From: an uncultured Nitrososphaerota archaeon
GTDB taxonomy: Archaea > Korarchaeota > Korarchaeia > Korarchaeales > Korarchaeaceae
DNA length: 64,000 nucleotides
Reading direction: 5' to 3'
NCBI GenBank assembly: GCA_964594835.1
Contig: CAZQNA010000008.1
Coordinates: 1-64,000 of the forward strand
Positions within the stretch are counted from its first letter, which is position 1, and each line of letters begins with the position of its first letter. A model generated the notes under the pieces. The model saw only the letters and a list, made by a program, of their open reading frames with translations. It made no database searches and was not told where the DNA came from. Of this stretch, positions 1 through 64,000 are shown piece after piece. Position numbers and translations under genes: made by a program.

Positions 1-181
1 GGAGGTTGGCAGCGTAGGCGAGGAGGGCCCTGACGCTCAGGAGGAGGCCCGGGGCAACGACCTCGATCACGGGGAACACGAGCGACAGCTGGATGAAGTA
101 CTCTCTCACCCGAGAGAGGCTCAGGGCAGCCGAGACGAGCCTCGGGACCGGGGAGATCGCACCGACCGAGGAGGCGCGCAT
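1..181 (-). CDS. 5' part of a membrane protein, possibly UbiA-family prenyltransferase (runs off the window)
   Basis: Own translation from ATG at 181 (GGAGG upstream): MRASSVGAISPVPRLVSAALSLSRVREYFIQLSLVFPVIEVVAPGLLLSVRALLAYAANL, hydrophobic and open to the window edge. Confidence 0.45.
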   Translation of the reverse strand, partial: MRASSVGAISPVPRLVSAALSLSRVREYFIQLSLVFPVIEVVAPGLLLSVRALLAYAANL

Positions 182-247
182 TGACCCTCCGCCCCGGCCG
201 GTCCACTGATAACGTTTTCCAAGGGACTGCAGGCCCCCGCCCTCGGG

Positions 248-1561
248 TCACCTCCAGTCCAGTATCCTCCTCTCCCCCTCCAGCCTCCTTATCTCGGTGA
301 CGTCCTGGACGACCTCGAGGGTCCCGAGGTAGCGCCCGTCCCTCCCCCTGACCGGGAAGTAGCGTATGTGCACCATACGGTCTCCCATCCCGATCCAGAA
401 CTCGGCCACGTCCCTCCTGCCGGCCTTGAACTCCTCCAGTATCCTCTCCGCTATGTGGACGCTCTTGGGCGGGTGGCAGAGGTGCACCGGCCTTCCCAGC
501 ACTGCCTTGGCCCTCGGGAAGATCCTGCCCCTTCCGTGGGAGTAGAACCTCACCCTGTCGGAGGCGTCCACGAAAGACACGTCCACGGGCAGGGCCGAGA
601 ATATGGCCTCGACCTCCTCGGGTGAGAGGTACCCGGTCTCGAACTCCAGGTCCCCCTCCCTCCGGACGCGGAAGTCGACCGGCCTCGCCCCCTCGGAAGA
701 GATCATCGCCCTAACCTCCTCCGGAAGGCCCTCCACCTGCTCCTCCGTGATGTCCGGGCTGACCTGGTGCGGCAGCAGGGGGTCCGCCCCCGGGACCCAG
801 CCCTCAGCGGGCTCCACCTTGTAGTACCCTATCTCGTCGTCCATCTCCCTTATCGCGGCCCACTCGCCCTCAGACAGGAGGGCCCTGAGGGTCGGGTAGA
901 GTATGTTGTTCTCGCGGAAGGCCATGTCCACCAGGGCCCTCGACAGCTCCTCGACCCTCCTCGAAACCAGCGAGGAGAGCGACCCCCAGTCGGAGGGATC
1001 CCGGAGGACGAGGCGGTTGAGCCCCCTCACCATGTTCCTTATCTGGTCGTGCTTCGTCCACAGCACCCTGGGGACGGCCGTGAGGCCCCGCCTCTCGATG
1101 TACGGGAAGACCACCGTCTCGTCCTTGGCGTAGTGCCTCGAAACCCCCCTAAGATCCCTGGCCAGGCCTCTCAGCACCTCGAGCGAGCTCTCCCTCGCCT
1201 CCGCCTCCACCATGCCCATCGAGCGGGCGTAGAGCCCCAGGACTTCCGCGTCCCGAACGATCTGCTCGTTCTCCATCAGCCTGGTGTGGAGGGGGTGGCC
1301 GGGCTCGACCTGATCTGGAGTCAGAGCTCCCGATACGGCCTCCCTGAAGAGCTCGACGTGGACGTCACAGAGTCGGGCTATCTCCTGGACCGGGATACCC
1401 TCAGCGACCAGCTCCTGCTCTATTAGCGGTATCTCCACGGGGCTGACCGACCTCAGAACCTCCTTGAACCTCTCCCTCAGCGAGGACATGTCCTCGCCCT
1501 CGTGAAGCCTCCTGAGGAGCGCCTTGAGCTCCTCCTTCCTCTCCTCAATCGCCGACGCCAA
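248..1561 (-). CDS. DUF438 + hemerythrin-like + PAS domain protein
   Basis: EIPLIEQELVAEG..IARLCDVH (DUF438), HYAKDETVVFP / HDQIR / ENNILYP (hemerythrin-like), DVSFVDASDRVRFY..LGRPVHLCHPPKS (PAS_10). Start moved to TTG 1561 behind GAGGTG. Confidence 0.88.
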   Translation of the reverse strand: MASAIEERKEELKALLRRLHEGEDMSSLRERFKEVLRSVSPVEIPLIEQELVAEGIPVQEIARLCDVHVELFREAVSGALTPDQVEPGHPLHTRLMENEQIVRDAEVLGLYARSMGMVEAEARESSLEVLRGLARDLRGVSRHYAKDETVVFPYIERRGLTAVPRVLWTKHDQIRNMVRGLNRLVLRDPSDWGSLSSLVSRRVEELSRALVDMAFRENNILYPTLRALLSEGEWAAIREMDDEIGYYKVEPAEGWVPGADPLLPHQVSPDITEEQVEGLPEEVRAMISSEGARPVDFRVRREGDLEFETGYLSPEEVEAIFSALPVDVSFVDASDRVRFYSHGRGRIFPRAKAVLGRPVHLCHPPKSVHIAERILEEFKAGRRDVAEFWIGMGDRMVHIRYFPVRGRDGRYLGTLEVVQDVTEIRRLEGERRILDWR

Positions 1562-1748
1562 CGCGACACCTCGGGCTGGAGCTGCGCCCATTGTATAAAA
1601 ATGAGTCAGCCATAACGGCCGTAAAATCATTTTATGATGACTGTTATACCGCTTTTCTGTGTTTACAATTGTCGCGAGCTGGCGCATTGGGGGGACGCGG
1701 ACGGGCGGGAGCGGGGGCGAGCCCCCTCCCGGCCAGGGGCGGCGGGCC

Positions 1749-2777
1749 TCAGATGAGTCCGAGCCTATCCAGCACCCCCTGTATCAGCGCGGCGTCTACC
1801 GCCGGGACCCCTAGCACGGTGTAGAGCACCCTCCTGCCGACCTCCTCCCCCCTCATGACCTCCGCCAGCTCCAGAACGCGGAACCTCCTGTCCGTGAGCA
1901 TGGTCCTGGTGTTCAGGGCGAACGTAGCCGGGCTGGGCATCTTCCTCAGGTCCAGGCTGTCGAACATGTATGTGTCGAACTTAGAGGCCAGGCTCAGGTC
2001 CAGGGCGTGCTTCCCCACGTCCGCGTACATCACCTCTCCCCTGAGCTCCCTCACGAGCCCTGTCGGTCTCGGGAGGGAGATGCAGTCCACCACAACGTCC
2101 GCGTCAAGGGCCTCCTCCAGGGTCTCGCACGGGACCAGCTCCAGGGCCTCCCTGGCCTCGGGGTCGAGCTCGCCGGCCGAGTGGGCAAGCCGCTCCCTAA
2201 CGGTCTCGAACCTCCCCCGGCTCTTGGCGGCCAGGAGGACCCGGCGCGGCCTCGAGCCGAGGGCTGCGAGCGCCAGGATCACCCGCCTTCCGACGGAACC
2301 CGTGGAGCCGAGGACGGAGGCGTCGTACTCCCCGCCAGGGCGCCCCCACGCCCTGACGCACGCCTCGACCCCCACGGCCGCTATGGAGGCGGTCCTGAAG
2401 TCCGAGATCAGGTTCCCCTCCACCACGGCCACGAGCTCCGTCGAGTCGCTGTCGAAGACGGCGCACAGGTTCCTAGACAGCCTCCTGCCCCTCGCCCTGT
2501 TCCTCTCGTTTGCCGCGAAGGAACGGACGCAGGTGTACCTCCCCCAGGCGCCGGCCATGGTCCTGACCTTGGTGGGGTACTCCGGGTCCGAGGTCGGGAC
2601 GTAGATGAAGGGCTTGTCGAAGACGAGCTCCCTCACCCTGGAGAGGACCTCCCTGGTGAGGGGGTTGACCCAGCGGAAGGTCTCGACTGTGGGAGACAGG
2701 ACCTCGGCGACCTGGGAGTCTGGAACGACGGGGACCTCCCCCAGGGAGAGCCTGACCCTCTGGACCTCGAGGCTCAA
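1749..2777 (-). CDS. Ornithine cyclodeaminase / mu-crystallin family protein (divergent)
   Basis: AVFDSDSTELVAVVEGNLISDFRTASIAAVG motif, Rossmann VLGSTGSVG, C-terminal VLGVPAVDAAL. Confidence 0.7.
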   Translation of the reverse strand: MSLEVQRVRLSLGEVPVVPDSQVAEVLSPTVETFRWVNPLTREVLSRVRELVFDKPFIYVPTSDPEYPTKVRTMAGAWGRYTCVRSFAANERNRARGRRLSRNLCAVFDSDSTELVAVVEGNLISDFRTASIAAVGVEACVRAWGRPGGEYDASVLGSTGSVGRRVILALAALGSRPRRVLLAAKSRGRFETVRERLAHSAGELDPEAREALELVPCETLEEALDADVVVDCISLPRPTGLVRELRGEVMYADVGKHALDLSLASKFDTYMFDSLDLRKMPSPATFALNTRTMLTDRRFRVLELAEVMRGEEVGRRVLYTVLGVPAVDAALIQGVLDRLGLI

Positions 2778-2949
2778 TCCGGGCGCCCGGCCAAGGGACC
2801 TCTTAGGCTCGTCGCTCGATCCTCACCGGCTGGCCCCTCGCGGCCCGTCGCGCGGTCACGTCCTCCGAGGGCGATCGGGATCCGACGTGCCACAGCACTC
2901 GAGGTCGGTCGCCCGAGGCGCACGCTCAGGGGACTCCGGTGGCGTTATT

Positions 2950-3432
2950 ATGATGCCGGCGGCCGAACCCCCGGTCTTCCGCCGGGAGGGGGTGGAGATC
3001 CCTCAGGCGATAAACGTGGAGATGATCGAGGCGAGGATCAGGGAGATCAACGACGCCATTCGGCTGCTCAGGGGGCTGACCTCCAAGTCGTACGGTGAAC
3101 TCACGAGGCACGAGATCCTGGCGATGAGGTACCTCGTGATACAGCTCGTCGAGGCGGCCTCCAGCGCCTGCCTCCACCTGCTGGCGGCCCGGGGCGAGAG
3201 GGCCGAGGGGTACCCGGAGTGCTTCCTTAGGATGGGCCGCATTGGGGTGATGCCGGAAACCCTGGCCTCCAGGCTTGCGTCGGCCGCCAGGCTCCGAAAC
3301 CTCCTGGTGCACAGGTACTGGACGATAAGAGACGATGTGGTGTTCGAGAGCGTCAGGGAGGGGGTGAAGGACTTCGAGGAGTTCATACTCATCCTCAGGG
3401 GCATCCTGGACCGGGGGGCGGGGGGTGGCTAG
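2950..3432 (+). CDS. HEPN (DUF86/HepT-like) ribonuclease toxin
   Basis: RNLLVHRY = R-X4-H plus the adjacent Tyr, abutting an MNT gene. Start trimmed from the 2605 ORF. Confidence 0.85.
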   Translation: MMPAAEPPVFRREGVEIPQAINVEMIEARIREINDAIRLLRGLTSKSYGELTRHEILAMRYLVIQLVEAASSACLHLLAARGERAEGYPECFLRMGRIGVMPETLASRLASAARLRNLLVHRYWTIRDDVVFESVREGVKDFEEFILILRGILDRGAGGG

Positions 3433-3867
3433 ATGGGGGCGCCCCGGCCGGACGTCAGGTACCTGGAGATGACCGAGGACGAGAGGGAGAAGGTGATCGA
3501 GGAGCTCAGGAGGGCCCTGGAGGGGGTTAAGAGCGTAGTCTTCGCCTACCTGCACGGCGGCTTCGTCGAGAGGAGGTTCTTCCGCGACGTGGACGTGGCG
3601 GTCTGGCTCGCCGACCCTGGGGACAGCCTCAGGGTGGAGGTTGACCTCTCCTCCGAGCTTGAGACGAGACTGGGGGTTCCCATCGACGTGCACGTTCTCA
3701 ACGAGGCCCCCCTTCCCTTCAGGCACCACGTCTTCGCGGAGGGGGTGCTCCTCTTCTCCAGGGACGAGACCCTGAGGCTGAGGCTGGTGGACGAGACCCT
3801 GAGGCTCTACTTCGACCTGAGGTTGCTGAACGAGCTGGCGTCCGGGCGTAGGAGGGTCTCCCGTTGA
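3433..3867 (+). CDS. Minimal nucleotidyltransferase (MntA-like antitoxin)
   Basis: AYLHGGFVERRFFRDVDVAV, IDVHVLNEAPLPFRHHVFAEG. Confidence 0.85.
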   Translation: MGAPRPDVRYLEMTEDEREKVIEELRRALEGVKSVVFAYLHGGFVERRFFRDVDVAVWLADPGDSLRVEVDLSSELETRLGVPIDVHVLNEAPLPFRHHVFAEGVLLFSRDETLRLRLVDETLRLYFDLRLLNELASGRRRVSR

Positions 3868-3906
3868 TTTATTACTTCGCCTTCGCCCCCCAGCGGGGCA
3901 CCCGAG

Positions 3907-4314
3907 TTGGGCAGTCAGGAGGTGGCCGAGGCGCTGAAGAAGAGGGGGGAGGACTTCCTGAGGAGCGCAAGGTACAACCTCTCCGTGGGTGCCTACGAGC
4001 TGTCCGTCTTCGACGCGCACCAGGCCGCCGAACTGTACCTGAAGGGGGCCCTCCTCACGCTGGTCGGGACGTACCCCAGGACCCACGACCTGACTGAGCT
4101 CTTAGAGGACTGGATGGCGGAGGCGTGCGGGGAGCCCGTCGAAGAGTTCCTGTCGGCCTGGGGAGACAGGCTGGACCACCTCACCGACGCCTACTTCAGC
4201 TCCAGATACGCGGTGAGGACCTTCAAGAGACGCCACGCGGAGGCGTTCATACGGGTGGCAGAGGAGGTGATCGGGCTTGCGAAGAGGTGTGAGGGCGAGG
4301 CTTCAAAGGGCTGA
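3907..4314 (+). CDS. HEPN domain protein (COG2250-type)
   Basis: FDAHQAAELYLKG..YPRTHDLTELL..AYFSSRY. Confidence 0.88.
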   Translation: MGSQEVAEALKKRGEDFLRSARYNLSVGAYELSVFDAHQAAELYLKGALLTLVGTYPRTHDLTELLEDWMAEACGEPVEEFLSAWGDRLDHLTDAYFSSRYAVRTFKRRHAEAFIRVAEEVIGLAKRCEGEASKG

Positions 4315-4627
4315 GATCGTGAGGAACTGGAGGGAGTGGATCCCCAGACTGGTGGAGGCCGCGAGGGAAGTCCTCGGGGAGGGCGTCGAGGTTTACGTCT
4401 TCGGCGCCGCGGCGGAGGGGAGGCTGACGGCCGCGAGCGACGTGGACATCTTGGTCGTGGTTGGAGAACCCCCAGAGGACTTCTTCGACCTCGAGAGGCT
4501 CAAGGAAGTTTTGGAGACTAGGGCGGGCCTACCGAGGAGGCACCCCTTTGAGGTCCACGTGGTCGGGAGGGAGGGGGCCGAGTTCTACCTGAGGAACCTC
4601 GGGGTGACCGCCGTGAGGTTGGCCTGA
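4277..4627 (+). CDS. Minimal nucleotidyltransferase domain protein
   Basis: VYVFGAAAEGRLTAASDVDILVV; overlaps the HEPN gene. Confidence 0.85.
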   Translation: MRRGVRARLQRAEIVRNWREWIPRLVEAAREVLGEGVEVYVFGAAAEGRLTAASDVDILVVVGEPPEDFFDLERLKEVLETRAGLPRRHPFEVHVVGREGAEFYLRNLGVTAVRLA

Positions 4628-4684
4628 TTCTCTGCGCGGGGATTTTACCCTTCCACGGCTCCCCGGTTGGGGAGGGCTGGAACC

Positions 4685-4993
4685 ATGCCGGTGATGAGGA
4701 TCTGGCACGGAAGGGTGCCCCTGGAGAGGGCGGACGAGTACGAGAGGTTCCTGATCGAGAGGGCCGCCCCCGACTACGCGTCGGTCGAGGGCCTGCTCAG
4801 GCTCTACTTCACCAGGAGGGACGAGGGCGACGTGGTCAACTTCCTCCTGGTCACGGTCTGGGACTCGATGGAGTCGATGAGGAGGTTCGCCGGGGACGAC
4901 CCGGAGCTGGCCAAGTACTACCCGGAGGACGACGAGTTCCTGCTGGAGAAGGAGGAGCGCGTCTCGATATACAGGGTGTTCTACGAGGGGTAG
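4685..4993 (+). CDS. Antibiotic biosynthesis monooxygenase (ABM)-like protein
   Basis: MRIWHGRV..FLLVTVWDSMESMRRFAGDDPELAKYYPEDDEFLLE. Confidence 0.8.
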   Translation: MPVMRIWHGRVPLERADEYERFLIERAAPDYASVEGLLRLYFTRRDEGDVVNFLLVTVWDSMESMRRFAGDDPELAKYYPEDDEFLLEKEERVSIYRVFYEG

Positions 4994-5079
4994 GCGAGTT
5001 CGGGGACCCGGGAGGGGGTCGGGCGAGCCCGAGGCCCGGGCCCGCCGTCTCGATGAGCGCCTCCTGTGTAGCTCCGGGC

Positions 5080-5123
5080 GCTACCTCAACGATATATACT
5101 GTAAAGCTAGATGCTAAGGTAGC
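5080..5123 (+). promoter_or_regulatory. Probable vapBC promoter with inverted-repeat operator
   Basis: GCTACCT...AGGTAGC arms flank an AT-rich GATATATACT core directly before the antitoxin ATG. Confidence 0.4.
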
Positions 5124-5369
5124 ATGCCCGCGCAGATGAACGTCCGGGTGGACGAGGAGCTCTCCCGCGAGGTGGACGAGCTGGTCAGGAGGGGCGTCTT
5201 CAGGACGAAGCGGGAGGCGGTGGAGGAGGCCCTGAGGCTCCTCATCGCCAGGGTAAAGGCGGAGGAGATAAGGAGGTCGATCGACGAGGTGAGGGAGGGG
5301 ACCGAGAACCTGCCCAGCGCGGCGGAGGCCCTGCTGGAGTCGAGGGCCGAGGAAGATGGGCCCCTCTGA
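5124..5369 (+). CDS. vapB: Ribbon-helix-helix antitoxin (VapB-like)
   Basis: QMNVRVDEELSREVDELVRRGVFRTKREAVEEALRLL; overlaps the PIN gene. Confidence 0.8.
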   Translation: MPAQMNVRVDEELSREVDELVRRGVFRTKREAVEEALRLLIARVKAEEIRRSIDEVREGTENLPSAAEALLESRAEEDGPL

Positions 5370-5832
5370 TCCCGTCACGCGCAGGGCTGTCCTGGACTCG
5401 TCCGTCTTGGTAAAGTGGTTCAAGAGGGGGGAGGAGAGGGAGGAGGAGGCCCTCAGGCTGAGGGACGACGTTCTCGACCAGAGGTTTCGGGCCCTCGTGC
5501 CGGAGCTGGGGCCCCTGGAGGTCTGCAGGGGGCTGGTGAAGGCCGGGCTCCCGAGGGAGAAGGTGCTGAGGGCCCACGCGACGCTCGAGGAGATGGAGAG
5601 GCTCGGCCTGCTGGAGGTCGTCCCGGCCGGGGAGGCGAGGCGGGAGGTTCCGGCCCTGCTGTGTGAGCTCGGGCTGTTCGTGTCTGACGCGCTGGTCTTG
5701 GCCTCCTCCCTGATCCGGAGGGCCGACCTCATCACGGAGGACTCTCACCTGCTGGCGGGGAGGGTGAGGAGGTTCGCGGGGGAGAGGGGGGTGAGGGTGC
5801 TCGGCCTGGCGGAGCTGTACGGGGAGAGCTGA
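5356..5832 (+). CDS. vapC: PIN-domain toxin VapC
   Basis: AVLDSSVLVKW, E..LEV, SDALVLASS, LITED acidic PIN motifs. Confidence 0.88.
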   Translation: MGPSDPVTRRAVLDSSVLVKWFKRGEEREEEALRLRDDVLDQRFRALVPELGPLEVCRGLVKAGLPREKVLRAHATLEEMERLGLLEVVPAGEARREVPALLCELGLFVSDALVLASSLIRRADLITEDSHLLAGRVRRFAGERGVRVLGLAELYGES

Positions 5833-5946
5833 GCCCCCGCCCGAGCCGCCGGGCCGCGTTTGTCGCGCGGGGGCCGCCACCCTCCTAGGGCTCTCGGGTG
5901 CCCTGCTTTTAGGCTAGCCCGCGCCCCACATCGGGGGGCTTTCCCC

Positions 5947-6510
5947 TTGACAAAGAGGGTCCTGATCGTCGCGGGTGACGCCGTCGAGGCTCAGGAGCTG
6001 TTCTACCCCTACTGGAGGCTCAAGGAGGAGGGATTCGAGGTCCACGTGGCCGCCCCGACCAAGAAGACCCTCATGACGGTCGTCCACGACTTCGAGCCGG
6101 GCTGGGAGACCTACACCGAGAAGCCTGGCTACAGGTTCACGTGGGTCGACAGGGAGTTCAAGGAGGTCAACCCGGAGGAGTACGACGGCCTGGTCATACC
6201 GGGGGGCAGGGCGCCCGAGTACATAAGGCTGAACCCGGACCTGGAGAGGATCGTCAGGCACTTCATGGAGAAGAGGAAGCCGGTGGCCGCCATATGCCAC
6301 GGCCCCCTGGTGCTCACGGCCTACAGGCTGATAGAGCCGGGGATGGACGTGACCTCCTACGTGGCCGTGTCGCCGGACCTCAAGGCCGCGGGCGCCAGCT
6401 GGCACGACAAGGAGGTCGTGGTCTGCAGGGACCACCTGGTGACCGCCAGGGCCTGGCCCGACCTGCCGGCCTGGATGAGGGAGTTCATAAGGCTGCTCAG
6501 GGAGCGGTGA
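5947..6510 (+). CDS. DJ-1/PfpI family protease/deglycase
   Basis: EAQE, YDGLVIPGGRAPEYIR, AICHG nucleophile elbow, TARAWPD. Start TTG 5947. Confidence 0.92.
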   Translation: MTKRVLIVAGDAVEAQELFYPYWRLKEEGFEVHVAAPTKKTLMTVVHDFEPGWETYTEKPGYRFTWVDREFKEVNPEEYDGLVIPGGRAPEYIRLNPDLERIVRHFMEKRKPVAAICHGPLVLTAYRLIEPGMDVTSYVAVSPDLKAAGASWHDKEVVVCRDHLVTARAWPDLPAWMREFIRLLRER

Positions 6511-6753
6511 GCCCCTCCCCACCCCACTTTTTTGGCGTCGGGGGCTGGGGTCTCGGAAAAGCCGGATCGGGGCCGATCAAACGCTGGTCGAGGAGTGACC
6601 GGCCGAGCGGAGGCCGCGGGCAGGGTTCTAGGGGTATCCCATTGGGCCACCGGACGGAGCAGCGGGCGACCCTTCGCTACCCGACGGGAACGGATGCCAA
6701 AGGGCGGATCCACAGAAGTTCGAGTCTGGGTGGCCCGATGAGGGGGAACTCCG

Positions 6754-7128
6754 TCACGGAGCCTCTCCGACGCCCCGCCTCGCCATATCGATGAGCCTGG
6801 CCACCCTCTCCTCCACACTGGGGTGCCAGGAGAATGCCCTCCTCAGGGCCCCCAACCTGCCTCCCCTCCCCGAGGCGGTCAGGAGGAGGCTCTTCACCGT
6901 CCACCTGACCGCCCTGGGCGACTCCGGCAGCCCTCCCCTATATGACATGGCCACCTTGACGAGGGCGCTAGCCAGGTCCAGAGGCCTCCCTGAGGCCAGC
7001 GCCCCCTCCTCGTCCGCCCTGAACTCCAGCCACCTGCAGGCCGCGGCCCCCAGGAGGGTCCCCCAGGAGGGTCCCGAGGGGTATGTTCAGCACGCCCTCC
7101 ACGGCCGCGAAGACGACCTCATAGCCGG
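6754..7128 (-). pseudogene. C-terminal remnant of an HtpX/M48 zinc metalloprotease
   Basis: Own translation: ..GTLLGAAACRWLEFRADEEGALASGRPLDLASALVKV..FSWHPSVEERVARL. A 13-bp tandem duplication (7048-7073) shifts the frame; no HEXXH-bearing N-terminus. Confidence 0.7.
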
Positions 7129-7567
7129 GCAGGCGGCGGAGGGAAAGGCCGTCCTGGTCTCGTCCCACGTGCTTTCAGAGATGGAGAGGGTCTGCACGAG
7201 GGTCTGCCTCATCTCCCGGGGCAGGGTGCTCGCGCGGGGTTCCCTCGACGAGGTGAGGTCCTCGGCCGGGAGGCCGGTGCTCAGGCTCAGGGTGCGGGGG
7301 GCTGGCGACCTCGTCCCGCTCCTGGAGGGGGCCCTGAGGGAAGCCGGACTCGAGGTCAGGCTCAGGACCTCTGGGGGGGTCTTTGAGGTGGACCCGATCG
7401 GGGGAGACGGAGACGTGCGGTCGGCGGCGGCGGTCGTCCTAAAGCGTCTCCTGGACGTGGGGAGAGTGCCAGACCTCTTTGAGATCCACAGGCCCACCCT
7501 GGAGGAGGCGTTCATGGGGCTCGTGGGGGGAGGGGAGCGTGCGGGGGATCTGGGCTCTGCTAGGTGA
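7129..7567 (+). pseudogene. C-terminal remnant of an ABC transporter ATP-binding subunit
   Basis: GKAVLVSSHVLSEMERVCTRVCLISRGR (H-loop) and PTLEEAF tail; Walker A, Walker B and signature are absent. Confidence 0.75.
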
Positions 7568-8291
7568 GGAGCTGAGGCTCTCGGCCCCGAGGGCCGCATG
7601 GACCGCTGCGGCCCTCTCCTTCTTCGGGATGGCGGGGGTGGCCGCCCTGAGGATGCTGCCAGAGCTGCTCCCGGAGGGGGCGGTCCTCCCTGTCGAGATG
7701 ACCGCTACAGAGGCCGTCAGGGGCTACGTGAGGACCCTATACCAGATAGGGTCCCTGGTGTCGGTCATGCTGGGGATGGACGTCGTGTCGGGGGAGGTGG
7801 AGAGGGGGACCCTGGAGCCGCTCCTCTCCGCGCCCGTGTCGGTGAGGTCCGTCTTCCTCGTCAAGCTGACGGCCAGGCTGGCCGCCCTGTCCGCCGGGGT
7901 TGCAGCCTCCGCCGCGTTGACGTGGTGCTACGCCGTCAGCGTCTTTGGGCCCACGGACCTGGCGAGGACCCTCCTGGCGTCGGCCTACGCCCTCCTTATC
8001 ATCTCCTCCGGGGCGCTCTGCGCCTCGGGCGCCAGCGCCCTCTGCCGCTCCCAGTCCTCTAGCGCCCTCCTAGGCGCCGCCGCCACCCTGGGGCTCTTTG
8101 CCGTCTCGAGGGTCGGACCCTGGTGGCTGACCCCCTTCGGGCGGGCGGAGCTGGCCTATGAGATCCTGGACGGAGGGGCGGCCGGGCTGGCCGAGGCCCT
8201 CGGCGGGACCTCGCTCGCCCTGCTGATCCTCCTAGCCGCCGACCTGGCGGCGCTCCGAATGGCCGAGAGGATGGAGAGGTGGTGGGGATGA
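7539..8291 (+). CDS. ABC-2 type exporter permease
   Basis: DVVSGEVERGTLEPLLSAPVS..FLVK motif, several TM segments. Confidence 0.88.
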   Translation: MRGIWALLGEELRLSAPRAAWTAAALSFFGMAGVAALRMLPELLPEGAVLPVEMTATEAVRGYVRTLYQIGSLVSVMLGMDVVSGEVERGTLEPLLSAPVSVRSVFLVKLTARLAALSAGVAASAALTWCYAVSVFGPTDLARTLLASAYALLIISSGALCASGASALCRSQSSSALLGAAATLGLFAVSRVGPWWLTPFGRAELAYEILDGGAAGLAEALGGTSLALLILLAADLAALRMAERMERWWG

Positions 8292-9313
8292 TCGAGGTGA
8301 GTGGGCTGGCCAAGAGGTACGGCCCGGTCACGGCCATAGAGGGCGTGACCTTCTCCGTCGGTTCTGGGGAGGTGTTCGGCCTCCTGGGCCCCAACGGGGC
8401 GGGCAAGACCACCACCATGAGGATAATCTGCTGCGTGATACCGCCGGACGCGGGATCCGTCCGGGTGGCGGGCGTAGACGCCCTCAGGGAGCCGTCGAGG
8501 GCCAAGCAGTCGATTGGGTACCTGCCCGAGGTCCCGTCCGTCTACGGGAGGCTGACCGTTAGGGAGAATCTCGAGTTCTTCGCCAGGGTGTACGGGGTTC
8601 CGGGTGAGGAGGTGGGCTCAAGGGTCTCTCAGCTCCTCAGATTCTTCTCGCTGGAGGGAAGGGCGAATCAGCTGGCTTCCAGGCTGTCCAAGGGGCTCAG
8701 GCAGAGGCTGGCCCTGGCCAGGGCCCTGGTCCACGACCCCCCCGTCCTGCTCCTGGACGAGCCCACCTCCGGCCTGGACCCGATAAGCGCGAGGGAGGTC
8801 AGGGACCTAGTGGTGAGGGTGGCCAGGGAGGAGGGGAAGACCGTCATGCTCTCGACGCACAACCTCTTCGAGGCGGAGCAGGTCTGTGACAGGGTCGCCA
8901 TAATCAGGAGGACGATACTGGCCGTGGGGAGGCCACGAGAACTCGCCGAGAGGGCCTTGAGCAGGGTCTCGGTGCGGGTGGGCCTGGCTAACCCCTCGAA
9001 GGGACTTGTCGGGGTGGCCCTCTCCGTCCAGGGGGTGGCCACTGCCAGGCTGGAATCCGGCGATCTCGTCGTTGAGCTGGAGGGAGATCCAGACTCTGTG
9101 GTGCCCGAGCTCAGCGAGGCCCTGGTCGAGGCCGGCGCCAGGATCCTATCGATCCGCCGGACCTCGTCCCTGGAGGAGGCCTTCATCTCGGTCGTCCGGG
9201 GTGGGCCGCAGGAACCCCGGTCCGAGGGGGAGGGAGGGTCAGGCTCGGATGCGGGCTTGGAAGTGGACTCGGACGCGAGTGCGAGGGCGAGGGAGGGGGT
9301 GGTGTGGGCGTGA
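8288..9313 (+). CDS. ABC transporter ATP-binding protein
   Basis: GPNGAGKTT, LSKGLRQR, LLLDEPTSGLDP, STH. Confidence 0.95.
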   Translation: MIEVSGLAKRYGPVTAIEGVTFSVGSGEVFGLLGPNGAGKTTTMRIICCVIPPDAGSVRVAGVDALREPSRAKQSIGYLPEVPSVYGRLTVRENLEFFARVYGVPGEEVGSRVSQLLRFFSLEGRANQLASRLSKGLRQRLALARALVHDPPVLLLDEPTSGLDPISAREVRDLVVRVAREEGKTVMLSTHNLFEAEQVCDRVAIIRRTILAVGRPRELAERALSRVSVRVGLANPSKGLVGVALSVQGVATARLESGDLVVELEGDPDSVVPELSEALVEAGARILSIRRTSSLEEAFISVVRGGPQEPRSEGEGGSGSDAGLEVDSDASARAREGVVWA

Positions 9314-10128
9314 TCAGGTGGTCGAGGGTTCTGTGCGTCCTGCTGAAGGACTGGAGGGAGTTCTCCAGGAGTGGGTGGCTAGTCGGGACCGCCCTGGCGC
9401 TGACCGTCTACTTCGGCGTCGCCCTTCCGGCGATAATCGTGTTCGGAGCCAGGGTCTCGGGCGGCGCCGTCGTCCCAATCTCCATACCAGTCAAGCTCGG
9501 GGACGTACCCCTCGCGGCGGCCCCTGAGGGGCTGGACGAGGTGGCCAGATCCGTCTATGCGGCCTTCTCACTCATAGTCCCCCCGCTCTTCCTGGTGATC
9601 CCCTTGGCGGTGTCGACCGTGATGGCGGCGGACAGCTTCGCTGGCGAGAGGGAGAGAGGGACCATAGAGGCCCTGCTGGCCGCCCCGCTCACCGAGAGGG
9701 AGCTCTTCCTGGCCAAGGCCCTCGCGTCCCTGGCGCCGGGGGTGGCGGCTTCATGGGGCGCCTTCGCGCTCATGGCCCTGGCGACCAACCTGATGTCGGG
9801 GGACATGCTCGGCGGGTGGTGGTTCCCGCCCGGCCCGGAGTGGTACGTGGTCGTCGCCCTCGTGTCGCCGCTCTACGCGTTCCTGGCCATATCCCTGATA
9901 GTGCTCGCCTCCTCCAGGGCCAGGAGCGCGAGGGAGGCCCAGCAGGCGTCCGCAATACTGGTGGCCCCGATCCTCATGGCGGTGTTCGGACAGGTCTTAG
10001 GGGGCTTCGCGCTCGGCCTAGAGCACCTGCTGATCTCGGCCGCGATCCTGGCGGGCCTGGACGCCGGACTCGTCGCCCTCGCGCCGGGGAGGTTCTTCTC
10101 GGGGGTGAGGTACATGAGGGTCGACTGA
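9304..10128 (+). CDS. ABC-2 type exporter permease
   Basis: DSFAGERERGTIEALLAAPL..LFLAK; hydrophobic helices. Confidence 0.9.
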   Translation: MGVIRWSRVLCVLLKDWREFSRSGWLVGTALALTVYFGVALPAIIVFGARVSGGAVVPISIPVKLGDVPLAAAPEGLDEVARSVYAAFSLIVPPLFLVIPLAVSTVMAADSFAGERERGTIEALLAAPLTERELFLAKALASLAPGVAASWGAFALMALATNLMSGDMLGGWWFPPGPEWYVVVALVSPLYAFLAISLIVLASSRARSAREAQQASAILVAPILMAVFGQVLGGFALGLEHLLISAAILAGLDAGLVALAPGRFFSGVRYMRVD

Positions 10129-10280
10129 CGCTCACTTCGTAGTAGCTACTTGCGCTACGGGAACTTGGGGAGCTAAGCTTAGGGGTAGATAGGGAATGTG
10201 ATGAAAAAAATATTACGGCAGTTCCCGCATATGGCTGAAATTGATAATAAAAAAGAAGAAGGGGAGGAGCGCCTAGGCCC

Positions 10281-10355
10281 TCACTCCGGAGGGTCGGGGA
10301 TGACCGGCGGCCTAGGCGGGAGCGGCGGTGGCATCTTCTTTACTATATCCCCCAT
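10281..10355 (-). CDS. Candidate 24-aa proline-rich peptide MGDIVKKMPPPLPPRPPVIPDPPE
   Basis: AGGTGG Shine-Dalgarno 4 nt before ATG, AT-rich upstream region, TTCTTCTTTTTT terminator-like tract after the TGA. Confidence 0.5.
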   Translation of the reverse strand: MGDIVKKMPPPLPPRPPVIPDPPE

Positions 10356-10522
10356 ATTTCCACCTATATTTATCCAAATGAGCGTCGTTAATTCGTATTT
10401 TCTCTACACATTCAGCGATAGTAGACGCGACCTTCACCGCCCCTAGGCGCAGGAGCCGAGAGGAGCGGGTTCTACTTCACTCGCAATTAATTCGGAGTGG
10501 TAACTCGCCCACGGGGGCTCGG

Positions 10523-12043
10523 ATGCTGGTGAATAGAGAGGCGCTAGAGCGTGAAGTTCGTGAGGTCCAAAGAAGGCTTCAGATTAGGCCCTTTTGGGAA
10601 ATACCAGCCGACGTCTCCGCTGAGGACGAACCGATTTCTTTAGGATATAGATCAGGCGTCAGAGAGGTAGGAGGTAGGCTCATCTTCAGCGTGAGGCTTG
10701 GGCCCAGGATGAAGCAGGCCCTCAAGAGAGAGGCCTTTAGACTGTTTATCCCCCCCAAGTTTCTCCGTAAAGTTCCAGAAACCATGGACTTGGCCTGGGC
10801 CTACTCGTTGGGCAGCCTCGCGTGGTGGAGGGAAAACACTAGAGTGTTGACAGTCCCCGGCCTCCCCCTTTATGATCTGCCCTCTCTGCTTGGAATACTA
10901 CCCATCCGGCAGCGTCTAATTACCCTCAAGCAGGTCATTAATCTCTTGGCGGCCGCTCAGGAACTCGCCGCCGCGCCGAGCTTTCCCCTTTACTTCAAGG
11001 CGCTGCTGGCCAGTTTGTCCGACACGCGGCCGCACCTGAGCCGGAGGGGAATAACGATCCTCAGGATCCTTGCAAGAAACCCGGATCTGTCCGTTTCAGA
11101 CATAGCTAGGAAGACGAGTATCTCTCAGCCTACTGTTTCTCGCACGATAAAGAAGCTGAGTTCGGGGGGAATGGTCTCCGGACCTTGGCACGTTAACCTG
11201 CCAGCCCTCGGATTGGAGACGGTAGTCTGCGAGCTGCCCTCAAGGAGGATGGCCGACGCCTTTGCAAAGTCTAAGTTAACTTATTCGATAATCTGGACTG
11301 TCTCAGCTCGAACTCCGACTTACGCAATAGTCTTGGTGCCGAAGAGGCTGATGATCCCGCTGGCTGGTGGTTTGGAGGATCTAGGCATCCGCGTGGGCGT
11401 CGTTAAGATGCAGGGTTACTTCTTCCGACTGGATAAGGTTGACATCCCTGACATCGGACGCCGATTGTACGCGGCCCTCTGCTCTCCACCCAGCCTCAGA
11501 CCCGTCTCTGCGGGAAGAGTCCTAGCTCGGAAGAGATTGAGCAAGGAAGACGTTAGGCTCCTCGCGAGAATTCACAGCACCGGGAGCATCTCCGAGAAGA
11601 CTCTCGCCGGGAAGGGAATCAGGGGTGTGCGCTATAAGACGAAGAAGCTGAGGGAGATGGGCGTGATATACAGGTCATATAGTCCGACCGGTCGGTTCTT
11701 TGGGGAGCCAGCCCTGATTCACGTTGAGATAGACAGGACTGAGTTTGGTCGGGTGTTGAATTCGCTCGCCGCGATTTCCTCACCCGTGTTAGCCTACCTG
11801 GAGGGTTCACTGAGGGGCGCCTGGGGGCCCGTGTTCGTCTCACCCGAATCTGGCCTCCGAATGGCCCGGATTCTGTCCACCCTGCTTGAGGAGAGGCTCT
11901 TGGTGTTCCAACCCCTGCTGACCGGTCTGGAATCACACTGGGAGATCCCTTGGGAGTTCTGGGATGAAGAGCAACAGGAGTTTAGTTTTGGGGAAGAGCT
12001 CTCCAAGCTATTGACTTCACTATCTCTCTTATCAAATCCCTGA
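10523..12043 (+). CDS. Multi-domain winged-helix (Lrp/AsnC-like tandem) regulator
   Basis: Two HTH-like segments: ILRILARNPDLSVSDIARKTSISQPTVSRTIKKL and LSKEDVRLLARI..RYKTKKLREMGVI. Confidence 0.65.
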   Translation: MLVNREALEREVREVQRRLQIRPFWEIPADVSAEDEPISLGYRSGVREVGGRLIFSVRLGPRMKQALKREAFRLFIPPKFLRKVPETMDLAWAYSLGSLAWWRENTRVLTVPGLPLYDLPSLLGILPIRQRLITLKQVINLLAAAQELAAAPSFPLYFKALLASLSDTRPHLSRRGITILRILARNPDLSVSDIARKTSISQPTVSRTIKKLSSGGMVSGPWHVNLPALGLETVVCELPSRRMADAFAKSKLTYSIIWTVSARTPTYAIVLVPKRLMIPLAGGLEDLGIRVGVVKMQGYFFRLDKVDIPDIGRRLYAALCSPPSLRPVSAGRVLARKRLSKEDVRLLARIHSTGSISEKTLAGKGIRGVRYKTKKLREMGVIYRSYSPTGRFFGEPALIHVEIDRTEFGRVLNSLAAISSPVLAYLEGSLRGAWGPVFVSPESGLRMARILSTLLEERLLVFQPLLTGLESHWEIPWEFWDEEQQEFSFGEELSKLLTSLSLLSNP

Positions 12044-13574
12044 GGTCGTGCAGTTGAGGAAGTTCCGTTAGGACGTAAACCTCAGCCTTAGGGTACCCTC
12101 TACCACTTCTGTTCACCTCTCTGTTCCTGACGTACCCCTTTGCCACCAGCCTGTTCATGATTCCACCCCCGCTCGAGTAGAGAGAACTCTCGTCGATGTG
12201 ATTCAGCACTAGGCAAATCTCGGGCACGGATAGACTCCCTTTGAGATCGTCCCTGGACCTGAGCCTTCTGGCCAGTGACTTAACCGACGCTAAAGGAGTC
12301 TGAGAGAGGCCCAGCGCCTTTGCAGCCTCACAGATCGCCTTGGCCCTGAGATTGGGATCCTTCAACTCGCCATCGACGATCTCCTTGATGGCCAACAGGA
12401 GAACTATATCGAACTCCTCTCTATCAAGAATTGAGAATGCCACGTCGCTTGTGACTGGGAAGTCTACTCCCAAAGAGGCGAGTTTCCTGTAAAGCTGGCC
12501 CACGTCAAAGATTCTAGGCGGGAAGACGAGCCTAACGCTCTGAACACCCCTCCAGAAGAGCTCCTTCGAGTTCAGCCTCTCGGAGATCGCCTTGTAGGCG
12601 TAGGAGAAGAATCCATCTAGGCATACCCCCTCGCTCTTCGTCGTTATAGTCCCTGGAGCGAGGAAGACGAGCCCATCTGCCACTGCTTTGTTGGTCAAGA
12701 TCCTTGGGTTCTCTCCCACCAGCCTCTGAGCGAGTGCTAGATCTGCCGAATACTCCAGGCTTCTTCTCATCTTCTTGCGGGCGCGGTGGCCAGACCTGCC
12801 GGTTAGACTGGGGAAGTACGCGAAGACGCCAAACTCGCTGATGGCGAAGACATCCCCTAGCTTCCTGAGTGGGAGTTCAGTAAGCCTCCTTCTGGCGTGC
12901 TCCCGGGAAATCTCGCCGTCGACCAGGGGTGCCGTCAGTTGAAACACTACAACTTCGTCCCAATTTTCAGGAACGTGTCCTCGAACCACATTAACTATGG
13001 AGAAGATCCTGGACTCATTTCTCGCTCCGATCCTCTGCGTCTCACGTCTAATGAGGCGGCGGACGCCGCGACTGGCTGACCTCCAGAGGACGGCTAGATC
13101 ATCGAGCCCCATCCGCTTGTGGACCTCCGTTCTGACCCAAATTGACGCGAATCCCCAAGAGTAAAAACGAGTTTCAAGGATTGGAGGTTTTGCTAAGCCC
13201 AACTCTTTCCAGGGGATTTCCTTGACTTTTCTCGCCGTGGTTTTCACCCATACGTTCCCATCCACGTTCAAAACCTGTACTAGCTTGGAGAGAGGTCGCC
13301 TGATGACTCTCGGGGCTGGTTGGGCATCCTCGGGCGCAGTAGACTTGCCGGTGAAGAGGGCTCTACCAAGAGACATCACACATCGTTGGGAGAGGCCCGT
13401 ACTGGAACCCATCAGCGCACCAACCCGGCTCCTCAAGGCCGCAGCGACGCGGCACTTTTTAGTTTGGAGCCTCGTAGTTCGGTAGGCTGGGGCGCTCGGG
13501 AGAGGTAGCTTGGTAGGCTCCCAGGGCCTCGGTGCCGCGTCCCCAGCCTCTCCAACCCCATTTTCAAGATCCAC
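11982..13574 (-). CDS. Hypothetical protein with probable C-terminal winged helix (true start may be ~13412)
   Basis: Long ORF downstream of the 407/470-aa pair; C-terminal LSVPEICLVL..IMNRLVAKGYVRNREVNRSGRGYPKAEVY resembles a wHTH. Confidence 0.55.
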   Translation of the reverse strand: MDLENGVGEAGDAAPRPWEPTKLPLPSAPAYRTTRLQTKKCRVAAALRSRVGALMGSSTGLSQRCVMSLGRALFTGKSTAPEDAQPAPRVIRRPLSKLVQVLNVDGNVWVKTTARKVKEIPWKELGLAKPPILETRFYSWGFASIWVRTEVHKRMGLDDLAVLWRSASRGVRRLIRRETQRIGARNESRIFSIVNVVRGHVPENWDEVVVFQLTAPLVDGEISREHARRRLTELPLRKLGDVFAISEFGVFAYFPSLTGRSGHRARKKMRRSLEYSADLALAQRLVGENPRILTNKAVADGLVFLAPGTITTKSEGVCLDGFFSYAYKAISERLNSKELFWRGVQSVRLVFPPRIFDVGQLYRKLASLGVDFPVTSDVAFSILDREEFDIVLLLAIKEIVDGELKDPNLRAKAICEAAKALGLSQTPLASVKSLARRLRSRDDLKGSLSVPEICLVLNHIDESSLYSSGGGIMNRLVAKGYVRNREVNRSGRGYPKAEVYVLTELPQLHDLRDLIREIVKSIAWRALPQN

Positions 13575-14976
13575 CTCTCAACTTGGTCAAATAGGACGCC
13601 GGCGGGAGGATAGTCGCCCCCTTCTCTTCTGCAACCAGCCGTCCGACCGTCACCTGGAGGGTAGATCCATTGGGCCAGTACACGACGTTGGTGTAACCCC
13701 TCCCCTTCAGCGAATCGAGGGCCCACCTCAGAGCCTTCTCATGTATCCATCTGTCAGTCCCTGAGGAGAGTATGCAGGAAATCCCGAGAGGCCCGACGCC
13801 GAGCCTGAGTCCTTGATCTCGATCGCCCAGTGCCCGATAACTTGCGGCCTGATAGAGATGGGGAAAGCTAGTTAGCAAGGCGAGGGGAGTGAACACCACG
13901 ATTACCTCTCTTAAGTTCCCTTTCAGGGCTTTGTCTAGGATGTACAGGTCGATTAAGTTCATCTGCTCGGAGAACTCCGCGACGATTCCAACCTCTCCCT
14001 CCCCACTCCCCACAAGTTCTTGGATTGCCTCTACTATCCCAGAGACGGACCTCTCAATCCATCCACTTCTTTGGAGAACCTCCGACCGATCGACGCGGAG
14101 GATCCTGCCCAACAGCTGGCTCGCCACTCCGTTAGCCGGGGACCCACTCTGCCGCGAGGGCGGCCTACCCAGGACCTCCTCGATCCAGGAGATCTGAGGG
14201 TCCTGAGGGTCGTGAGCCCCTCTAATCGCGGAGATTACGGATATTAACCCACTCAACGCGATCTCTCGGTTGAGTGGCTTCATCACGCTCGTGGTAAAGT
14301 CGCCGACCGCTGAAGGGGGGCTCCGTCTGAGATTGAGCCTGAGGTAACCCAGCAGCGCTGCGATCAAGTCTCCAACGGCGACCTTCGCGTCAAACTGGGT
14401 TAGACCCGATTCATTCCAGAGGAGCCTGGCTAGCGCGGACTGGAAGGATGCCACTGTAAAGCTCACCCCGGATCTCACCGCTGGAACCATCGTGGACAGA
14501 AGTCCCGCCGGAGAGACCACGACGCTGTCGCTGGGCAGCGTCGACTCATCCACGAGGAACCCCTGCTTCAGCAGAGAGTGTAGCTCAACCCCAGCCTCAA
14601 GGTCTTCGCTCACAGGGAAGAGCATCGAGTCGGGTGAGAACAGTGAGAAGGGAGTGAGATCGAGCCATCTCAGGAATGCGAGCCTCTTCCACTCCACGAC
14701 TCCCCCCCTCTTCCTCCACGCGATCAGGTTGGTCTTCAGCGAACCGTAGCGGGCCTGCCAAGACGCCTCCACCAGCGCCCCAACGTCGCTCACATCACCT
14801 TTTCCGCTGAATGAGGCCGCAGTCATGCCGGAGGCGAACCAAAAGAATAGATCTGCGAGCTTCCAGGGTTTCGGATCAGCTCGATGTGATATCGGATCCC
14901 TAAGCCTCATCAGAAGACCAAACTCGCTCAAGGGCAAATCCGTGCTCAAGGATCTTTTCACCCCCCTCCTCCCCAC
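13564..14976 (-). CDS. Unknown protein B, paralog of 19294-20604
   Basis: Shared blocks EFSEQMNL.DLYIL, TPL.LLTS.PH, ILSSG.D, VYWPNGST.QV.VG. Confidence 0.75.
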   Translation of the reverse strand: MGRRGVKRSLSTDLPLSEFGLLMRLRDPISHRADPKPWKLADLFFWFASGMTAASFSGKGDVSDVGALVEASWQARYGSLKTNLIAWRKRGGVVEWKRLAFLRWLDLTPFSLFSPDSMLFPVSEDLEAGVELHSLLKQGFLVDESTLPSDSVVVSPAGLLSTMVPAVRSGVSFTVASFQSALARLLWNESGLTQFDAKVAVGDLIAALLGYLRLNLRRSPPSAVGDFTTSVMKPLNREIALSGLISVISAIRGAHDPQDPQISWIEEVLGRPPSRQSGSPANGVASQLLGRILRVDRSEVLQRSGWIERSVSGIVEAIQELVGSGEGEVGIVAEFSEQMNLIDLYILDKALKGNLREVIVVFTPLALLTSFPHLYQAASYRALGDRDQGLRLGVGPLGISCILSSGTDRWIHEKALRWALDSLKGRGYTNVVYWPNGSTLQVTVGRLVAEEKGATILPPASYLTKLRGGS

Positions 14977-16123
14977 ACAAAATTTTGTGGACGCCGCAGA
15001 ACAGGTTTGCCACCTTCAACTCGCTCTCCGAATCCTCCAGAGAGACCCTCCCCTTGGAAGCGAGATCTTCCACGACCTTCAGTACCAGCGGCTTCCACAG
15101 CTCTCCGATGAAAGCAAGATCAACGGCTCCGGTAGAATCTCTCCCGAGATCCCTCGCCGCCCTGGCGAAGGCCTTCAGATATGACTCCAACGGTGTACCT
15201 CCAGGTCTCTCGTCGGATCCCGGTCCGTATGCACATACCAGGACTTGACTACCCCCAACGTTCTCAAGTATCTTGTTCTTGAGCTCCATTGCGGTCTTCA
15301 CGCTCCGCCTCTCCCCAGTATGGATGAGGAAAACGCGCTTGTACTTCCTTCGTGCGATGAACTCGGAGATGGCCGGAGCCCAAAATCTCCCGATCAGTCT
15401 CGGGGCCTGTGTGATTCCCACGACGAGAAATAGGTCGGGAGGGGCATTGTTGTAAAGCGCTTTTCCACCCTCACTTGCCTGCGCGATCTCCCGTACCTCC
15501 TCTTCCAAATTTCGCAGGATCCCTGGAAGTTCCCCCCTGAATTCTTGAATCGAAGAAGGTCGGGCGAGAGTCAGCAGGAACCTCAACCTCGGCATTTCCC
15601 TCATGTCTGCCCAGGCCAGCATTCTCTCTACCACATCCACAGACTCTGCGCAGGCCGAGGTCAACACGAATATCTTCAGGAGGTTTGCCAGCTCGCCGTA
15701 CCTCTCGTCCAGCAGTTGGACGGGAAGAGGCTGATCAAGCGCCGATCCGATGACGATTGGGGGGAGCTGAGAGCGACGGAGTCCTCCGAGCGAATTCTTG
15801 GCTTCCTGGGGAGTTGTTCTTGTAGCCAAGAGGATGAAAGGATGCCCTCCTGGGTACATTCCCAAGCTCCTGTAGGCATCCAAGACGCCTTCAGCCTTTA
15901 TCCGGGGCTTCTCCTCCACCTGGACCAACATCGGGCGAATGGCCTCCTGGCCACTCGGGCGCAGCAGTCGGGCGGGATCAAGGACTAAGAGGGCGTCTAA
16001 CTCCAGGGCCGCTCCTTGGGCCGCCGTGATATCCCTGTAGAACACGCGAAACCCCTTCTCCATATAGAGACAGGCGTTAAGTTCTCCACCCGGGACACTC
16101 CCATGCCCTCTGGGGATCTCCAT
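14900..16123 (-). CDS. Unknown protein A with CARF-like C-terminal Rossmann motifs, paralog of 18132-19334
   Basis: Shared blocks FRVFY.D.TAAQ, GE.ANLLK, KY..VFLIHT...S.KTA, CGV.KI, GFALE.VWS. Confidence 0.75.
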   Translation of the reverse strand: MEIPRGHGSVPGGELNACLYMEKGFRVFYRDITAAQGAALELDALLVLDPARLLRPSGQEAIRPMLVQVEEKPRIKAEGVLDAYRSLGMYPGGHPFILLATRTTPQEAKNSLGGLRRSQLPPIVIGSALDQPLPVQLLDERYGELANLLKIFVLTSACAESVDVVERMLAWADMREMPRLRFLLTLARPSSIQEFRGELPGILRNLEEEVREIAQASEGGKALYNNAPPDLFLVVGITQAPRLIGRFWAPAISEFIARRKYKRVFLIHTGERRSVKTAMELKNKILENVGGSQVLVCAYGPGSDERPGGTPLESYLKAFARAARDLGRDSTGAVDLAFIGELWKPLVLKVVEDLASKGRVSLEDSESELKVANLFCGVHKILCGEEGGEKILEHGFALERVWSSDEA

Positions 16124-16405
16124 CTAAAGAAGGACCGAAATTCGTATCTATTAATTGACCGGCCGGGAATTTCACGTAAAGTATCTCAGTCTGAAAAGAA
16201 TGAGTCACTCCATTAAAGCTTAGGGGGTAGATCGCACGGAAAGATGGGCGTCCTTCTGACGGAGGTGATCTTGATGCCCATGCGTGGAAAAGCGATGGTT
16301 ATTGGCACCTTAAGGAACCTTTTCCCACTTAATAAGGCTTCAATCGGGCTCGAAGTGGGCAGTAAGAAATTCAGAGGATTCAATACCTGCCGCAGAGCAA
16401 AGTGA

Positions 16406-17092
16406 TTGGGAATCTTGTTCGGGGGATGTCGATTGGTTCTTCCAGTCGAACCTCCTGGGCGAATAAGGCTAGTCGTTCTGGCTGTAGTGCCACCTCTGAG
16501 GTATCAGCTCATTTCCTCTCTAATTCAGCTTGATCTATCCTTTGTGGAGAGGATTGAACTCTTTCTGCCGCCTTCCCTCCCACCTTGGGACTCTTTGATA
16601 AGAGACTCCGCCGAAAGCCTAGCTAGGGTGATCTCACGGTTTTCTCCCGGGATGATCGTCACCAAGAATAGAATGGAGACCAAGGGATTTGAGGAGGCGG
16701 TGGAGTTCTTTTACGAGAGAATCAAATCGATGCAGAATGAAGGACTCAGCGTGGTGGCCCTCCCCTCGCAGTGGAGGTCCTTTGCCAGCTTGGCTTTGGT
16801 TTACTCTGTGTGCCTGGCGGGAGGGAAGGTGGTGACGGTGGATCCCTTTACAGGGCAGCCGACGGATATTGATTTAACGCCACTAGAGCTAAATATTGGG
16901 GAGGAAAAGCTGGCGATATTGAAGATGCTGGCTCAGGGCCTTGGGCCAAAGGAGATCGCGGCCAGACTTGGGGTGAATGCTTCTACTGTCTACAGACACA
17001 TATCCGGGCTTAAGGAAAAAGGGATGATTGATGGCTCGAGAAAAATCTCCTTACTTGGGAAAATCGTTATGAACTCACGATGGGAACGGTGA
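16406..17092 (+). CDS. Csa3-like CARF + wHTH transcriptional regulator
   Basis: N-terminal Rossmann-like pattern (FEEAVEFFYERI..VVALPSQWRSFASLALV) plus ILKMLAQGLGPKEIAARLGVNASTVYRHISGLKEKGMI; sits upstream of a cas locus. Confidence 0.65.
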   Translation: MGILFGGCRLVLPVEPPGRIRLVVLAVVPPLRYQLISSLIQLDLSFVERIELFLPPSLPPWDSLIRDSAESLARVISRFSPGMIVTKNRMETKGFEEAVEFFYERIKSMQNEGLSVVALPSQWRSFASLALVYSVCLAGGKVVTVDPFTGQPTDIDLTPLELNIGEEKLAILKMLAQGLGPKEIAARLGVNASTVYRHISGLKEKGMIDGSRKISLLGKIVMNSRWER

Positions 17093-17139
17093 TTAGTCGC
17101 TTGATGCAGGCAAGGAATTTGGTGCGGCCGATCTCCTAA

Positions 17140-17349
17140 GCAACTGAAGCCCCTGGAGTAGCCCTTTCATTTCTGAGATGGCTTCTTGAAATGGATAAGC
17201 CTAGCATGAGAAAAGTGGCCAGCAAGCTCGGGATATCTCATACTTCTGTCTACTGTGAGATCAGAAGACTGGTATCCTTAGGCCTCTTATCAGAAGATCT
17301 TTCCATAACAGACTATAGTCGTGCATATCTAGAAGCCATGCAGCTCTGA
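17140..17349 (+). pseudogene. Second wHTH domain (52-aa ORF from ATG 17191, or remnant of a Csa3-like gene)
   Basis: Own translation FLRWLLEMDKPSMRKVASKLGISHTSVYCEIRRLVSLGLLSEDLSITDYSRAYL aligns with the HTH of 16406-17092; in-frame TAA at 17137. Confidence 0.55.
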
Positions 17350-17632
17350 TGAGGAAACTTTCTTCCATTGGCTTCGACATTCGCCCTGAAGGACTCTAAT
17401 AGCCTCACTAGTAACTTCGCGCGCTGCCTGGGCCTTCATACCCATTTACCGCGCTCTTTAGCCCTCCTAAATCTCTCGCACTCAACTGATCTTGAGGGAC
17501 TTCGGGATATCCATCCCGGCTCAGAGGCTGCGGTAAGTAGCCGACCCAACGAATCGAAGAATTTCGACATATCCTTCCCTCACTGAAAAGATCGGCACAG
17601 GCTATTTTAGTGAACAGATCTAGAGCTCCCCC

Positions 17633-18148
17633 GTGGCGGATCTGCGGAAGGAGGTATTTCTCTCCTATCAGAGGGATCCGAGGCTACTGGAGGCTTGGAT
17701 CGATGAGGTGATCTCGAACCTGGGGATCTCTTTGAAGAAAGCTTCCTCTCTGGTGGAGGTGGAGGAGCGGCCTGACTCTATGACCTTGGGCTTTGGGCCC
17801 CAAGTCTTGCTGGCGCTTGCATCCATATCAGAGGGGGTCTTACGCGTGATAACGAGCCCAGAGGTCTACGGGGGGAGTATCCCGCCAGCAAGGAGCAGCC
17901 ACAGGCTGCTGAGGGCTCTGGAGGCCGAAGGACTTGTCGAGGTCAGGGTTGCTCCGATGGTCCCGGCGCCAGGGCTGCCTCACGCCGAGATAGTGCTGGG
18001 GCTCAAGAGAGTCATCAGGGGGCTAAGGGCCAAGACCCTCGACATAAGCGGGGAAACTCAGCTCGTCCCCATAGCCGCCGCGAGGTCGGGGGTGGGCGCG
18101 CTCACGTACACCTACCCGCGGGGGGGGCGATGTGGGTTCACGTTCTGA
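17633..18148 (+). CDS. Stand-alone CARF-domain protein (ring-nuclease candidate)
   Basis: TLGFGPQVL resembles CARF motif I and TLDISGETQLV motif II; no effector domain. Confidence 0.55.
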   Translation: MADLRKEVFLSYQRDPRLLEAWIDEVISNLGISLKKASSLVEVEERPDSMTLGFGPQVLLALASISEGVLRVITSPEVYGGSIPPARSSHRLLRALEAEGLVEVRVAPMVPAPGLPHAEIVLGLKRVIRGLRAKTLDISGETQLVPIAAARSGVGALTYTYPRGGRCGFTF

Positions 18149-19334
18149 GGATGTAGGGAGAAGCTCCCCGCCCGCGCCGGCCGCGAGGCCCCGGGCGCCC
18201 TACTGGGAGAGGTGGTTCAGGGTCTTCTATCCAGACCTCACGGCGGCGCAGGAGTCCATACTGGAGGTAGACGCGCTGATCTTTGAGTCGGAGTCCCCCT
18301 GCGGGGAGAGGGTCCGACCCGGCATCCTGGTCGTGGAGGAGGAGGGATCTCTGGGGAGAGATGACCTGTCGGAGGCCTACAAGGCGTGCATGATTTACCC
18401 TGGGGCCGGACTAGAGTTCAGGGTCGTCGAGAAGGAGGGAGGGATCAAGGGGTTCACGGAGGGCCGTGAGCATTCTGAGATCAGTCAGCCACAGCAGGAG
18501 CAACGCGCGCGGGCGGAGCGGGTGATCAGTAGCTCCATAGGGAGCGGCGAACTAGACGCGCTTCAGCTCCCTGCCATATCCGCGGGGGAAGAGATGGAGA
18601 GCTTCTTGGGGAGCGGCTCTGAACTCATAGCCGAGGTAGACGAGTCCCTCGGGGAGGTAGCGAACCTCCTCAAGCTCCTGATAATCTTCCGCGCATGCGC
18701 AGCCACGGTTTCCCTCGTGGAGGGGATGCTGGAGGGATCAGGCCTGAGCCGGGAGCCCAGGATTTCGGCCCTCTTAGAGCTGTGCAGGCCACTTCCGAGC
18801 CTGGAGAAGGTCGTCAGCGAGATGAGAGCTATCGAGAGAGCTAGACCTAGTGATAATCCAGCGAGGGGAGGCGTCCTCGTGGGGATAGTCGGGATCCACA
18901 GGGCGATTAGGCAGATGGTGAGTTGGTGGAAGCGTCACCTCATGGAGATCCGCTCCAAGTACGACAAGGTGTTCCTGATACACACCAGCCACCCCGACAG
19001 CGAGAAAACGGCGAAGAAGTTGGCGGAGTCCATGGGAGGGGGAGTGAAGATCATAGAGGCCCCCAGGGGGGGTGAGCTGTTCGGTCAGTACCTGAGGGGC
19101 CTCTCTCTGCTCCCCGAGAGCGTCTCAGAGGTTGACCTGTGCTTCATGCTCGAGGTCGACAAGCAGACCGTGACGGGCCTCTGCTCCAGCGTGATCGACG
19201 GGAGTGGGGTCCTGAAGCTCGACCAGAGAGAGCTCTCGGTAGGGAGGGTCCTCTGCGGAGTTCCCAAGATCGTCCGGAGGGGGGAGAGCACGTTTGTCGG
19301 ATTCGCGCTCGAGGAGGTTTGGAGTCGTATTTGA
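18132..19334 (+). CDS. Unknown protein A', CARF-like, paralog of 14900-16123
   Basis: Colinear similarity along the whole length, e.g. KYDKVFLIHTSHPDSEKTA vs KYKRVFLIHTGERRSVKTA. Confidence 0.75.
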   Translation: MGSRSEDVGRSSPPAPAARPRAPYWERWFRVFYPDLTAAQESILEVDALIFESESPCGERVRPGILVVEEEGSLGRDDLSEAYKACMIYPGAGLEFRVVEKEGGIKGFTEGREHSEISQPQQEQRARAERVISSSIGSGELDALQLPAISAGEEMESFLGSGSELIAEVDESLGEVANLLKLLIIFRACAATVSLVEGMLEGSGLSREPRISALLELCRPLPSLEKVVSEMRAIERARPSDNPARGGVLVGIVGIHRAIRQMVSWWKRHLMEIRSKYDKVFLIHTSHPDSEKTAKKLAESMGGGVKIIEAPRGGELFGQYLRGLSLLPESVSEVDLCFMLEVDKQTVTGLCSSVIDGSGVLKLDQRELSVGRVLCGVPKIVRRGESTFVGFALEEVWSRI

Positions 19335-20604
19335 GTCTGAGTCTCCTCCGAGTGGAGAGGACCCCGTGATCTGGATAGGATCCGGCCTGGTCAGCGGTAA
19401 AGTCGCGGGGGTAAGGTGCTTAGGGGTCCTAACCGAGCTCATTGAGCTAGATGACTCTTTCCTCCTGCTGACACACTTACTGTCGGCTTCGGATCGGAGG
19501 AGGAAGATCCCCAGGCTAAAGAGCGTGCTAGAACTCAAGCGCGTGATGGAGAGCCCTCTCTCCATGTGTCAGCCCGATTACGTCAGAGTGGTGATCCCTA
19601 GGGGGGTGAAGGTCCCCGGAGTCGACCTCCACGGCTTCATCAGGGGGGACCTGATCGCGCTCGAGGAGGACCTCGACCGCCTGGAGAGGGTACCAGCCAC
19701 TCCGGCAGGCTGCGTCTCCTCGATGGCGCCTCCCGTGAGGGCCGGGGTGGCATTATGCATAGCGACCTTTCAATCGGCCCTGGCGAGGGGGTTCTGGAGC
19801 GGTCGATGGGATAAGTCCGTGGTGGGAGACCTCACGGCTTCCATCCTGGGGCTCGCCAGAATGGCCTCGAAGCTGGCCCCGGCCGCTGCGGCCGGAGAGC
19901 TCACGTCCAGCGTGATAGATGTGAAGAGGCTCGAGAACTTCGTCCAACCAGACGTTGCGAGAGCGGTCATGGAGATCATCGCGCGCCTCAAAGGTGCCGA
20001 GTCCGCGGGCGACCTCAGGGGCCTCGTGGATCAGCTCATCTCCTCCCTGAAGAGGGAGGTCTTGGGGACGCTACTTGGGAGGATCGTGAGAGTGGAGTAT
20101 CTGACGGGGCTGGAGAGCCTTGAGAGCAGCCTGAGGTCGATCTCAGAGGGCATCCGCGAGTTCATCCCGAGCGGGGACATTCACGCCGTGGTAGAGTTTT
20201 CCGAGCAGATGAACCTGCTAGATCTGTACATCCTCTGGAGGGCTTGCGGGGATCGGCTGAAGAGGGCGACCATCGTGCTGACCCCCCTCTCGCTCCTGAC
20301 CTCTCTGCCCCACATCGCCCTGCCCCCTGATCTCTTCTCAGGGGTCGGCGGGAGAGTGATCCCGAGGAGGCCGGAACTCCTCATACGTGGAATGGAGACC
20401 AGGATCATCCTCTCATCTGGCAGCGACCTGCAGGTACACAAGGCGGTCCTTCAGAAGACGTTTCAGGAGAGCGGAGGACTCACTCCCGTGTACTGGCCAA
20501 ACGGGTCGACCGGCCAGGTGGCCGTCGGGACGATCGTCGCCAAGAGTTTAGGGAGTGTGGAAATAATACCTCCTTTGGTGCAGCTGCGCAGAAGATTTGC
20601 CTGA
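19294..20604 (+). CDS. Unknown protein B', paralog of 13564-14976
   Basis: VVEFSEQMNLLDLYIL, TPLSLLTSLPH, VYWPNGSTGQVAVG. Confidence 0.75.
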   Translation: MSDSRSRRFGVVFESESPPSGEDPVIWIGSGLVSGKVAGVRCLGVLTELIELDDSFLLLTHLLSASDRRRKIPRLKSVLELKRVMESPLSMCQPDYVRVVIPRGVKVPGVDLHGFIRGDLIALEEDLDRLERVPATPAGCVSSMAPPVRAGVALCIATFQSALARGFWSGRWDKSVVGDLTASILGLARMASKLAPAAAAGELTSSVIDVKRLENFVQPDVARAVMEIIARLKGAESAGDLRGLVDQLISSLKREVLGTLLGRIVRVEYLTGLESLESSLRSISEGIREFIPSGDIHAVVEFSEQMNLLDLYILWRACGDRLKRATIVLTPLSLLTSLPHIALPPDLFSGVGGRVIPRRPELLIRGMETRIILSSGSDLQVHKAVLQKTFQESGGLTPVYWPNGSTGQVAVGTIVAKSLGSVEIIPPLVQLRRRFA

Positions 20605-20636
20605 GCAGCAGATGGCCTGGCTTCAACTAGTAGGAA

Positions 20637-20656
20637 CTTCCTTTCTTTCTTTTTCA
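20637..20656 (+). terminator. Pyrimidine/T-tract terminator after the A'-B' genes
   Basis: CTTCCTTTCTTTCTTTTTC about 35 nt after the stop. Confidence 0.45.
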
Positions 20657-20814
20657 TAACTCATCTGATGGAGATACAGCCTTGAAATACGCGATCTTGT
20701 TCACCCACTCTGTCTGTCCTCAACTTTCATCTCGGCCTGTTCCTTTTGAAAAAGACGGCTGCTCGATTAATCTACAACCCACCTGTCCTTGAGGTTAGGC
20801 AGGAGGGGCAAGCC

Positions 20815-21714
20815 ATGGTTGGCCTATACTCTGGAGCAGCCCTGCTGTCGATATCCCCTGTGACCCCGCTCCACCCGGGGGTGGGAAGAGCTGGAGGGGC
20901 CGTGGACCTCCCGGTCCAGAGGGACTCTTTGGGCTACCCCGTGATATTTGCTTCTAGCCTTAAGGGGGCTTTAAAGAGCCACCTGTGGAGGAGGAGACAT
21001 GAGAGTAAGGCGAGGGAACTCTTCGGGTCTGAGCCCGGTGAGCAGCCGACCAAGCCTGGCTCTCTGAGCTTGACAGACGGATTCCTCCTCTTCATGCCAG
21101 CCAGATCAGCCAAGGGTAACCCAGTCATGTTGACCTGCCCTATGCTGGCTGAGAGAGTTCTGGGGCTCATGGAGGCCGTGGAGTCCATAGGCTCTGCGGC
21201 CGGGCTGGAGCAGTTGAAGAGGGTGGCCGAGGCCATAGCAGGGCAGGAACCCGCTGAGGGAGAGGTCCTGGTCTGGGGCGATAGGCCCGTGCTTGATGCG
21301 GCCGGAGACAAGGTCTTGATAGTCAACGGAGAGGTCCTCAGGGCCAAGAGGGGTCAGGGTGAGAACTTCCCGCTTAATGTACTTCCCAGGCCATTCTCTA
21401 AACTGATCCCTGAGAGAGTCGTGGTCTTATCAAACGAGGACTCCCTCAGAGTGATAGATAAGAGCCTCCTGAGAGTCGCCAGAGTCCGGCTGAAGCGAAG
21501 GGAGAAGGTTGTCGAGACGGGAGGGCTCTGGAGCGAAGAGTACGTGCCTGAGGGGGCAATCTTTGTGGCTGGACTCATGGCGAGCGGAGACGCGCTCAGC
21601 CAGTTTAGGAGCCTCTTCTTCTCGGGAAACAACGTGGGGTACCTAGTCCTAGGCGGAGATGAAAGTGTGGGAAGGGGGATAGTCAAGCTCTCCGTCTTGG
21701 GGGGATCGCCTTGA
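20815..21714 (+). CDS. cmr4: Type III-B RAMP Cmr4
   Basis: TPLHPGVG..VDLPVQRD..PVIFASSLKGALK, LWSEEYVP, LGGDESVGRG. ATG 20815 behind AGGAGG. Confidence 0.95.
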   Translation: MVGLYSGAALLSISPVTPLHPGVGRAGGAVDLPVQRDSLGYPVIFASSLKGALKSHLWRRRHESKARELFGSEPGEQPTKPGSLSLTDGFLLFMPARSAKGNPVMLTCPMLAERVLGLMEAVESIGSAAGLEQLKRVAEAIAGQEPAEGEVLVWGDRPVLDAAGDKVLIVNGEVLRAKRGQGENFPLNVLPRPFSKLIPERVVVLSNEDSLRVIDKSLLRVARVRLKRREKVVETGGLWSEEYVPEGAIFVAGLMASGDALSQFRSLFFSGNNVGYLVLGGDESVGRGIVKLSVLGGSP

Positions 21715-22196
21715 CCGCGGTCGCGATCAGCCCCATGAGGGACGCGGTTGACGCAGTCCTCTCCCTCAAGGGGATAGTGGAGGAGGTCGGGGGAGGAGAC
21801 AGGCTGTTCAGCTCGATAAAGTCCAGGGCTCAGAACACTCCGTCCGCCGTATCTGACATGGGAGTTCCGCCCGTGCTGCTGTTCCTCGCATCAAAAGTTC
21901 GGAGAGAGTTCTACGAGTACGCGTGCAGACGGATGTTCGGCTTAGAGGCAGTCCCGCCGAATGAGGTAAAGGCTGAGAGAGATGGTTACTCGGCTTACCT
22001 GGCCGTAGTGGCTTGGTACCTCACTAAACTGCTTGGAAAGCAGCCTGAGGAGATCAGCAAGTTGGAGGAGGTAGTGAAGCTGGCTAAGAAGTTGGACGAC
22101 CCAGCCGAGGTTGGAGAGAGGGCGCTGGTCCACAGCCTGCTCTTAACATACCTCATAGAGCTGAAGAAGGCCGCTGAGGCCATATTGCCGGACTAG
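21711..22196 (+). CDS. cmr5: Type III-B small subunit Cmr5
   Basis: Small helical protein after cmr4; KSRAQNTPSAVSDMG..LFLASK, LKKAAEA. Confidence 0.85.
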   Translation: MTAVAISPMRDAVDAVLSLKGIVEEVGGGDRLFSSIKSRAQNTPSAVSDMGVPPVLLFLASKVRREFYEYACRRMFGLEAVPPNEVKAERDGYSAYLAVVAWYLTKLLGKQPEEISKLEEVVKLAKKLDDPAEVGERALVHSLLLTYLIELKKAAEAILPD

Positions 22197-22201
22197 GGGG
22201 G

Positions 22202-23797
22202 GTGAACGGGCTGACCAACGTTAAGGAGTCTGTGGAGGCGGGGTGGAGGACCGCCGACGGCCTCTGGAACACTCTCGTCGAGATGAGGGTGGTAAACTGC
22301 TCTCCAGCAATCCTGGGGGGGCCAAGAGGGCTGACGATAGACCCGAGGAGCAATCGGTTTGAGGGGCTGAGACCCACATCGCTGAGAGGGGTCTGGAGAT
22401 GGTGGGTCAGAGCGGTAGCGGCCGGGATCCTCTGGGAGGCTGGATACGCACCGAGCTACTCAGAGATCCGCAAAGTGGAGAAGAAGATGGGGCTGGGTTC
22501 GACGGATCAGGCGACCGACTACGTGCTAGAGACAGAGGTTATACGTGAACAACCCAAAGCTCAGGAAGCGGAGAGGAATCTGCCCGGGCTACTTGAGCAA
22601 ATACCTAGGTACAGACTCATCTCAATGGTGAGATTGCCAGAACCCAGGGCGGACGCTCTTCCTGGGCATAAAAGATACTTGGAGACCCTTAGGAGCCGAG
22701 GAAGGAGGGGGGCCATCCTCTTTAGGAGACCCATTAAGGCGGGGGCTTTAGGCCTGAAGATTAAGCTGAGGGCTAGATCGAGGAGAGATCGTGGCTATGA
22801 GAGAGTGATGGTTAACGCGCTCGGGATGGCGCTTCTGCTTGGGGGAATTGGACAGGCAACTAGCAGAGGATTTGGAAGATTTAAACCAGAGTTCGATACG
22901 ATCCGAGGGGAGTTCTCCGAGAACCTAAGCTACCTGGTCCGCAGTCTCCTGCAAGGGAGCACTAGTGAAGTAGAAAGAGCGGTCTTTAGCTTGATAGATG
23001 ACGAGGGTCTCAAGAATCTCCTGAGAAGGGATGCGGAGGAGCTTAACATCAAGAAGAAGGGGCCGCATGAGGTAGTTCCGAGGATACCCTCCGTACACAG
23101 GGCATGCATGCGCATAGAGGTCGTAACTCCGAGAACTCGACACGTGCGTGAAGAAGCTGGGTACATGATCGGAGAGATGGTGAGCGTGGGAGAGGCGTCC
23201 CTTAAGTCCCGCTGGAGACGCCTATACGGTCTGCACAGGTCTAGGGGAAAGCTACTCCACACATGGCCTCTCGGATTACCTAGAGGCCAAGCCATAAAGC
23301 TCACCATTAGGAATAGAGATAGAAGAGAAAGGGATAGAGATGAAAAAGCCAAAGAATTAAAGATAATGCTCGGATATTACGGAGAAACCTCAGAGCTGAG
23401 ATCCGAGTTCAAGGGAGAAGAGGGCACGCTCGTATTGTCGCTGAAGGACTACGCTGATAAGCAGGACAACTTGGTCGATAAGACATTGAGGCTGCAAAGT
23501 CTGATTAGGATAGCTGTACTCAGTAAGGAGAGATTCATAGTTTACGGCTTTAAAACGGAAGATCTCAAGAGGCTTTGGGAAACTCTCGTTCATGTGGGAA
23601 CGAAGCCCCGCGTGCCTCCCACTCGCTCAGATGAGATATGGATATCGAGAGTAAGGGAGATAGGCTACATCCAAACCGCTAGCAGGGTAAAGACGCCCCT
23701 TGACCAGGATACTGGGTGGCTTCAAGCATTTGATGAGGCTCTCTCAATGATGTTAAAAATCCTTCAAGGTAGTTCCCCAGAGGGGGTGAAACATTGA
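22202..23797 (+). CDS. cmr1: Type III-B RAMP Cmr1
   Basis: LRPTSLRGVWRWWVRA, LGGIGQATSRGFG, WPLGLPR. Confidence 0.9.
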   Translation: MNGLTNVKESVEAGWRTADGLWNTLVEMRVVNCSPAILGGPRGLTIDPRSNRFEGLRPTSLRGVWRWWVRAVAAGILWEAGYAPSYSEIRKVEKKMGLGSTDQATDYVLETEVIREQPKAQEAERNLPGLLEQIPRYRLISMVRLPEPRADALPGHKRYLETLRSRGRRGAILFRRPIKAGALGLKIKLRARSRRDRGYERVMVNALGMALLLGGIGQATSRGFGRFKPEFDTIRGEFSENLSYLVRSLLQGSTSEVERAVFSLIDDEGLKNLLRRDAEELNIKKKGPHEVVPRIPSVHRACMRIEVVTPRTRHVREEAGYMIGEMVSVGEASLKSRWRRLYGLHRSRGKLLHTWPLGLPRGQAIKLTIRNRDRRERDRDEKAKELKIMLGYYGETSELRSEFKGEEGTLVLSLKDYADKQDNLVDKTLRLQSLIRIAVLSKERFIVYGFKTEDLKRLWETLVHVGTKPRVPPTRSDEIWISRVREIGYIQTASRVKTPLDQDTGWLQAFDEALSMMLKILQGSSPEGVKH

Positions 23798-24621
23798 ACT
23801 CCCGAATTAGCCTATTCGACTCCGCATGGTCTATCTATGAGAGATTTTGGCTGGATAGCGGGCTAAATCCCTCAGAGATCAAAAGTGGTGAGGAGAGAGA
23901 AGAGCTGGTAGACGAAATTTTACGTGTAGACTTTGGAGAGAAGCTGAGGAGATCGAGGGAACTCCTAGAGGAGGTCTGCGAGGCGTTTAAGCTCAGCGGG
24001 ATGAGCTTAGTCTTGGTAGACGCTCGGCTGGTGTGGAGGGGGCTCCCAGGATCCTCGAGCGGCCTTGGGAGGTGGGTCTTGGAGATCGGTCTCTCGTGGG
24101 ACCCGATACTAGACCTTCCCATCGTTCCGGGCAGCAGCGTCAAGGGGGCAGCCAGAGCGTTCATGGAGGAGTTCCTAGAGAGAAGAGAAAGTAAATCGGC
24201 GAAGGAGATCTGTGAGGCTCTGTTCGGGTCTCCCGGGGAGGGAGGAGCCGTTGGACCTTTGAAATTCATTGACGCTCTGCCTGTGGAGCTTGGGGAATCG
24301 GGGAGGCTCCTCGTAGACGACGTCATCAACGCGCACTACAACCCCGAGCTAAGCGGAATAGAGACGGAACTCGACGTCAGACCCAACCCCGTTCTCCACA
24401 TAGCCCTAAGCCCCGGGGCGACGTTCCGGTTCATAGTGGGCGTCGACAGACAACTAGCCAGCCTGACAGAACTTAGTGAACTCCTCCCCGAGGGTGCAGG
24501 GTCTGACCCAGAGGACGTGGCGGCCTTCGCTCTAGGAGGGGCCCTCAGGAGAGGTCTGGGGTCTAGGACTCTGAAGGGGTATGGTATCTTCAAGCCAATT
24601 AGAGCGGAGGTGATGAAATGA
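23794..24621 (+). CDS. cmr6: Type III-B RAMP Cmr6
   Basis: LPIVPGSSVKGAAR, FIDALP, DVINAHY, PNPV, GLGSRTLKGYG. Confidence 0.93.
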   Translation: MNSRISLFDSAWSIYERFWLDSGLNPSEIKSGEEREELVDEILRVDFGEKLRRSRELLEEVCEAFKLSGMSLVLVDARLVWRGLPGSSSGLGRWVLEIGLSWDPILDLPIVPGSSVKGAARAFMEEFLERRESKSAKEICEALFGSPGEGGAVGPLKFIDALPVELGESGRLLVDDVINAHYNPELSGIETELDVRPNPVLHIALSPGATFRFIVGVDRQLASLTELSELLPEGAGSDPEDVAAFALGGALRRGLGSRTLKGYGIFKPIRAEVMK

Positions 24622-27563
24622 GTTTGAACGTTCGTGTGGCGGCTAAAACAGCGGCTTTACTGCACGATCCTCCTCACAAAGCGTGGATAGTACTTGGGGA
24701 GTACAAGGTCCCTCCGGGGGAGGGGAGAGCCCACGAGAGGGAAGCCTTATCCCTAGCCAGGAGAGTGCTCGAGGGAACTCAGCTCCAAGGAACCTTGGAG
24801 GTCTGGGTTTCTCAGCTCGGGTCCATCGTTAGAGAGGCTGATGGGCTGGCGGCCAGCATAGACAGGGCTCTAATGGATGAGGACATCTTGAGAGCCGTTC
24901 TGGGTGGGAAGAGGGTCTGGGGAACGGCGGGAGTGGTCAATCCGTTCCTGCCAAAGGTCAAGTATAGGCACAGGCCTCCCAAGAAGGAGGATGTGGAGAG
25001 ATTCGCCTTGGAGCTAAACGAGATCCTCGGCGTGGCGAGAACCGAGGTAGACGCCTATCACCTGCTGTACGCGATGTTTGAGCCGCTGTGGTGGAGGATC
25101 GTTGGCTCGGTGGGGCCTGCTGACACCAGAATTCCACACCACACGATATTCGACCACCTCTACGCCGCGGCCTCTATGACGAACTGGTCCCTCTCCGAAC
25201 TCGGGAGACCCTCAGGCCACCTAGTCCTGCTAGATCTAGCCGGGGTTCAGGGATTCGTGGCATCAGCCAGGAAAGTAGCCGACTACTGGGCTGGCAGTTG
25301 GATCGTGTCAGCTCTGTGCTGGTTCCTCGTGTCGGAACTCGTCGAAAGGCTTGGGCCAGACATTCTGCTGAGCCCAACCGCCAGGCTCAACCCGTTCTAC
25401 CTCTCCTGGGTGAGGAGCAAAATCTGGAGCGAGATAGACAGGTACTTCAACAATGAGGAGTATCCTGTTTGGCCCGGGGGAGTGAACTGGCCCAGGCAGC
25501 CCGTCATGCCAGCCACGGCCTACCTGTGCTTGCCTCCTAATCCGCCGACTGGGGGTCAGGACCTCCGCTCCTACTTCAGGAGGAGATACTTGGACGGGTG
25601 GAGAATCGTAGTAGAGAAGTGCGCCTCCGAGATCGAGCAGGGTCTACCAGCGGCGTACCAAGTTAGGCCGGAGATCGCGAGAGAGGCTGGTCGGCTCCTA
25701 AGGAGGATCGCCGACAATCCCCCGCTTAGACTGCGAGTGATCTCTCTAGACGTGAGCAAGGCTTACGAGGAACTCCTCGAGACCGTAGAATCCAGTGGAG
25801 GAGAAGGGCTGGCCAGATCTCTCCTCTTTCACTACCTCTTCCTGAGGCTTAGGAAGAGTGTAAGTGATTGGAGGGAAATGGTCAGACTTGGGGTCGGAGT
25901 CGGAGTTGACTGGTTGGGAGCTGAGGAGGGCGTATGCACTTCCTGCGGGGCCCTTCCAGCCATCGTCTCCACCAGGGTAACTAAGTTCGGCGATCAATCC
26001 GACAACACGCATATAGAACTCTCAGTGGGCGGGAGAAAAGATCTCAAAGAGGCTATGACCGAGAGGGAGTACGCCGGGAGGAGGGGTCTCCACTCGATCT
26101 TGAGGCCGGGTGAGCACCTCTGCCCGTACTGCCTGGTTAAGAGGGTTCTCCCGAGGAGCGGGGCCCTCAGGGGCGTGATCGACGCGCTCCTATCGGTGGA
26201 TGTTCGGAGCGATGAGCTGCTGCGCCCACCGCCAAGCGTTGACGAGCTAGCCTGTCTAGAGGCTAAGGTAACACTGCTCACCAAGCTCAGCTGGGAGGTC
26301 TCAAACAAGATCCACTCGACTCCTCTTCCAGTAACGTCGTGGTTCACTCTACCAAGTAGGCTGAGAGAGGCGTATGAGAAAGTCAGGCAGAACTCGTCTG
26401 TCCCGCTGGGAGTGATAGACAAGCTCACGTACACCCCGTCGCAAGAGCTGTTCTTCAACCTGGAGTACTCTGAGGCCCTAAAGCAGATTTTCGGCGACGC
26501 TTGGAGGGAGATAAGCGAGAAGGTGTGCAGGTACTACTCGATACTCAGGGGAGACGGCAACTCCGTGGGGAGGATCTTCTCCGGGAGGCCTCCCTCCCTA
26601 GACCATGGAGACCTGGACTCCAACCTCCGGGAGTACTACAGGGCCCTCCTAGATCCCTCTGTGATGCGAGGGATAACCCCAGAGGAGGCTGAGAAGCTCG
26701 TCAAAGCGCTCACGGAGCGACTGTCCTCGGCTCTGCGGCTGGTAGAGGGGCCAGATGCCGTCGGCCCGATAGTCCTCTCCCCGAGCTACTGGGCCTCCGT
26801 GTCTAGAGCCCTCATGGCCACGGCCCTCAGGGACTCCGCCATAGTAGACAGGCTGAGCGGGGTCGTCGTGTTCGCTGGCGGAGACGACATAGTCGCGCTC
26901 CTGCCAGCCAGAGTCTTCGGAGACTTCCCAGGGGTCAGTGCGCTGGTCGAGACCAGGAGGAACTACTGGGCCGCCGACAGGCCGATCCAAGGGTTCCACG
27001 ACGCCTACGGGATCGCTCCAGCCATGCTGGCGGACGGCAGGAAGTACGGGCTGAGGCTGGCCCACTACCGCGATCCCATGAGGGGAGAGATAGCTGAGGC
27101 CGAGGAGTGCGAGAGGGAGTCGAGGAGGTGGGAGATCCTGCTGCGCTCCTCGAAAGTGATTTCGGGAGACTGCTCCACGATAAGCTACGGCAGAGGAGTC
27201 CCTGAGAGGAGCATCCTGCCTAACTCTACTGGGCTGGGGCCATCCTCCGTCGACCCGGTGGCGGAGGAGTCTGGGAGAATATGCGTGAAGATCGAGAAGA
27301 ACAGGCTGAGCTCGAGCCTGGTGAGCGACGCCGAACTCGAGGCTGACAGGATATCCGAGTACCGCTCCGTAGACGAGGGGGCCGCGCTTGGGCTCGCCGT
27401 GAGACTGGTAGAGAGGAACGCGGTGGACGAGGGCGCGGCAAGGGATGTCGCTCAGGTCCTCGAGAGGCTCGCTCCGCTGAAGCTCAGGAAGAGCGGAGAA
27501 GAGCGCTGGGCGCCCATAGAGACGCTCAGGTCGGCCAGGCTGATCCTAGGCAGCGGGAGGTAA
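24618..27563 (+). CDS. cas10: Cas10/Cmr2 with HD motif, Zn-finger and intact GGDD palm
   Basis: LLHDPPHK, PADTRIPHHTIFDH, VQGFVASARKVADYWAGSW, CTSCG..CPYCLVKR, GDGNSVG, AGGDD. Confidence 0.96.
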   Translation: MSLNVRVAAKTAALLHDPPHKAWIVLGEYKVPPGEGRAHEREALSLARRVLEGTQLQGTLEVWVSQLGSIVREADGLAASIDRALMDEDILRAVLGGKRVWGTAGVVNPFLPKVKYRHRPPKKEDVERFALELNEILGVARTEVDAYHLLYAMFEPLWWRIVGSVGPADTRIPHHTIFDHLYAAASMTNWSLSELGRPSGHLVLLDLAGVQGFVASARKVADYWAGSWIVSALCWFLVSELVERLGPDILLSPTARLNPFYLSWVRSKIWSEIDRYFNNEEYPVWPGGVNWPRQPVMPATAYLCLPPNPPTGGQDLRSYFRRRYLDGWRIVVEKCASEIEQGLPAAYQVRPEIAREAGRLLRRIADNPPLRLRVISLDVSKAYEELLETVESSGGEGLARSLLFHYLFLRLRKSVSDWREMVRLGVGVGVDWLGAEEGVCTSCGALPAIVSTRVTKFGDQSDNTHIELSVGGRKDLKEAMTEREYAGRRGLHSILRPGEHLCPYCLVKRVLPRSGALRGVIDALLSVDVRSDELLRPPPSVDELACLEAKVTLLTKLSWEVSNKIHSTPLPVTSWFTLPSRLREAYEKVRQNSSVPLGVIDKLTYTPSQELFFNLEYSEALKQIFGDAWREISEKVCRYYSILRGDGNSVGRIFSGRPPSLDHGDLDSNLREYYRALLDPSVMRGITPEEAEKLVKALTERLSSALRLVEGPDAVGPIVLSPSYWASVSRALMATALRDSAIVDRLSGVVVFAGGDDIVALLPARVFGDFPGVSALVETRRNYWAADRPIQGFHDAYGIAPAMLADGRKYGLRLAHYRDPMRGEIAEAEECERESRRWEILLRSSKVISGDCSTISYGRGVPERSILPNSTGLGPSSVDPVAEESGRICVKIEKNRLSSSLVSDAELEADRISEYRSVDEGAALGLAVRLVERNAVDEGAARDVAQVLERLAPLKLRKSGEERWAPIETLRSARLILGSGR

Positions 27564-27567
27564 TCGC

Positions 27568-28584
27568 ATGTGGGTTGAGGTGAGAGCTAGGCCCATCGAG
27601 CCCCTCATGCTGAGGGGCCCGGGAGAGTTTCATGTCGGAGCGGGCTCCTGGCTCAGCCCACTCCCGCTCCCCCTCCCGACCACCGTGTGCGGCGCCGCGG
27701 GAGCCATCGGATGGGTGATCTCAGGCAGACAGAGCCTCATCTACCCGAGCAGGTGGGAGAGGCTCCTTGACAACCTTGCTAGGTTCCTCGGGGTCGAGCG
27801 CGTGGAGGCTGTCAGGGGGCCCTACCTAGTGACCGAGCAGGGTGTGTGGATCTCCGCGTGGAATGGAGTCGTTAGATTCGATCCAAGGGAGCTGAGGAAG
27901 AGGATACTAGACTTCTCGGCAGGAAAGTGGGAGAAGAAGAGAGAGGACGAGCTGTTCGTCCCGGTCCTGAAGTTCAGCTCTCGGAGAATAGGAATATCTC
28001 TACAGAGGGGTGGCAAGACCGCTAGGAGGGGCTTCATCTACTCTGCTCCCTACGTCAACTACATGAGCGTCTGGAGAGAGCCAGCGATATGTGTGGATGT
28101 GAAGGTGAGCGGGGCGGAAGAGAGATTTGAGCAGAGGAAGTCTGTCTGCAGGCTGGGTGGAGAGGGGAGGAAGGCAATCGTGGAGTCTAGGAACAGGTCT
28201 ACCCTGAGAGACCTGCTTTGGAAAGCGTGGAGTGGGAGAAAAGGAGGGAGGGCCGCCGCGATCCTCCTCTCGCCCATGATACTCGAGGGACAGCCGAGGA
28301 ACCCAGAGAGCCTTATAGACGAGGCCATTCGAGTGGTTGAGAGCATAGACTCAATTGATTCCGTAGAGGGGATTCTGCCCGTGCACAGGGGCGGGAGGGT
28401 CACCATAAGCGTTCTCCAGCTCGGGTATGATGAGGTCGCTCGCAGAAGAGCTGGGTTTAAGGCGGTGGTTCTCCCAGGGGCGGCGTTCGTGTGCGAGGTG
28501 AAGGACTGGGAGTCTGTTTACGGGTTCTCTGGGGCTCCGCAGGAGAGGGTGGGATTCGGCTCTCTGGCCCCAATACCCCTGTAG
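27568..28584 (+). CDS. cmr3: Type III-B RAMP Cmr3
   Basis: PIEPLMLRGPGEF, PLPTTVCGA, RIGISL, RLGGEGR, ERVGFG. Confidence 0.93.
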   Translation: MWVEVRARPIEPLMLRGPGEFHVGAGSWLSPLPLPLPTTVCGAAGAIGWVISGRQSLIYPSRWERLLDNLARFLGVERVEAVRGPYLVTEQGVWISAWNGVVRFDPRELRKRILDFSAGKWEKKREDELFVPVLKFSSRRIGISLQRGGKTARRGFIYSAPYVNYMSVWREPAICVDVKVSGAEERFEQRKSVCRLGGEGRKAIVESRNRSTLRDLLWKAWSGRKGGRAAAILLSPMILEGQPRNPESLIDEAIRVVESIDSIDSVEGILPVHRGGRVTISVLQLGYDEVARRRAGFKAVVLPGAAFVCEVKDWESVYGFSGAPQERVGFGSLAPIPL

Positions 28585-28593
28585 AGGCCCCCA

Positions 28594-28608
28594 CTTCTTT
28601 TTTTCTTA
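28594..28608 (+). terminator. T-tract terminator of the cmr operon
   Basis: CTTCTTTTTTTCTT about 10 nt after the cmr3 stop. Confidence 0.55.
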
Positions 28609-28817
28609 CCGCAGAGAACTGTTTCTCGTGGGTAAACCCTCAATTCAACGTTATGTGACGCGTGATGTGGATTGGGGGGCAAGGGAATGTGTCTAGCGAA
28701 CCCACAGGCGAAATGGCTGGGTGAGACGTTGGGGAATACGAGTGCAGGAGATGCGGAAACCTCGTGGGGTAGCTTGGTCGGACGGTGCAGGTGGGCGCCC
28801 AAGCCCAGATCGAGGCG

Positions 28818-31800
28818 CTTTCAATCTCTGCCCTCAGAGGGCTCTGATTGCTTCGCTCTTGCTTTGACTCCGACTGTCTATGATTTCCTCAATCCTTTCA
28901 ATCTCTGCCCTCAGAGGGCTCTGATTGCTTCAGCAGGGGCCTCCCTCCCCTCCCGCCACTTTACCACGGCCACAACTTTCAATCTCTGCCCTCAGAGGGC
29001 TCTGATTGCTTCTTCGTCGTGCCACAGTCTCTTCACAAGCCCCTCCCAAGAGGGCTTTCAATCTCTGCCCTCAGAGGGCTCTGATTGCTTCCAATGAGTC
29101 GGGATCTGGTGGCTGACTTCGAGTCTTGGCTGCTTTCAATCTCTGCCCTCAGAGGGCTCTGATTGCTTCCTTCTCGTCCAACAGCTCCTCCAACCCCGAG
29201 AGCCCGGGGTAAACTTTCAATCTCTGCCCTCAGAGGGCTCTGATTGCTTCTGCGATCTCGGTGCCAGGGGCCTCTACTGGCCCGAGGTCGCGCTTTCAAT
29301 CTCTGCCCTCAGAGGGCTCTGATTGCTTCCCCGTAATCGTCAAGGCCCAGCCGGGCCGGCTCCGTGATCTGGTCGCTTTCAATCTCTGCCCTCAGAGGGC
29401 TCTGATTGCTTCTCTAGCGGAGATAGCAGGGTCGGCTTTGGCGGCAGGTACCTTTCAATCTCTGCCCTCAGAGGGCTCTGATTGCTTCGTTCGAGGTCAT
29501 CCTCCAGCGGCGCCATGAGATCACCCTCTTTCAATCTCTGCCCTCAGAGGGCTCTGATTGCTTCGTTCGAGGTCATCCTCCAGCGGCGCCATGAGATCAC
29601 CCTCTTTCAATCTCTGCCCTCAGAGGGCTCTGATTGCTTCGTGACTGGCCTCTCCGGCCCTCTGAAGAAGTACCAGGTCAACGGCTTTCAATCTCTGCCC
29701 TCAGAGGGCTCTGATTGCTTCGGTCTAGTCAACCTGATCTCTGGAATTCCGAGGCTGGCCTTTGCCTCTTTCAATCTCTGCCCTCAGAGGGCTCTGATTG
29801 CTTCAAATGAGGGGATCTAACACAAAGTCAGCCACCTCAGGCACTTTCAATCTCTGCCCTCAGAGGGCTCTGATTGCTTCAAGCTCCACGTAACTGGGTG
29901 CGAGACGTACACGTGGGCAGTGAGAAACTTTCAATCTCTGCCCTCAGAGGGCTCTGATTGCTTCGAGTGCGAGGGCGTCGTGCGGGATATAGTAGAGCCC
30001 TTTCAATCTCTGCCCTCAGAGGGCTCTGATTGCTTCACGGGCGCCGGGGCGGGCAGCAGGGCGACCACCAGCAGGCCTTTCAATCTCTGCCCTCAGAGGG
30101 CTCTGATTGCTTCGGCCGGGGAGTGTGCCTTTTGGCTGGAGGAAATCGCTTTCGTACTTTCAATCTCTGCCCTCAGAGGGCTCTGATTGCTTCCTACGAC
30201 TTCGAAGGAAGTCATATCCCGACGAACTTCTACAAGAACCCTTTCAATCTCTGCCCTCAGAGGGCTCTGATTGCTTCATGACGGCACTGCAAAGACCATT
30301 GGAGCGTTTTTACCCTTTCAATCTCTGCCCTCAGAGGGCTCTGATTGCTTCCTTGTGGTCGCGGTGGACGCTTCGGGCCTCACGGGGACGGCACACGCCT
30401 CTTTCAATCTCTGCCCTCAGAGGGCTCTGATTGCTTCCCTAGGCAATCCCACCCAGCCCGATAACTTCGACTACGTGGCGATCTTTCAATCTCTGCCCTC
30501 AGAGGGCTCTGATTGCTTCGATGAGTGCAAGCTCCGCCGGATAGCGTCAAGCAAATCTCCCTATCACTTTCAATCTCTGCCCTCAGAGGGCTCTGATTGC
30601 TTCCTCGAGCTGCTCGCCGAGGCCGACCTCAAACCAACCCCCCGCCTTTCAATCTCTGCCCTCAGAGGGCTCTGATTGCTTCTATCTTCTCAGGGCGGCG
30701 AAGGCACAGATGAGCCGGGGCCCCGACTTTCAATCTCTGCCCTCAGAGGGCTCTGATTGCTTCTCCGCCAGCCCGGCCTTGAACACAATTTTGTGTATCA
30801 CGTCCTCTTTCAATCTCTGCCCTCAGAGGGCTCTGATTGCTTCTGATCGAGGCGCTTGAGGAGGAGGCCCCGGACGTCGACTTTCAATCTCTGCCCTCAG
30901 AGGGCTCTGATTGCTTCTCCGCCAGCCCGGCCTTGAACACAATTTTGTGTATCACGTCCTCTTTCAATCTCTGCCCTCAGAGGGCTCTGATTGCTTCTGA
31001 TCGAGGCGCTTGAGGAGGAGGCCCCGGACGTCGACTTTCAATCTCTGCCCTCAGAGGGCTCTGATTGCTTCGAGGTCAGGAGGGAGAAGGCCCAGGTCGC
31101 CAGGGTCTACCGGGCCGCTTTCAATCTCTGCCCTCAGAGGGCTCTGATTGCTTCGCGGTGAGGGAGTGGGTCGAGGAGGCCATCGACCTCGGTCTCCTGA
31201 CCCACTTTCAATCTCTGCCCTCAGAGGGCTCTGATTGCTTCAAAGATCAGAGAGGAGGTTAGGGAGCTCCGCCGGGAGATCACTTTCAATCTCTGCCCTC
31301 AGAGGGCTCTGATTGCTTCCAATTCGTGGAGATTCATCGAGCTGGCGTCCAGGATGTGCCCTTTCAATCTCTGATTGCTTCATTAGAAATGAGATTTAAC
31401 GATGCTTATCCATTGGCTGCATGGGTCTTTCAATCTCTGCCCTCAGAGGGCTCTGATTGCTTCTTCATTAAGGCTCCAAAGAATTTATGAAAATGATATT
31501 GAATGGATAACTTTCAATCTCTGCCCTCAGAGGGCTCTGATTGCTTCCCGCGTGCTCCTCTGGCGCTACGCAGAGGCTAAAGAATGGACGCTTTCAATCT
31601 CTGCCCTCAGAGGGCTCTGATTGCTTCTTATGAGAGATCTGAGGAATCTTCCTACAGTTGAAGGCATCACTCTTTCAATCTCTGCCCTCAGAGGGCTCTG
31701 ATTGCTTCGTGCTGGCCACCTGCACCAAGAAGACCGCCACCGAGGCCACTTTCAATCTCTGCCCTCAGAGGGCTCTGATTGCTTCCACATGTGAAAAGAA

Positions 31801-34800
31801 GCAATAAAATGAGGAATGGTCTGGGAACTTTCAATCTCTGCCCTCAGAGGGCTCTGATTGCTTCGATTGATCTATGAGACTCAGCAAGGTCTGGGTTCAG
31901 GCACGCGCGAAGCCCTTTCAATCTCTGCCCTCAGAGGGCTCTGATTGCTTCGGACGGCAGAGTTCACACGGTCTGGCAGGAAAAGGCATACGCGGCTTTC
32001 AATCTCTGCCCTCAGAGGGCTCTGATTGCTTCCCTCCGGCGCCACGGTGTAGCCCGCTATCTCCACCATGCTTTCAATCTCTGCCCTCAGAGGGCTCTGA
32101 TTGCTTCCTGGGGTCGCTGTCTCATGGTATAGTTGGAGCCGCCCGCCTTTACTTTCAATCTCTGCCCTCAGAGGGCTCTGATTGCTTCAGGGGTGGCAAG
32201 CGCAGAGTTTGGTATTTCCTCGCGGTCGATACTTTCAATCTCTGCCCTCAGAGGGCTCTGATTGCTTCATAAGACGGAGGGCGCGGCTCCGGTCGCAAAG
32301 GTCGCTTTCAATCTCTGCCCTCAGAGGGCTCTGATTGCTTCCCTTTAGGGCGGGCGGGCGGCGACCGACGTCAACGAGCGCCTTTACTTTCAATCTCTGC
32401 CCTCAGAGGGCTCTGATTGCTTCCTCTACAGGTTCGTGGTTGCCAAGAGAATCAGGGACAAGAGCGCTTTCAATCTCTGCCCTCAGAGGGCTCTGATTGC
32501 TTCGAATTCACGGACGGAATCATGATCATGAATTTCTGAAAGCAGTATCTTTCAATCTCTGCCCTCAGAGGGCTCTGATTGCTTCATCTCTCCGATCCAA
32601 TTCTTTACTCCGCTTTGGGCTTGGGAGTTTGCTTTCAATCTCTGCCCTCAGAGGGCTCTGATTGCTTCGACGGTCGCGAGAAAGGTTATGACGGCTATAT
32701 CGACCTCCAACTTTCAATCTCTGCCCTCAGAGGGCTCTGATTGCTTCTCATGCTCGACATGAACATCCACGAGATCGGGAGAGACTATCGCTTTCAATCT
32801 CTGCCCTCAGAGGGCTCTGATTGCTTCTCGCATTCCGCCGTCATCGTTGAGTTTAGCCATAGGTATGCCCTTTCAATCTCTGCCCTCAGAGGGCTCTGAT
32901 TGCTTCAACCGGGTAAGTCCTCTCGGCAAGGCTCTCCTCAAGGTATTCGACTTTCAATCTCTGCCCTCAGAGGGCTCTGATTGCTTCATTGGCGTCAATC
33001 GTGATCTTTGCCTTGACGATGTCCGGCTCTTTCAATCTCTGCCCTCAGAGGGCTCTGATTGCTTCAGGCGAGAACACCTGGGACTTCTTCGATGACCTCG
33101 AGGACCTTTCAATCTCTGCCCTCAGAGGGCTCTGATTGCTTCGGCCACCTACAGCAGCGCCAGTGGCCTGTACGAGGTCCTTTCAATCTCTGCCCTCAGA
33201 GGGCTCTGATTGCTTCGCTTCCGGAGACGTTCAGGTAGAGGATCGAAGAAGTCCACCCAGACGCCTTTCAATCTCTGCCCTCAGAGGGCTCTGATTGCTT
33301 CCTTCCAGCAGACCAGTAGGTAAGAGAAGGTGTCATCCCAGATCCTCAGCCTTTCAATCTCTGCCCTCAGAGGGCTCTGATTGCTTCGAAATTTGGCTCG
33401 CTCGACGCATCGCCGCCCGCCTCTACTTAGCCTTTCAATCTCTGCCCTCAGAGGGCTCTGATTGCTTCCGGGGACGAGTCCGGTCTCTTGGAAGAATTCC
33501 TTGGCAAGATCTTTCAATCTCTGCCCTCAGAGGGCTCTGATTGCTTCTTGGATAAGGAGTCCAAGAAGCAGGAATAGTGTGCCACGAGCTTTCAATCTCT
33601 GCCCTCAGAGGGCTCTGATTGCTTCGAAGAGAGGGGGAGCTATGTCGTCCCCGGCGTGCCCGCTTTCAATCTCTGCCCTCAGAGGGCTCTGATTGCTTCC
33701 AAAGGGTTAAAGTATGTCCGAGCGCTCGTCGAGGCGACCGCTTTCAATCTCTGCCCTCAGAGGGCTCTGATTGCTTCTCACTCCGCCAACCCGTTGATTC
33801 CAAGGGTGGGAACCGCTTTCAATCTCTGCCCTCAGAGGGCTCTGATTGCTTCCACAAGAGGCCCGATTTCGCGCCGGAGAGGTTCAGGGTTCTTTCAATC
33901 TCTGCCCTCAGAGGGCTCTGATTGCTTCTAATCCTCGCTCACGACCCCACCGCGTTCAGGAACGCCACTTTCAATCTCTGCCCTCAGAGGGCTCTGATTG
34001 CTTCCAGATCATAGCCCTGCTGTACTTCACCGCAGAGTTGACGAGCGCTTTCAATCTCTGCCCTCAGAGGGCTCTGATTGCTTCGATGTGCCGGCGGGCA
34101 CCGATCCGCACGTTGCGTGGGTGATCACTTTCAATCTCTGCCCTCAGAGGGCTCTGATTGCTTCATAGTGGTCATAAGACTCGCCGGTGCCGGCTGGCTC
34201 TGCGCGCTTTCAATCTCTGCCCTCAGAGGGCTCTGATTGCTTCGACGGCGAGCGTGGACAGATAATCACGGTGAACGTCGAGACCTTTCAATCTCTGCCC
34301 TCAGAGGGCTCTGATTGCTTCGCTGGGGAACTTGCAGAGGTTAAGATCCCAGCCAAGAAGATCACTTTCAATCTCTGCCCTCAGAGGGCTCTGATTGCTT
34401 CGAGGAGTGGCGCCCCGCAGTGGTGTGGCGCACTCTCAGGCGTTCACTTTCAATCTCTGCCCTCAGAGGGCTCTGATTGCTTCCCGCCGAGGCCATCATC
34501 GCCCTCCTCCAGGATGGGGAGGAGCTTTCAATCTCTGCCCTCAGAGGGCTCTGATTGCTTCAATCTCAACGCAGTAAGGCGCGAACTCAGCAACCTCGTG
34601 AAGGCCTTTCAATCTCTGCCCTCAGAGGGCTCTGATTGCTTCGCGGCGGACCATGTTGGCAAGGAATGCTTCGATTCTTTCTTTCAATCTCTGCCCTCAG
34701 AGGGCTCTGATTGCTTCGCAGCGCAAGCAAATCGCGATAGTACCCGACCCCGACGGCTTTCAATCTCTGCCCTCAGAGGGCTCTGATTGCTTCGCGATGC

Positions 34801-37800
34801 AGGCTGGGCCTCACATCGAGGTCGTCCAGCACGGGATCCTCTTTCAATCTCTGCCCTCAGAGGGCTCTGATTGCTTCCGCAAGAGAGGGAAGGAACGTGG
34901 ATAGTGTGCGACGGGATATCTTTCAATCTCTGCCCTCAGAGGGCTCTGATTGCTTCATGAAGGCCTGCCTGACCTGCCGACCAAGAGGCGTCTCCGCTCT
35001 TTCAATCTCTGCCCTCAGAGGGCTCTGATTGCTTCAAAACTTTCAGGAGCAGGGCCGCGTGGTGAAAGTTTCCTTTCAATCTCTGCCCTCAGAGGGCTCT
35101 GATTGCTTCGAGAGAGGATAATAGAAGTCTTAGATGAAGAGGGGCCCCTGACTGCAACTTTCAATCTCTGCCCTCAGAGGGCTCTGATTGCTTCCTCCGA
35201 TTTTCTTTTGAACCTCTGGCGCTCGGAGCTAAAGAGGCTCCCTTTCAATCTCTGCCCTCAGAGGGCTCTGATTGCTTCTCTTAGGGTTTCAGAGCTATAT
35301 GATCACTTAGTGGAATTTCAAAATCGCCTTTCAATCTCTGCCCTCAGAGGGCTCTGATTGCTTCGGCAGTCTGACAGGATATCTGACACGTAGTCTGACA
35401 ATCGAGAGCTTTCAATCTCTGCCCTCAGAGGGCTCTGATTGCTTCAAGGGTGGCGGCATCAAAGCAGCGGCGCGCATCCTCATAGTTATCAACTTTCAAT
35501 CTCTGCCCTCAGAGGGCTCTGATTGCTTCCTTGGACGCGACGAGAGTGCCATTGGGATCAACCGTAACCCCTTTCAATCTCTGCCCTCAGAGGGCTCTGA
35601 TTGCTTCAGGAAAGTTTGTTCATACGGGTGACTTGTTTGGGAGGGCCTTTCAATCTCTGCCCTCAGAGGGCTCTGATTGCTTCTTGGCGTCATAAGGACG
35701 TCTGATTGGATTTCTCCTAAGAGCTTTCAATCTCTGCCCTCAGAGGGCTCTGATTGCTTCGGCCGTCGGGTCGGTGTATGGGATCTTCCGGCCGGTTCTT
35801 TCAATCTCTGCCCTCAGAGGGCTCTGATTGCTTCGACTTGCTCTGGCTCTGCGTAGTGAACCGCGATCACGGCGGCGCACTTTCAATCTCTGCCCTCAGA
35901 GGGCTCTGATTGCTTCACCAAACGAGATACAGCCAGATCCCTCTGGAACTGAGCTGGCTTTCAATCTCTGCCCTCAGAGGGCTCTGATTGCTTCTGAAGT
36001 CTACGTTCAGACTGGCAGGGAGTGTGATGTCAGAATCCTTTCAATCTCTGCCCTCAGAGGGCTCTGATTGCTTCCACCACGCTCTACGAGGCGGTGTTTA
36101 ACGTCTCAGATGGCACTCTTTCAATCTCTGCCCTCAGAGGGCTCTGATTGCTTCGGCGGGCGGGCCGATCGACGTCGGCGCGCCGCACCCGGCTTTCAAT
36201 CTCTGCCCTCAGAGGGCTCTGATTGCTTCGCGTGATAGGTCCCGGTCCACTGCCCTGAAATCCTGAATGGATCCCCTTTCAATCTCTGCCCTCAGAGGGC
36301 TCTGATTGCTTCTGATACCATATATGAACTCATGCTACGTCACCAATAACTGGCTGACCTTTCAATCTCTGCCCTCAGAGGGCTCTGATTGCTTCCCATA
36401 ATTCTCAGGTTCACGGAGGACAGCGTCTCTAACAGCTTTCAATCTCTGCCCTCAGAGGGCTCTGATTGCTTCTGACACTGCCAACTATAGCTCGGTGCAG
36501 TTCAAGCTGCCGCTTTCAATCTCTGCCCTCAGAGGGCTCTGATTGCTTCTAGGCCTCACCCCACCAAGAACATTAGGAGGAGGGGATCTTTCAATCTCTG
36601 CCCTCAGAGGGCTCTGATTGCTTCATAGAGGAGAAGGGGTCCCCCGAGGAGGGTGGCCCAGAGGGTTTTCCTACTCTTTCAATCTCTGCCCTCAGAGGGC
36701 TCTGATTGCTTCCGTACGCCTTGTGCCACGACCCGGCGGGGATTGTCATCTTTCAATCTCTGCCCTCAGAGGGCTCTGATTGCTTCGAATTGCTCCCCAG
36801 TAATGCGATCCATCCAAGTGGAAGAGACGCCTTTCAATCTCTGCCCTCAGAGGGCTCTGATTGCTTCTGCTGACGCTTTACACCGCCAGCAACGAGATCT
36901 CAACGGACGCTTTCAATCTCTGCCCTCAGAGGGCTCTGATTGCTTCGGGGAGGTTTGGATCGATAAAAACCCGGTCGTCCCCGCCGTTTTCGCTTTCAAT
37001 CTCTGCCCTCAGAGGGCTCTGATTGCTTCCCGGTCGGTCAGGGGCGCGGCGACCACGTCGCCCGACCTGGTTTTCTTTCAATCTCTGCCCTCAGAGGGCT
37101 CTGATTGCTTCGGGGGCCCGGCCGTGGGGTGAGCGGTAAGCCCGCCCCCGCTTTCAATCTCTGCCCTCAGAGGGCTCTGATTGCTTCCTGACTGGGAGGC
37201 TGATGAGGCTTGACAGAGGAGCTCTACGTGATCGCTTTCAATCTCTGCCCTCAGAGGGCTCTGATTGCTTCCTCCTCATGCTCTCACCTCCTCTTGAAGC
37301 CTCCAAGTGCTGCGCTTTCAATCTCTGCCCTCAGAGGGCTCTGATTGCTTCAAGTTTCACAGAGCTCGTTAGGGTTGCCCTGCATGACTATCCTTTCAAT
37401 CTCTGCCCTCAGAGGGCTCTGATTGCTTCGTCATAGCAGCCTTCAGGACTGATAAGACCAACAGCATTCTATACCTTTCAATCTCTGCCCTCAGAGGGCT
37501 CTGATTGCTTCATCGTCAAGCCTCCTGCCATTGTCGTCTGAGGACCCCAGAGCACAGCTTTCAATCTCTGCCCTCAGAGGGCTCTGATTGCTTCGCTTAT
37601 CGCCCATTATCCGCCCATCGCTTGCCACGTCCACGATCACTTTCAATCTCTGCCCTCAGAGGGCTCTGATTGCTTCAGGGCAACGGCGAACCCAAATAGG
37701 GGCCCGCCGCCGCTCCCTTTCAATCTCTGCCCTCAGAGGGCTCTGATTGCTTCTCGGAACCAAGACCGGATACCTCGGCTTTAGGAGCAGCGGACTTTCA

Positions 37801-40800
37801 ATCTCTGCCCTCAGAGGGCTCTGATTGCTTCGAGCGCATTTTAATCAGGCTCCCACTCCATGAATCCAATCATCCTTTCAATCTCTGCCCTCAGAGGGCT
37901 CTGATTGCTTCAGGAAAGTCCGCTGGCACGGAGAGTATTACATCATAACGGATGCTTTCAATCTCTGCCCTCAGAGGGCTCTGATTGCTTCGACTTCACA
38001 ATTCAGGTCAGGAATTGGACGGACGCCGACGATCTTTCAATCTCTGCCCTCAGAGGGCTCTGATTGCTTCAGGGCCACGAAGGGCTTAGCCGTGGCGACC
38101 CTTGTGTCTTTCAATCTCTGCCCTCAGAGGGCTCTGATTGCTTCGAGAAGTATGGCCTGGAACGAATCTAATGTATCTCCCGCCTCTGCTTTCAATCTCT
38201 GCCCTCAGAGGGCTCTGATTGCTTCCTACTCGAACTCCGCGGGGAGCCTCCAGGTCACCTACCTCTTCACTTTCAATCTCTGCCCTCAGAGGGCTCTGAT
38301 TGCTTCGTTCATCAAGGCCGGGAGCTACGCTCCCACGATACTCCTCAGCTACCTTTCAATCTCTGCCCTCAGAGGGCTCTGATTGCTTCAATCAGGCTTA
38401 AAGTTAGGCTATATTGGCACAGCATAAGGTGCCCCGCACTTTCAATCTCTGCCCTCAGAGGGCTCTGATTGCTTCACAAGGGCAGGGAGTGGAATCAAGG
38501 TAGCGGGCCTCGGCCTCTTTCAATCTCTGCCCTCAGAGGGCTCTGATTGCTTCTTGTGCAGAGGCGGTTAATAGCCTCCTCCCTTCTTAACTTTCAATCT
38601 CTGCCCTCAGAGGGCTCTGATTGCTTCTATGCTAGAGAAAAACAGAGAGAATTGTTTGAGATGATACTCAACTTTCAATCTCTGCCCTCAGAGGGCTCTG
38701 ATTGCTTCGCTGGGTGGGTTAGCGTCCCCCCGGAGGGAGACGCCGAAGTCTCTTTCAATCTCTGCCCTCAGAGGGCTCTGATTGCTTCCGCGGCGGGGGG
38801 AAGTTGAAAGGAAGAAGAAAGAAAGTATCTTTCAATCTCTGCCCTCAGAGGGCTCTGATTGCTTCTGATGGAGCAGGAGTCAGAGAGGTTCAAGATCCTG
38901 CCCTACAAGCACCTTTCAATCTCTGCCCTCAGAGGGCTCTGATTGCTTCACCTGCACGCCATAGCTCACGAATATCAGGTTCAGCGTGCCGTCTTTCAAT
39001 CTCTGCCCTCAGAGGGCTCTGATTGCTTCGACAGTCGCAACGCGTTCCCAATTTTCTCCATGCTTGTTGGAATCTTTCAATCTCTGCCCTCAGAGGGCTC
39101 TGATTGCTTCGATCTTCAGGGAATAAGCCAGAAGGTAAACATAACCGTTGGAGAGGCTTTCAATCTCTGCCCTCAGAGGGCTCTGATTGCTTCGTCCTCG
39201 GGGTTCGTTATGGGGTTAACGCCCTGGATCACTTTCAATCTCTGCCCTCAGAGGGCTCTGATTGCTTCATTGCGACATTCTCGAGAACCCATGGATCCAC
39301 CCTCTCCCACCACTTTCAATCTCTGCCCTCAGAGGGCTCTGATTGCTTCCCAGATGCCCAAGACTGGAGGCCTGAAGGTGGGCGCTTTCAATCTCTGCCC
39401 TCAGAGGGCTCTGATTGCTTCGAGACCTTGTGGAAGAAAGATGGGAGATCATCAGAGCGCTGAATGCTTTCAATCTCTGCCCTCAGAGGGCTCTGATTGC
39501 TTCGCAGCCACCAGCGTGGATCTCCCGCCCAGGTCGATGCTTTCAATCTCTGCCCTCAGAGGGCTCTGATTGCTTCTTGGTAACGCTCGCCTTGGCTGAA
39601 GTTGGAAAACTCGCAGACTCCCCTTTCAATCTCTGCCCTCAGAGGGCTCTGATTGCTTCGGGAGCTCACGGACGGATCAGACGACGGGGAGCTCCCGCCC
39701 GCCGCCTCTTTCAATCTCTGCCCTCAGAGGGCTCTGATTGCTTCATTGGGTTAACGCCCTGATCGAGGGCGTTAACCCCATAACTTTCAATCTCTGCCCT
39801 CAGAGGGCTCTGATTGCTTCCCGTGAGCTCCCCGGCCTCTAATGGGGCCGGTCTTGTCCCCGATTCTTTCAATCTCTGCCCTCAGAGGGCTCTGATTGCT
39901 TCGCTGAAATGAAGAAAAGGGGGGAGGATATCGATATTGAGAGGATCACTTTCAATCTCTGCCCTCAGAGGGCTCTGATTGCTTCACAACACCAATTTAA
40001 AGATAAGGTATGAAAAATATTCTTTCAATCTCTGCCCTCAGAGGGCTCTGATTGCTTCTCGTCGCGGACCCAAAACCTAAAGACTGAGAAGGTGGGGGGC
40101 CACAATACTTTCAATCTCTGCCCTCAGAGGGCTCTGATTGCTTCAAGGTGTGGGGCGTGACCCTCTTCTGAATGCCCGCCCTTCTGGCTTTCAATCTCTG
40201 CCCTCAGAGGGCTCTGATTGCTTCGGGATGGTATAGGGCCGCGTTACCCCAACCTTCCCCAGATCCCACCCATCTTTCAATCTCTGCCCTCAGAGGGCTC
40301 TGATTGCTTCCAGCAGCGCGGCGATGGCTTGGAACTCCACCAGCGAGAGGTCTTTCAATCTCTGCCCTCAGAGGGCTCTGATTGCTTCGTCAAAGAGGTC
40401 TAGGACTCTGGATGCAAAGAGCAGGGCCACTTTCAATCTCTGCCCTCAGAGGGCTCTGATTGCTTCGTACAAGTTCCTCCCCTTCAAGATGATCTCGGGA
40501 ATCTTTCAATCTCTGCCCTCAGAGGGCTCTGATTGCTTCCTGGCTCATACTCGCCTACGTGAAATCGGGCGTAACCACGAGCGTAATCTTTCAATCTCTG
40601 CCCTCAGAGGGCTCTGATTGCTTCCTCGGGAATAGGCGAGCAGATTCTAGCATTCAAGGCGGAGGCGCACTACACTTTCAATCTCTGCCCTCAGAGGGCT
40701 CTGATTGCTTCGTTGTTCAGTATCAGCTGGAAGCTGTCCATGGTTGCGGCGCTTTCAATCTCTGCCCTCAGAGGGCTCTGATTGCTTCCTTTTTGCGTTA

Positions 40801-43800
40801 CTAAGGTGTTAGGAACGCAAAGGGCCCCTGTATCACTTTCAATCTCTGCCCTCAGAGGGCTCTGATTGCTTCTCCTCAAACGACAGCGCCCCCAGAGACC
40901 GAGAATAAGAGCCCTTTCAATCTCTGCCCTCAGAGGGCTCTGATTGCTTCGGGGCTAGCCCCCTGGGTCACGGTGAAGGAGGCGATCCTTTCAATCTCTG
41001 CCCTCAGAGGGCTCTGATTGCTTCTTCTTCTTAAGGGCCCTCTTTTTATTAGAGGAGGTAGAAGCTTTCAATCTCTGCCCTCAGAGGGCTCTGATTGCTT
41101 CCCGGGTGGGGGTGGTGGTGGTGGGCAGCGGGTGGGTCTTTCAATCTCTGCCCTCAGAGGGCTCTGATTGCTTCAACTATAATCTTCTTTCACATGCTTC
41201 ATTAACTGATCCTTATCCTCTTTCAATCTCTGCCCTCAGAGGGCTCTGATTGCTTCGGATCAAATTATGAATGTGACCAGAATATAAAAAGACTTAAAGA
41301 GATCCTAAACTTTCAATCTCTGCCCTCAGAGGGCTCTGATTGCTTCGCTGAGGATTGGGTGAGGAGGTTTGTTAAGATTAGGCGGCGCTTTCAATCTCTG
41401 CCCTCAGAGGGCTCTGATTGCTTCGCAGTAGGTGAGTCAGAAGAGAATCCCCAATCTATTCCCGCATAGGTCTTTCAATCTCTGCCCTCAGAGGGCTCTG
41501 ATTGCTTCTTCTCTTATAGGAGAAGAAAGCGGCTTTCCGGGAAATATTCTTTCAATCTCTGCCCTCAGAGGGCTCTGATTGCTTCGCCTTCGGGGATGAT
41601 CGCGATCGAGCGCGGCGCGCCCGCCACTTTCAATCTCTGCCCTCAGAGGGCTCTGATTGCTTCGCTCGACAAGCTTGAGGTCGAGAGGCCACCGACGCCC
41701 GACAAGATAACTTTCAATCTCTGCCCTCAGAGGGCTCTGATTGCTTCCTGTGCTGAGGTTCGCACCGCCACATGCATGTCCTAGTACGCGCACACTCTTT
41801 CAATCTCTGCCCTCAGAGGGCTCTGATTGCTTCATCGTCGCGATGTTCGCCGCCATGCTGATCGTGGCACTGGTGGCCTCTTTCAATCTCTGCCCTCAGA
41901 GGGCTCTGATTGCTTCTGGCTGGTGATAGTCGGGCTGAGTAGGGGCAACAAGTGGTACGACTTTCAATCTCTGCCCTCAGAGGGCTCTGATTGCTTCCTG
42001 TTCGGGGACCCAAGCAAGTTCCTCAAGCCCAGAAGTGAGACGCCTTTCAATCTCTGCCCTCAGAGGGCTCTGATTGCTTCCATGGCAGCGTCCTTCAGCT
42101 GACTAGCGGAGATCCTCAGCGTGAAGCTTTCAATCTCTGCCCTCAGAGGGCTCTGATTGCTTCGGCTGTGAGGATAAGATCACAATTAAGGCTGAGCGTG
42201 AGAGTCTTTCAATCTCTGCCCTCAGAGGGCTCTGATTGCTTCTGGCTGGCGTGACCCCGGAGGGGGGGATGAGTCAGAGCGCCTTTCAATCTCTGCCCTC
42301 AGAGGGCTCTGATTGCTTCGGATATCCAAGCAATGCAAGAGATCGTCAAAAGGGACATCGCTTTCAATCTCTGCCCTCAGAGGGCTCTGATTGCTTCCTG
42401 CGCGAGGCGCGCCTCAACCCAGGCCGGCAGCTGCGGCTCCTTTCAATCTCTGCCCTCAGAGGGCTCTGATTGCTTCGCGCTGTCGGCGGTGATAATAGTT
42501 CTCGGTTACCTCACTCACGACTTTCAATCTCTGCCCTCAGAGGGCTCTGATTGCTTCGGCCACCATCACCGAGTCATAGTCGGGCTCTGTTACGCGCGTA
42601 ACTACCGCTTTCAATCTCTGCCCTCAGAGGGCTCTGATTGCTTCCTTCTCCCCGCTTTTCAGCAGTAGATAGGTGCCATATACCATGCTTTCAATCTCTG
42701 CCCTCAGAGGGCTCTGATTGCTTCTAGCACTAGCTGGTGATGTGCTCGAGGCAAACTGGACCGACGCCTTTCAATCTCTGCCCTCAGAGGGCTCTGATTG
42801 CTTCGTCTGCAGACACCCAGGGCGGCGCTTCAACTATCTGCAGCGTAACCTTCTCTCTTTCAATCTCTGCCCTCAGAGGGCTCTGATTGCTTCGTGATCC
42901 GGGAGATCAGCTTAGTGTCAGTCTCCCCCTTTCAATCTCTGCCCTCAGAGGGCTCTGATTGCTTCCAGGCTTATGTCGCGGCCAGAGTACAGAGTCGTGG
43001 CTTTCAATCTCTGCCCTCAGAGGGCTCTGATTGCTTCAAGGAACAGGGTGAACTCGATATTGAACGGATAGCCGAAACGTTCTTTCAATCTCTGCCCTCA
43101 GAGGGCTCTGATTGCTTCTGTTCCTTGACTAGGCTAGCGATCTCTGTTAGACGGCCTCCTCTCTTTCAATCTCTGCCCTCAGAGGGCTCTGATTGCTTCT
43201 GAACAAAATGTGGTTGTGGAAGATTTTCGAAAAGAAGGTCGCTATCTTTCAATCTCTGCCCTCAGAGGGCTCTGATTGCTTCCATTCAGAGCCTTCACTC
43301 CCGTGTCTACAAAGCGGCCCGAGACTTTCAATCTCTGCCCTCAGAGGGCTCTGATTGCTTCGGATGGGGTTCCGACCTATCTAATATCTCTGGGACGGCT
43401 CTCTTTCAATCTCTGCCCTCAGAGGGCTCTGATTGCTTCGAAGATGGCGAGGCAATCATATTTTGGAGCAAGTACGCAGATGACTTTCAATCTCTGCCCT
43501 CAGAGGGCTCTGATTGCTTCTCTTCATGTTCGACGCCGGCCCCGACGGGCAACGCGTTGAGGATGGCTTTCAATCTCTGCCCTCAGAGGGCTCTGATTGC
43601 TTCAATGTGGAGGAGCCGGTATTGCGCGCATTATGAAGAGGTAAACTTTCAATCTCTGCCCTCAGAGGGCTCTGATTGCTTCGAGGAGACCGGCCCGGTC
43701 GGGCTGGAGCAATACTTCTGAGGTGGCTTTCAATCTCTGCCCTCAGAGGGCTCTGATTGCTTCCTTCGCGCGGCACTCAGGGCAAAGGAGCTGATCAGGG

Positions 43801-45039
43801 AGCCGGAGGAGACCTTTCAATCTCTGCCCTCAGAGGGCTCTGATTGCTTCGAAGAGGATCACGCGAAGCTCAGAGTCGGAGTGTTCAGGACGTATCCTTT
43901 CAATCTCTGCCCTCAGAGGGCTCTGATTGCTTCTAGTCACAGGTGATTCGGGAATCGTTGCCGTCCAGAGAGGACCTGATCTTTCAATCTCTGCCCTCAG
44001 AGGGCTCTGATTGCTTCGGGCCCCACCTCGTTCTGAGGAGGGTCTTGCTGTGGATCTTTCAATCTCTGCCCTCAGAGGGCTCTGATTGCTTCTTATTGCT
44101 CATTTTGAATCCCTCCAAAAAGACCGCCGGAGAGTTTACTTTCAATCTCTGCCCTCAGAGGGCTCTGATTGCTTCCTATTTCGACAATGAGGCTGACTGC
44201 TCCTCATGGGTTAACTTTCAATCTCTGCCCTCAGAGGGCTCTGATTGCTTCGTGAGGGTGGTCTTATGCCGAAGAAGGCGAAGAAGAAGTCGCCTTTCAA
44301 TCTCTGCCCTCAGAGGGCTCTGATTGCTTCATGGCGGAAATTCTTGACGGGTTTGTGAGGTGATTTATGACTTTCAATCTCTGCCCTCAGAGGGCTCTGA
44401 TTGCTTCTCCTCAAGGAGTTCGGCGTCAAGATCCCGAACCTCGGCTACGTCATCCCTTTCAATCTCTGCCCTCAGAGGGCTCTGATTGCTTCATGCGGGG
44501 CCTCGCCGAGAGATGGTGCAGGCTGAGGGGCTTTCAATCTCTGCCCTCAGAGGGCTCTGATTGCTTCCCGAGTACTGGCTCGAGTATAGCGGATACGTCT
44601 CGTCCGCTTTCAATCTCTGCCCTCAGAGGGCTCTGATTGCTTCGGCTTGTCTTCAGGGTGATATGATGGCCGCGCAGGCTCAGACCGCTTTCAATCTCTG
44701 CCCTCAGAGGGCTCTGATTGCTTCATCCGGGCACGAAGGTGACGGACGTGAAGGAAGTCAGGGTCGCTTTCAATCTCTGCCCTCAGAGGGCTCTGATTGC
44801 TTCATAGGGTACACCCCGCCATCAATCTCTCCAGATGAGATGTACCTCTTTCAATCTCTGCCCTCAGAGGGCTCTGATTGCTTCTTTTTTGAACCCCTAT
44901 ATCACACACGTTAACTGATTGGCGATACTTTCAATCTCTGCCCTCAGAGGGCTCTGATTGCTTCGTCTCACCTCCTAACTCTTTTTTGTGGCCGGCAAAA
45001 AACTTTCAATCTCTGCCCTCAGAGGGCTCTGATTGCTTC
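28818..45039 (-). CRISPR. CRISPR array 1, about 205-210 repeats (estimated from the ~78-nt period); repeat GAAGCAATCAGAGCCCTCTGAGGGCAGAGATTGAAAG (37 nt)
   Basis: Near-invariant 37-nt repeats with mostly unique spacers. The ATTGAAAG 3' handle and the leader at 45040+ give minus orientation; internal GCCCT-CTG-AGGGC hairpin. Confidence 0.99.
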
Positions 45040-45149
45040 CCCCATCCTTACCTTCTTAGGAGGGCCCCCGACCTCCACCAGGCCGCCCCGTTTTCGGGCG
45101 CGCCGCGCTGATCGGGGTCTCCACCGTCGCCTTATAAGGATCAGCGCCC
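45040..45149 (-). promoter_or_regulatory. CRISPR leader of array 1
   Basis: 110 nt, near-identical (2 mismatches by eye) inverted copy of 51773-51882; TTATAA box at 45132-45137. Confidence 0.9.
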
Positions 45150-45192
45150 CCTCGCCCAGTCTATCACATTGTCAGAGACGCGCCGAATTCCG

Positions 45193-45732
45193 TCACACCC
45201 CTCTGCAGGCGAGAAAATGTTCACACACTGCACACTTGCCCCTGTTGGGTGTTGGGGGAGGCATGTACTCCTCCTCCAAGATCTTCCTTATTTCCTCCAG
45301 CGTCCTCAGGACCTCACGCCTCAGCCTCCTCAGAGAGCTGATTCTCACCAGCCCCAACCCTCCAGGATAGTAAAGGAATCCCTCCCGCACCTCGACATCG
45401 AAGTTCTCCTCAACCAACATGGCGTATGCGGCCAGTTGAACCCTGTGAGACCTAGCCGGAGAGGCGAACTTCACCTCCAGTGGATATGCTCTCTCTCCGC
45501 AGTGGAGGAGCCCGTCAAGCCTGCCCCAGAGCCCGAGCCGCTCCGACTTCAGGATCACGTCCCTCTCCACCCTGCAGCCTCTAAGAGGAACGAGCCGGAT
45601 GGCCTCTCGCACGGCCCTGTCCTGCCTCTCCTTCCCCCTCCTCATCAGGGGAGTCTCAACTCCCCCCATCCTGAGAACCCGTCTCCAGTAGATTATGCGG
45701 GGGCAGTAGAGGTACTGCCTGATGTCGGACAC
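45193..45732 (-). CDS. cas4: CRISPR-associated exonuclease Cas4
   Basis: QYLYCPR, GRLDGL, PLEVK, QLAAYA, KCAVCEHFLAC Fe-S cysteines. Confidence 0.95.
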   Translation of the reverse strand: MSDIRQYLYCPRIIYWRRVLRMGGVETPLMRRGKERQDRAVREAIRLVPLRGCRVERDVILKSERLGLWGRLDGLLHCGERAYPLEVKFASPARSHRVQLAAYAMLVEENFDVEVREGFLYYPGGLGLVRISSLRRLRREVLRTLEEIRKILEEEYMPPPTPNRGKCAVCEHFLACRGV

Positions 45733-45820
45733 CGCTATCGTGGAGCATCACCCGGAGGTCTGCCCGGTGGGTGAGTGCGCCCAGCTCTGCGTCTGGGGGA
45801 TTCTCTGCCGGAGGCGGCCC

Positions 45821-46117
45821 TTACACCACGACGTATCCAGGCCCCCCGTACTCCGGATCGGGGTCGAAGCCCTCCACCCTCCCTATCCTCATGGTCATGC
45901 CGTAGAGGCGCCGATCCATGACGTAGATCCTGACCGCCCCCTCTCTGCCCTTCATGATCTCCGACAGCTCGTAGAAGAGCGAGAGCCTCTGACTCTTCGA
46001 CAGTATCCCGGCGAACGCGCTCCTCTGGATGTGTCTGAGTCCGTAGTCCTTGCACCTCTTCTCCACGGCCCTCCTGACCCCGTCGTCGCTTATGTCGTAG
46101 ACCACGAGCGTCATCAA
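45821..46117 (-). CDS. cas2: Cas2
   Basis: LVVYDISDD..R..CKDYGLRHIQRSAFAG. Confidence 0.96.
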   Translation of the reverse strand: MMTLVVYDISDDGVRRAVEKRCKDYGLRHIQRSAFAGILSKSQRLSLFYELSEIMKGREGAVRIYVMDRRLYGMTMRIGRVEGFDPDPEYGGPGYVVV

Positions 46118-46123
46118 GCTGGG

Positions 46124-47146
46124 TCACCCCCTCCACCTCCAGGGGTCGTAGGACGGTGAGTCCCCCCTCACGTACGTGGCTATGGCCCTCGCCTGACCCA
46201 GAATGACGTCCTTGAGCCTCCAGCTCTCGCCCCTGTAATCCACGCGAGACTCCAGCGCCTCCAGGACCCTCTCGACGACGAGCCTCCTCCCCCGACCCCT
46301 CAAGTAAACTCCCTCGCCCCTCCTGGTGAAGTCCCCCTCATGGTCCAGCACCCTCTTCGTGAACAGGGGGATCACGGGCCTGTGGGATGCGTAGACGAGG
46401 AACTCCTCCGCCAGGTCAAGCGAGATGCTGGTCCTGCCGGACCTGTCGGCGTGGAGGTAGCCGGAGAACGGATCCAGGCCAGCCATGACGGCCGCCCTGA
46501 AGGCCTCCGAGTACACGAAGGAGTTGGCGAAGCTGATGGCCGCGTTGAACGGATCTTTGGGCGGCCTCCTTGTCCTGACTCCCCTGTAACCGTACTCGGG
46601 CGGGACCACCAGGCTCAGGGCCCTGAAGTACTCCTCTGCGGCCCTCCCCTCCACCCCCATTATCCTCGATCTGACCTCGTCCAGGCGGCCCGATATGCCA
46701 GACAGCTCCCTCAGGTGCTCCCTCACCCTGTTCGCGGCGTCCATCAGCCTGAGCTTGACGGCGCCCTCCCGGTTCCTCGCCAGCCTGGACAGCATGACGG
46801 CCCTGGAGTCTATGGCGGCCCTCGCGAAGGCCTTGGCGAACTCAACCCCCCTCTCATCGTCGTACGCCCTCAGCTGCTCCCTCCTCGTCCTGGAGGTCCC
46901 GCCGTAAGTTGCCGGCAGGACCAGGGCCGTGGGCTCCCCCCGGAGGGACGTGACGGTCACGGCTATCCCCCTTGCCGCCGCGCGGGAGAGCAGGTCCGTG
47001 GTTATCGAGGCCCCCTCGCACACCACCAGGCACTCGATCTGATCTAGAGGTATCTCCTCGCGCCTCCCTGAGGAGAAGAAGACCAGCCTCTCCCCCTCAA
47101 CCCTCAGCCTCACGCCGGGGGTGTCCACGACTACGGCCTTCCTCAA
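46124..47146 (-). CDS. cas1: Cas1 integrase
   Basis: MGVEGRAAEEYF, RTRRPPKDPFNAAISF, GLDPFSGYLH, LDLAEEF. Confidence 0.97.
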   Translation of the reverse strand: MRKAVVVDTPGVRLRVEGERLVFFSSGRREEIPLDQIECLVVCEGASITTDLLSRAAARGIAVTVTSLRGEPTALVLPATYGGTSRTRREQLRAYDDERGVEFAKAFARAAIDSRAVMLSRLARNREGAVKLRLMDAANRVREHLRELSGISGRLDEVRSRIMGVEGRAAEEYFRALSLVVPPEYGYRGVRTRRPPKDPFNAAISFANSFVYSEAFRAAVMAGLDPFSGYLHADRSGRTSISLDLAEEFLVYASHRPVIPLFTKRVLDHEGDFTRRGEGVYLRGRGRRLVVERVLEALESRVDYRGESWRLKDVILGQARAIATYVRGDSPSYDPWRWRG

Positions 47147-48525
47147 GCGCCACCACCCAGCAGGTACACCCTGTACCCTCCCCTCCTCTTCCTCCTCTGC
47201 ACGAGCCCCTCGCGCTCCAGGGCCAGAATAGCCCGCTCGTAGAGGGGCGGGGGGAGCTTGACCTTTCTCTTGAGCTCAGACTGCGTGAGACTTCCGAAGC
47301 CGGAGAGGGCCTCGAGCACCTTCCTCTTGGCGTGCGCCTCGTCAAGTATCGGCTCTATGGCCCGCCTCCTGCGACGCGCCCTCTTCCTGGCGGCTCTCAC
47401 CTCGGACTTGGCCTCCTCTTCCCTCTCAGCCTCCTGCCTGGCCACCTCCCTGACGAGGTCTCCGTCCACGTTCCTGAACCCCCTCTCAAGCCCCTCGGCC
47501 AGGCTGACGCTGGCCAGCCTCAGGGCCGACCTCGGAATCCCGCGAGAGATCTCCGCAATCGCGGAGAGGGCCTCGTCCGTGAACGGGTAGCTGTCCTCAA
47601 CCATTCCGGACGCCTCGGAGGTCCTGAACGCCCTGAGGTACCGCCTTATCATCTCCCGGATCTCGCCTTCCCTCAGGGGGCCGAGCACGAGGACGTCCCA
47701 GGCTCCCCAGAGGCGGCTCTCGAGGGCCGGGTTCAGGGCGGCTATCCCGAACTCCACGTCGCTCAGGACAGCCTCACTGGCCGAGAAGACCAGGAGGGCG
47801 CCCTCCGGCAGCTTGTCGATCAGCTGCCTCATGTCGGAGTAGAAGGAGGCCACCTGATCCCTCGTGGAGGCCGAGAGCGCCTCGTCCAGCTCGTCCACCA
47901 GTATCAGGAGCTTCCTCCCGAGCACGCTCCAGATCACGTCCACCAGGGCGGAGAGCGCGTCCACCGCCGAGTGGTCGTCCAGGTTCATCACAATCTTCAG
48001 CCTCCTCAGCTCCGCGCGGCCCAGCTGGTCACCCTGAAGCCACGCGAGGGCCGAGGTGTCCCCGGACGCGATGCCCCGCAGAGCCGCCGTCAGGTCGGGC
48101 ATCCGCGCCAGCCTGCCTGGCGGACTCCTGAGCGCGGCCCTGGCGAGGTCCCTGAGGAAGTCCCTCCCGAGCTGAGAGTCGAGGCACTTCACCACCTCGG
48201 AGAGGAGGCTCAGCATGCTCGCCGACCTGAGCCCCTTCACGTAGACGGGTATCACGCCGTCGTACCTCCTCCTCGCGGCGTGCTCGAGGTACTTCAGCGC
48301 GTGGGTCTTGCCCATCCCGTACCTGCCCACCAGCAGGAGGACCGCCGAACCCTCACCCTCCCTCAGGCTCACGAGCCTCCTATCCAGCTCCCTCTTGAGG
48401 TCGTCCCTTCCGACTAGGATCGAGGAGTACCTGTCCTCATCCGGGTCGCCCACCGGAAAGGACCCGTGGTGCGGGAAGGGATTCTTCCTCAGGCCGTACC
48501 TCTCGTAGCCTCCGGACGCACTCAT
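47143..48525 (-). CDS. P-loop AAA+ ATPase with C-terminal winged helix
   Basis: YGLRKNPF, Walker A GRYGMGKT, Walker B LILVDELD, ALESRL (Arg finger), SRGIPRSAL (sensor 2), C-terminal wHTH; 4-bp overlap with cas1. Confidence 0.85.
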   Translation of the reverse strand: MSASGGYERYGLRKNPFPHHGSFPVGDPDEDRYSSILVGRDDLKRELDRRLVSLREGEGSAVLLLVGRYGMGKTHALKYLEHAARRRYDGVIPVYVKGLRSASMLSLLSEVVKCLDSQLGRDFLRDLARAALRSPPGRLARMPDLTAALRGIASGDTSALAWLQGDQLGRAELRRLKIVMNLDDHSAVDALSALVDVIWSVLGRKLLILVDELDEALSASTRDQVASFYSDMRQLIDKLPEGALLVFSASEAVLSDVEFGIAALNPALESRLWGAWDVLVLGPLREGEIREMIRRYLRAFRTSEASGMVEDSYPFTDEALSAIAEISRGIPRSALRLASVSLAEGLERGFRNVDGDLVREVARQEAEREEEAKSEVRAARKRARRRRRAIEPILDEAHAKRKVLEALSGFGSLTQSELKRKVKLPPPLYERAILALEREGLVQRRKRRGGYRVYLLGGGA

Positions 48526-49256
48526 CTTCCACCCCCCCAGATTGAGAGGAAGTACAGGAGGCGCCCCCTCTCGTCCCTGATCGCGTCTCTCACAACGGTC
48601 CTGCTCCAGGCGGGCGCGGGGCTCAGCATGGCGCCCGGGATTGCCTCCACCGCCTCGAGTACCAGCGCGTCGAAGGCCTCCCTGCTCAGTCCCCTTCTGC
48701 TCATCTCTTCCCTCATCCTGGTGAGCGACACGGGCTCTCCCAGCACGTGTGTGACCCCCCTATACGCCTCCTCCAGGGCCTTCGCCAGCGCGGCAATGGC
48801 CCCGGCCTCGGTGACCCTCACGACCCTTGACGACCTGGAGACCAGCCCCAGGTCCTCGGCCAGCCTCACTACGTACGTTGCCCTCTTCTCCCGAGTCGAC
48901 TTCCTCCCCCTGCGGTAGAGCGCCCTCGCGATCTCCGGAACGGTGGAGGGGGTCGTGAGCGAGATCCACAGGACCCGGAACACCTCCGGGTGAGAGATGG
49001 CCGCCTCCCCTATGGACCCGGACCCCGCGTCCACGTAGAGGTACCTGCCCGACCTCCTCACCCGTCTGACCAGTCCAAGGGACCTGAGGCCGGCCAGCGC
49101 GGCCTGAACCTTCCTCCTGGGAGCCTTCAGGGTCTCCGAGATCTCCCCGCAGGTCCCACCCCGCCCCCGGGATCCGAGCTCCCGGGCGACCGCCTCGAGT
49201 ACCCCAAGGCCGGGGTAGCTGTACGAAGGCATGGGCCTCACGCGACGTTCAGCCAC
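48522..49256 (-). CDS. Tandem winged-helix DNA-binding protein
   Basis: GTCGEISETLKAPRRKVQAALAGLRSLGLVRR and STVPEIARAL..LAEDLGLVSR..VTEAG. Confidence 0.65.
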   Translation of the reverse strand: MAERRVRPMPSYSYPGLGVLEAVARELGSRGRGGTCGEISETLKAPRRKVQAALAGLRSLGLVRRVRRSGRYLYVDAGSGSIGEAAISHPEVFRVLWISLTTPSTVPEIARALYRRGRKSTREKRATYVVRLAEDLGLVSRSSRVVRVTEAGAIAALAKALEEAYRGVTHVLGEPVSLTRMREEMSRRGLSREAFDALVLEAVEAIPGAMLSPAPAWSRTVVRDAIRDERGRLLYFLSIWGGGR

Positions 49257-50616
49257 CTCCCAACGCCTCCCTCGTCACCGCCGAGATGGCCCGGTGAGCC
49301 CTCCCAGCCGCCCCACCCGCGCGAAGCGAGTAACCCAGCTCGCCCAGCTCCACGAGGCCCACCAGCGGCCCAGACAGTTCGTTGAGGATGCGCTCGACTC
49401 CCTGAGCGTTGACCTCCGCGCCTCTTTCGAGCAGGATGGACAGGATCTCCTCGGCCCGCAGGGCCCCAGCCTCCCTCAAGATCCGGAGAACGGCGGAGCG
49501 GAGCCCCAGCTCGGCCTCCCACCCGGAGATCCGAAGCCTGATGATCTCCCATGGGTCCCCCTCCGCCAGCTCGCCGGGCCTGATCCTGGCCAGGTTCAGG
49601 GGGAGGGCCCTGAGGAACGCCGCACTCAGGACATCGCAAACCTGGTCCCAGGTCAGAACGGCAACGCCCTCCCTCCTCCCCCTGGACACCACCTCGGCCG
49701 ACGCCGAGGTCGCGACGAGCCAGGCCCCCCACTCCACCCCTGCCCCCGACTTGGAGAGCCTCCCCGTCCTCCTGTACTCGTCCAAGTAATCCCTCGCCTG
49801 CTCTACTGAGGTCAGGTCCGCCCTCTCGTTCTTCAGCTCGAACAGAGTCCACATCGGGGCCATCGCGACGATGTCCGGCCTGCCCGGCCCCATGGACCTC
49901 TCGCGGTCTATCAGACATCCAGCGGCCTCGAGCAGGTCCATGAGGCCGAGGTTGAGCTCTCCCTCCGGTGCGCCCTCCCTGGCCATCCTCCTCAGACTCT
50001 CCACGGCATCTGCGAGCCTCTCGGGCCACACAAACGAGGCGGACCTTGCGAGCTCCCGCGCCGCCGACTCGAGGGCCGACTCCAGCGCCATCATCCTGGA
50101 CTCGGCCTCGAGTGCAGAGTCCGGATTCTCAGCCCAGCTGACGAACTCCCCGAAGCTGAGGCCCGACGCCTTGAGGGACTCCTCCAGTGGGCGTAACGAC
50201 TCCGCGCTTCCGACCCTCTCCATCCTGGAGAGTATGTAGACCACAAGGCCCCCGCCCTCCCGCGCCTCCTTGACGACCGAGAGAGATGCGTCCCAGCAGA
50301 TCAGGGCCGCGGATCCCCCTTCCGTCGACCTGAGCCAGGCCAGGAGCGGGCTCGCCGAGGCCTGGTCCACCCTGCCCCCGTCAAGCACAACCCTCAGGGA
50401 GGCTCCCGGCAGACGGGCGGTGAGGGAGTCGCCGACCATTGAGGAGCGGTGTCCGTCGGCCCTCAGGGCCCTTCCCAACCTTTGGAGGGCGGCCCTGGCG
50501 CGTGATATCCTGTCCTCCCTCAGCCGCTGGATTATCGCCTCTCCCGCAAAGACTCCCAGATATTTGCGGGAGGATGAGGCGGCCCCGGGCACGCCTATAT
50601 GATCGCCGACAGCCAT
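49249..50616 (-). CDS. PD-(D/E)XK (Mrr/NucS-like) endonuclease with C-terminal wHTH
   Basis: GRPDIVA..LFELK..SVEQARDY catalytic pattern; C-terminal VLRILREAGALRAEEI..VERILNELSGPLVGLV. Confidence 0.7.
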   Translation of the reverse strand: MAVGDHIGVPGAASSSRKYLGVFAGEAIIQRLREDRISRARAALQRLGRALRADGHRSSMVGDSLTARLPGASLRVVLDGGRVDQASASPLLAWLRSTEGGSAALICWDASLSVVKEAREGGGLVVYILSRMERVGSAESLRPLEESLKASGLSFGEFVSWAENPDSALEAESRMMALESALESAARELARSASFVWPERLADAVESLRRMAREGAPEGELNLGLMDLLEAAGCLIDRERSMGPGRPDIVAMAPMWTLFELKNERADLTSVEQARDYLDEYRRTGRLSKSGAGVEWGAWLVATSASAEVVSRGRREGVAVLTWDQVCDVLSAAFLRALPLNLARIRPGELAEGDPWEIIRLRISGWEAELGLRSAVLRILREAGALRAEEILSILLERGAEVNAQGVERILNELSGPLVGLVELGELGYSLRAGGAAGRAHRAISAVTREALGGG

Positions 50617-50897
50617 TAAGGGTTATCCACGATCGCGGCGACCGGCAGGAACTCCAGAGTGAGATTAGGCCCCTCCAGGCAAGAGTGCGAGGGTCCTCGC
50701 GGCGTCCGTCGCTGAGGGCATCGCTCGCCACGTCGACGGGCGGGAGCGCTCCCCCTCCGAAGCCACCACCGGGCAGTTTCACGCATTATGCAAAGATTCA
50801 CCTCGATTTGCATAGGAGACGCGACTTCACGGGCGGAAAGGTTATCTCATAACTCTCTGTCGGGTAGGATCGGCGCAATCAGAGGTGATGAGTCTCC

Positions 50898-51725
50898 TTG
50901 CCCGCTATCGTCACCGCGTACCTGTATCCCTCCACGACCCTGATGTATGAGGTCCCCTCCTCGGGAAGGATTGCACAGTCAGCGCTGTTCTCGGCCCTCA
51001 AGGCGTCTGACCCGTCCGTGGCCTCGGGCCTGCATCGCCTATCCGCAAAGCTGAGGCTCGGCACGCCCTACTCGGTCAGCAGGATCACGACGGCCGCGAG
51101 GTACGTGAAGGGGGTGACGGCCGTGGTCCCAGCCGGAGATCACGTTCGCCTCACGGTTAAGCTCCTGAGGGATGAGCTCGTGGATCCCTACGTCAGGGGG
51201 CTGTTCAACTCCCCACTGAAGATCAACGGGGTGCCCGTGGAGGTGGCGGAGGTCAAGGTGGGCAGGGTGAGCTACGAGGACCTGCTCACGGGGAGCCCCG
51301 TCGTCCCAGGGGTCAGGCTCAGGCTGATGACCCAGACGATCCTCGAAGGAGAGGAGTTCCCCCCTCCCCTATGGGAGGTCCTGCAGAGGCCCATCGCGGC
51401 CTGGAACGCCAACGCCCCGGATCACCTGAGGTTGGGGGATCCCCAGCTGGAGGGGGTGTGGCTGGCGCAGCCCACCTCACCGTCCTGGCTGGAGAGCGGG
51501 GCCGTTAAGGTGTGGTACGGGGCGGAGCCCGTCGTGAGGGTCGGCTACACGGGGGTCCTGAGCTACTCCCTGCGATCCCTGAGCACGTTCCACGGCAGGG
51601 TGGTCTCGGCCCTCCTGAGGTTTGCGGAGTTCAGCGGGATTGGCAAGAGGACCACCGTGGGATTTGGGGTAGTGAAGGTCTCGTTTTGGAGGAAGAGGTC
51701 CAGGAGAGGGCGTAAGTCTGCATGA
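50898..51725 (+). CDS. cas6: Cas6 endoribonuclease
   Basis: PYSVS, LRLMTQT, GYTGVLSY, C-terminal G-loop FAEFSGIGKRTTVGFG. Confidence 0.9.
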   Translation: MPAIVTAYLYPSTTLMYEVPSSGRIAQSALFSALKASDPSVASGLHRLSAKLRLGTPYSVSRITTAARYVKGVTAVVPAGDHVRLTVKLLRDELVDPYVRGLFNSPLKINGVPVEVAEVKVGRVSYEDLLTGSPVVPGVRLRLMTQTILEGEEFPPPLWEVLQRPIAAWNANAPDHLRLGDPQLEGVWLAQPTSPSWLESGAVKVWYGAEPVVRVGYTGVLSYSLRSLSTFHGRVVSALLRFAEFSGIGKRTTVGFGVVKVSFWRKRSRRGRKSA

Positions 51726-51772
51726 GGGGACGCGGGGCTGGTGGAACCTCAACCTTAAGATGCACGCGCTCC

Positions 51773-51882
51773 GGGCGCTGATCATTATAAGGCGACGGTG
51801 GAGACCCCGATCAGCGCGGCGCGCCCGAAAACGGGGCGGCCTGGTGGAGGTCGGGGGCCCTCCTAAGAAGGTAAGGATGGGA
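51773..51882 (+). promoter_or_regulatory. CRISPR leader of arrays 2 and 3
   Basis: Inverted copy of 45040-45149; TTATAA at 51786-51791; abuts the first repeat. Confidence 0.9.
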
Positions 51883-52450
51883 GAAGCAATCAGAGATGTC
51901 GTACCACTTGTTGCCCCGTACTTGTACATCTGGAGCAAGAGACGCTCGTCATCTTCTTCGAAGCAATCAGAGATGTCGTACCACTTGTTGCCCCGTTCTT
52001 CTATGATACCGCCGCCGAATATGCCAGGAAGCAGAGAAGCAATCAGAGATGTCGTACCACTTGTTGCCCAGCCCCAAATGGGGAAACAACTGACGTAAGG
52101 TAGGTAGATATCGAGAAGCAATCAGAGATGTCGTACCACTTGTTGCCCCGGAAATGAACGCCTTGTTTCTGCGGGCCTTTGGTATCTGAGAAGCAATCAG
52201 AGATGTCGTACCACTTGTTGCCCCTCGTCGGCTTCAACTACTATGTCCACCCTCTTACGAGAGAAGCAATCAGAGATGTCGTACCACTTGTTGCCCCCCG
52301 GTTACGGAGATGGCTTACAGGACGTTCAACAGGTGAAGAAGCAATCAGAGATGTCGTACCACTTGTTGCCCCCTCCAGAGCTTCATCTGGGAATGGTCGC
52401 ATCTTAACTCCATGAGAAGCAATCAGAGATGTCGTACCACTTGTTGCCCC
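51883..52450 (+). CRISPR. CRISPR array 2 with non-canonical chimeric repeat GAAGCAATCAGAGATGTCGTACCACTTGTTGCCC(C), 8 copies and 7 spacers
   Basis: Repeat starts at 51883, 51960, 52036, 52115, 52190, 52263, 52338 and 52416, separated by unique ~38-45 nt spacers. Confidence 0.95.
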
Positions 52451-52473
52451 TACTCAGCCCGACTATCACCAGC

Positions 52474-52580
52474 TCCTAAGAAGGTAAGGATGGGAGAAGC
52501 AATCAGAGATGGTCGAGTTCACCATTACCGTGAACAACAAGACCCTCCTAAGAAGGTAAGGATGGGAGAAGCAATCAGAG
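52474..52580 (+). repeat. Two extra copies of the leader 3' end plus repeat 5' end (target-site-duplication-like)
   Basis: TCCTAAGAAGGTAAGGATGGGA-GAAGCAATCAGAG at 52474-52508 and (CCC-extended) 52543-52580, identical to the leader/repeat junction 51858-51895. Confidence 0.92.
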
Positions 52581-55274
52581 CCCTCTGAGGGCAGAGATTG
52601 AAACTTCCCAGACCATTCCTCATTTTATTGCTTCTTTTCACATGTGAAGCAATCAGAGCCCTCTGAGGGCAGAGATTGAAAGATTGGACACTTGAACACC
52701 GTGTAGATCGCCTCACGGTCCCGTATGAAGCAATCAGAGCCCTCTGAGGGCAGAGATTGAAACCTGGGGAGCCAGCTGGGCCTATCGGCGGTGGCGGCCA
52801 TGAGAAGCAATCAGAGCCCTCTGAGGGCAGAGATTGAAACCACAACCTTGGTGGCCACGAACTTGTAGCCCGCAGCGTTCCTCTTCGAAGCAATCAGAGC
52901 CCTCTGAGGGCAGAGATTGAAACAATCCATCGTCTACTATATCATAAGAATCCTTAAGACTCTCAAGGAAGCAATCAGAGCCCTCTGAGGGCAGAGATTG
53001 AAACGATGAGGAGGGGTGAGCATGGGTAAGACAAGGGGTAAGTCGTGGAGAGGAGAAGCAATCAGAGCCCTCTGAGGGCAGAGATTGAAACGGTCGGGGT
53101 TCTGGTCGGGCCTAAGCAGGGGATAGAGAGCGAAGCAATCAGAGCCCTCTGAGGGCAGAGATTGAAACTCGCCAGTCTCCTCTCCCACCTCTCTCCCAAG
53201 TATAGGAGAAGCAATCAGAGCCCTCTGAGGGCAGAGATTGAAACGAAATGCGTCTCGTGGACGGTCATGCTCCCACCCTCGGGGCGAAGCAATCAGAGCC
53301 CTCTGAGGGCAGAGATTGAAACTACAACAACAACCCACTTTGCGGCAACAGCCTCCGGTGGGTTGTTCGAAGCAATCAGAGCCCTCTGAGGGCAGAGATT
53401 GAAACATTTAAAATTCAACACAGGATACGATTAACGTAAATGTTCTAGAAGCAATCAGAGCCCTCTGAGGGCAGAGATTGAAACCAGGGCAAACATGTTC
53501 CACGTCTTCATGTATCTTTCGTTTGATTCGAAGCAATCAGAGCCCTCTGAGGGCAGAGATTGAAACCAGTAGTTTATGCCCTCCTGCAACACCACGTTCT
53601 TTGGGCCAAGAAGCAATCAGAGCCCTCTGAGGGCAGAGATTGAAACGACGGAGGATCTCGGGGTTCGGATTTTGGATCTTAACCCGAAGCAATCAGAGCC
53701 CTCTGAGGGCAGAGATTGAAACTATCCAGAGGTAAACGCTGTGGCTGTAGGTGGTGTCGGTGTTGAAGCAATCAGAGCCCTCTGAGGGCAGAGATTGAAA
53801 CTTAAGGCTTCCCAAGTGTTGTAATGAATCCGGATCAGTTTGGTCGAAGCAATCAGAGCCCTCTGAGGGCAGAGATTGAAACCGCTCGGTCACCGAGGTT
53901 CCTTAACTACACCACCGTCATAGACCTCGAAGCAATCAGAGCCCTCTGAGGGCAGAGATTGAAACCGTTTCCCCTCAGGGTGTTCTGGCAAAAACGTTAC
54001 TGAAGCAATCAGAGCCCTCTGAGGGCAGAGATTGAAACCGGCCCGAGATTATCAGCCCCCTCCCGGGGTGGCTCTCGAAGCAATCAGAGCCCTCTGAGGG
54101 CAGAGATTGAAACTGATGGCCTGGATCGAGATCGACGAGGATCAGCTGGAACACTGAAGCAATCAGAGCCCTCTGAGGGCAGAGATTGAAACCACTCCAG
54201 CTCCACCTCTATCAGCAGCTTGATCCCGGTCGCGAAGCAATCAGAGCCCTCTGAGGGCAGAGATTGAAACAAGTTCAAGAAGCTGACCCTCACTCAAATC
54301 CGTGATGCTTACAGAGAAGCAATCAGAGCCCTCTGAGGGCAGAGATTGAAACGTGAGGGGCACCAACTCATATTACTTTGCTTGGCTGCCCAAGAAGCAA
54401 TCAGAGCCCTCTGAGGGCAGAGATTGAAACAACAGCCTAACTGTGGCCTTCATTCCGGCTTGGGGAGCATGGGAAGCAATCAGAGCCCTCTGAGGGCAGA
54501 GATTGAAACTGAGACCGAGATAGGCGCTCTTAGAACCAATTGCAATGAAGCAATCAGAGCCCTCTGAGGGCAGAGATTGAAACGAAACTTTCAGGACTCG
54601 TCCCTTTCGGCGGAAACTTTCGGAAGCAATCAGAGCCCTCTGAGGGCAGAGATTGAAACCTTCCGAGCGGTTATAACGCAGGTGAAGAAAGATCCTAATG
54701 GAAGCAATCAGAGCCCTCTGAGGGCAGAGATTGAAACTCCTCCTCGGCAAAACGCTTGATTTCCTCGGCTATGTCGAAGCAATCAGAGCCCTCTGAGGGC
54801 AGAGATTGAAAGGTCGTGGCCCTCCGGGACGAAAACGGCGATGAAGGGATACGTGAAGCAATCAGAGCCCTCTGAGGGCAGAGATTGAAAGAATCGATCA
54901 AGAGCGTAAGGATGGTGGCGCTGATGAGAAGCAATCAGAGCCCTCTGAGGGCAGAGATTGAAAGGAGCGAGTGAACTCTAGCACAGCAATGTAAGCTGGC
55001 CTGGAAGCAATCAGAGCCCTCTGAGGGCAGAGATTGAAAGTCGGTGAACCCGCCAGGCACTTCATATCCCACAGTGCTGGGTGAAGCAATCAGAGCCCTC
55101 TGAGGGCAGAGATTGAAAGTGGCTTGCGGGCGATTCTCGTCCCAAATTAGGCCGGACGAAGCAATCAGAGCCCTCTGAGGGCAGAGATTGAAAGTCGCGC
55201 GCGAGATTGAAAGTTCGTGGTGAATGGCTCCTATTACTGGAACTTGGGGCTGGAAGAAGGAAGCAATCCGAGCC
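52568..55274 (+). CRISPR. CRISPR array 3, 34 full canonical repeats (ending ATTGAAAC or ATTGAAAG) plus degenerate tail
   Basis: Repeats 52568-55194; partial repeat GAGATTGAAAG at 55203-55213 and degenerate GAAGCAATCCGAGCC at 55260-55274. Confidence 0.98.
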
Positions 55275-55364
55275 TCGCGCGGCTCGGCGTTTGGAGGCTC
55301 GTTACAGGTCGTTTCACCAAGTTCCGTATATTCCCAGGAGGCGGAGGCGCTCCGGGGGTCAAGG

Positions 55365-56861
55365 GTGTCGAAGAGGCTCCTAGCCGTAGTCATCGTCTGC
55401 GTGGTGGCGCTGGCCGGGCTCGCCATTCTCTATTCTCTCAGGCGGGGCGGAGAGAGCCTGAGAGAGGAGCTTAGCGAGCTGGCCATCGAGATGGCCGAGA
55501 GGAAGAGGCAGGGATATGATGTGACGCAGGCGAAGTACTATCTCCTCTCTGCGATCTACTACTACAGGGAGGGAAACCTGGAGAAGGCCCTGGAGTTCTT
55601 TGACAGGGCTAGGGAGGCCCTCGAGAGTGCGGAACTGCTGGCATCCCTGCCGGAGAGGGAGTGGAGCATCGCCGAGAGCACGGTGGAGATAGACAGGATC
55701 CCCACCACATGGGACGTGGTTCCGATAGGCTCGGTCTTCGTGGAGACCGGCGGCGGGTACCTGGACTACCCCAGGAACGACGACCACTGGAAGCTCAGCT
55801 GCTTCATATTCTTTGCCGTCGGCCAGACAGAAGACGGTAGCGAGTTCTTCTATCAGGGGAGGCTCCCCCTCAAGCCCGAAGAGGGTCCCTTCAGGCCGAA
55901 GATCTACGTGGACGGGAGGTGGATTCAGCTCGACTCGGTCTTCGCGGGACCGCTCTACTTCGACGGGGGAGAGGAGTTCGGCCTCCCGACGCTGTACCAG
56001 TACGACCTCAGCGGCAGGTACGTCCAGACCCTGTCCTACGACGAGGAGAGGCGCCTCTGGATGCACAGGATAGAGTCAGTGGGGGGCGGCGAGGCGATCC
56101 TGGACGTTAGGGTCCAGGCTGTCGGGGTCCCCATGTGGATCGGGGAGTGGAACGGGAGCCTGATCATACACGGGGTCTACCCGAGGCAGAGGGACCTCGA
56201 CCTCTGGGGAGCTTTCTGGGACGTCGGCTTCATGGAGGGCTCCATAAACGTCGGCGGCGAGAGACACGAGGTCTCCGGGTTCTTCGTGTTTGACAGGGCC
56301 TCTCACAGGACCTACTCCATGCCCCCCACCGGTAACGCTGGGGCGCCCCTAGCCTTCAGCTGCATGGTGATATGCCAAGAGGACCTCTGCGTCCTGGTCT
56401 CGCACTCCGAGAACCCGTCTCCCCTCGACATAGGCGTGAGCTTCGAGCACCAGATGAGGATCAATCTCCTCGACCTGAACCTGAGCGTGGCGACGACCGA
56501 CTTCGAGCTCTGGGACGACGGCTCAATTCAGCCCTCGCAGCTCAGAATCGTCGGAAGGTTCGACGGCGGCTGGTTCAACCTGACGGGCTACGTGGTGGAG
56601 TTCTGGCCGGAGAGGTGGGCCGTCGGCAAGGGAACGTGGTGGGACGAGGACGGCCTGTTCTCGTGGGGCAGGTCGTTCAGCAGGTGGGTCGGCGAGATCG
56701 TCGTGGGCAACCAGACGATTCACGTGGACGCCTGGGGCGCCGGCGAGTTCACTCGATACGGCCAGGGAGGCGAGCCCAGGCCCTGCGGGGTCGGGGAGGG
56801 CTGCTGGGGCAGGTGGGGCTCCTCCGACGTGGGCAACCTGACTGAGGAGGGGCCGCCGTAG
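55365..56861 (+). CDS. Membrane-anchored extracellular protein (TPR-like hairpin plus beta-rich, possibly AttH/CrtC-like domain)
   Basis: MSKRLLAVVIVCVVALAGLAILY signal anchor from GTG 55365; YYYREGNLEKALEFFDRA; Trp/Gly-rich beta region. Confidence 0.6.
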   Translation: MSKRLLAVVIVCVVALAGLAILYSLRRGGESLREELSELAIEMAERKRQGYDVTQAKYYLLSAIYYYREGNLEKALEFFDRAREALESAELLASLPEREWSIAESTVEIDRIPTTWDVVPIGSVFVETGGGYLDYPRNDDHWKLSCFIFFAVGQTEDGSEFFYQGRLPLKPEEGPFRPKIYVDGRWIQLDSVFAGPLYFDGGEEFGLPTLYQYDLSGRYVQTLSYDEERRLWMHRIESVGGGEAILDVRVQAVGVPMWIGEWNGSLIIHGVYPRQRDLDLWGAFWDVGFMEGSINVGGERHEVSGFFVFDRASHRTYSMPPTGNAGAPLAFSCMVICQEDLCVLVSHSENPSPLDIGVSFEHQMRINLLDLNLSVATTDFELWDDGSIQPSQLRIVGRFDGGWFNLTGYVVEFWPERWAVGKGTWWDEDGLFSWGRSFSRWVGEIVVGNQTIHVDAWGAGEFTRYGQGGEPRPCGVGEGCWGRWGSSDVGNLTEEGPP

Positions 56862-57028
56862 ACCACGCCTCCTGTCCACCCTCACTTTTTCGCTCAGCGA
56901 CACCTCTCGCGCCGAGGCCCAGCAGGGCGCTCCTCAATCCCGTCGATACGCTTAAACCGTGACGAGAGGCGGCGCTTTAACTCGAGCCGAGCCATGAAGA
57001 GGCGGGTCGACAAGGGCGGGGAGGGGTT

Positions 57029-57322
57029 CTACATGGAGAAGAAGAGGAGGCTCTGGGTCCCGCCGGAGGAGTAGCCATCGAGGGACGCGATGATTACCGT
57101 CACGGGCACGCCAGTCTCAGAGAACACGTTCGAGGAGATCCCTCGCGCCGGGGGTCTGGCTCTCTTCACGTCCTCAACCACGAGTAGGATGTCCACGTCG
57201 CTGTCAGGCCGGTACTCAACCCCTTGCTACGGAGCCGAACACGGTCGCCGCCCTGGCCCAGGGATCCGCGACAACTCGTCTCTGAGCCTCTTCAGAACGC
57301 CTCTCAACCTGAGCGAGGGCAT
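57029..57322 (-). pseudogene. Frameshifted minimal nucleotidyltransferase
   Basis: Own translation: MPSLRLRGVLKRLRDELSRIPG / ARAATVFGSVARG / EYRPDSDVDILLVVED.., which needs two frameshifts. Confidence 0.7.
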
Positions 57323-57494
57323 CCACGCGCCCCCTTCCCACCATCTATCTCCAAATAAGTTGGTGATCCGGAGGGCCCCACCTCCTCTACATACGGCGGT
57401 GCTCAGGGCCGCTAGGAGGTCCGTTGCAGGCCGCTGACGGGCCGCGCCCCGTCGGGCGGCCTTCCCTCCGGGAGACTGCCGGCCCGCGGAGGGG

Positions 57495-58712
57495 TCACGC
57501 CACGACCGCCAGGAACAGGTGGATGTTCCCCTCGTCCAGGACCGTGACGCCCCTCGGGTACCTCCTGTGGGGCTTCCCTGCCTTTACCTCCACCCTCAGG
57601 TCGCCGGCGACGGCGTCGACCTCGCGCGAGTTCCTCTCGTAGAAGACCTCTCCGAACCTCCTGAGGAGGTGGGCCTGGACCACCCACTCGTACAGGGCCC
57701 CCTTCAGGAAGTCTGTGTTGGTCCAGATGGACGCGGCCCGGGCCGTGAAGGGGTCCAGGAGGAAGAACTTCCTCTCCTTCCGCCACATCACCCTGCCCTC
57801 CCTCCTCAGCATCGCTGTGTCCAGCACCATGAGGCCCCTCAGCAGCTCCACGTAGTCCCTGACCGTCTTGTGGGAGACCGAGAGGTCTGAGCCTATGGAG
57901 GCGTAGGACGCCGGGGAGGGGGCCTTCCTCAGTATCGAGGAGAGCACGCCCCTGGCGAGCCGGGGGTCTCGGCCCGCCCTGAGGATCTCGCCCTCCAGAG
58001 ACCTCACCGCGTACTCCTCGGCCCTGTGGTCTCGGTTCACCGACAGGGGGAAGCCCCCCACCTCCAGGTACTCGAGGAACAGCTCCCTTATCTCCCTGGA
58101 CCTCGGGAGGAGCCTAGCCATGTCCCCCCTCAGGTCCCCCGTCGTCCTGACCTCCACCCCCCTGGCCCGGAGGAACTCCCTGAAGGAGAGGGGCCACACA
58201 TGGACCTCCCTCCCCTCGCCCATCCTGCCGGGGAAGAGCTCGACCTCCCCCCTGAGCCTCAGGGAGGAGGAGCCCGTCACCACGAGCACGTCCCTGGAGA
58301 AGAAGCCCGCGTCCACGTACCCCTTTATCACCTTCCACCACCCCTTCAGGCTAGTCACCTCGTCCAGGAAGAGGTAGCTGGTCCTCACGCCAGAGGACTT
58401 CCTGAAGGAGTGGTACTCCTCCAGCATGGCCCTGAGCGAGCTCTGGTCCGGGGACAGGTCGAGGTTGAGGTAGAGGATCGCCTCCGGCCTGACGCGCCTC
58501 ACCCTCATCAGCTCGTCTATGAGCAGGTGGATGCCGGTCGTCTTGCCGACGAGCCTGGGCCCGATCAGGATGTTGAGGGAGAAGGGCTTGAGGCTTATCT
58601 GGTCGAGCCAGGCGGGCCTCCACCGGATCTCCCTCTCCCTCCAATCCTGGATCACGGGGCTCTCCCTTCCAGCCCACCAGGGGTTGAGGAGGGGCAGGAC
58701 GTCGGAGGCCAT
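57495..58712 (-). CDS. AAA_14 + DUF4143 ATP-binding protein (COG1373)
   Basis: NPWW, GPRLVGKTT, LFLDEV, VTGSSS, PLSFREF, GGFP, KFFLLDP, EVDAV..VEVK. Confidence 0.92.
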   Translation of the reverse strand: MASDVLPLLNPWWAGRESPVIQDWREREIRWRPAWLDQISLKPFSLNILIGPRLVGKTTGIHLLIDELMRVRRVRPEAILYLNLDLSPDQSSLRAMLEEYHSFRKSSGVRTSYLFLDEVTSLKGWWKVIKGYVDAGFFSRDVLVVTGSSSLRLRGEVELFPGRMGEGREVHVWPLSFREFLRARGVEVRTTGDLRGDMARLLPRSREIRELFLEYLEVGGFPLSVNRDHRAEEYAVRSLEGEILRAGRDPRLARGVLSSILRKAPSPASYASIGSDLSVSHKTVRDYVELLRGLMVLDTAMLRREGRVMWRKERKFFLLDPFTARAASIWTNTDFLKGALYEWVVQAHLLRRFGEVFYERNSREVDAVAGDLRVEVKAGKPHRRYPRGVTVLDEGNIHLFLAVVA

Positions 58713-58959
58713 TTGATACTCTAACTATCAACTGATATATAAATAGTTGGGGATCCGAGTAACATGGCTCACGGCGGGTCCGGGGTTGGCAGGTAGAAGG
58801 CCGCCCTGAGCTCCTTGCGCCGCAGAAAGAACGTCAGACCGGCACGGGGCCCTCACTATGGATCCTAGCCGGCTCTCACGTAGATCAGGACAGCCGGGCT
58901 TTGGCGCTCGTCGCATACAGACTAGCCAATTGGTTAAATCTCGATGTTGCCAGAGGCGC

Positions 58960-59499
58960 GTGGATCCAGATTTGACGCCCGCCGGCGCTAGGTCCCAGGG
59001 CTGGAAGCTCGCCTACTGGCTCGCCCTCTACGGGTTCGGATTGGCCGTCTCCGTGAGGCTGGACTGGGGAGGGATTCTGGGGGCGCCCACCAGAGTAATA
59101 GGGCTCCTCCTCGTGGCGATGGCCTTCGCCCTCAGCGCCTCGGCCGGGAGGCACCTGAGGCTCTACGGCAAGTCCCGCCCCTCCGGGTTCGGCCAGATCG
59201 ACCGCCTGGTCACGGTGGGCGTATACTCCTGCGTGAGGCACCCGAACCACCTCGGCCTGGCGCTGCTCTCCCTGGGGCTGGCCCTCTCCCTGGACTCGCT
59301 CTCCCACCTCCTCGTCGCGACCCCAATCCAGATCCTCGGCGTGGTGGCCTTCGTCCGCCTGGTCGAGGAGCCCGAGGTCAGGAGGAAGTTCGGGAGGGAG
59401 TACGAGGAGTACTCGAGGAGGGTCAGGGGGCTGATCCCCGACTTGCCCTGCCTGATCAGGAACCTGGTGCCTCATCGACGGGGATCCGGGGCCGATTGA
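58960..59499 (+). CDS. Isoprenylcysteine carboxyl methyltransferase / PEMT family membrane protein
   Basis: LVTVGVYSCVRHPNHLG, EEPEVRRKFGREYEEYSRRV. Confidence 0.9.
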   Translation: MDPDLTPAGARSQGWKLAYWLALYGFGLAVSVRLDWGGILGAPTRVIGLLLVAMAFALSASAGRHLRLYGKSRPSGFGQIDRLVTVGVYSCVRHPNHLGLALLSLGLALSLDSLSHLLVATPIQILGVVAFVRLVEEPEVRRKFGREYEEYSRRVRGLIPDLPCLIRNLVPHRRGSGAD

Positions 59500-59532
59500 C
59501 CGGCCTGTCGGGCGGCCGGCCCGGCTCAGCGC

Positions 59533-60255
59533 CTACCAGGAGGCCAGGACCTCCACCTCCCCCGGCTCCACCTCCCCGTCACCGTCGTCGACCCACCTGA
59601 GCAGGGTGTACTCTCCTGGAACCTCTCCCTCGCTGAGGAGCCAGAGCAGGGCGGCCCTGGTCCCGAACCTCGTTATCCCCGCGACCCTCACGAGTGAGAG
59701 GCCGCCGCACCTCCTGACCCAGACGACCGCGTAGTCCTCTGACCCGAAGGACGACTCGAGCGTCCCGTTCGGGTACCTTAAGGCTCTGTAAACACCCCCC
59801 TCCCTGACGAACTCCACGTCGGACCCCTCCCACCCCTCCGGATAGACCTGGGGACCCCCGAGGGCTATCACGGTCGAGGGGGGCGGAGCCCCCCTGAGCC
59901 CGGCCAGCTCGGGGTTGATGGCCGAGTCAACGGGGGAGGGCGCCCGGGCCACGGCCCCGCCCAGCTCCACCCTCCCCGCGCCCGGAGACGCCTCGAGCAC
60001 CACCAGGTCGGCCGAGCTGGGGGCCAGCTCCACCCCGTCGGAAGGCCAAGCCGTCCAGGAGTCGAGGCTCAGGATCCAGGAGCCGGGAGGCACCCTCAGG
60101 TCCCCCCAGGCTGCCTCGTCCGTCGCCACCACCGACGCGAGCCTGCACCCTGGGATGGAGAACTCCTCGACCACGAAGCCCGGCGGGGCCTCCACCGCGG
60201 ACGCGTGGGCGGAGAGGATATCCCCCAGATCCCGGAGCCTCACCGCCCTGCCCAC
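59533..60255 (-). CDS. C-terminal part of the glycoside hydrolase gene, S-layer-C-like domain (separated by a frameshift)
   Basis: VIALGGPQVY..DYAVVWVR..VAGITRFGTRAA; joins the upstream ORF if one G is added in the 60283-60288 run. Confidence 0.55.
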   Translation of the reverse strand: MGRAVRLRDLGDILSAHASAVEAPPGFVVEEFSIPGCRLASVVATDEAAWGDLRVPPGSWILSLDSWTAWPSDGVELAPSSADLVVLEASPGAGRVELGGAVARAPSPVDSAINPELAGLRGAPPPSTVIALGGPQVYPEGWEGSDVEFVREGGVYRALRYPNGTLESSFGSEDYAVVWVRRCGGLSLVRVAGITRFGTRAALLWLLSEGEVPGEYTLLRWVDDGDGEVEPGEVEVLASW

Positions 60256-62861
60256 ACGCAGCGGGGGCGTGGGCTCGCCGAGCCCCCCATGGAGCCCAGC
60301 TCACCGACGACCAGGAGGGCTCCCCCGAAGTCCCTCAGGGCCCTCCTGGCCCCCTCGCCGAGGCACCTGACCTCGGGCGCCACCACGACCTCGTAACGGC
60401 TCAGCTCATCGGGGCCCAGCTCCTCCACCGGCAGGACGTCGAACTGGACCCTGGCCCTCACCAGCTCCTCCACGGCTCGCCTGAAGGCGGCCATGTGCAC
60501 GGTCCCCGACACGTCGTAGGGGTCGTTCACGTAGCCGTCCGCGTGGTCCCTCGAGGCCCTCGAGAAGAGGACGGCGACCCTCGCGCCCGACTCCCTCTCC
60601 CCAGGTAGCAGCCCCACGAGCCGGAGGGCCCTCCTCCTGAACCTGGGATCCACGGTGCCCGTCATGTAGCCGTCGAAGTTCGTCTCGAAGAACCCCTCGG
60701 CCGCGGCGAGCACGAGGGCCAGCTGCCTGGCCGCGTCAGAGGGGTCGACTCCGTATGTGAGGGGGAGCACCGGCCTGCCCGGGGTGCACGAGCCGGCGTG
60801 CTTCAGCATGGCCAGGTAGTCGGACCACGCCCTCAACCCTGCCTTTCCGGGCTCTCCCCAGGCCGGCGGGCCAATCTCGGGTACCAGGGCCACGATGGGG
60901 CACCACCTCAGCGTGGTGGGGTCGAATCCCAGCTCGTTCCCGGAGGCGTCCACGGAGGAGGTCTCCACCATGAGCGCGCCGCCCGCGTCGAAGACAGCCT
61001 CCGCCACCTCAAGGACGAAGTCCAGCGTGACCTCGTGCCTCCAAGCCAGCCACCTCCTGAAGACCCAGCTCCCCCAGTCTGGCTCCGCGGGCGGGTCCTC
61101 CCAGTATAGCTCCCTGAACGACTCAGCCCCCCACCTCGACGCGTCCGGCCAGAGGTCGCTGAGGTCCTCCGTCAGGTAGGAGGGCATGTGGGGGACGTCG
61201 AGCCAGACGGCGTCGGCCCCGCCCTCCTCGACGAGCCTCCTGGCCCTGTCCGCTATCACCCGGCGGTGGGGGGAGGCGGGCGAGACCCACGCGTCCTCCT
61301 CGCTGGGCCCCACCCACACCACGCCCAGCTCCCTGCCCGAGGCCAGTAGAGGGGTGCCGTCCAGCGCCCTCTGGACCCAGCCCCGGTGGTCTGATCCGAA
61401 GGTCCCGCCCGAGGCAGGGTCGGACACAACCTCCAGGGCCGGCAGGTAGACGGCCACCCTGAGCCCCCTGCGGTGGGCCTCGCGGGTCACCTCCCCCACC
61501 ACCCGGAGCGCCTCCCTGAAGCCTTCCTCGTCGTAGAGCAGGCGGTATGAGCTCAGCCCGACGTCTAGCTCGATCAGGCTCACCCCCTGGGCGGCAAGCC
61601 CTCCCACGGCAGAGGCGACGTCCGAGCCTGCCTCATCGGGGCCCATCCAGAGGGACGCCGCCCTGACGCCGTAGAGCCAAGAGAGCCTCTCCCTGCCGGA
61701 CTTCACCTCCCTGAACCCCTCGAAGACCGCACGCACCGCGTCCCAGAGGTCGAGCTCCTCGGCCTCCCCGAACCAGTGGACGTAGACCCCGTCGGCCCCT
61801 CCCTCGGCCAGCCACATCCCCCTCCTCCTCGCCTCCCGGACGGGGTCCTCCAGGCCGGAGACGCCCTGGAGGTATGTGGAGGCCACCACCCTGGCGCAGG
61901 CCCTCCTGGCCTGGGCCACGGCCCTCAGGTGCCACGGCCTGGACTCCCCGGACGGCACCATGACGTAGAGCGTCCCCGACCCCGTCGCCTCGGCCAGCGC
62001 GGCGTAGTCGAGCCCGTAGGCGGCGAGGGGGTCCCAGATGAGGAGGTGGGGCCTCACGGGCAGGTCGGGGTCGACCTCGTGGACGGCGTCGGCGATGATC
62101 TCGATCAGCCTGGTGACCTGGGCCGCCCTCCACCTGACCCACGTCTCCCTCGCGTCCTCGTCCGACTCCAGGAACTCGGCCCACTCCCTGGGGCCGGACC
62201 CCGGGACCCTGACGCCCGTGTCGTTCTCGAAGGCCCTCACGGTGAACTCGTCGTAGCTCGTCGTCAGGGTGACGTCCTGGGACTCGAGGTATTGGTCGGA
62301 GAACTGGAAGTTGTCGTTCACGTCGACGCCGTCGAAGCCCAGGGAGGCGATCTCCCTGAACAGGGCCCTCAGCGTGGACACGCACTCCGGCTCCCTCACG
62401 AGCCTGGCCGGGGACACGATCCTGTGGAAGTAGTCGCCCTCGTAGAAGTCGGCAGGCCTCCCGTCCGATAGAACGGCTATCCAGTCACGGTGCTCCCTTA
62501 GCCACACCTCGTGGGGTATGTTCACCCACGCGTAGACCCTCAGGCCCAGGCGGTGGGCCTCCCTCACCACGCTCGAGACGTAGCCCGGGTCGGCGTGGTC
62601 CGCCATGGGGAGGACCCTAGAGGGGTAGAGTGCGGCCCCGCCGTCGACCACCGTCACCAGGACCGCGTTGCCGCCGGACTCCAGGATCCTCCTGAGGCCC
62701 TCCACCACATCGCAGTCCCCAGGAGAGGCGCAGGGCTCGTAGACCCCGAGCTCCGGCCCCTCTGGGGGAGGTGCTGGCTGGCCCGGGCCGGCGGACCGCG
62801 CGACGTCGGAGGGGATCCAGAGGACCAGCAGGATCAGGAGGGTCAGAGCCCTGGGCCTCAA
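60240..62861 (-). CDS. Secreted glycoside hydrolase with two GH10-like (DUF187-type) barrels and a GATase1-like domain
   Basis: Signal peptide; REAHRLGLRVYAW..GFDGVDVND and REAHRRGLRVAVY..GADAVWLD repeated; VAVLFS..FDVL..LSRYEVVVAP. Confidence 0.75.
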   Translation of the reverse strand: MRPRALTLLILLVLWIPSDVARSAGPGQPAPPPEGPELGVYEPCASPGDCDVVEGLRRILESGGNAVLVTVVDGGAALYPSRVLPMADHADPGYVSSVVREAHRLGLRVYAWVNIPHEVWLREHRDWIAVLSDGRPADFYEGDYFHRIVSPARLVREPECVSTLRALFREIASLGFDGVDVNDNFQFSDQYLESQDVTLTTSYDEFTVRAFENDTGVRVPGSGPREWAEFLESDEDARETWVRWRAAQVTRLIEIIADAVHEVDPDLPVRPHLLIWDPLAAYGLDYAALAEATGSGTLYVMVPSGESRPWHLRAVAQARRACARVVASTYLQGVSGLEDPVREARRRGMWLAEGGADGVYVHWFGEAEELDLWDAVRAVFEGFREVKSGRERLSWLYGVRAASLWMGPDEAGSDVASAVGGLAAQGVSLIELDVGLSSYRLLYDEEGFREALRVVGEVTREAHRRGLRVAVYLPALEVVSDPASGGTFGSDHRGWVQRALDGTPLLASGRELGVVWVGPSEEDAWVSPASPHRRVIADRARRLVEEGGADAVWLDVPHMPSYLTEDLSDLWPDASRWGAESFRELYWEDPPAEPDWGSWVFRRWLAWRHEVTLDFVLEVAEAVFDAGGALMVETSSVDASGNELGFDPTTLRWCPIVALVPEIGPPAWGEPGKAGLRAWSDYLAMLKHAGSCTPGRPVLPLTYGVDPSDAARQLALVLAAAEGFFETNFDGYMTGTVDPRFRRRALRLVGLLPGERESGARVAVLFSRASRDHADGYVNDPYDVSGTVHMAAFRRAVEELVRARVQFDVLPVEELGPDELSRYEVVVAPEVRCLGEGARRALRDFGGALLVVGELGSMGGSASPRPRCVWAGR

Positions 62862-62986
62862 CGCATCCTCCGCCGTGCCCGGGGGACCCGGCTAAATAAC
62901 TCGACTCGCCCGCCGCCGTTCGCCCGGGCGGGCCGAGTTTAATTAGCTCCGGGAGGCGGACGCCAGAACCCCGAGAGGGGTCCGAG

Positions 62987-64000
62987 TTGGGACGTAGGGG
63001 CGCGCTGCTGGCCCTGCTCGCCGCGACCCTGGTGGCGGAGACCGCCGAGGGGATCTTCTACGTGGCGGTAGAGTGGGTGGGCTACGAGTCGACGGGGAGC
63101 TCCCTGGGCTACGGCCTGACGCTCGCCTTCGAGATCCTCCCCTTCACAGCCACGTCGGTCGTGGCAGGGTGGGCTGTTGACAGGCTCGGGTCGGCCAGGG
63201 CGGCGCTCCTGGGCCTCGCGTCCGCCTCGGCCGTCGCGGCGGCCTCGGCCTGGGCGCTGGGCCTCGGCTCCCTTGGAGCCTGGGCCTCGGCCGTCGCCGC
63301 CTCGCAGCCCCTGGACCTGTGGAGCTACGGGCTTGAGGCCACCCTCCCGGTCGTGTCCGGGGGAGCTGGCCCGGCCCTCCAGACCCTCGTCTCCAGGATC
63401 AGCCTGGCGGGCTCTGTGGGCAACGGCGTCGGCTACGGGCTGGGCGGCAGGGTCGTGGGGAGGGCCGGGGCGACCTGGGCGGCAGGGGCGGCCTCCGTCT
63501 CGTTCGCCCTCGCGGCCGGCCTCGCTCTGAGGTCCTGCCTCACCCCCTCCGCCTGGGGTCCCGGGGGGCGAGGGGAGGCGGTCGCGGCGGCCTCCCAGTG
63601 GGAGGGGTTCTCGTCGGTCCTTTCCCCCAGGATAGCCCCCCTGGTGGCCTACGGCCTAGTGGGCAACCTGCTCTTCGGACTGGGCAGGGCCCTCTGGGCC
63701 CCCATACTCGCCTCGAAGGGGCCCGGGGCGTACGGGGACCTCTTCCTCTCCATGTCCCTTGCGTCCACCGGCACCTACCTCGTCATGGAGAGGGTGGACA
63801 CGTCCAGGAGGACTGGGGCCTTCATAGCCGGGGCCTTCGGCCTCCAGGGCCTGGTCACCTCTCTCTTCCCGAGGTTCCCGAGCCCCTACCTGGTCGGGGC
63901 CCTGTTCGGGTCCCTCGGGGCCGCCCTGTGGGTGGCGTGGAGGAGCTACCTCCTGGCGGTGATCCCAGAGGGCTCCAGGGGCAGGGGGCTCGCCTTGGTC
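62987..64000 (+). CDS. MFS transporter (runs off the window)
   Basis: Own translation from TTG 62987: MGRRGALLALLAATLVAETAEGIFYVAVEWVGYESTGS..VAGWAVDRLGSAR (MFS motif A-like). Confidence 0.75.
   Translation, partial: MGRRGALLALLAATLVAETAEGIFYVAVEWVGYESTGSSLGYGLTLAFEILPFTATSVVAGWAVDRLGSARAALLGLASASAVAAASAWALGLGSLGAWASAVAASQPLDLWSYGLEATLPVVSGGAGPALQTLVSRISLAGSVGNGVGYGLGGRVVGRAGATWAAGAASVSFALAAGLALRSCLTPSAWGPGGRGEAVAAASQWEGFSSVLSPRIAPLVAYGLVGNLLFGLGRALWAPILASKGPGAYGDLFLSMSLASTGTYLVMERVDTSRRTGAFIAGAFGLQGLVTSLFPRFPSPYLVGALFGSLGAALWVAWRSYLLAVIPEGSRGRGLALV

Follow-up and report, generated by a model that had tools for sequence, protein, structure and literature searches.

A natural CRISPR array whose repeat joins the start of the canonical repeat to the 5' part of a spacer

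We describe a natural CRISPR array of eight repeats and seven spacers (array 2; 51883-52450, forward strand) in which every repeat consists of the first 13 nucleotides of the canonical repeat followed by sequence that is also present as a spacer in another array of the same genome. We explain this structure by the action of the Cas1-Cas2 integrase and of a length ruler, a reading to which we assign a probability of about three in four: two integrations out of register at the leader-repeat junction would have generated the hybrid sequence, and seven further ones would have propagated it as a repeat. A second array of this kind, with the same breakpoint and an unrelated tail, is present in a species of the same genus. 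The initial annotation of this DNA, which proposed that a new repeat had arisen from a captured spacer, is partly supported, being right in its core and proposing a simpler mechanism than the one that emerges here.

The array is part of a large CRISPR-Cas locus within a 64-kb window, which is the whole stretch of DNA that was analysed. The genome is a 1.82-Mb draft of 24 contigs, and the host is a vent microbe. Array 1 (28818-45039, reverse strand) comprises 203 canonical 37-nt repeats ending in G and one internally deleted repeat, with its leader-proximal end at 45039. Its leader (45040-45149, reverse strand) faces the adaptation genes cas4, cas2 and cas1 (45193-47146, reverse strand), namely cas4 at 45193-45732 (match 2.2e-37), cas2 at 45821-46117 (Pfam match at 45905-46114, 3.8e-15) and, adjacent to cas2, the sole cas1 of the genome at 46124-47146 (match 2.2e-67), all three on the reverse strand. 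A BrxD-like ATPase gene and two unassigned genes lie between cas1 and cas6 (50898-51725, forward strand), the latter scoring 35.5 bits against Pfam CRISPR_Cas6 (cut-off 25) and falling under the NCBIfam cut-off. After cas6 comes the leader of arrays 2 and 3 (51773-51882, forward strand), which shares 99% identity with the array-1 leader and has a conserved TTATAA-containing core about 100 nt upstream of the repeat. Array 3 (52568-55194, forward strand) contains 34 canonical repeats, of which no. 2 and nos. 29-34 have G at position 37 and the others (1 and 3-28) have C. Array 1 and arrays 2/3 are thus inverted relative to each other with nearly the same leaders, and one Cas1-Cas2(-Cas4) module would serve both. 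Among the five leaders compared, the last base (-1) is A in the leader of arrays 2/3 and G in the four others, that of array 1 included; from the sequence, this G-to-A change is possibly a cause of poor and imprecise use of the leader of arrays 2/3. The type III-B effector genes cmr4, cmr1-like, cmr6, cas10/cmr2 and cmr3-like occupy 20746-28584 (forward strand). Spacers of arrays 1 and 3 range from 35 to 53 nt. A search of Rfam returned no family at gathering score anywhere in the window, the canonical repeat included.

As first defined, the chimeric repeat of array 2 is a 35-nt unit made up of canonical nt 1-13, the trinucleotide ATG and a 19-nt tail. This composition, already recognized in the initial annotation, holds for all eight copies, which start at 51883, 51960, 52036, 52115, 52190, 52263, 52338 and 52416 (spacings of 77, 76, 79, 75, 73, 75 and 78 nt); position 35 is A instead of C in the copy at 52036 only. 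The seven spacers are all unique and measure 38-44 nt, inside the range of arrays 1 and 3. Array 2 therefore has the constant-length direct repeats and the unique spacers of system-typical length that define a CRISPR array; cas1 and cas2 are present, and the array is polarized with respect to its leader, in that the parent spacer continues only in the copy farthest from it. The 18-nt repeat tail occurs genome-wide in the eight array-2 copies and in one array-1 spacer, and in no other place. A 30-mer taken from the chimeric repeat had no exact match in a metagenome collection or in a collection of 185,579 species genomes, both of which may lack near-identical records, and the repeat is absent from the 35 other genomes of the family, in line with the earlier expectation that it would belong to no known family; in the genomes and metagenomes scanned, we likewise found no instance of the same repeat arrayed elsewhere, with or without cas genes of its own, which had been named as a finding that would refute the proposal. 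A phrase search of the literature, a weak negative with supplements outside its scope, found no description of a chimeric or hybrid CRISPR repeat.

The repeat tail corresponds to the first 19 nt of a spacer, Y (52432-52473, forward strand), the rest of which (52451-52472/3) survives only behind the oldest chimeric copy. Direct comparison of 52432-52475 with the reverse complement of 41917-41960, a 44-nt spacer on the reverse strand that is no. 39 from the leader of array 1, confirmed the previously noted match: 42 of the 44 positions agree, and both spacers face the same way with respect to the repeat and have a common 5' start at the spacer's first base. At the sequence level, an identity of 42 nt is far beyond chance. 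The two positions that disagree are the final ones and fall exactly at the start of the second copy of the duplicated unit described below; the array-1 spacer consequently carries bases that are missing from locus 2, and, to judge by these bases, it cannot be derived from the present locus without two adjacent changes. Spacer no. 166 of array 1 (31786-31827, reverse strand, 42 nt) likewise has a twin outside array 1, the canonical spacer that comes first in array 3 (52605-52645, 41 nt), relative to which it has just a single additional 3' base. Both inter-array pairs thus show a common 5' start and a ragged 3' end, and the three duplicate pairs within array 1 are of equal length in each pair. 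We read the inter-array twins as probable independent acquisitions from the same protospacers. If the members of each twin pair were acquired in the same episode, array 1 would have gained 126 spacers between them and the array-2/3 locus only two, Y and the insert X described below; the later gains would then amount to 38 in array 1 and seven in array 2.

A viral protospacer had been expected for the 3' half of the chimeric repeat, and none was detected: a 23-mer over the boundary between repeat tail and the rest of Y had no match in viral, metagenome or genome contigs, a 27-mer of X had none in viral contigs, and a distant-mode search of arrays 1 and 2 against a phage collection gave no spacer match. 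A foreign origin of Y and X is therefore assumed only. Of the earlier proposal that invader DNA became the distal half of the repeat, what stands is that this half is the 5' part of a spacer held by array 1; the invader itself is presumed. The only spacer with a genomic match, no. 61 of array 1, corresponds to a host gene in C7, G001 and G004. It departs from each of them in its first five bases and yields no acquisition motif.

The region also carries a nested duplication. A 36-nt unit composed of 23 nt of leader tail and repeat nt 1-13 is present in three copies on the forward strand (51860-51895, 52473-52508 and 52545-52580) and nowhere else in the genome; the leader part comprises the last 23-25 nt of the leader, and the last 13 nt of the third copy open the first intact canonical repeat (52568-52604), into which that copy continues. 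Copies 1 and 2 are each followed by ATG, and the insert at 52509 begins with this ATG, as the initial annotation had pointed out. This insert, X (52509-52544, forward strand), is spacer-sized and genome-unique, with a length of 34-36 nt depending on the assignment of a terminal C run. Without the seven later insertions, the three copies would be spaced by 44 nt, of which ATG makes up three and Y 41, and by 36 nt (X). The arrangement, in which three copies of a duplicated unit of 36-39 nt enclose inserts of 44 and 36 nt, is that of a neo-CRISPR; the site, which straddles the leader-repeat junction of array 3, is not one unrelated to any CRISPR locus. The triplicated leader tail and nt 1-13 bears the footprint expected of two integrations displaced into the leader by about 24 nt, so that two such events, not the single capture originally envisaged, would have preceded the chimera. 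Since the copy upstream of Y also has the first three bases of X, X was inserted before Y.

The ATG allows two readings. The second event may have cut after nt 16, thereby duplicating 38-39 nt and copying the ATG from X; alternatively, the same site may have been used twice, with 35-36 nt duplicated and both inserts beginning with ATG as untrimmed flank. Under the latter reading Y including ATG measures 44 nt, the length of its array-1 twin, at an offset of 3 nt. No acquisition motif can be derived given that protospacers are lacking, and both readings stand; under neither is the off-register unit exactly 37 nt long. The unit's own ends show an inverted match of 4/13, and the idea that the leader end acts as a degenerate "repeat zero" was rejected, the best leader-repeat match being 15/37. 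With unit ends matching so little and a leader unlike the repeat, the shift of the cuts by about 24 nt is unexplained by sequence. We also considered an upside-down docking of the integrase, with the bottom-strand G run before nt 13/14 as a mock leader end, and discarded it, Y being oriented as its array-1 twin. Such docking would account for the -24/+13 positions with a 37-nt ruler.

The register of the seven later insertions can be read from the spacer ends. GA, the dinucleotide in which the leader ends, is also the end of five of the seven array-2 spacers, as compared with 17/236 in arrays 1 and 3 (Fisher p=7.2e-5); the other two end differently. This excess indicates that the unit copied in five of the seven events extends from leader position -2 to +35 and is 37 nt long, equal to the canonical repeat. 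The earlier view that the chimera was duplicated seven times while new spacers were added thus fits the seven unique spacer-sized inserts toward the leader, and needs correction as to the unit mostly copied. The canonical length was kept after replacement of the distal part, in 5/7 events here and in 6/6 in the sister species. The canonical repeat has imperfect 13-nt inverted ends (7/13 in array 3, 6/13 in array 1), and when the oldest chimeric copy is compared with the inverse of nt 1-13, end position 35 gives the single best match, with 8/13; among other spacers placed likewise, 16/236 reach at least 8 in a 7-position window. For nt 1-13 followed by X, the arrangement after the first event, the best inverted match is 5, and the next integration (that of Y) was again off-register. 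We infer that a rigid spacing of about 37 nt joins both cuts and that the inverted end which Y happened to provide pulled the distal cut to +35, by which the proximal cut would have been drawn to -2. The captured spacer mimics the distal inverted end exactly at the cut, and for the present locus the notion that only 13 nt of the repeat are needed goes too far.

A family-wide search of 36 genomes for the repeat start followed by a non-canonical base found such arrays in this genome and in G004 only. G004 is a species of the same genus with canonical arrays (94 intact repeats in the stretch examined), and its orphan array (C1:107599-108094) has seven repeats of 37 nt, composed of the same nt 1-13(14) and an unrelated 24(23)-nt tail. 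Homology between the tails of the two species was rejected, as 560 of 2000 shuffles reach the observed score. The leader of the G004 chimeric array is a paralogue of another G004 leader, and the array lies between an HTH gene and an ABC transporter, where the present genome has about 120 nt and no array. The G004 array, at a different locus and with a tail unrelated to that of array 2, is an independent case. Its register is canonical (0 to +37), and the inverted match at the distal cut at 37 is 1/13, which argues that an inverted mimic is not required in general. With up to three mismatches allowed, the tail has no second occurrence in G004. G004 and G001, a genome in which we found no CRISPR repeats, share 94% identity from about 42 nt past the oldest nt 1-13 onward, and the tail, within the first 30-42 nt, may be either a captured spacer or local DNA. 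Alignment gave no support for a degenerate leader kept in G001 at the orthologous place. Both genomes of the genus with this CRISPR type (G000, the present one, and G004) therefore have a chimeric array with the same breakpoint, which coincides with the 5' base of the central palindrome of the repeat (nt 13-25). The contention that the leader and the proximal ~13 nt suffice for integration gains from G004, in which a leader with 13-14 nt seeded a new 37-nt repeat, and is weakened by the mimic at the cut in the present locus.

According to the scheme that we favour, X and then Y would have been integrated about 23-25 nt out of register at the cas6-side array. Staggered cuts would have been made on the top strand in the leader near -24 and on the bottom strand just after nt 13 (possibly nt 16 for Y), and gap repair would then have duplicated the leader tail and nt 1-13 (36-39 nt) in place of the repeat. 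After the insertion of Y, the first ~37 nt behind the true leader would have been nt 1-13, ATG and the start of Y, and seven further integrations in near-normal register would have copied this hybrid stretch as a repeat, mostly from -2 to +35, the distal cut falling where Y by chance inverts the first 13 nt of the repeat. Tentatively, this scheme might be extended to a general rule, possible though rather doubtful at present, whereby the integrase of this genus needs only the leader and a 13-nt proximal half-site, with a recurrent secondary cut after nt 13, and whatever DNA lies behind the half-site, measured at 37 nt, becomes repeat; this would be a general route to distal-half swaps and new repeat types. 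If so, spacer DNA here and other sequence in the sister species became repeat tail, and adaptation precedes, and is uncoupled from, crRNA function.

In systems with Cas6 and in type III systems, crRNA maturation relies on a repeat hairpin and a conserved 3' end, the last 8 nt of the repeat becoming the 5' tag of the crRNA. For RNA of the canonical repeat, a hairpin of two tiers with -12.0 kcal/mol is predicted in either species; the two versions differ in the loop only. The two chimeric repeats are predicted to fold at -4.5 and -3.7 kcal/mol and are missing the canonical last 8 nt; in predicted fold and in sequence, the chimeric repeat thus has neither the hairpin nor the 3' tag of a functional crRNA repeat. 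With both lost, crRNA function of the chimeric repeat is doubtful, and array-2 transcripts would probably not be matured into usable crRNAs. On these predictions we expect array 2 to be adaptation-competent and not interference-competent. To speak of a new repeat family, as was done at first, overshoots accordingly, as adaptation alone is evidenced.

Since the genome is a 24-contig draft and short contigs are the sole check on its assembly, the structure might be an artefact of a repeat-rich region. We compared it with contigs of four public runs, three of them from one sample, possibly the source (X1, X2 and X4), and one from another study (X3). Within the block these contigs reach at most 126 nt, with spacers 3, 4, 6 and 7, the overall spacer order and any plain leader-array allele in the population outside their reach; all contig pieces align to the region with 0 differences. 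They bridge the true leader and the chimeric repeat (51785-51910, X4), repeat 2, its spacer and repeat 3 (51960-52069; X1, X2 and X3), repeat 5, its spacer and repeat 6 (52188-52290, X4), the last repeat together with the rest of Y and the second unit copy (52421-52502, X2), and the second unit copy, X and the third (52473-52572; X1, X2 and X3). With every diagnostic junction bridged without a difference in runs of two studies, and with an ordered structure in which the parent sequence occurs in the oldest copy only, we regard an artefact as extremely improbable. The direction of transfer might be the reverse of the one proposed, the repeat tail being of other origin and the array-1 spacer 41917-41960 being self-derived from 52432-52475. 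The 42-nt identity would be explained equally, no outside protospacer was found, and an ATG acting as acquisition motif would account for the common 5' start. However, the last two bases of the array-1 spacer differ exactly where the duplicated leader tail starts, the donor would need to be the oldest one of eight copies, and the second twin pair (31786-31827/52605-52645) also has a ragged 3' end, unlike the equal-length duplicates internal to array 1; self-derivation thus seems quite unlikely to us.

Another possibility is that replication slippage or microhomology-mediated repair produced the triplication and that the integrase made only the seven later insertions. GCCCTC occurs both at leader positions -26 to -21 and at repeat positions 13-18, which places the outer limits of the first duplication in direct microhomology, and a CAGAG-to-CAGAG slip deletion is seen in array 1 (31361-31381). 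Slippage, however, gives tandem copies without intervening DNA, and here two different unique spacer-sized inserts separate them, one of which recurs, in normal orientation, among the spacers of the same system; a spacer-sized insert between target duplications of about 37 nt is, in the portions of the literature available, the signature of an integrase. This alternative we hold to be unlikely. The block could also have been imported by recombination, as a mini-array of a virus or plasmid or through exchange with array 1. Repeats and leaders are common to the arrays, making exchange mechanically possible, and the chimeric array of G004 interrupts an intergenic stretch that holds no array in the present genome. 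Yet all three leader-tail copies have the -1 A of their own leader and not the array-1 G, none of the viral-independent collections scanned (metagenome and species genomes) contains the chimeric repeat, and a full canonical repeat is missing before Y, unlike in an exchanged repeat-spacer unit, which leaves import with very little to recommend it. Integration by the system's own integrase remains our preferred explanation of the locus.

The rules by which Cas1-Cas2 places its cuts have so far come from engineered repeats of a few model systems, and the present locus offers a multi-step natural record in which two register slips were followed by seven faithful rounds, of canonical length, on a half-foreign sequence. 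In an archaeal-style, Cas4-containing and type III-associated module, it makes testable which 13 nt suffice, the 37-nt ruler, the pull of the inverted-end mimic and a possible role of leader base -1. It also shows that arrays can go on gaining spacers that are probably unusable, which bears on the origin of new repeat types and of orphan arrays.

Several elements of this record have precedents. In the available portions of studies on the I-B system of Haloarcula hispanica (PMC4872114) and the I-E system of E. coli (PMC5039180), rulers and not the distal sequence set the repeat length, and shifts of 1-3 nt occur. As in array 2, the repeat is delimited by one cut on the leader side and a second, distal one whose position is set by distance, and the distal sequence is replaceable. 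The discussion of PMC4872114, in the portion available, mentions a new repeat with two additional leader bases and two fewer distal bases in a non-cognate E. coli set-up, a product that resembles the array-2 unit of -2 to +35. Those repeats, as presented there, are laboratory mutants of type I systems followed over one round, whereas array 2 arose naturally, with type III-B genes, over seven; and their anchors are mid-repeat motifs, whereas in array 2 everything past nt 13, over half of the repeat, has been replaced by a spacer. Off-target integration in E. coli seeds neo-CRISPRs (Nivala et al. 2018, as cited in 10.1101/148544 and PMC6698737). As far as these citing texts describe them, neo-CRISPRs have in common with the present locus a spacer-sized insert within repeat-length target duplications, at a non-canonical site able to become a repeat; they differ in stemming from over-expressed E. 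coli Cas1-Cas2 and targets elsewhere, whereas here the leader-repeat junction was the target, the array grew from the true leader and the repeat is a hybrid. Ectopic acquisition within arrays of Streptococcus thermophilus, as reported in the accessible parts of PMC7999890 and PMC5338259, likewise involves an insertion site other than the leader-proximal repeat; there another intact repeat is hit and its sequence is unchanged, whereas here the repeat was altered. For Cas1-Cas2 of Pyrococcus furiosus in vitro, the available sections of PMC6698737 report that both cuts are positioned by elements distributed across about 30 bp and by the distances between them, that either border can be attacked first and that off-target sites are repeat-like; that work, as presented there, is biochemical, uses canonical or block-mutated repeats and involves no natural propagation of a hybrid, whereas array 2 is a natural record. 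Ruler-defined duplication, tolerance of the distal sequence, spacing-dependent choice of site and off-target seeding of neo-CRISPRs are thus already known; what is new here is a natural record over multiple rounds in which a spacer became half a repeat, with two register slips kept and an independent parallel in a sister species.

In array 3, the plus-strand canonical array of 34 repeats at 52568-55194, repeat 2 and the six oldest repeats have G at position 37, where every other repeat has C; array-1 repeats carry G at this position throughout. It follows that the leader-proximal repeat underwent a single change here, which was then propagated. At the distal end of array 3 (55195-55300, plus strand) lies a partial repeat consisting of the last 11 nt, immediately preceded by 8 nt of GC-rich sequence and followed, approximately 70 nt further on, by a strongly degenerate terminal repeat.

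In array 1, the minus-strand canonical array at 28818-45039, one repeat (31361-31381, minus strand) measures only 21 nt and lacks nt 14-29, a slip deletion from one of the repeat's two CAGAG motifs to the other. The array also contains exact spacer duplicates, on the same strand: spacers 178 and 179, numbered from the leader end, are copies of 176 and 177, forming a two-unit tandem duplication (30843-31071), and spacer 194 is identical to spacer 195 (29564-29640). For spacer 61 (40139-40181, minus strand) there is a match in a chromosomal gene that the genus has conserved, at C7:13216-13262 in the window's own genome and, in the sister genomes, at C1:16065-16111 (G004) and C3:1461-1507 (G001). 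The spacer's identity is 94% to the sister genomes versus 89% to its own genome. Because its first five bases differ from those of all three genomic matches, it probably derives in truth from a diverged copy on another element.

Relative to the window's genome, G004 carries an insertion of about 1.3 kb (C1:107372-108692, or 9373-10693 of the stretch L012; window counterpart 10129-10249) that comprises an orphan leader, the array of chimeric repeats and some 600 nt more, the latter also present in G001 in a different context. Outside any array, solitary matches to the first 12-13 nt of the repeat occur in two other genomes of comparison, at positions 274 and 1456 of L015 (G003 C62) and, on the minus strand, at 1501 of L016 (G045 C41). 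The match at L015:1456 also retains part of the repeat's central palindrome and may be a decayed repeat.

Three genes separate cas1 from cas6 (47143-50616, minus strand). NCBIfam and Pfam scans returned no cas family match for any of them. One product is a BrxD-like AAA ATPase bearing a winged helix at its C-terminus, another is a small HTH protein resembling TrmB, and the third is a protein of 455 aa in which one stretch weakly resembles NucS-C.

What the first reader, a model, noticed from the sequence alone, without database searches (positions are those of the whole stretch)
52432..52580. Two off-register spacer integrations inside the leader, each with a repeat-length target-site duplication
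Seen: the leader/repeat junction occurs three times (51858-51898, 52474-52511, 52543-52580). The copies are separated by a spacer-sized insert ATGGTCGAGTTCACCATTACCGTGAACAACAAGA (52509-52542) and by the 42-nt spacer at 52432-52473. The duplicated blocks are 25+13 = 38 nt and 22+16 = 38 nt (37-38 allowing for microhomology), essentially the 37-nt repeat length. Inference: the integrase cut 22-25 nt upstream of its normal site twice in succession, which cut the real repeat off from the full leader. This explains where the chimeric repeat came from.
Basis: partly seen in the sequence, partly recalled or inferred. Interest (0 to 1): 0.85.

Follow-up and report, generated by a model that had tools for sequence, protein, structure and literature searches.

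The report
Misplaced CRISPR insertions created a new repeat
In an archaeal CRISPR locus, two new spacers were inserted about 24 bases too far upstream, inside the leader, and this made a hybrid repeat that was then copied seven more times, so the locus shows how a CRISPR array can acquire a new repeat sequence.

Summary

- **Three junction copies.** The last 23-25 nt of the leader plus the first 13-16 nt of the 37-nt repeat occur three times, at 51858-51898, 52473-52511 and 52543-52580. They occur nowhere else in the 1.82-Mb genome.
- **Inserts.** The copies are separated by a 34-nt insert (52509-52542) and by the block that ends in a 41-nt sequence (52432-52472).
- **New decisive evidence.** That 41-nt sequence is the 3' part of the chimeric repeat plus the 22-nt tail. 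It equals the first 41 nt of a 44-nt spacer in the sister array on the other strand (41960-41917), with the same orientation and the same 5' end. So the non-canonical half of the chimeric repeat is spacer DNA.
- **Ruler.** All nine events have a duplicated target of about 37 nt. The two far off-register events give at most 38 and 39 nt. The seven later ones give 37, 36, 36, 37, 37, 37, 37, mostly shifted by -2. Canonical arrays give the same spread.
- **Integrase.** One intact cas1, cas2 and cas4 lie next door.
- **Assembly.** Independent contigs from two studies carry the junctions.
- **Function.** The chimeric repeat lacks the canonical hairpin and the 3' ATTGAAAC end from which crRNA tags are cut (tag function recalled), so its spacers are probably unreadable (inference).

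This is a natural case of non-canonical integration, which is already known from laboratory work.

The parts
51773..51882 (+). Full leader of the + strand array, with a TATA-like box (TTATAAGG at 51785). Its last base (-1) is A.
   Evidence: 108/109 identical to the leader of the minus-strand array; sequence.
51858..51898 (+). Junction copy 1: the true leader end, the first 13 nt of the repeat, then ATG.
   Evidence: (D6)
51883..52450 (+). Chimeric array A: 8 chimeric repeats (starts 51883, 51960, 52036, 52115, 52190, 52263, 52338, 52416) and 7 spacers. Each repeat is 13 nt of canonical repeat, then ATG, then 19 nt of spacer X2.
   Evidence: (D5)
52432..52472 (+). Spacer X2 (41 nt). Its first 19 nt form the 3' part of the oldest chimeric repeat. 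Its last 22 nt (52451-52472) form the tail.
   Evidence: Identical to nt 1-41 of spacer G039.
52473..52511 (+). Junction copy 2: 23 nt of leader, 13 nt of repeat, then ATG. This is the target duplication of the second off-register event (at most 39 nt).
   Evidence: Logan contigs 52421-52502 and 52473-52572
52509..52542 (+). Spacer-sized insert X1: 34 nt, or 35-36 nt if its last C's are its own.
   Evidence: no match in the host genome outside itself or in the viral, phage or plasmid collections
52543..52580 (+). Junction copy 3: 25 nt of leader plus 13 nt of repeat. This is the target duplication of the first off-register event (at most 38 nt). It continues into the first canonical repeat.
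52568..55194 (+). Canonical array B: 34 repeats of 37 nt and 33 spacers. It is now cut off from the full leader.
   Evidence: (D1)
41917..41960 (-). Spacer G039 of the sister array (44 nt), flanked by canonical repeats. Its first 41 nt equal X2.
28819..45040 (-). Sister array of 204 repeats. All 203 repeats that fit the full canonical pattern end in G; one copy is truncated.
45041..45149 (-). Leader of the sister array. It shows the wild-type leader/repeat junction, with G at -1.
46124..47146 (-). cas1, the only copy in the genome.
   Evidence: TIGR00287, E 3e-67, profile positions 2-325 of 327; 1 match in the genome
45905..46114 (-). cas2, the only copy in the genome.
   Evidence: PF09827, 56.9 bits, above the cut-off, no stops
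45193..45732 (-). cas4
   Evidence: TIGR00372, E 2.2e-37
50898..51725 (+). cas6, directly upstream of the leader.
   Evidence: PF10040, 35.5 bits, above the cut-off. TIGR01877 at E 7.2e-11 is below its cut-off.

Best explanation
The + strand array once had the wild-type layout: leader, then the 37-nt repeat, then spacers.

1. **Event 1.** The Cas1-Cas2 integrase (with Cas4) inserted a roughly 35-nt spacer (X1). Its two staggered cuts lay about 24-25 bp upstream of their normal places: after a G5 run in the leader at -25, and after repeat base +13. Gap repair duplicated the 37-38 nt between the cuts.
2. **Event 2.** The leader-proximal copy was now followed by spacer DNA instead of the rest of the repeat. 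The next insertion (X2, 41-43 nt) was again misplaced (-23 and +16) and duplicated 37-39 nt.
3. **Events 3-9.** The leader now abutted 13 nt of repeat, then ATG, then X2. Seven further spacers went in close to the proper junction, at offsets -2 (five times), -1 and 0. Each duplicated 37 nt. This propagated a chimeric repeat whose 3' half is the first 19 nt of X2.

The canonical array B can no longer grow. It is transcribed only by read-through from the leader promoter. The chimeric repeats lack the hairpin and the 3' ATTGAAAC end from which crRNA tags are cut, so their spacers are probably not made into usable crRNAs.

What is shown: the sequence anatomy, the 37-nt periodicity of the duplications, the spacer identity of X2, the intact single adaptation module, and support for the assembly. 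What is inferred: that the integrase did it, the order of events, the G-run mimicry and the -1 A as a cause, and the loss of crRNA function.
For: 1. **Three copies.** There are three copies of the leader-end/repeat-start block and no others in the genome.
2. **X2 is spacer DNA.** X2 (52432-52472) equals nt 1-41 of spacer G039 in the sister array. It has the same orientation relative to the leader and the same 5' end, and no flanking repeat is shared.
3. **Duplication sizes.** The maximal duplicated units of the nine events are 38, 39, and 37, 36, 36, 37, 37, 37, 37. The two 36s flank one variant base; if that base is tolerated, the bound is 38, which allows 37. Measured the same way, 202 canonical pairs give 37 (116), 38 (46), 39 (23), 40 (12), 41 (3), 42 (1) and 113 (1, a tandem duplication). 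The 33 pairs of array B give 36 (3), 37 (16), 38 (6), 39 (4), 40 (3) and 41 (1).
4. **The -2 shift is real.** 5 of 7 chimeric copies are preceded by the leader's last two bases, against 12 of 202 pairs in the canonical sister array (binomial p about 1.4e-5).
5. **Insert sizes.** The inserts (34-36 and 41-44 nt) fall at or within the spacer range of 35-53 nt.
6. **No microhomology at event 2.** Event 2 has no microhomology at its borders.
7. **Integrase present.** Single intact cas1, cas2 and cas4 lie between the two arrays.
8. **Relative.** A congener (Cas1 89% identical) has leaders running straight into the canonical repeat.
9. **Assembly.** Logan contigs of two studies carry the junctions with 0 differences.
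10. **Folding.** The canonical repeat folds at -12 kcal/mol (z -2.58). The chimeric repeat folds at -4.5 (z about -0.2).
11. **Laboratory precedent.** A repeat-length ruler, and a new repeat shifted by -2 that took in two leader bases, are described in passages of PMC4872114. Off-target integration at repeat-length spacing is described in passages of PMC6698737.
Against: - No protospacer was found for X1, X2 or any other spacer, so foreign origin is not shown directly.
- X2 matches a sequence in the same genome (the sister array). On its own this could suggest copying within the genome.
- Event 1 has a 5-nt microhomology (CCCTC) at both borders, which is also what a slippage duplication would show.
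- At face value the two far off-register duplications are 38 and 39 nt, not 37.
- X1 at 34 nt would be 1 nt below the shortest of the 234 canonical spacers.
- It is unexplained why the same aberrant register was used twice and the near-normal one afterwards.
- Only contigs were available, not raw reads. No single contig spans the whole block.
Confidence: 0.85

Rival explanations
1. The same two integrase events happened in the opposite order. X2 (then 44 nt, starting with ATG) went in first with a 36-nt duplication. X1 (36 nt, ending in CC) was later inserted at the internal partial leader copy, again with a 36-nt duplication.
For: This order reproduces the present sequence exactly (derived). 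It would make X2 the same length (44 nt) as G039, shifted by 3 nt.
Against: - It needs two coincidences: both inserts starting with ATG (1/64), and X1 ending in the same CC as leader positions -25/-24 (1/16).
- It needs integration at an internal site that holds only 23 nt of leader, against the leader-proximal polarity seen in the seven later events.
- The duplication would be 36 nt twice. In the control, 0 of 202 sister-array pairs measure below 37 (3 of 33 array-B pairs measure 36).
Confidence: 0.07
2. X2 (and array B's first spacer) was not taken from an invader. It was captured by the adaptation machinery from the cell's own sister array, as DNA of the 204-repeat array, and then integrated off-register.
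For: - Two of three consecutive acquisitions (B01, X1, X2) equal old spacers of the sister array (G166 and G039). None of the other 40 spacers of arrays A and B do.
- The probability that both shared spacers fall in a given set of 3 out of 43 is 0.0033. The set was chosen after the fact.
- Both copies are shorter than the originals, by 1 and 3 nt, and never longer.
- No external protospacer was found.
Against: - The 5' ends coincide exactly with the spacer borders. That needs the end of the repeat to act as a selection motif, and nothing shows this.
- Independent re-sampling of one protospacer, with a fixed 5' end set by a motif and a variable 3' end, explains the same data.
- The arrays do show repeated sampling of one target region (G066 and G073 overlap in opposite orientation).
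Confidence: 0.15
3. No integrase was involved. The blocks arose by replication slippage, unequal recombination or gene conversion between the two arrays and leaders.
For: - The first duplication has a CCCTC microhomology at both borders.
- Slippage does occur in this locus. The sister array holds a 21-nt repeat with a deletion between two CAGAG, and three tandem spacer duplications.
Against: - Slippage gives tandem copies with nothing between them. Here, spacer-sized inserts sit exactly at the joints.
- The second duplication has no microhomology.
- X2 shares no flank with G039, so homologous exchange is not supported.
- Nine successive duplications all cluster at 37 nt, the repeat length.
Confidence: 0.03
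4. The structure is an assembly artefact: mis-joined repeats in a metagenome-assembled genome.
For: The genome is a 24-contig draft. The region is repetitive. No single Logan contig spans it.
Against: - Contigs with 0 differences cover each novel joint: 51785-51910, 52421-52502 and 52473-52572.
- Those carrying X1 and junction copy 3 (52473-52572, or 52482-52572 in X1) occur in 3 runs from 2 studies.
- Given these pieces, the only linear path that uses X1 is the assembled one.
Confidence: 0.02

Closest known systems
Non-canonical (off-target) spacer integration that spawns 'neo-CRISPR' arrays in E. coli (Nivala, Shipman and Church 2018, Nat Microbiol). I did not read the paper; it is not held. 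I know it from passages in bioRxiv 10.1101/148544, PMC6698737 and PMC7054753.
   Same: A spacer is integrated at a site that is not a leader/repeat junction. The target is duplicated. The new site can then keep expanding as an array.
   Different: - This case is natural, not driven by overexpression.
- It is in an archaeon whose arrays sit beside a type III-B module.
- It lies inside the array's own leader, so the new 'repeat' is half old repeat and half spacer, and it displaces the working array from its leader.
- It records nine successive events.
Repeat-length molecular ruler and shifted duplication. Sources: Haloarcula hispanica I-B (Wang et al. 2016, PMC4872114, passages read), and the E. 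coli non-cognate array case cited there, where the new repeat took two leader bases and lost its last two.
   Same: The duplication size stays at the repeat length when the first cut is misplaced. A -2 shift is exactly what 5 of 7 chimeric copies show.
   Different: - Here the shifts are -25 and -23 as well as -2.
- They occur with the cognate integrase.
- The shift appears once the repeat's 3' two-thirds is replaced. This suggests that the inner part of the repeat helps set the leader-side cut (inference).
In vitro off-target integration by Pyrococcus furiosus Cas1-Cas2 (Grainy et al. 2019, PMC6698737, passages read).
   Same: It is an archaeal integrase. [quoted passage not shown]
   Different: Those sites were in plasmid DNA in vitro. 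Here the site is in the leader, in vivo, and is fixed in a lineage.
Ectopic spacer acquisition in Streptococcus type II-A arrays (for example PMC7999890 and PMC5338259; search listing and abstracts only).
   Same: Spacers are inserted away from the first repeat.
   Different: Ectopic events there use a normal internal repeat in register, so they create no new repeat sequence.

Membership tests
Cas1-Cas2 non-canonical integration (neo-CRISPR formation) | The target-site duplication is about the repeat length. | tested here: met
   At most 38 and 39 nt for the two far off-register events, against a 37-nt repeat. Controls with true 37-nt duplications give 37-39 in 185 of 202 pairs.
Cas1-Cas2 non-canonical integration (neo-CRISPR formation) | The insert is spacer-sized and sits exactly between the duplicated copies. 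| tested here: met
   X1 is 34-36 nt and X2 is 41-44 nt. Canonical spacers are 35-53 nt.
Cas1-Cas2 non-canonical integration (neo-CRISPR formation) | The insert is genuine spacer or protospacer DNA. | tested here: inconclusive
   Met for X2, which equals 41 of the 44 nt of sister-array spacer G039. Not shown for X1, which has no match anywhere.
Cas1-Cas2 non-canonical integration (neo-CRISPR formation) | An intact adaptation module is present in the genome. | tested here: met
   cas1 (E 3e-67, full length), cas2 (56.9 bits, no stops) and cas4 (E 2.2e-37); cas1 and cas2 each gave a single match in the genome search.
Cas1-Cas2 non-canonical integration (neo-CRISPR formation) | The new site expands further as an array. 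| tested here: met
   Seven further spacers, each with a 37-nt duplicated unit.
Cas1-Cas2 non-canonical integration (neo-CRISPR formation) | The integrase is shown to use this site. | not testable with these tools
   Needs in vitro or in vivo integration mapping.
Functional repeat of this array family (Cas6 substrate that gives a crRNA with a 5' tag; the tag's role is recalled, not from a call) | The repeat hairpin is present. | tested here: not met
   Canonical repeat: -12 kcal/mol, z -2.58, stems CAAUC/GAUUG and GCCCU/AGGGC. Chimeric repeat: -4.5 kcal/mol, z -0.2 to -0.3.
Functional repeat of this array family (Cas6 substrate that gives a crRNA with a 5' tag; the tag's role is recalled, not from a call) | The 3' terminal ATTGAAA(C/G), which becomes the 8-nt crRNA tag. 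| tested here: not met
   Chimeric repeats end in TTGCCCC.
Functional repeat of this array family (Cas6 substrate that gives a crRNA with a 5' tag; the tag's role is recalled, not from a call) | The array is transcribed and processed. | not testable with these tools
   No RNA run was listed.

The most novel reading that the evidence does not exclude
This locus is a natural, step-by-step record of a CRISPR array swapping its repeat. An integrase that keeps a strict 37-bp stagger, but mis-anchors on a G-run 25 bp upstream, turned spacer DNA into a new repeat. It then kept writing spacers into an array that the cell's Cas6 and Cmr machinery probably cannot read. The mis-anchoring may have been favoured by the G-to-A change at leader position -1.

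A bolder variant: the misplaced spacers, and the spacer acquired just before them, were re-captured from the cell's own sister array. That would mean spacers can move between arrays.
Probability: 0.4. Interest if true: 0.8.

Novelty: new variant of a known kind. Interest (0 to 1): 0.66.

Why it matters
How new CRISPR repeats and arrays arise is largely inferred from overexpression experiments in E. coli. This locus gives a natural series of nine successive integrations whose borders can all be read.

- It shows that the stagger stays at the repeat length whatever the sequence.
- It shows that the leader plus at most 13-16 nt of repeat is enough for continued acquisition.
- It shows that the leader-side cut drifts by -2 once the inner part of the repeat is lost.
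- It shows a cost of adaptation errors: a working array is cut off from its leader, and new memories are probably stored in an unreadable form.
- It gives precise substrates for testing site choice by an archaeal integrase linked to a type III-B module.

Tried and rejected
**Protospacer searches, all empty**
- X2 41-mer, X1 34-mer, B01 41-mer and a 40-mer of the newest chimeric-array spacer, as exact patterns in viral contigs.
- A 32-mer of X2 in metagenome contigs.
- The same 32-mer with up to 3 mismatches in the 40 genomes of the class. It matched only the two places in the own genome.
- Arrays A and B by blastn, and the sister array by megablast, against phages and plasmids.

Because of these blanks, no flanking motif could be derived, and independent re-sampling cannot be told apart from capture from the own array.

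**Searches for other strains, empty**
- The leader 22-mer in metagenome contigs.
- The repeat 36-mer in genome contigs.

No ancestral or intermediate allele was seen.

**Other steps**
- Spacers against the own genome. Only G061 gave a real hit, 34/36 to contig C7. It lies in what looks like a recombinase gene, and no flanking motif could be read. In that script I dropped all hits that lay inside the two array regions.
- Spacers against the congener's loci by shared 14-mers. No run of shared words was seen. The few single-word hits (G021, G025, G147) were not looked at, and those of G171 come from the repeat piece it contains.
- No RNA holder was listed for the region, so expression and processing of the chimeric array are untested.
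- Only Logan contigs, not raw reads, could be laid. Stretches without cover say nothing.
- I looked for a motif shared by the canonical and aberrant cut sites. I found only a G-run before the leader-side cut, and the CAGAG and CCCTC repeats. This was by eye and is not a test.
- cas3 search: 7 weak helicase-like matches, none above the cut-off.
- Nivala et al. 2018 is not held. I know it only from other papers' passages.
- Supplementary files of papers were not consulted. Those of PMC6698737 and PMC4872114 may list off-target or aberrant sites that bear on the comparison.
- Searches for a printed natural case of leader-internal off-register integration listed none. These were word searches of an open-access library only.

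Full report
**Setting.** The window holds one CRISPR-Cas locus of a draft archaeal genome (24 contigs, 1.82 Mb, 65% G+C).
- The nearest named relative found is a Thermoproteota MAG whose Cas1 is 89% identical.
- One run that holds the region is labelled a hydrothermal vent metagenome.
- From left to right the window holds:
  - a Csa3-like regulator;
  - a type III-B module: Cmr4, Cmr5, Cmr1, Cmr6, Cas10/Cmr2, Cmr3;
  - an array of 204 repeats on the minus strand (28819-45040) with its leader (45041-45149);
  - cas4, cas2 and cas1 on the minus strand;
  - three genes of unclear role;
  - cas6;
  - a second leader and array on the plus strand.
- cas1 and cas2 are each present once in the genome, which is 97% complete. 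No cas3 scored above its cut-off.
- The canonical repeat is 37 nt, ends in ATTGAAAC or ATTGAAAG, and folds into a two-stem hairpin (-12 kcal/mol, z -2.58).

**The observation.** The two leaders are 108/109 identical over about 110 nt, including a TATA-like box.
- In the sister array the leader runs straight into the canonical repeat. The same is true at both arrays of the congener.
- On the plus strand the full leader (ending at 51882) is followed by eight copies of a chimeric repeat. Each copy has the first 13 nt of the canonical repeat, then ATG, then 19 nt unrelated to the repeat.
- After the eighth copy come, in order:
  - a 22-nt tail (52451-52472);
  - a second copy of the last 23 leader bases plus 13 repeat bases plus ATG (52473-52511);
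  - 31 further bases;
  - a third copy of the last 25 leader bases (from 52543), which runs into the first canonical repeat of a 34-repeat array (52568-55194).
- The 23-nt leader end occurs three times in the genome and nowhere else.

**Is it real DNA?** Logan's contigs of four public runs from two studies were laid on 51700-52700.
- These contigs match with 0 differences:
  - 51785-51910, the full leader into the chimeric repeat (X4);
  - 52421-52502, the last chimeric repeat, the tail and the leader copy (X2);
  - 52473-52572, leader copy 2, the insert and leader copy 3 (X2 and X3), and 52482-52572 in X1.
- One of the studies may be the source of the assembly.
- These are short contigs that break at the repeated block, and none spans the whole stretch. 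With these pieces, the assembled order is the only linear path that enters the insert.
- Raw reads were not available.

The model says that the non-canonical half of the chimeric repeat plus the tail was once one spacer (X2).
- That 41-mer (52432-52472) is present, uninterrupted, as the first 41 nt of a 44-nt spacer of the sister array (G039, 41960-41917 on the minus strand). There it is flanked by canonical repeats.
- It has the same orientation relative to the leader and starts at the same base.
- Nothing outside the spacer is shared, apart from one G.
- This shows directly that spacer-type DNA became part of a repeat.

**The ruler.** For every frozen copy I measured two things: how far it matches the true leader on its left, and how far it matches the next younger copy on its right. 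Their sum bounds the duplicated target.
- The two far off-register events give 25+13 = 38 and 23+16 = 39.
- The seven later events give 37, 36, 36, 37, 37, 37, 37. The two 36s flank the single variant base in copy 3; if that base is tolerated, the bound is 38, which allows 37.
- As a control I applied the same measure to canonical repeats, where the true value is 37.
  - Sister array, 202 pairs: 37 (116), 38 (46), 39 (23), 40 (12), 41 (3), 42 (1), 113 (1, a tandem duplication).
  - Array B, 33 pairs: 36 (3), 37 (16), 38 (6), 39 (4), 40 (3), 41 (1).
- So 38 and 39 are what a 37-nt stagger often looks like once chance matches at the borders are added. All nine events fit one ruler.
- The later events were not exactly in register. 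5 of 7 copies carry the leader's last two bases and end two bases early, one is shifted by -1, and one is at 0.
- In the canonical sister array a left match of 2 or more occurs in 12 of 202 pairs, which gives p about 1.4e-5 for 5 of 7.
- A -2 shifted new repeat with a repeat-length ruler was described for E. coli proteins on a non-cognate array. I know this from its citation in a passage of PMC4872114.

**Order of events.**
- Reading backwards, removing the seven near-register insertions, then X2 with its 39-nt duplication, then X1 with its 38-nt duplication restores the wild-type junction exactly.
- The reverse order also reproduces the sequence. It needs both inserts to begin with ATG and X1 to end with the leader's CC by chance. 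It also needs integration at an internal 23-nt leader fragment.
- I give that order 0.07.

**Why that register?** This part is inference.
- The leader-side cut of event 1 falls right after a G5 run (-30 to -26).
- The normal cut also follows a G-run in the sister leader and in both leaders of the congener.
- The plus-strand leader has A instead of G at -1 in all three copies, so this change predates event 1 and may have weakened the proper site.
- After event 1 the inner repeat was gone. That may explain a second misplacement, and later the -2 drift.

**Points against, and open points.**
- Event 1 has CCCTC at both borders, as a slippage duplication would. But slippage leaves no insert, and event 2 has no such microhomology.
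- No protospacer was found for any spacer (see Tried and rejected), so the foreign origin of X1 is unproven and the exact borders of X2 (41-44 nt) stay open.
- The first spacer of the canonical array, B01 (52605-52645), equals spacer G166 of the sister array minus its last base.
- So two of three consecutive acquisitions (B01, X1, X2) repeat old sister-array spacers, while none of the other 40 do.
- Re-sampling of favoured protospacers during a renewed infection is the simple reading. Capture from the cell's own array is not excluded (0.15).

**Consequences (inferred).**
- Only the full leader has the TATA-like box, so array B now depends on read-through across about 690 nt.
- No run of four or more T lies between 51883 and 52622.
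- The chimeric repeat folds no better than shuffled sequence and lacks the ATTGAAA(C/G) end, so its spacers are unlikely to be cut out and loaded.
- The sister array remains normal.

**Comparison with what is known.**
- Off-target integration that creates expandable neo-CRISPR arrays was reported for E. coli by Nivala et al. 2018. That paper is not held. I saw passages about it in 10.1101/148544, PMC6698737 and PMC7054753.
- Word searches for a natural leader-internal case listed none.
- I therefore rate this as a new natural variant of a known kind of event.

Noticed in passing
window 52605-52645 (+) and 31827-31786 (-): The first spacer of canonical array B (41 nt) is identical to spacer G166 of the sister array, except that G166 has one more G at its 3' end. 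Together with X2/G039, these are the only spacers shared between the arrays.
   Followed up: partly
window 31361-31381 (-): One repeat of the sister array is only 21 nt long. It looks like a deletion between the two CAGAG direct repeats inside the canonical repeat.
   Followed up: partly
window 31034-30764 and 29603-29489 (-): There are tandem duplications inside the sister array. The spacer pair G175/G176 is repeated as G177/G178, and G193 equals G194.
   Followed up: no
window 52568-55194 (+): The last base of the repeat is C in 27 copies and G in 7 copies of array B: the six oldest plus the second-youngest at 52646. All 203 full repeats of the sister array end in G. The lone young G directly follows the shared spacer B01 and is unexplained.
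   Followed up: partly
window 47143-50616 (-): Three genes lie between cas1 and cas6: a BrxC/D-like P-loop ATPase with a winged-helix end (460 aa), a protein with a weak TrmB-like helix-turn-helix (244 aa), and a 455-aa protein with a weak NucS C-terminal-like match. Their role in this locus is unknown.
   Followed up: no
window 39783-39745 and 39231-39194 (-): Spacers G066 and G073 overlap the same target sequence in opposite orientations, so one invader region was sampled twice.
   Followed up: no
sister-array spacer G061, and genome contig C7:13227-13262: Spacer G061 matches a chromosomal gene at 34/36 bases. By eye the gene looks like a tyrosine-recombinase motif region. It probably comes from a related mobile element.
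   Followed up: partly
window 55195-55300 (+): The far end of array B decays into a partial repeat end (GAGATTGAAAG) and a degenerate repeat start with a C in place of an A. This overlaps the start of a 545-aa ORF.
   Followed up: no
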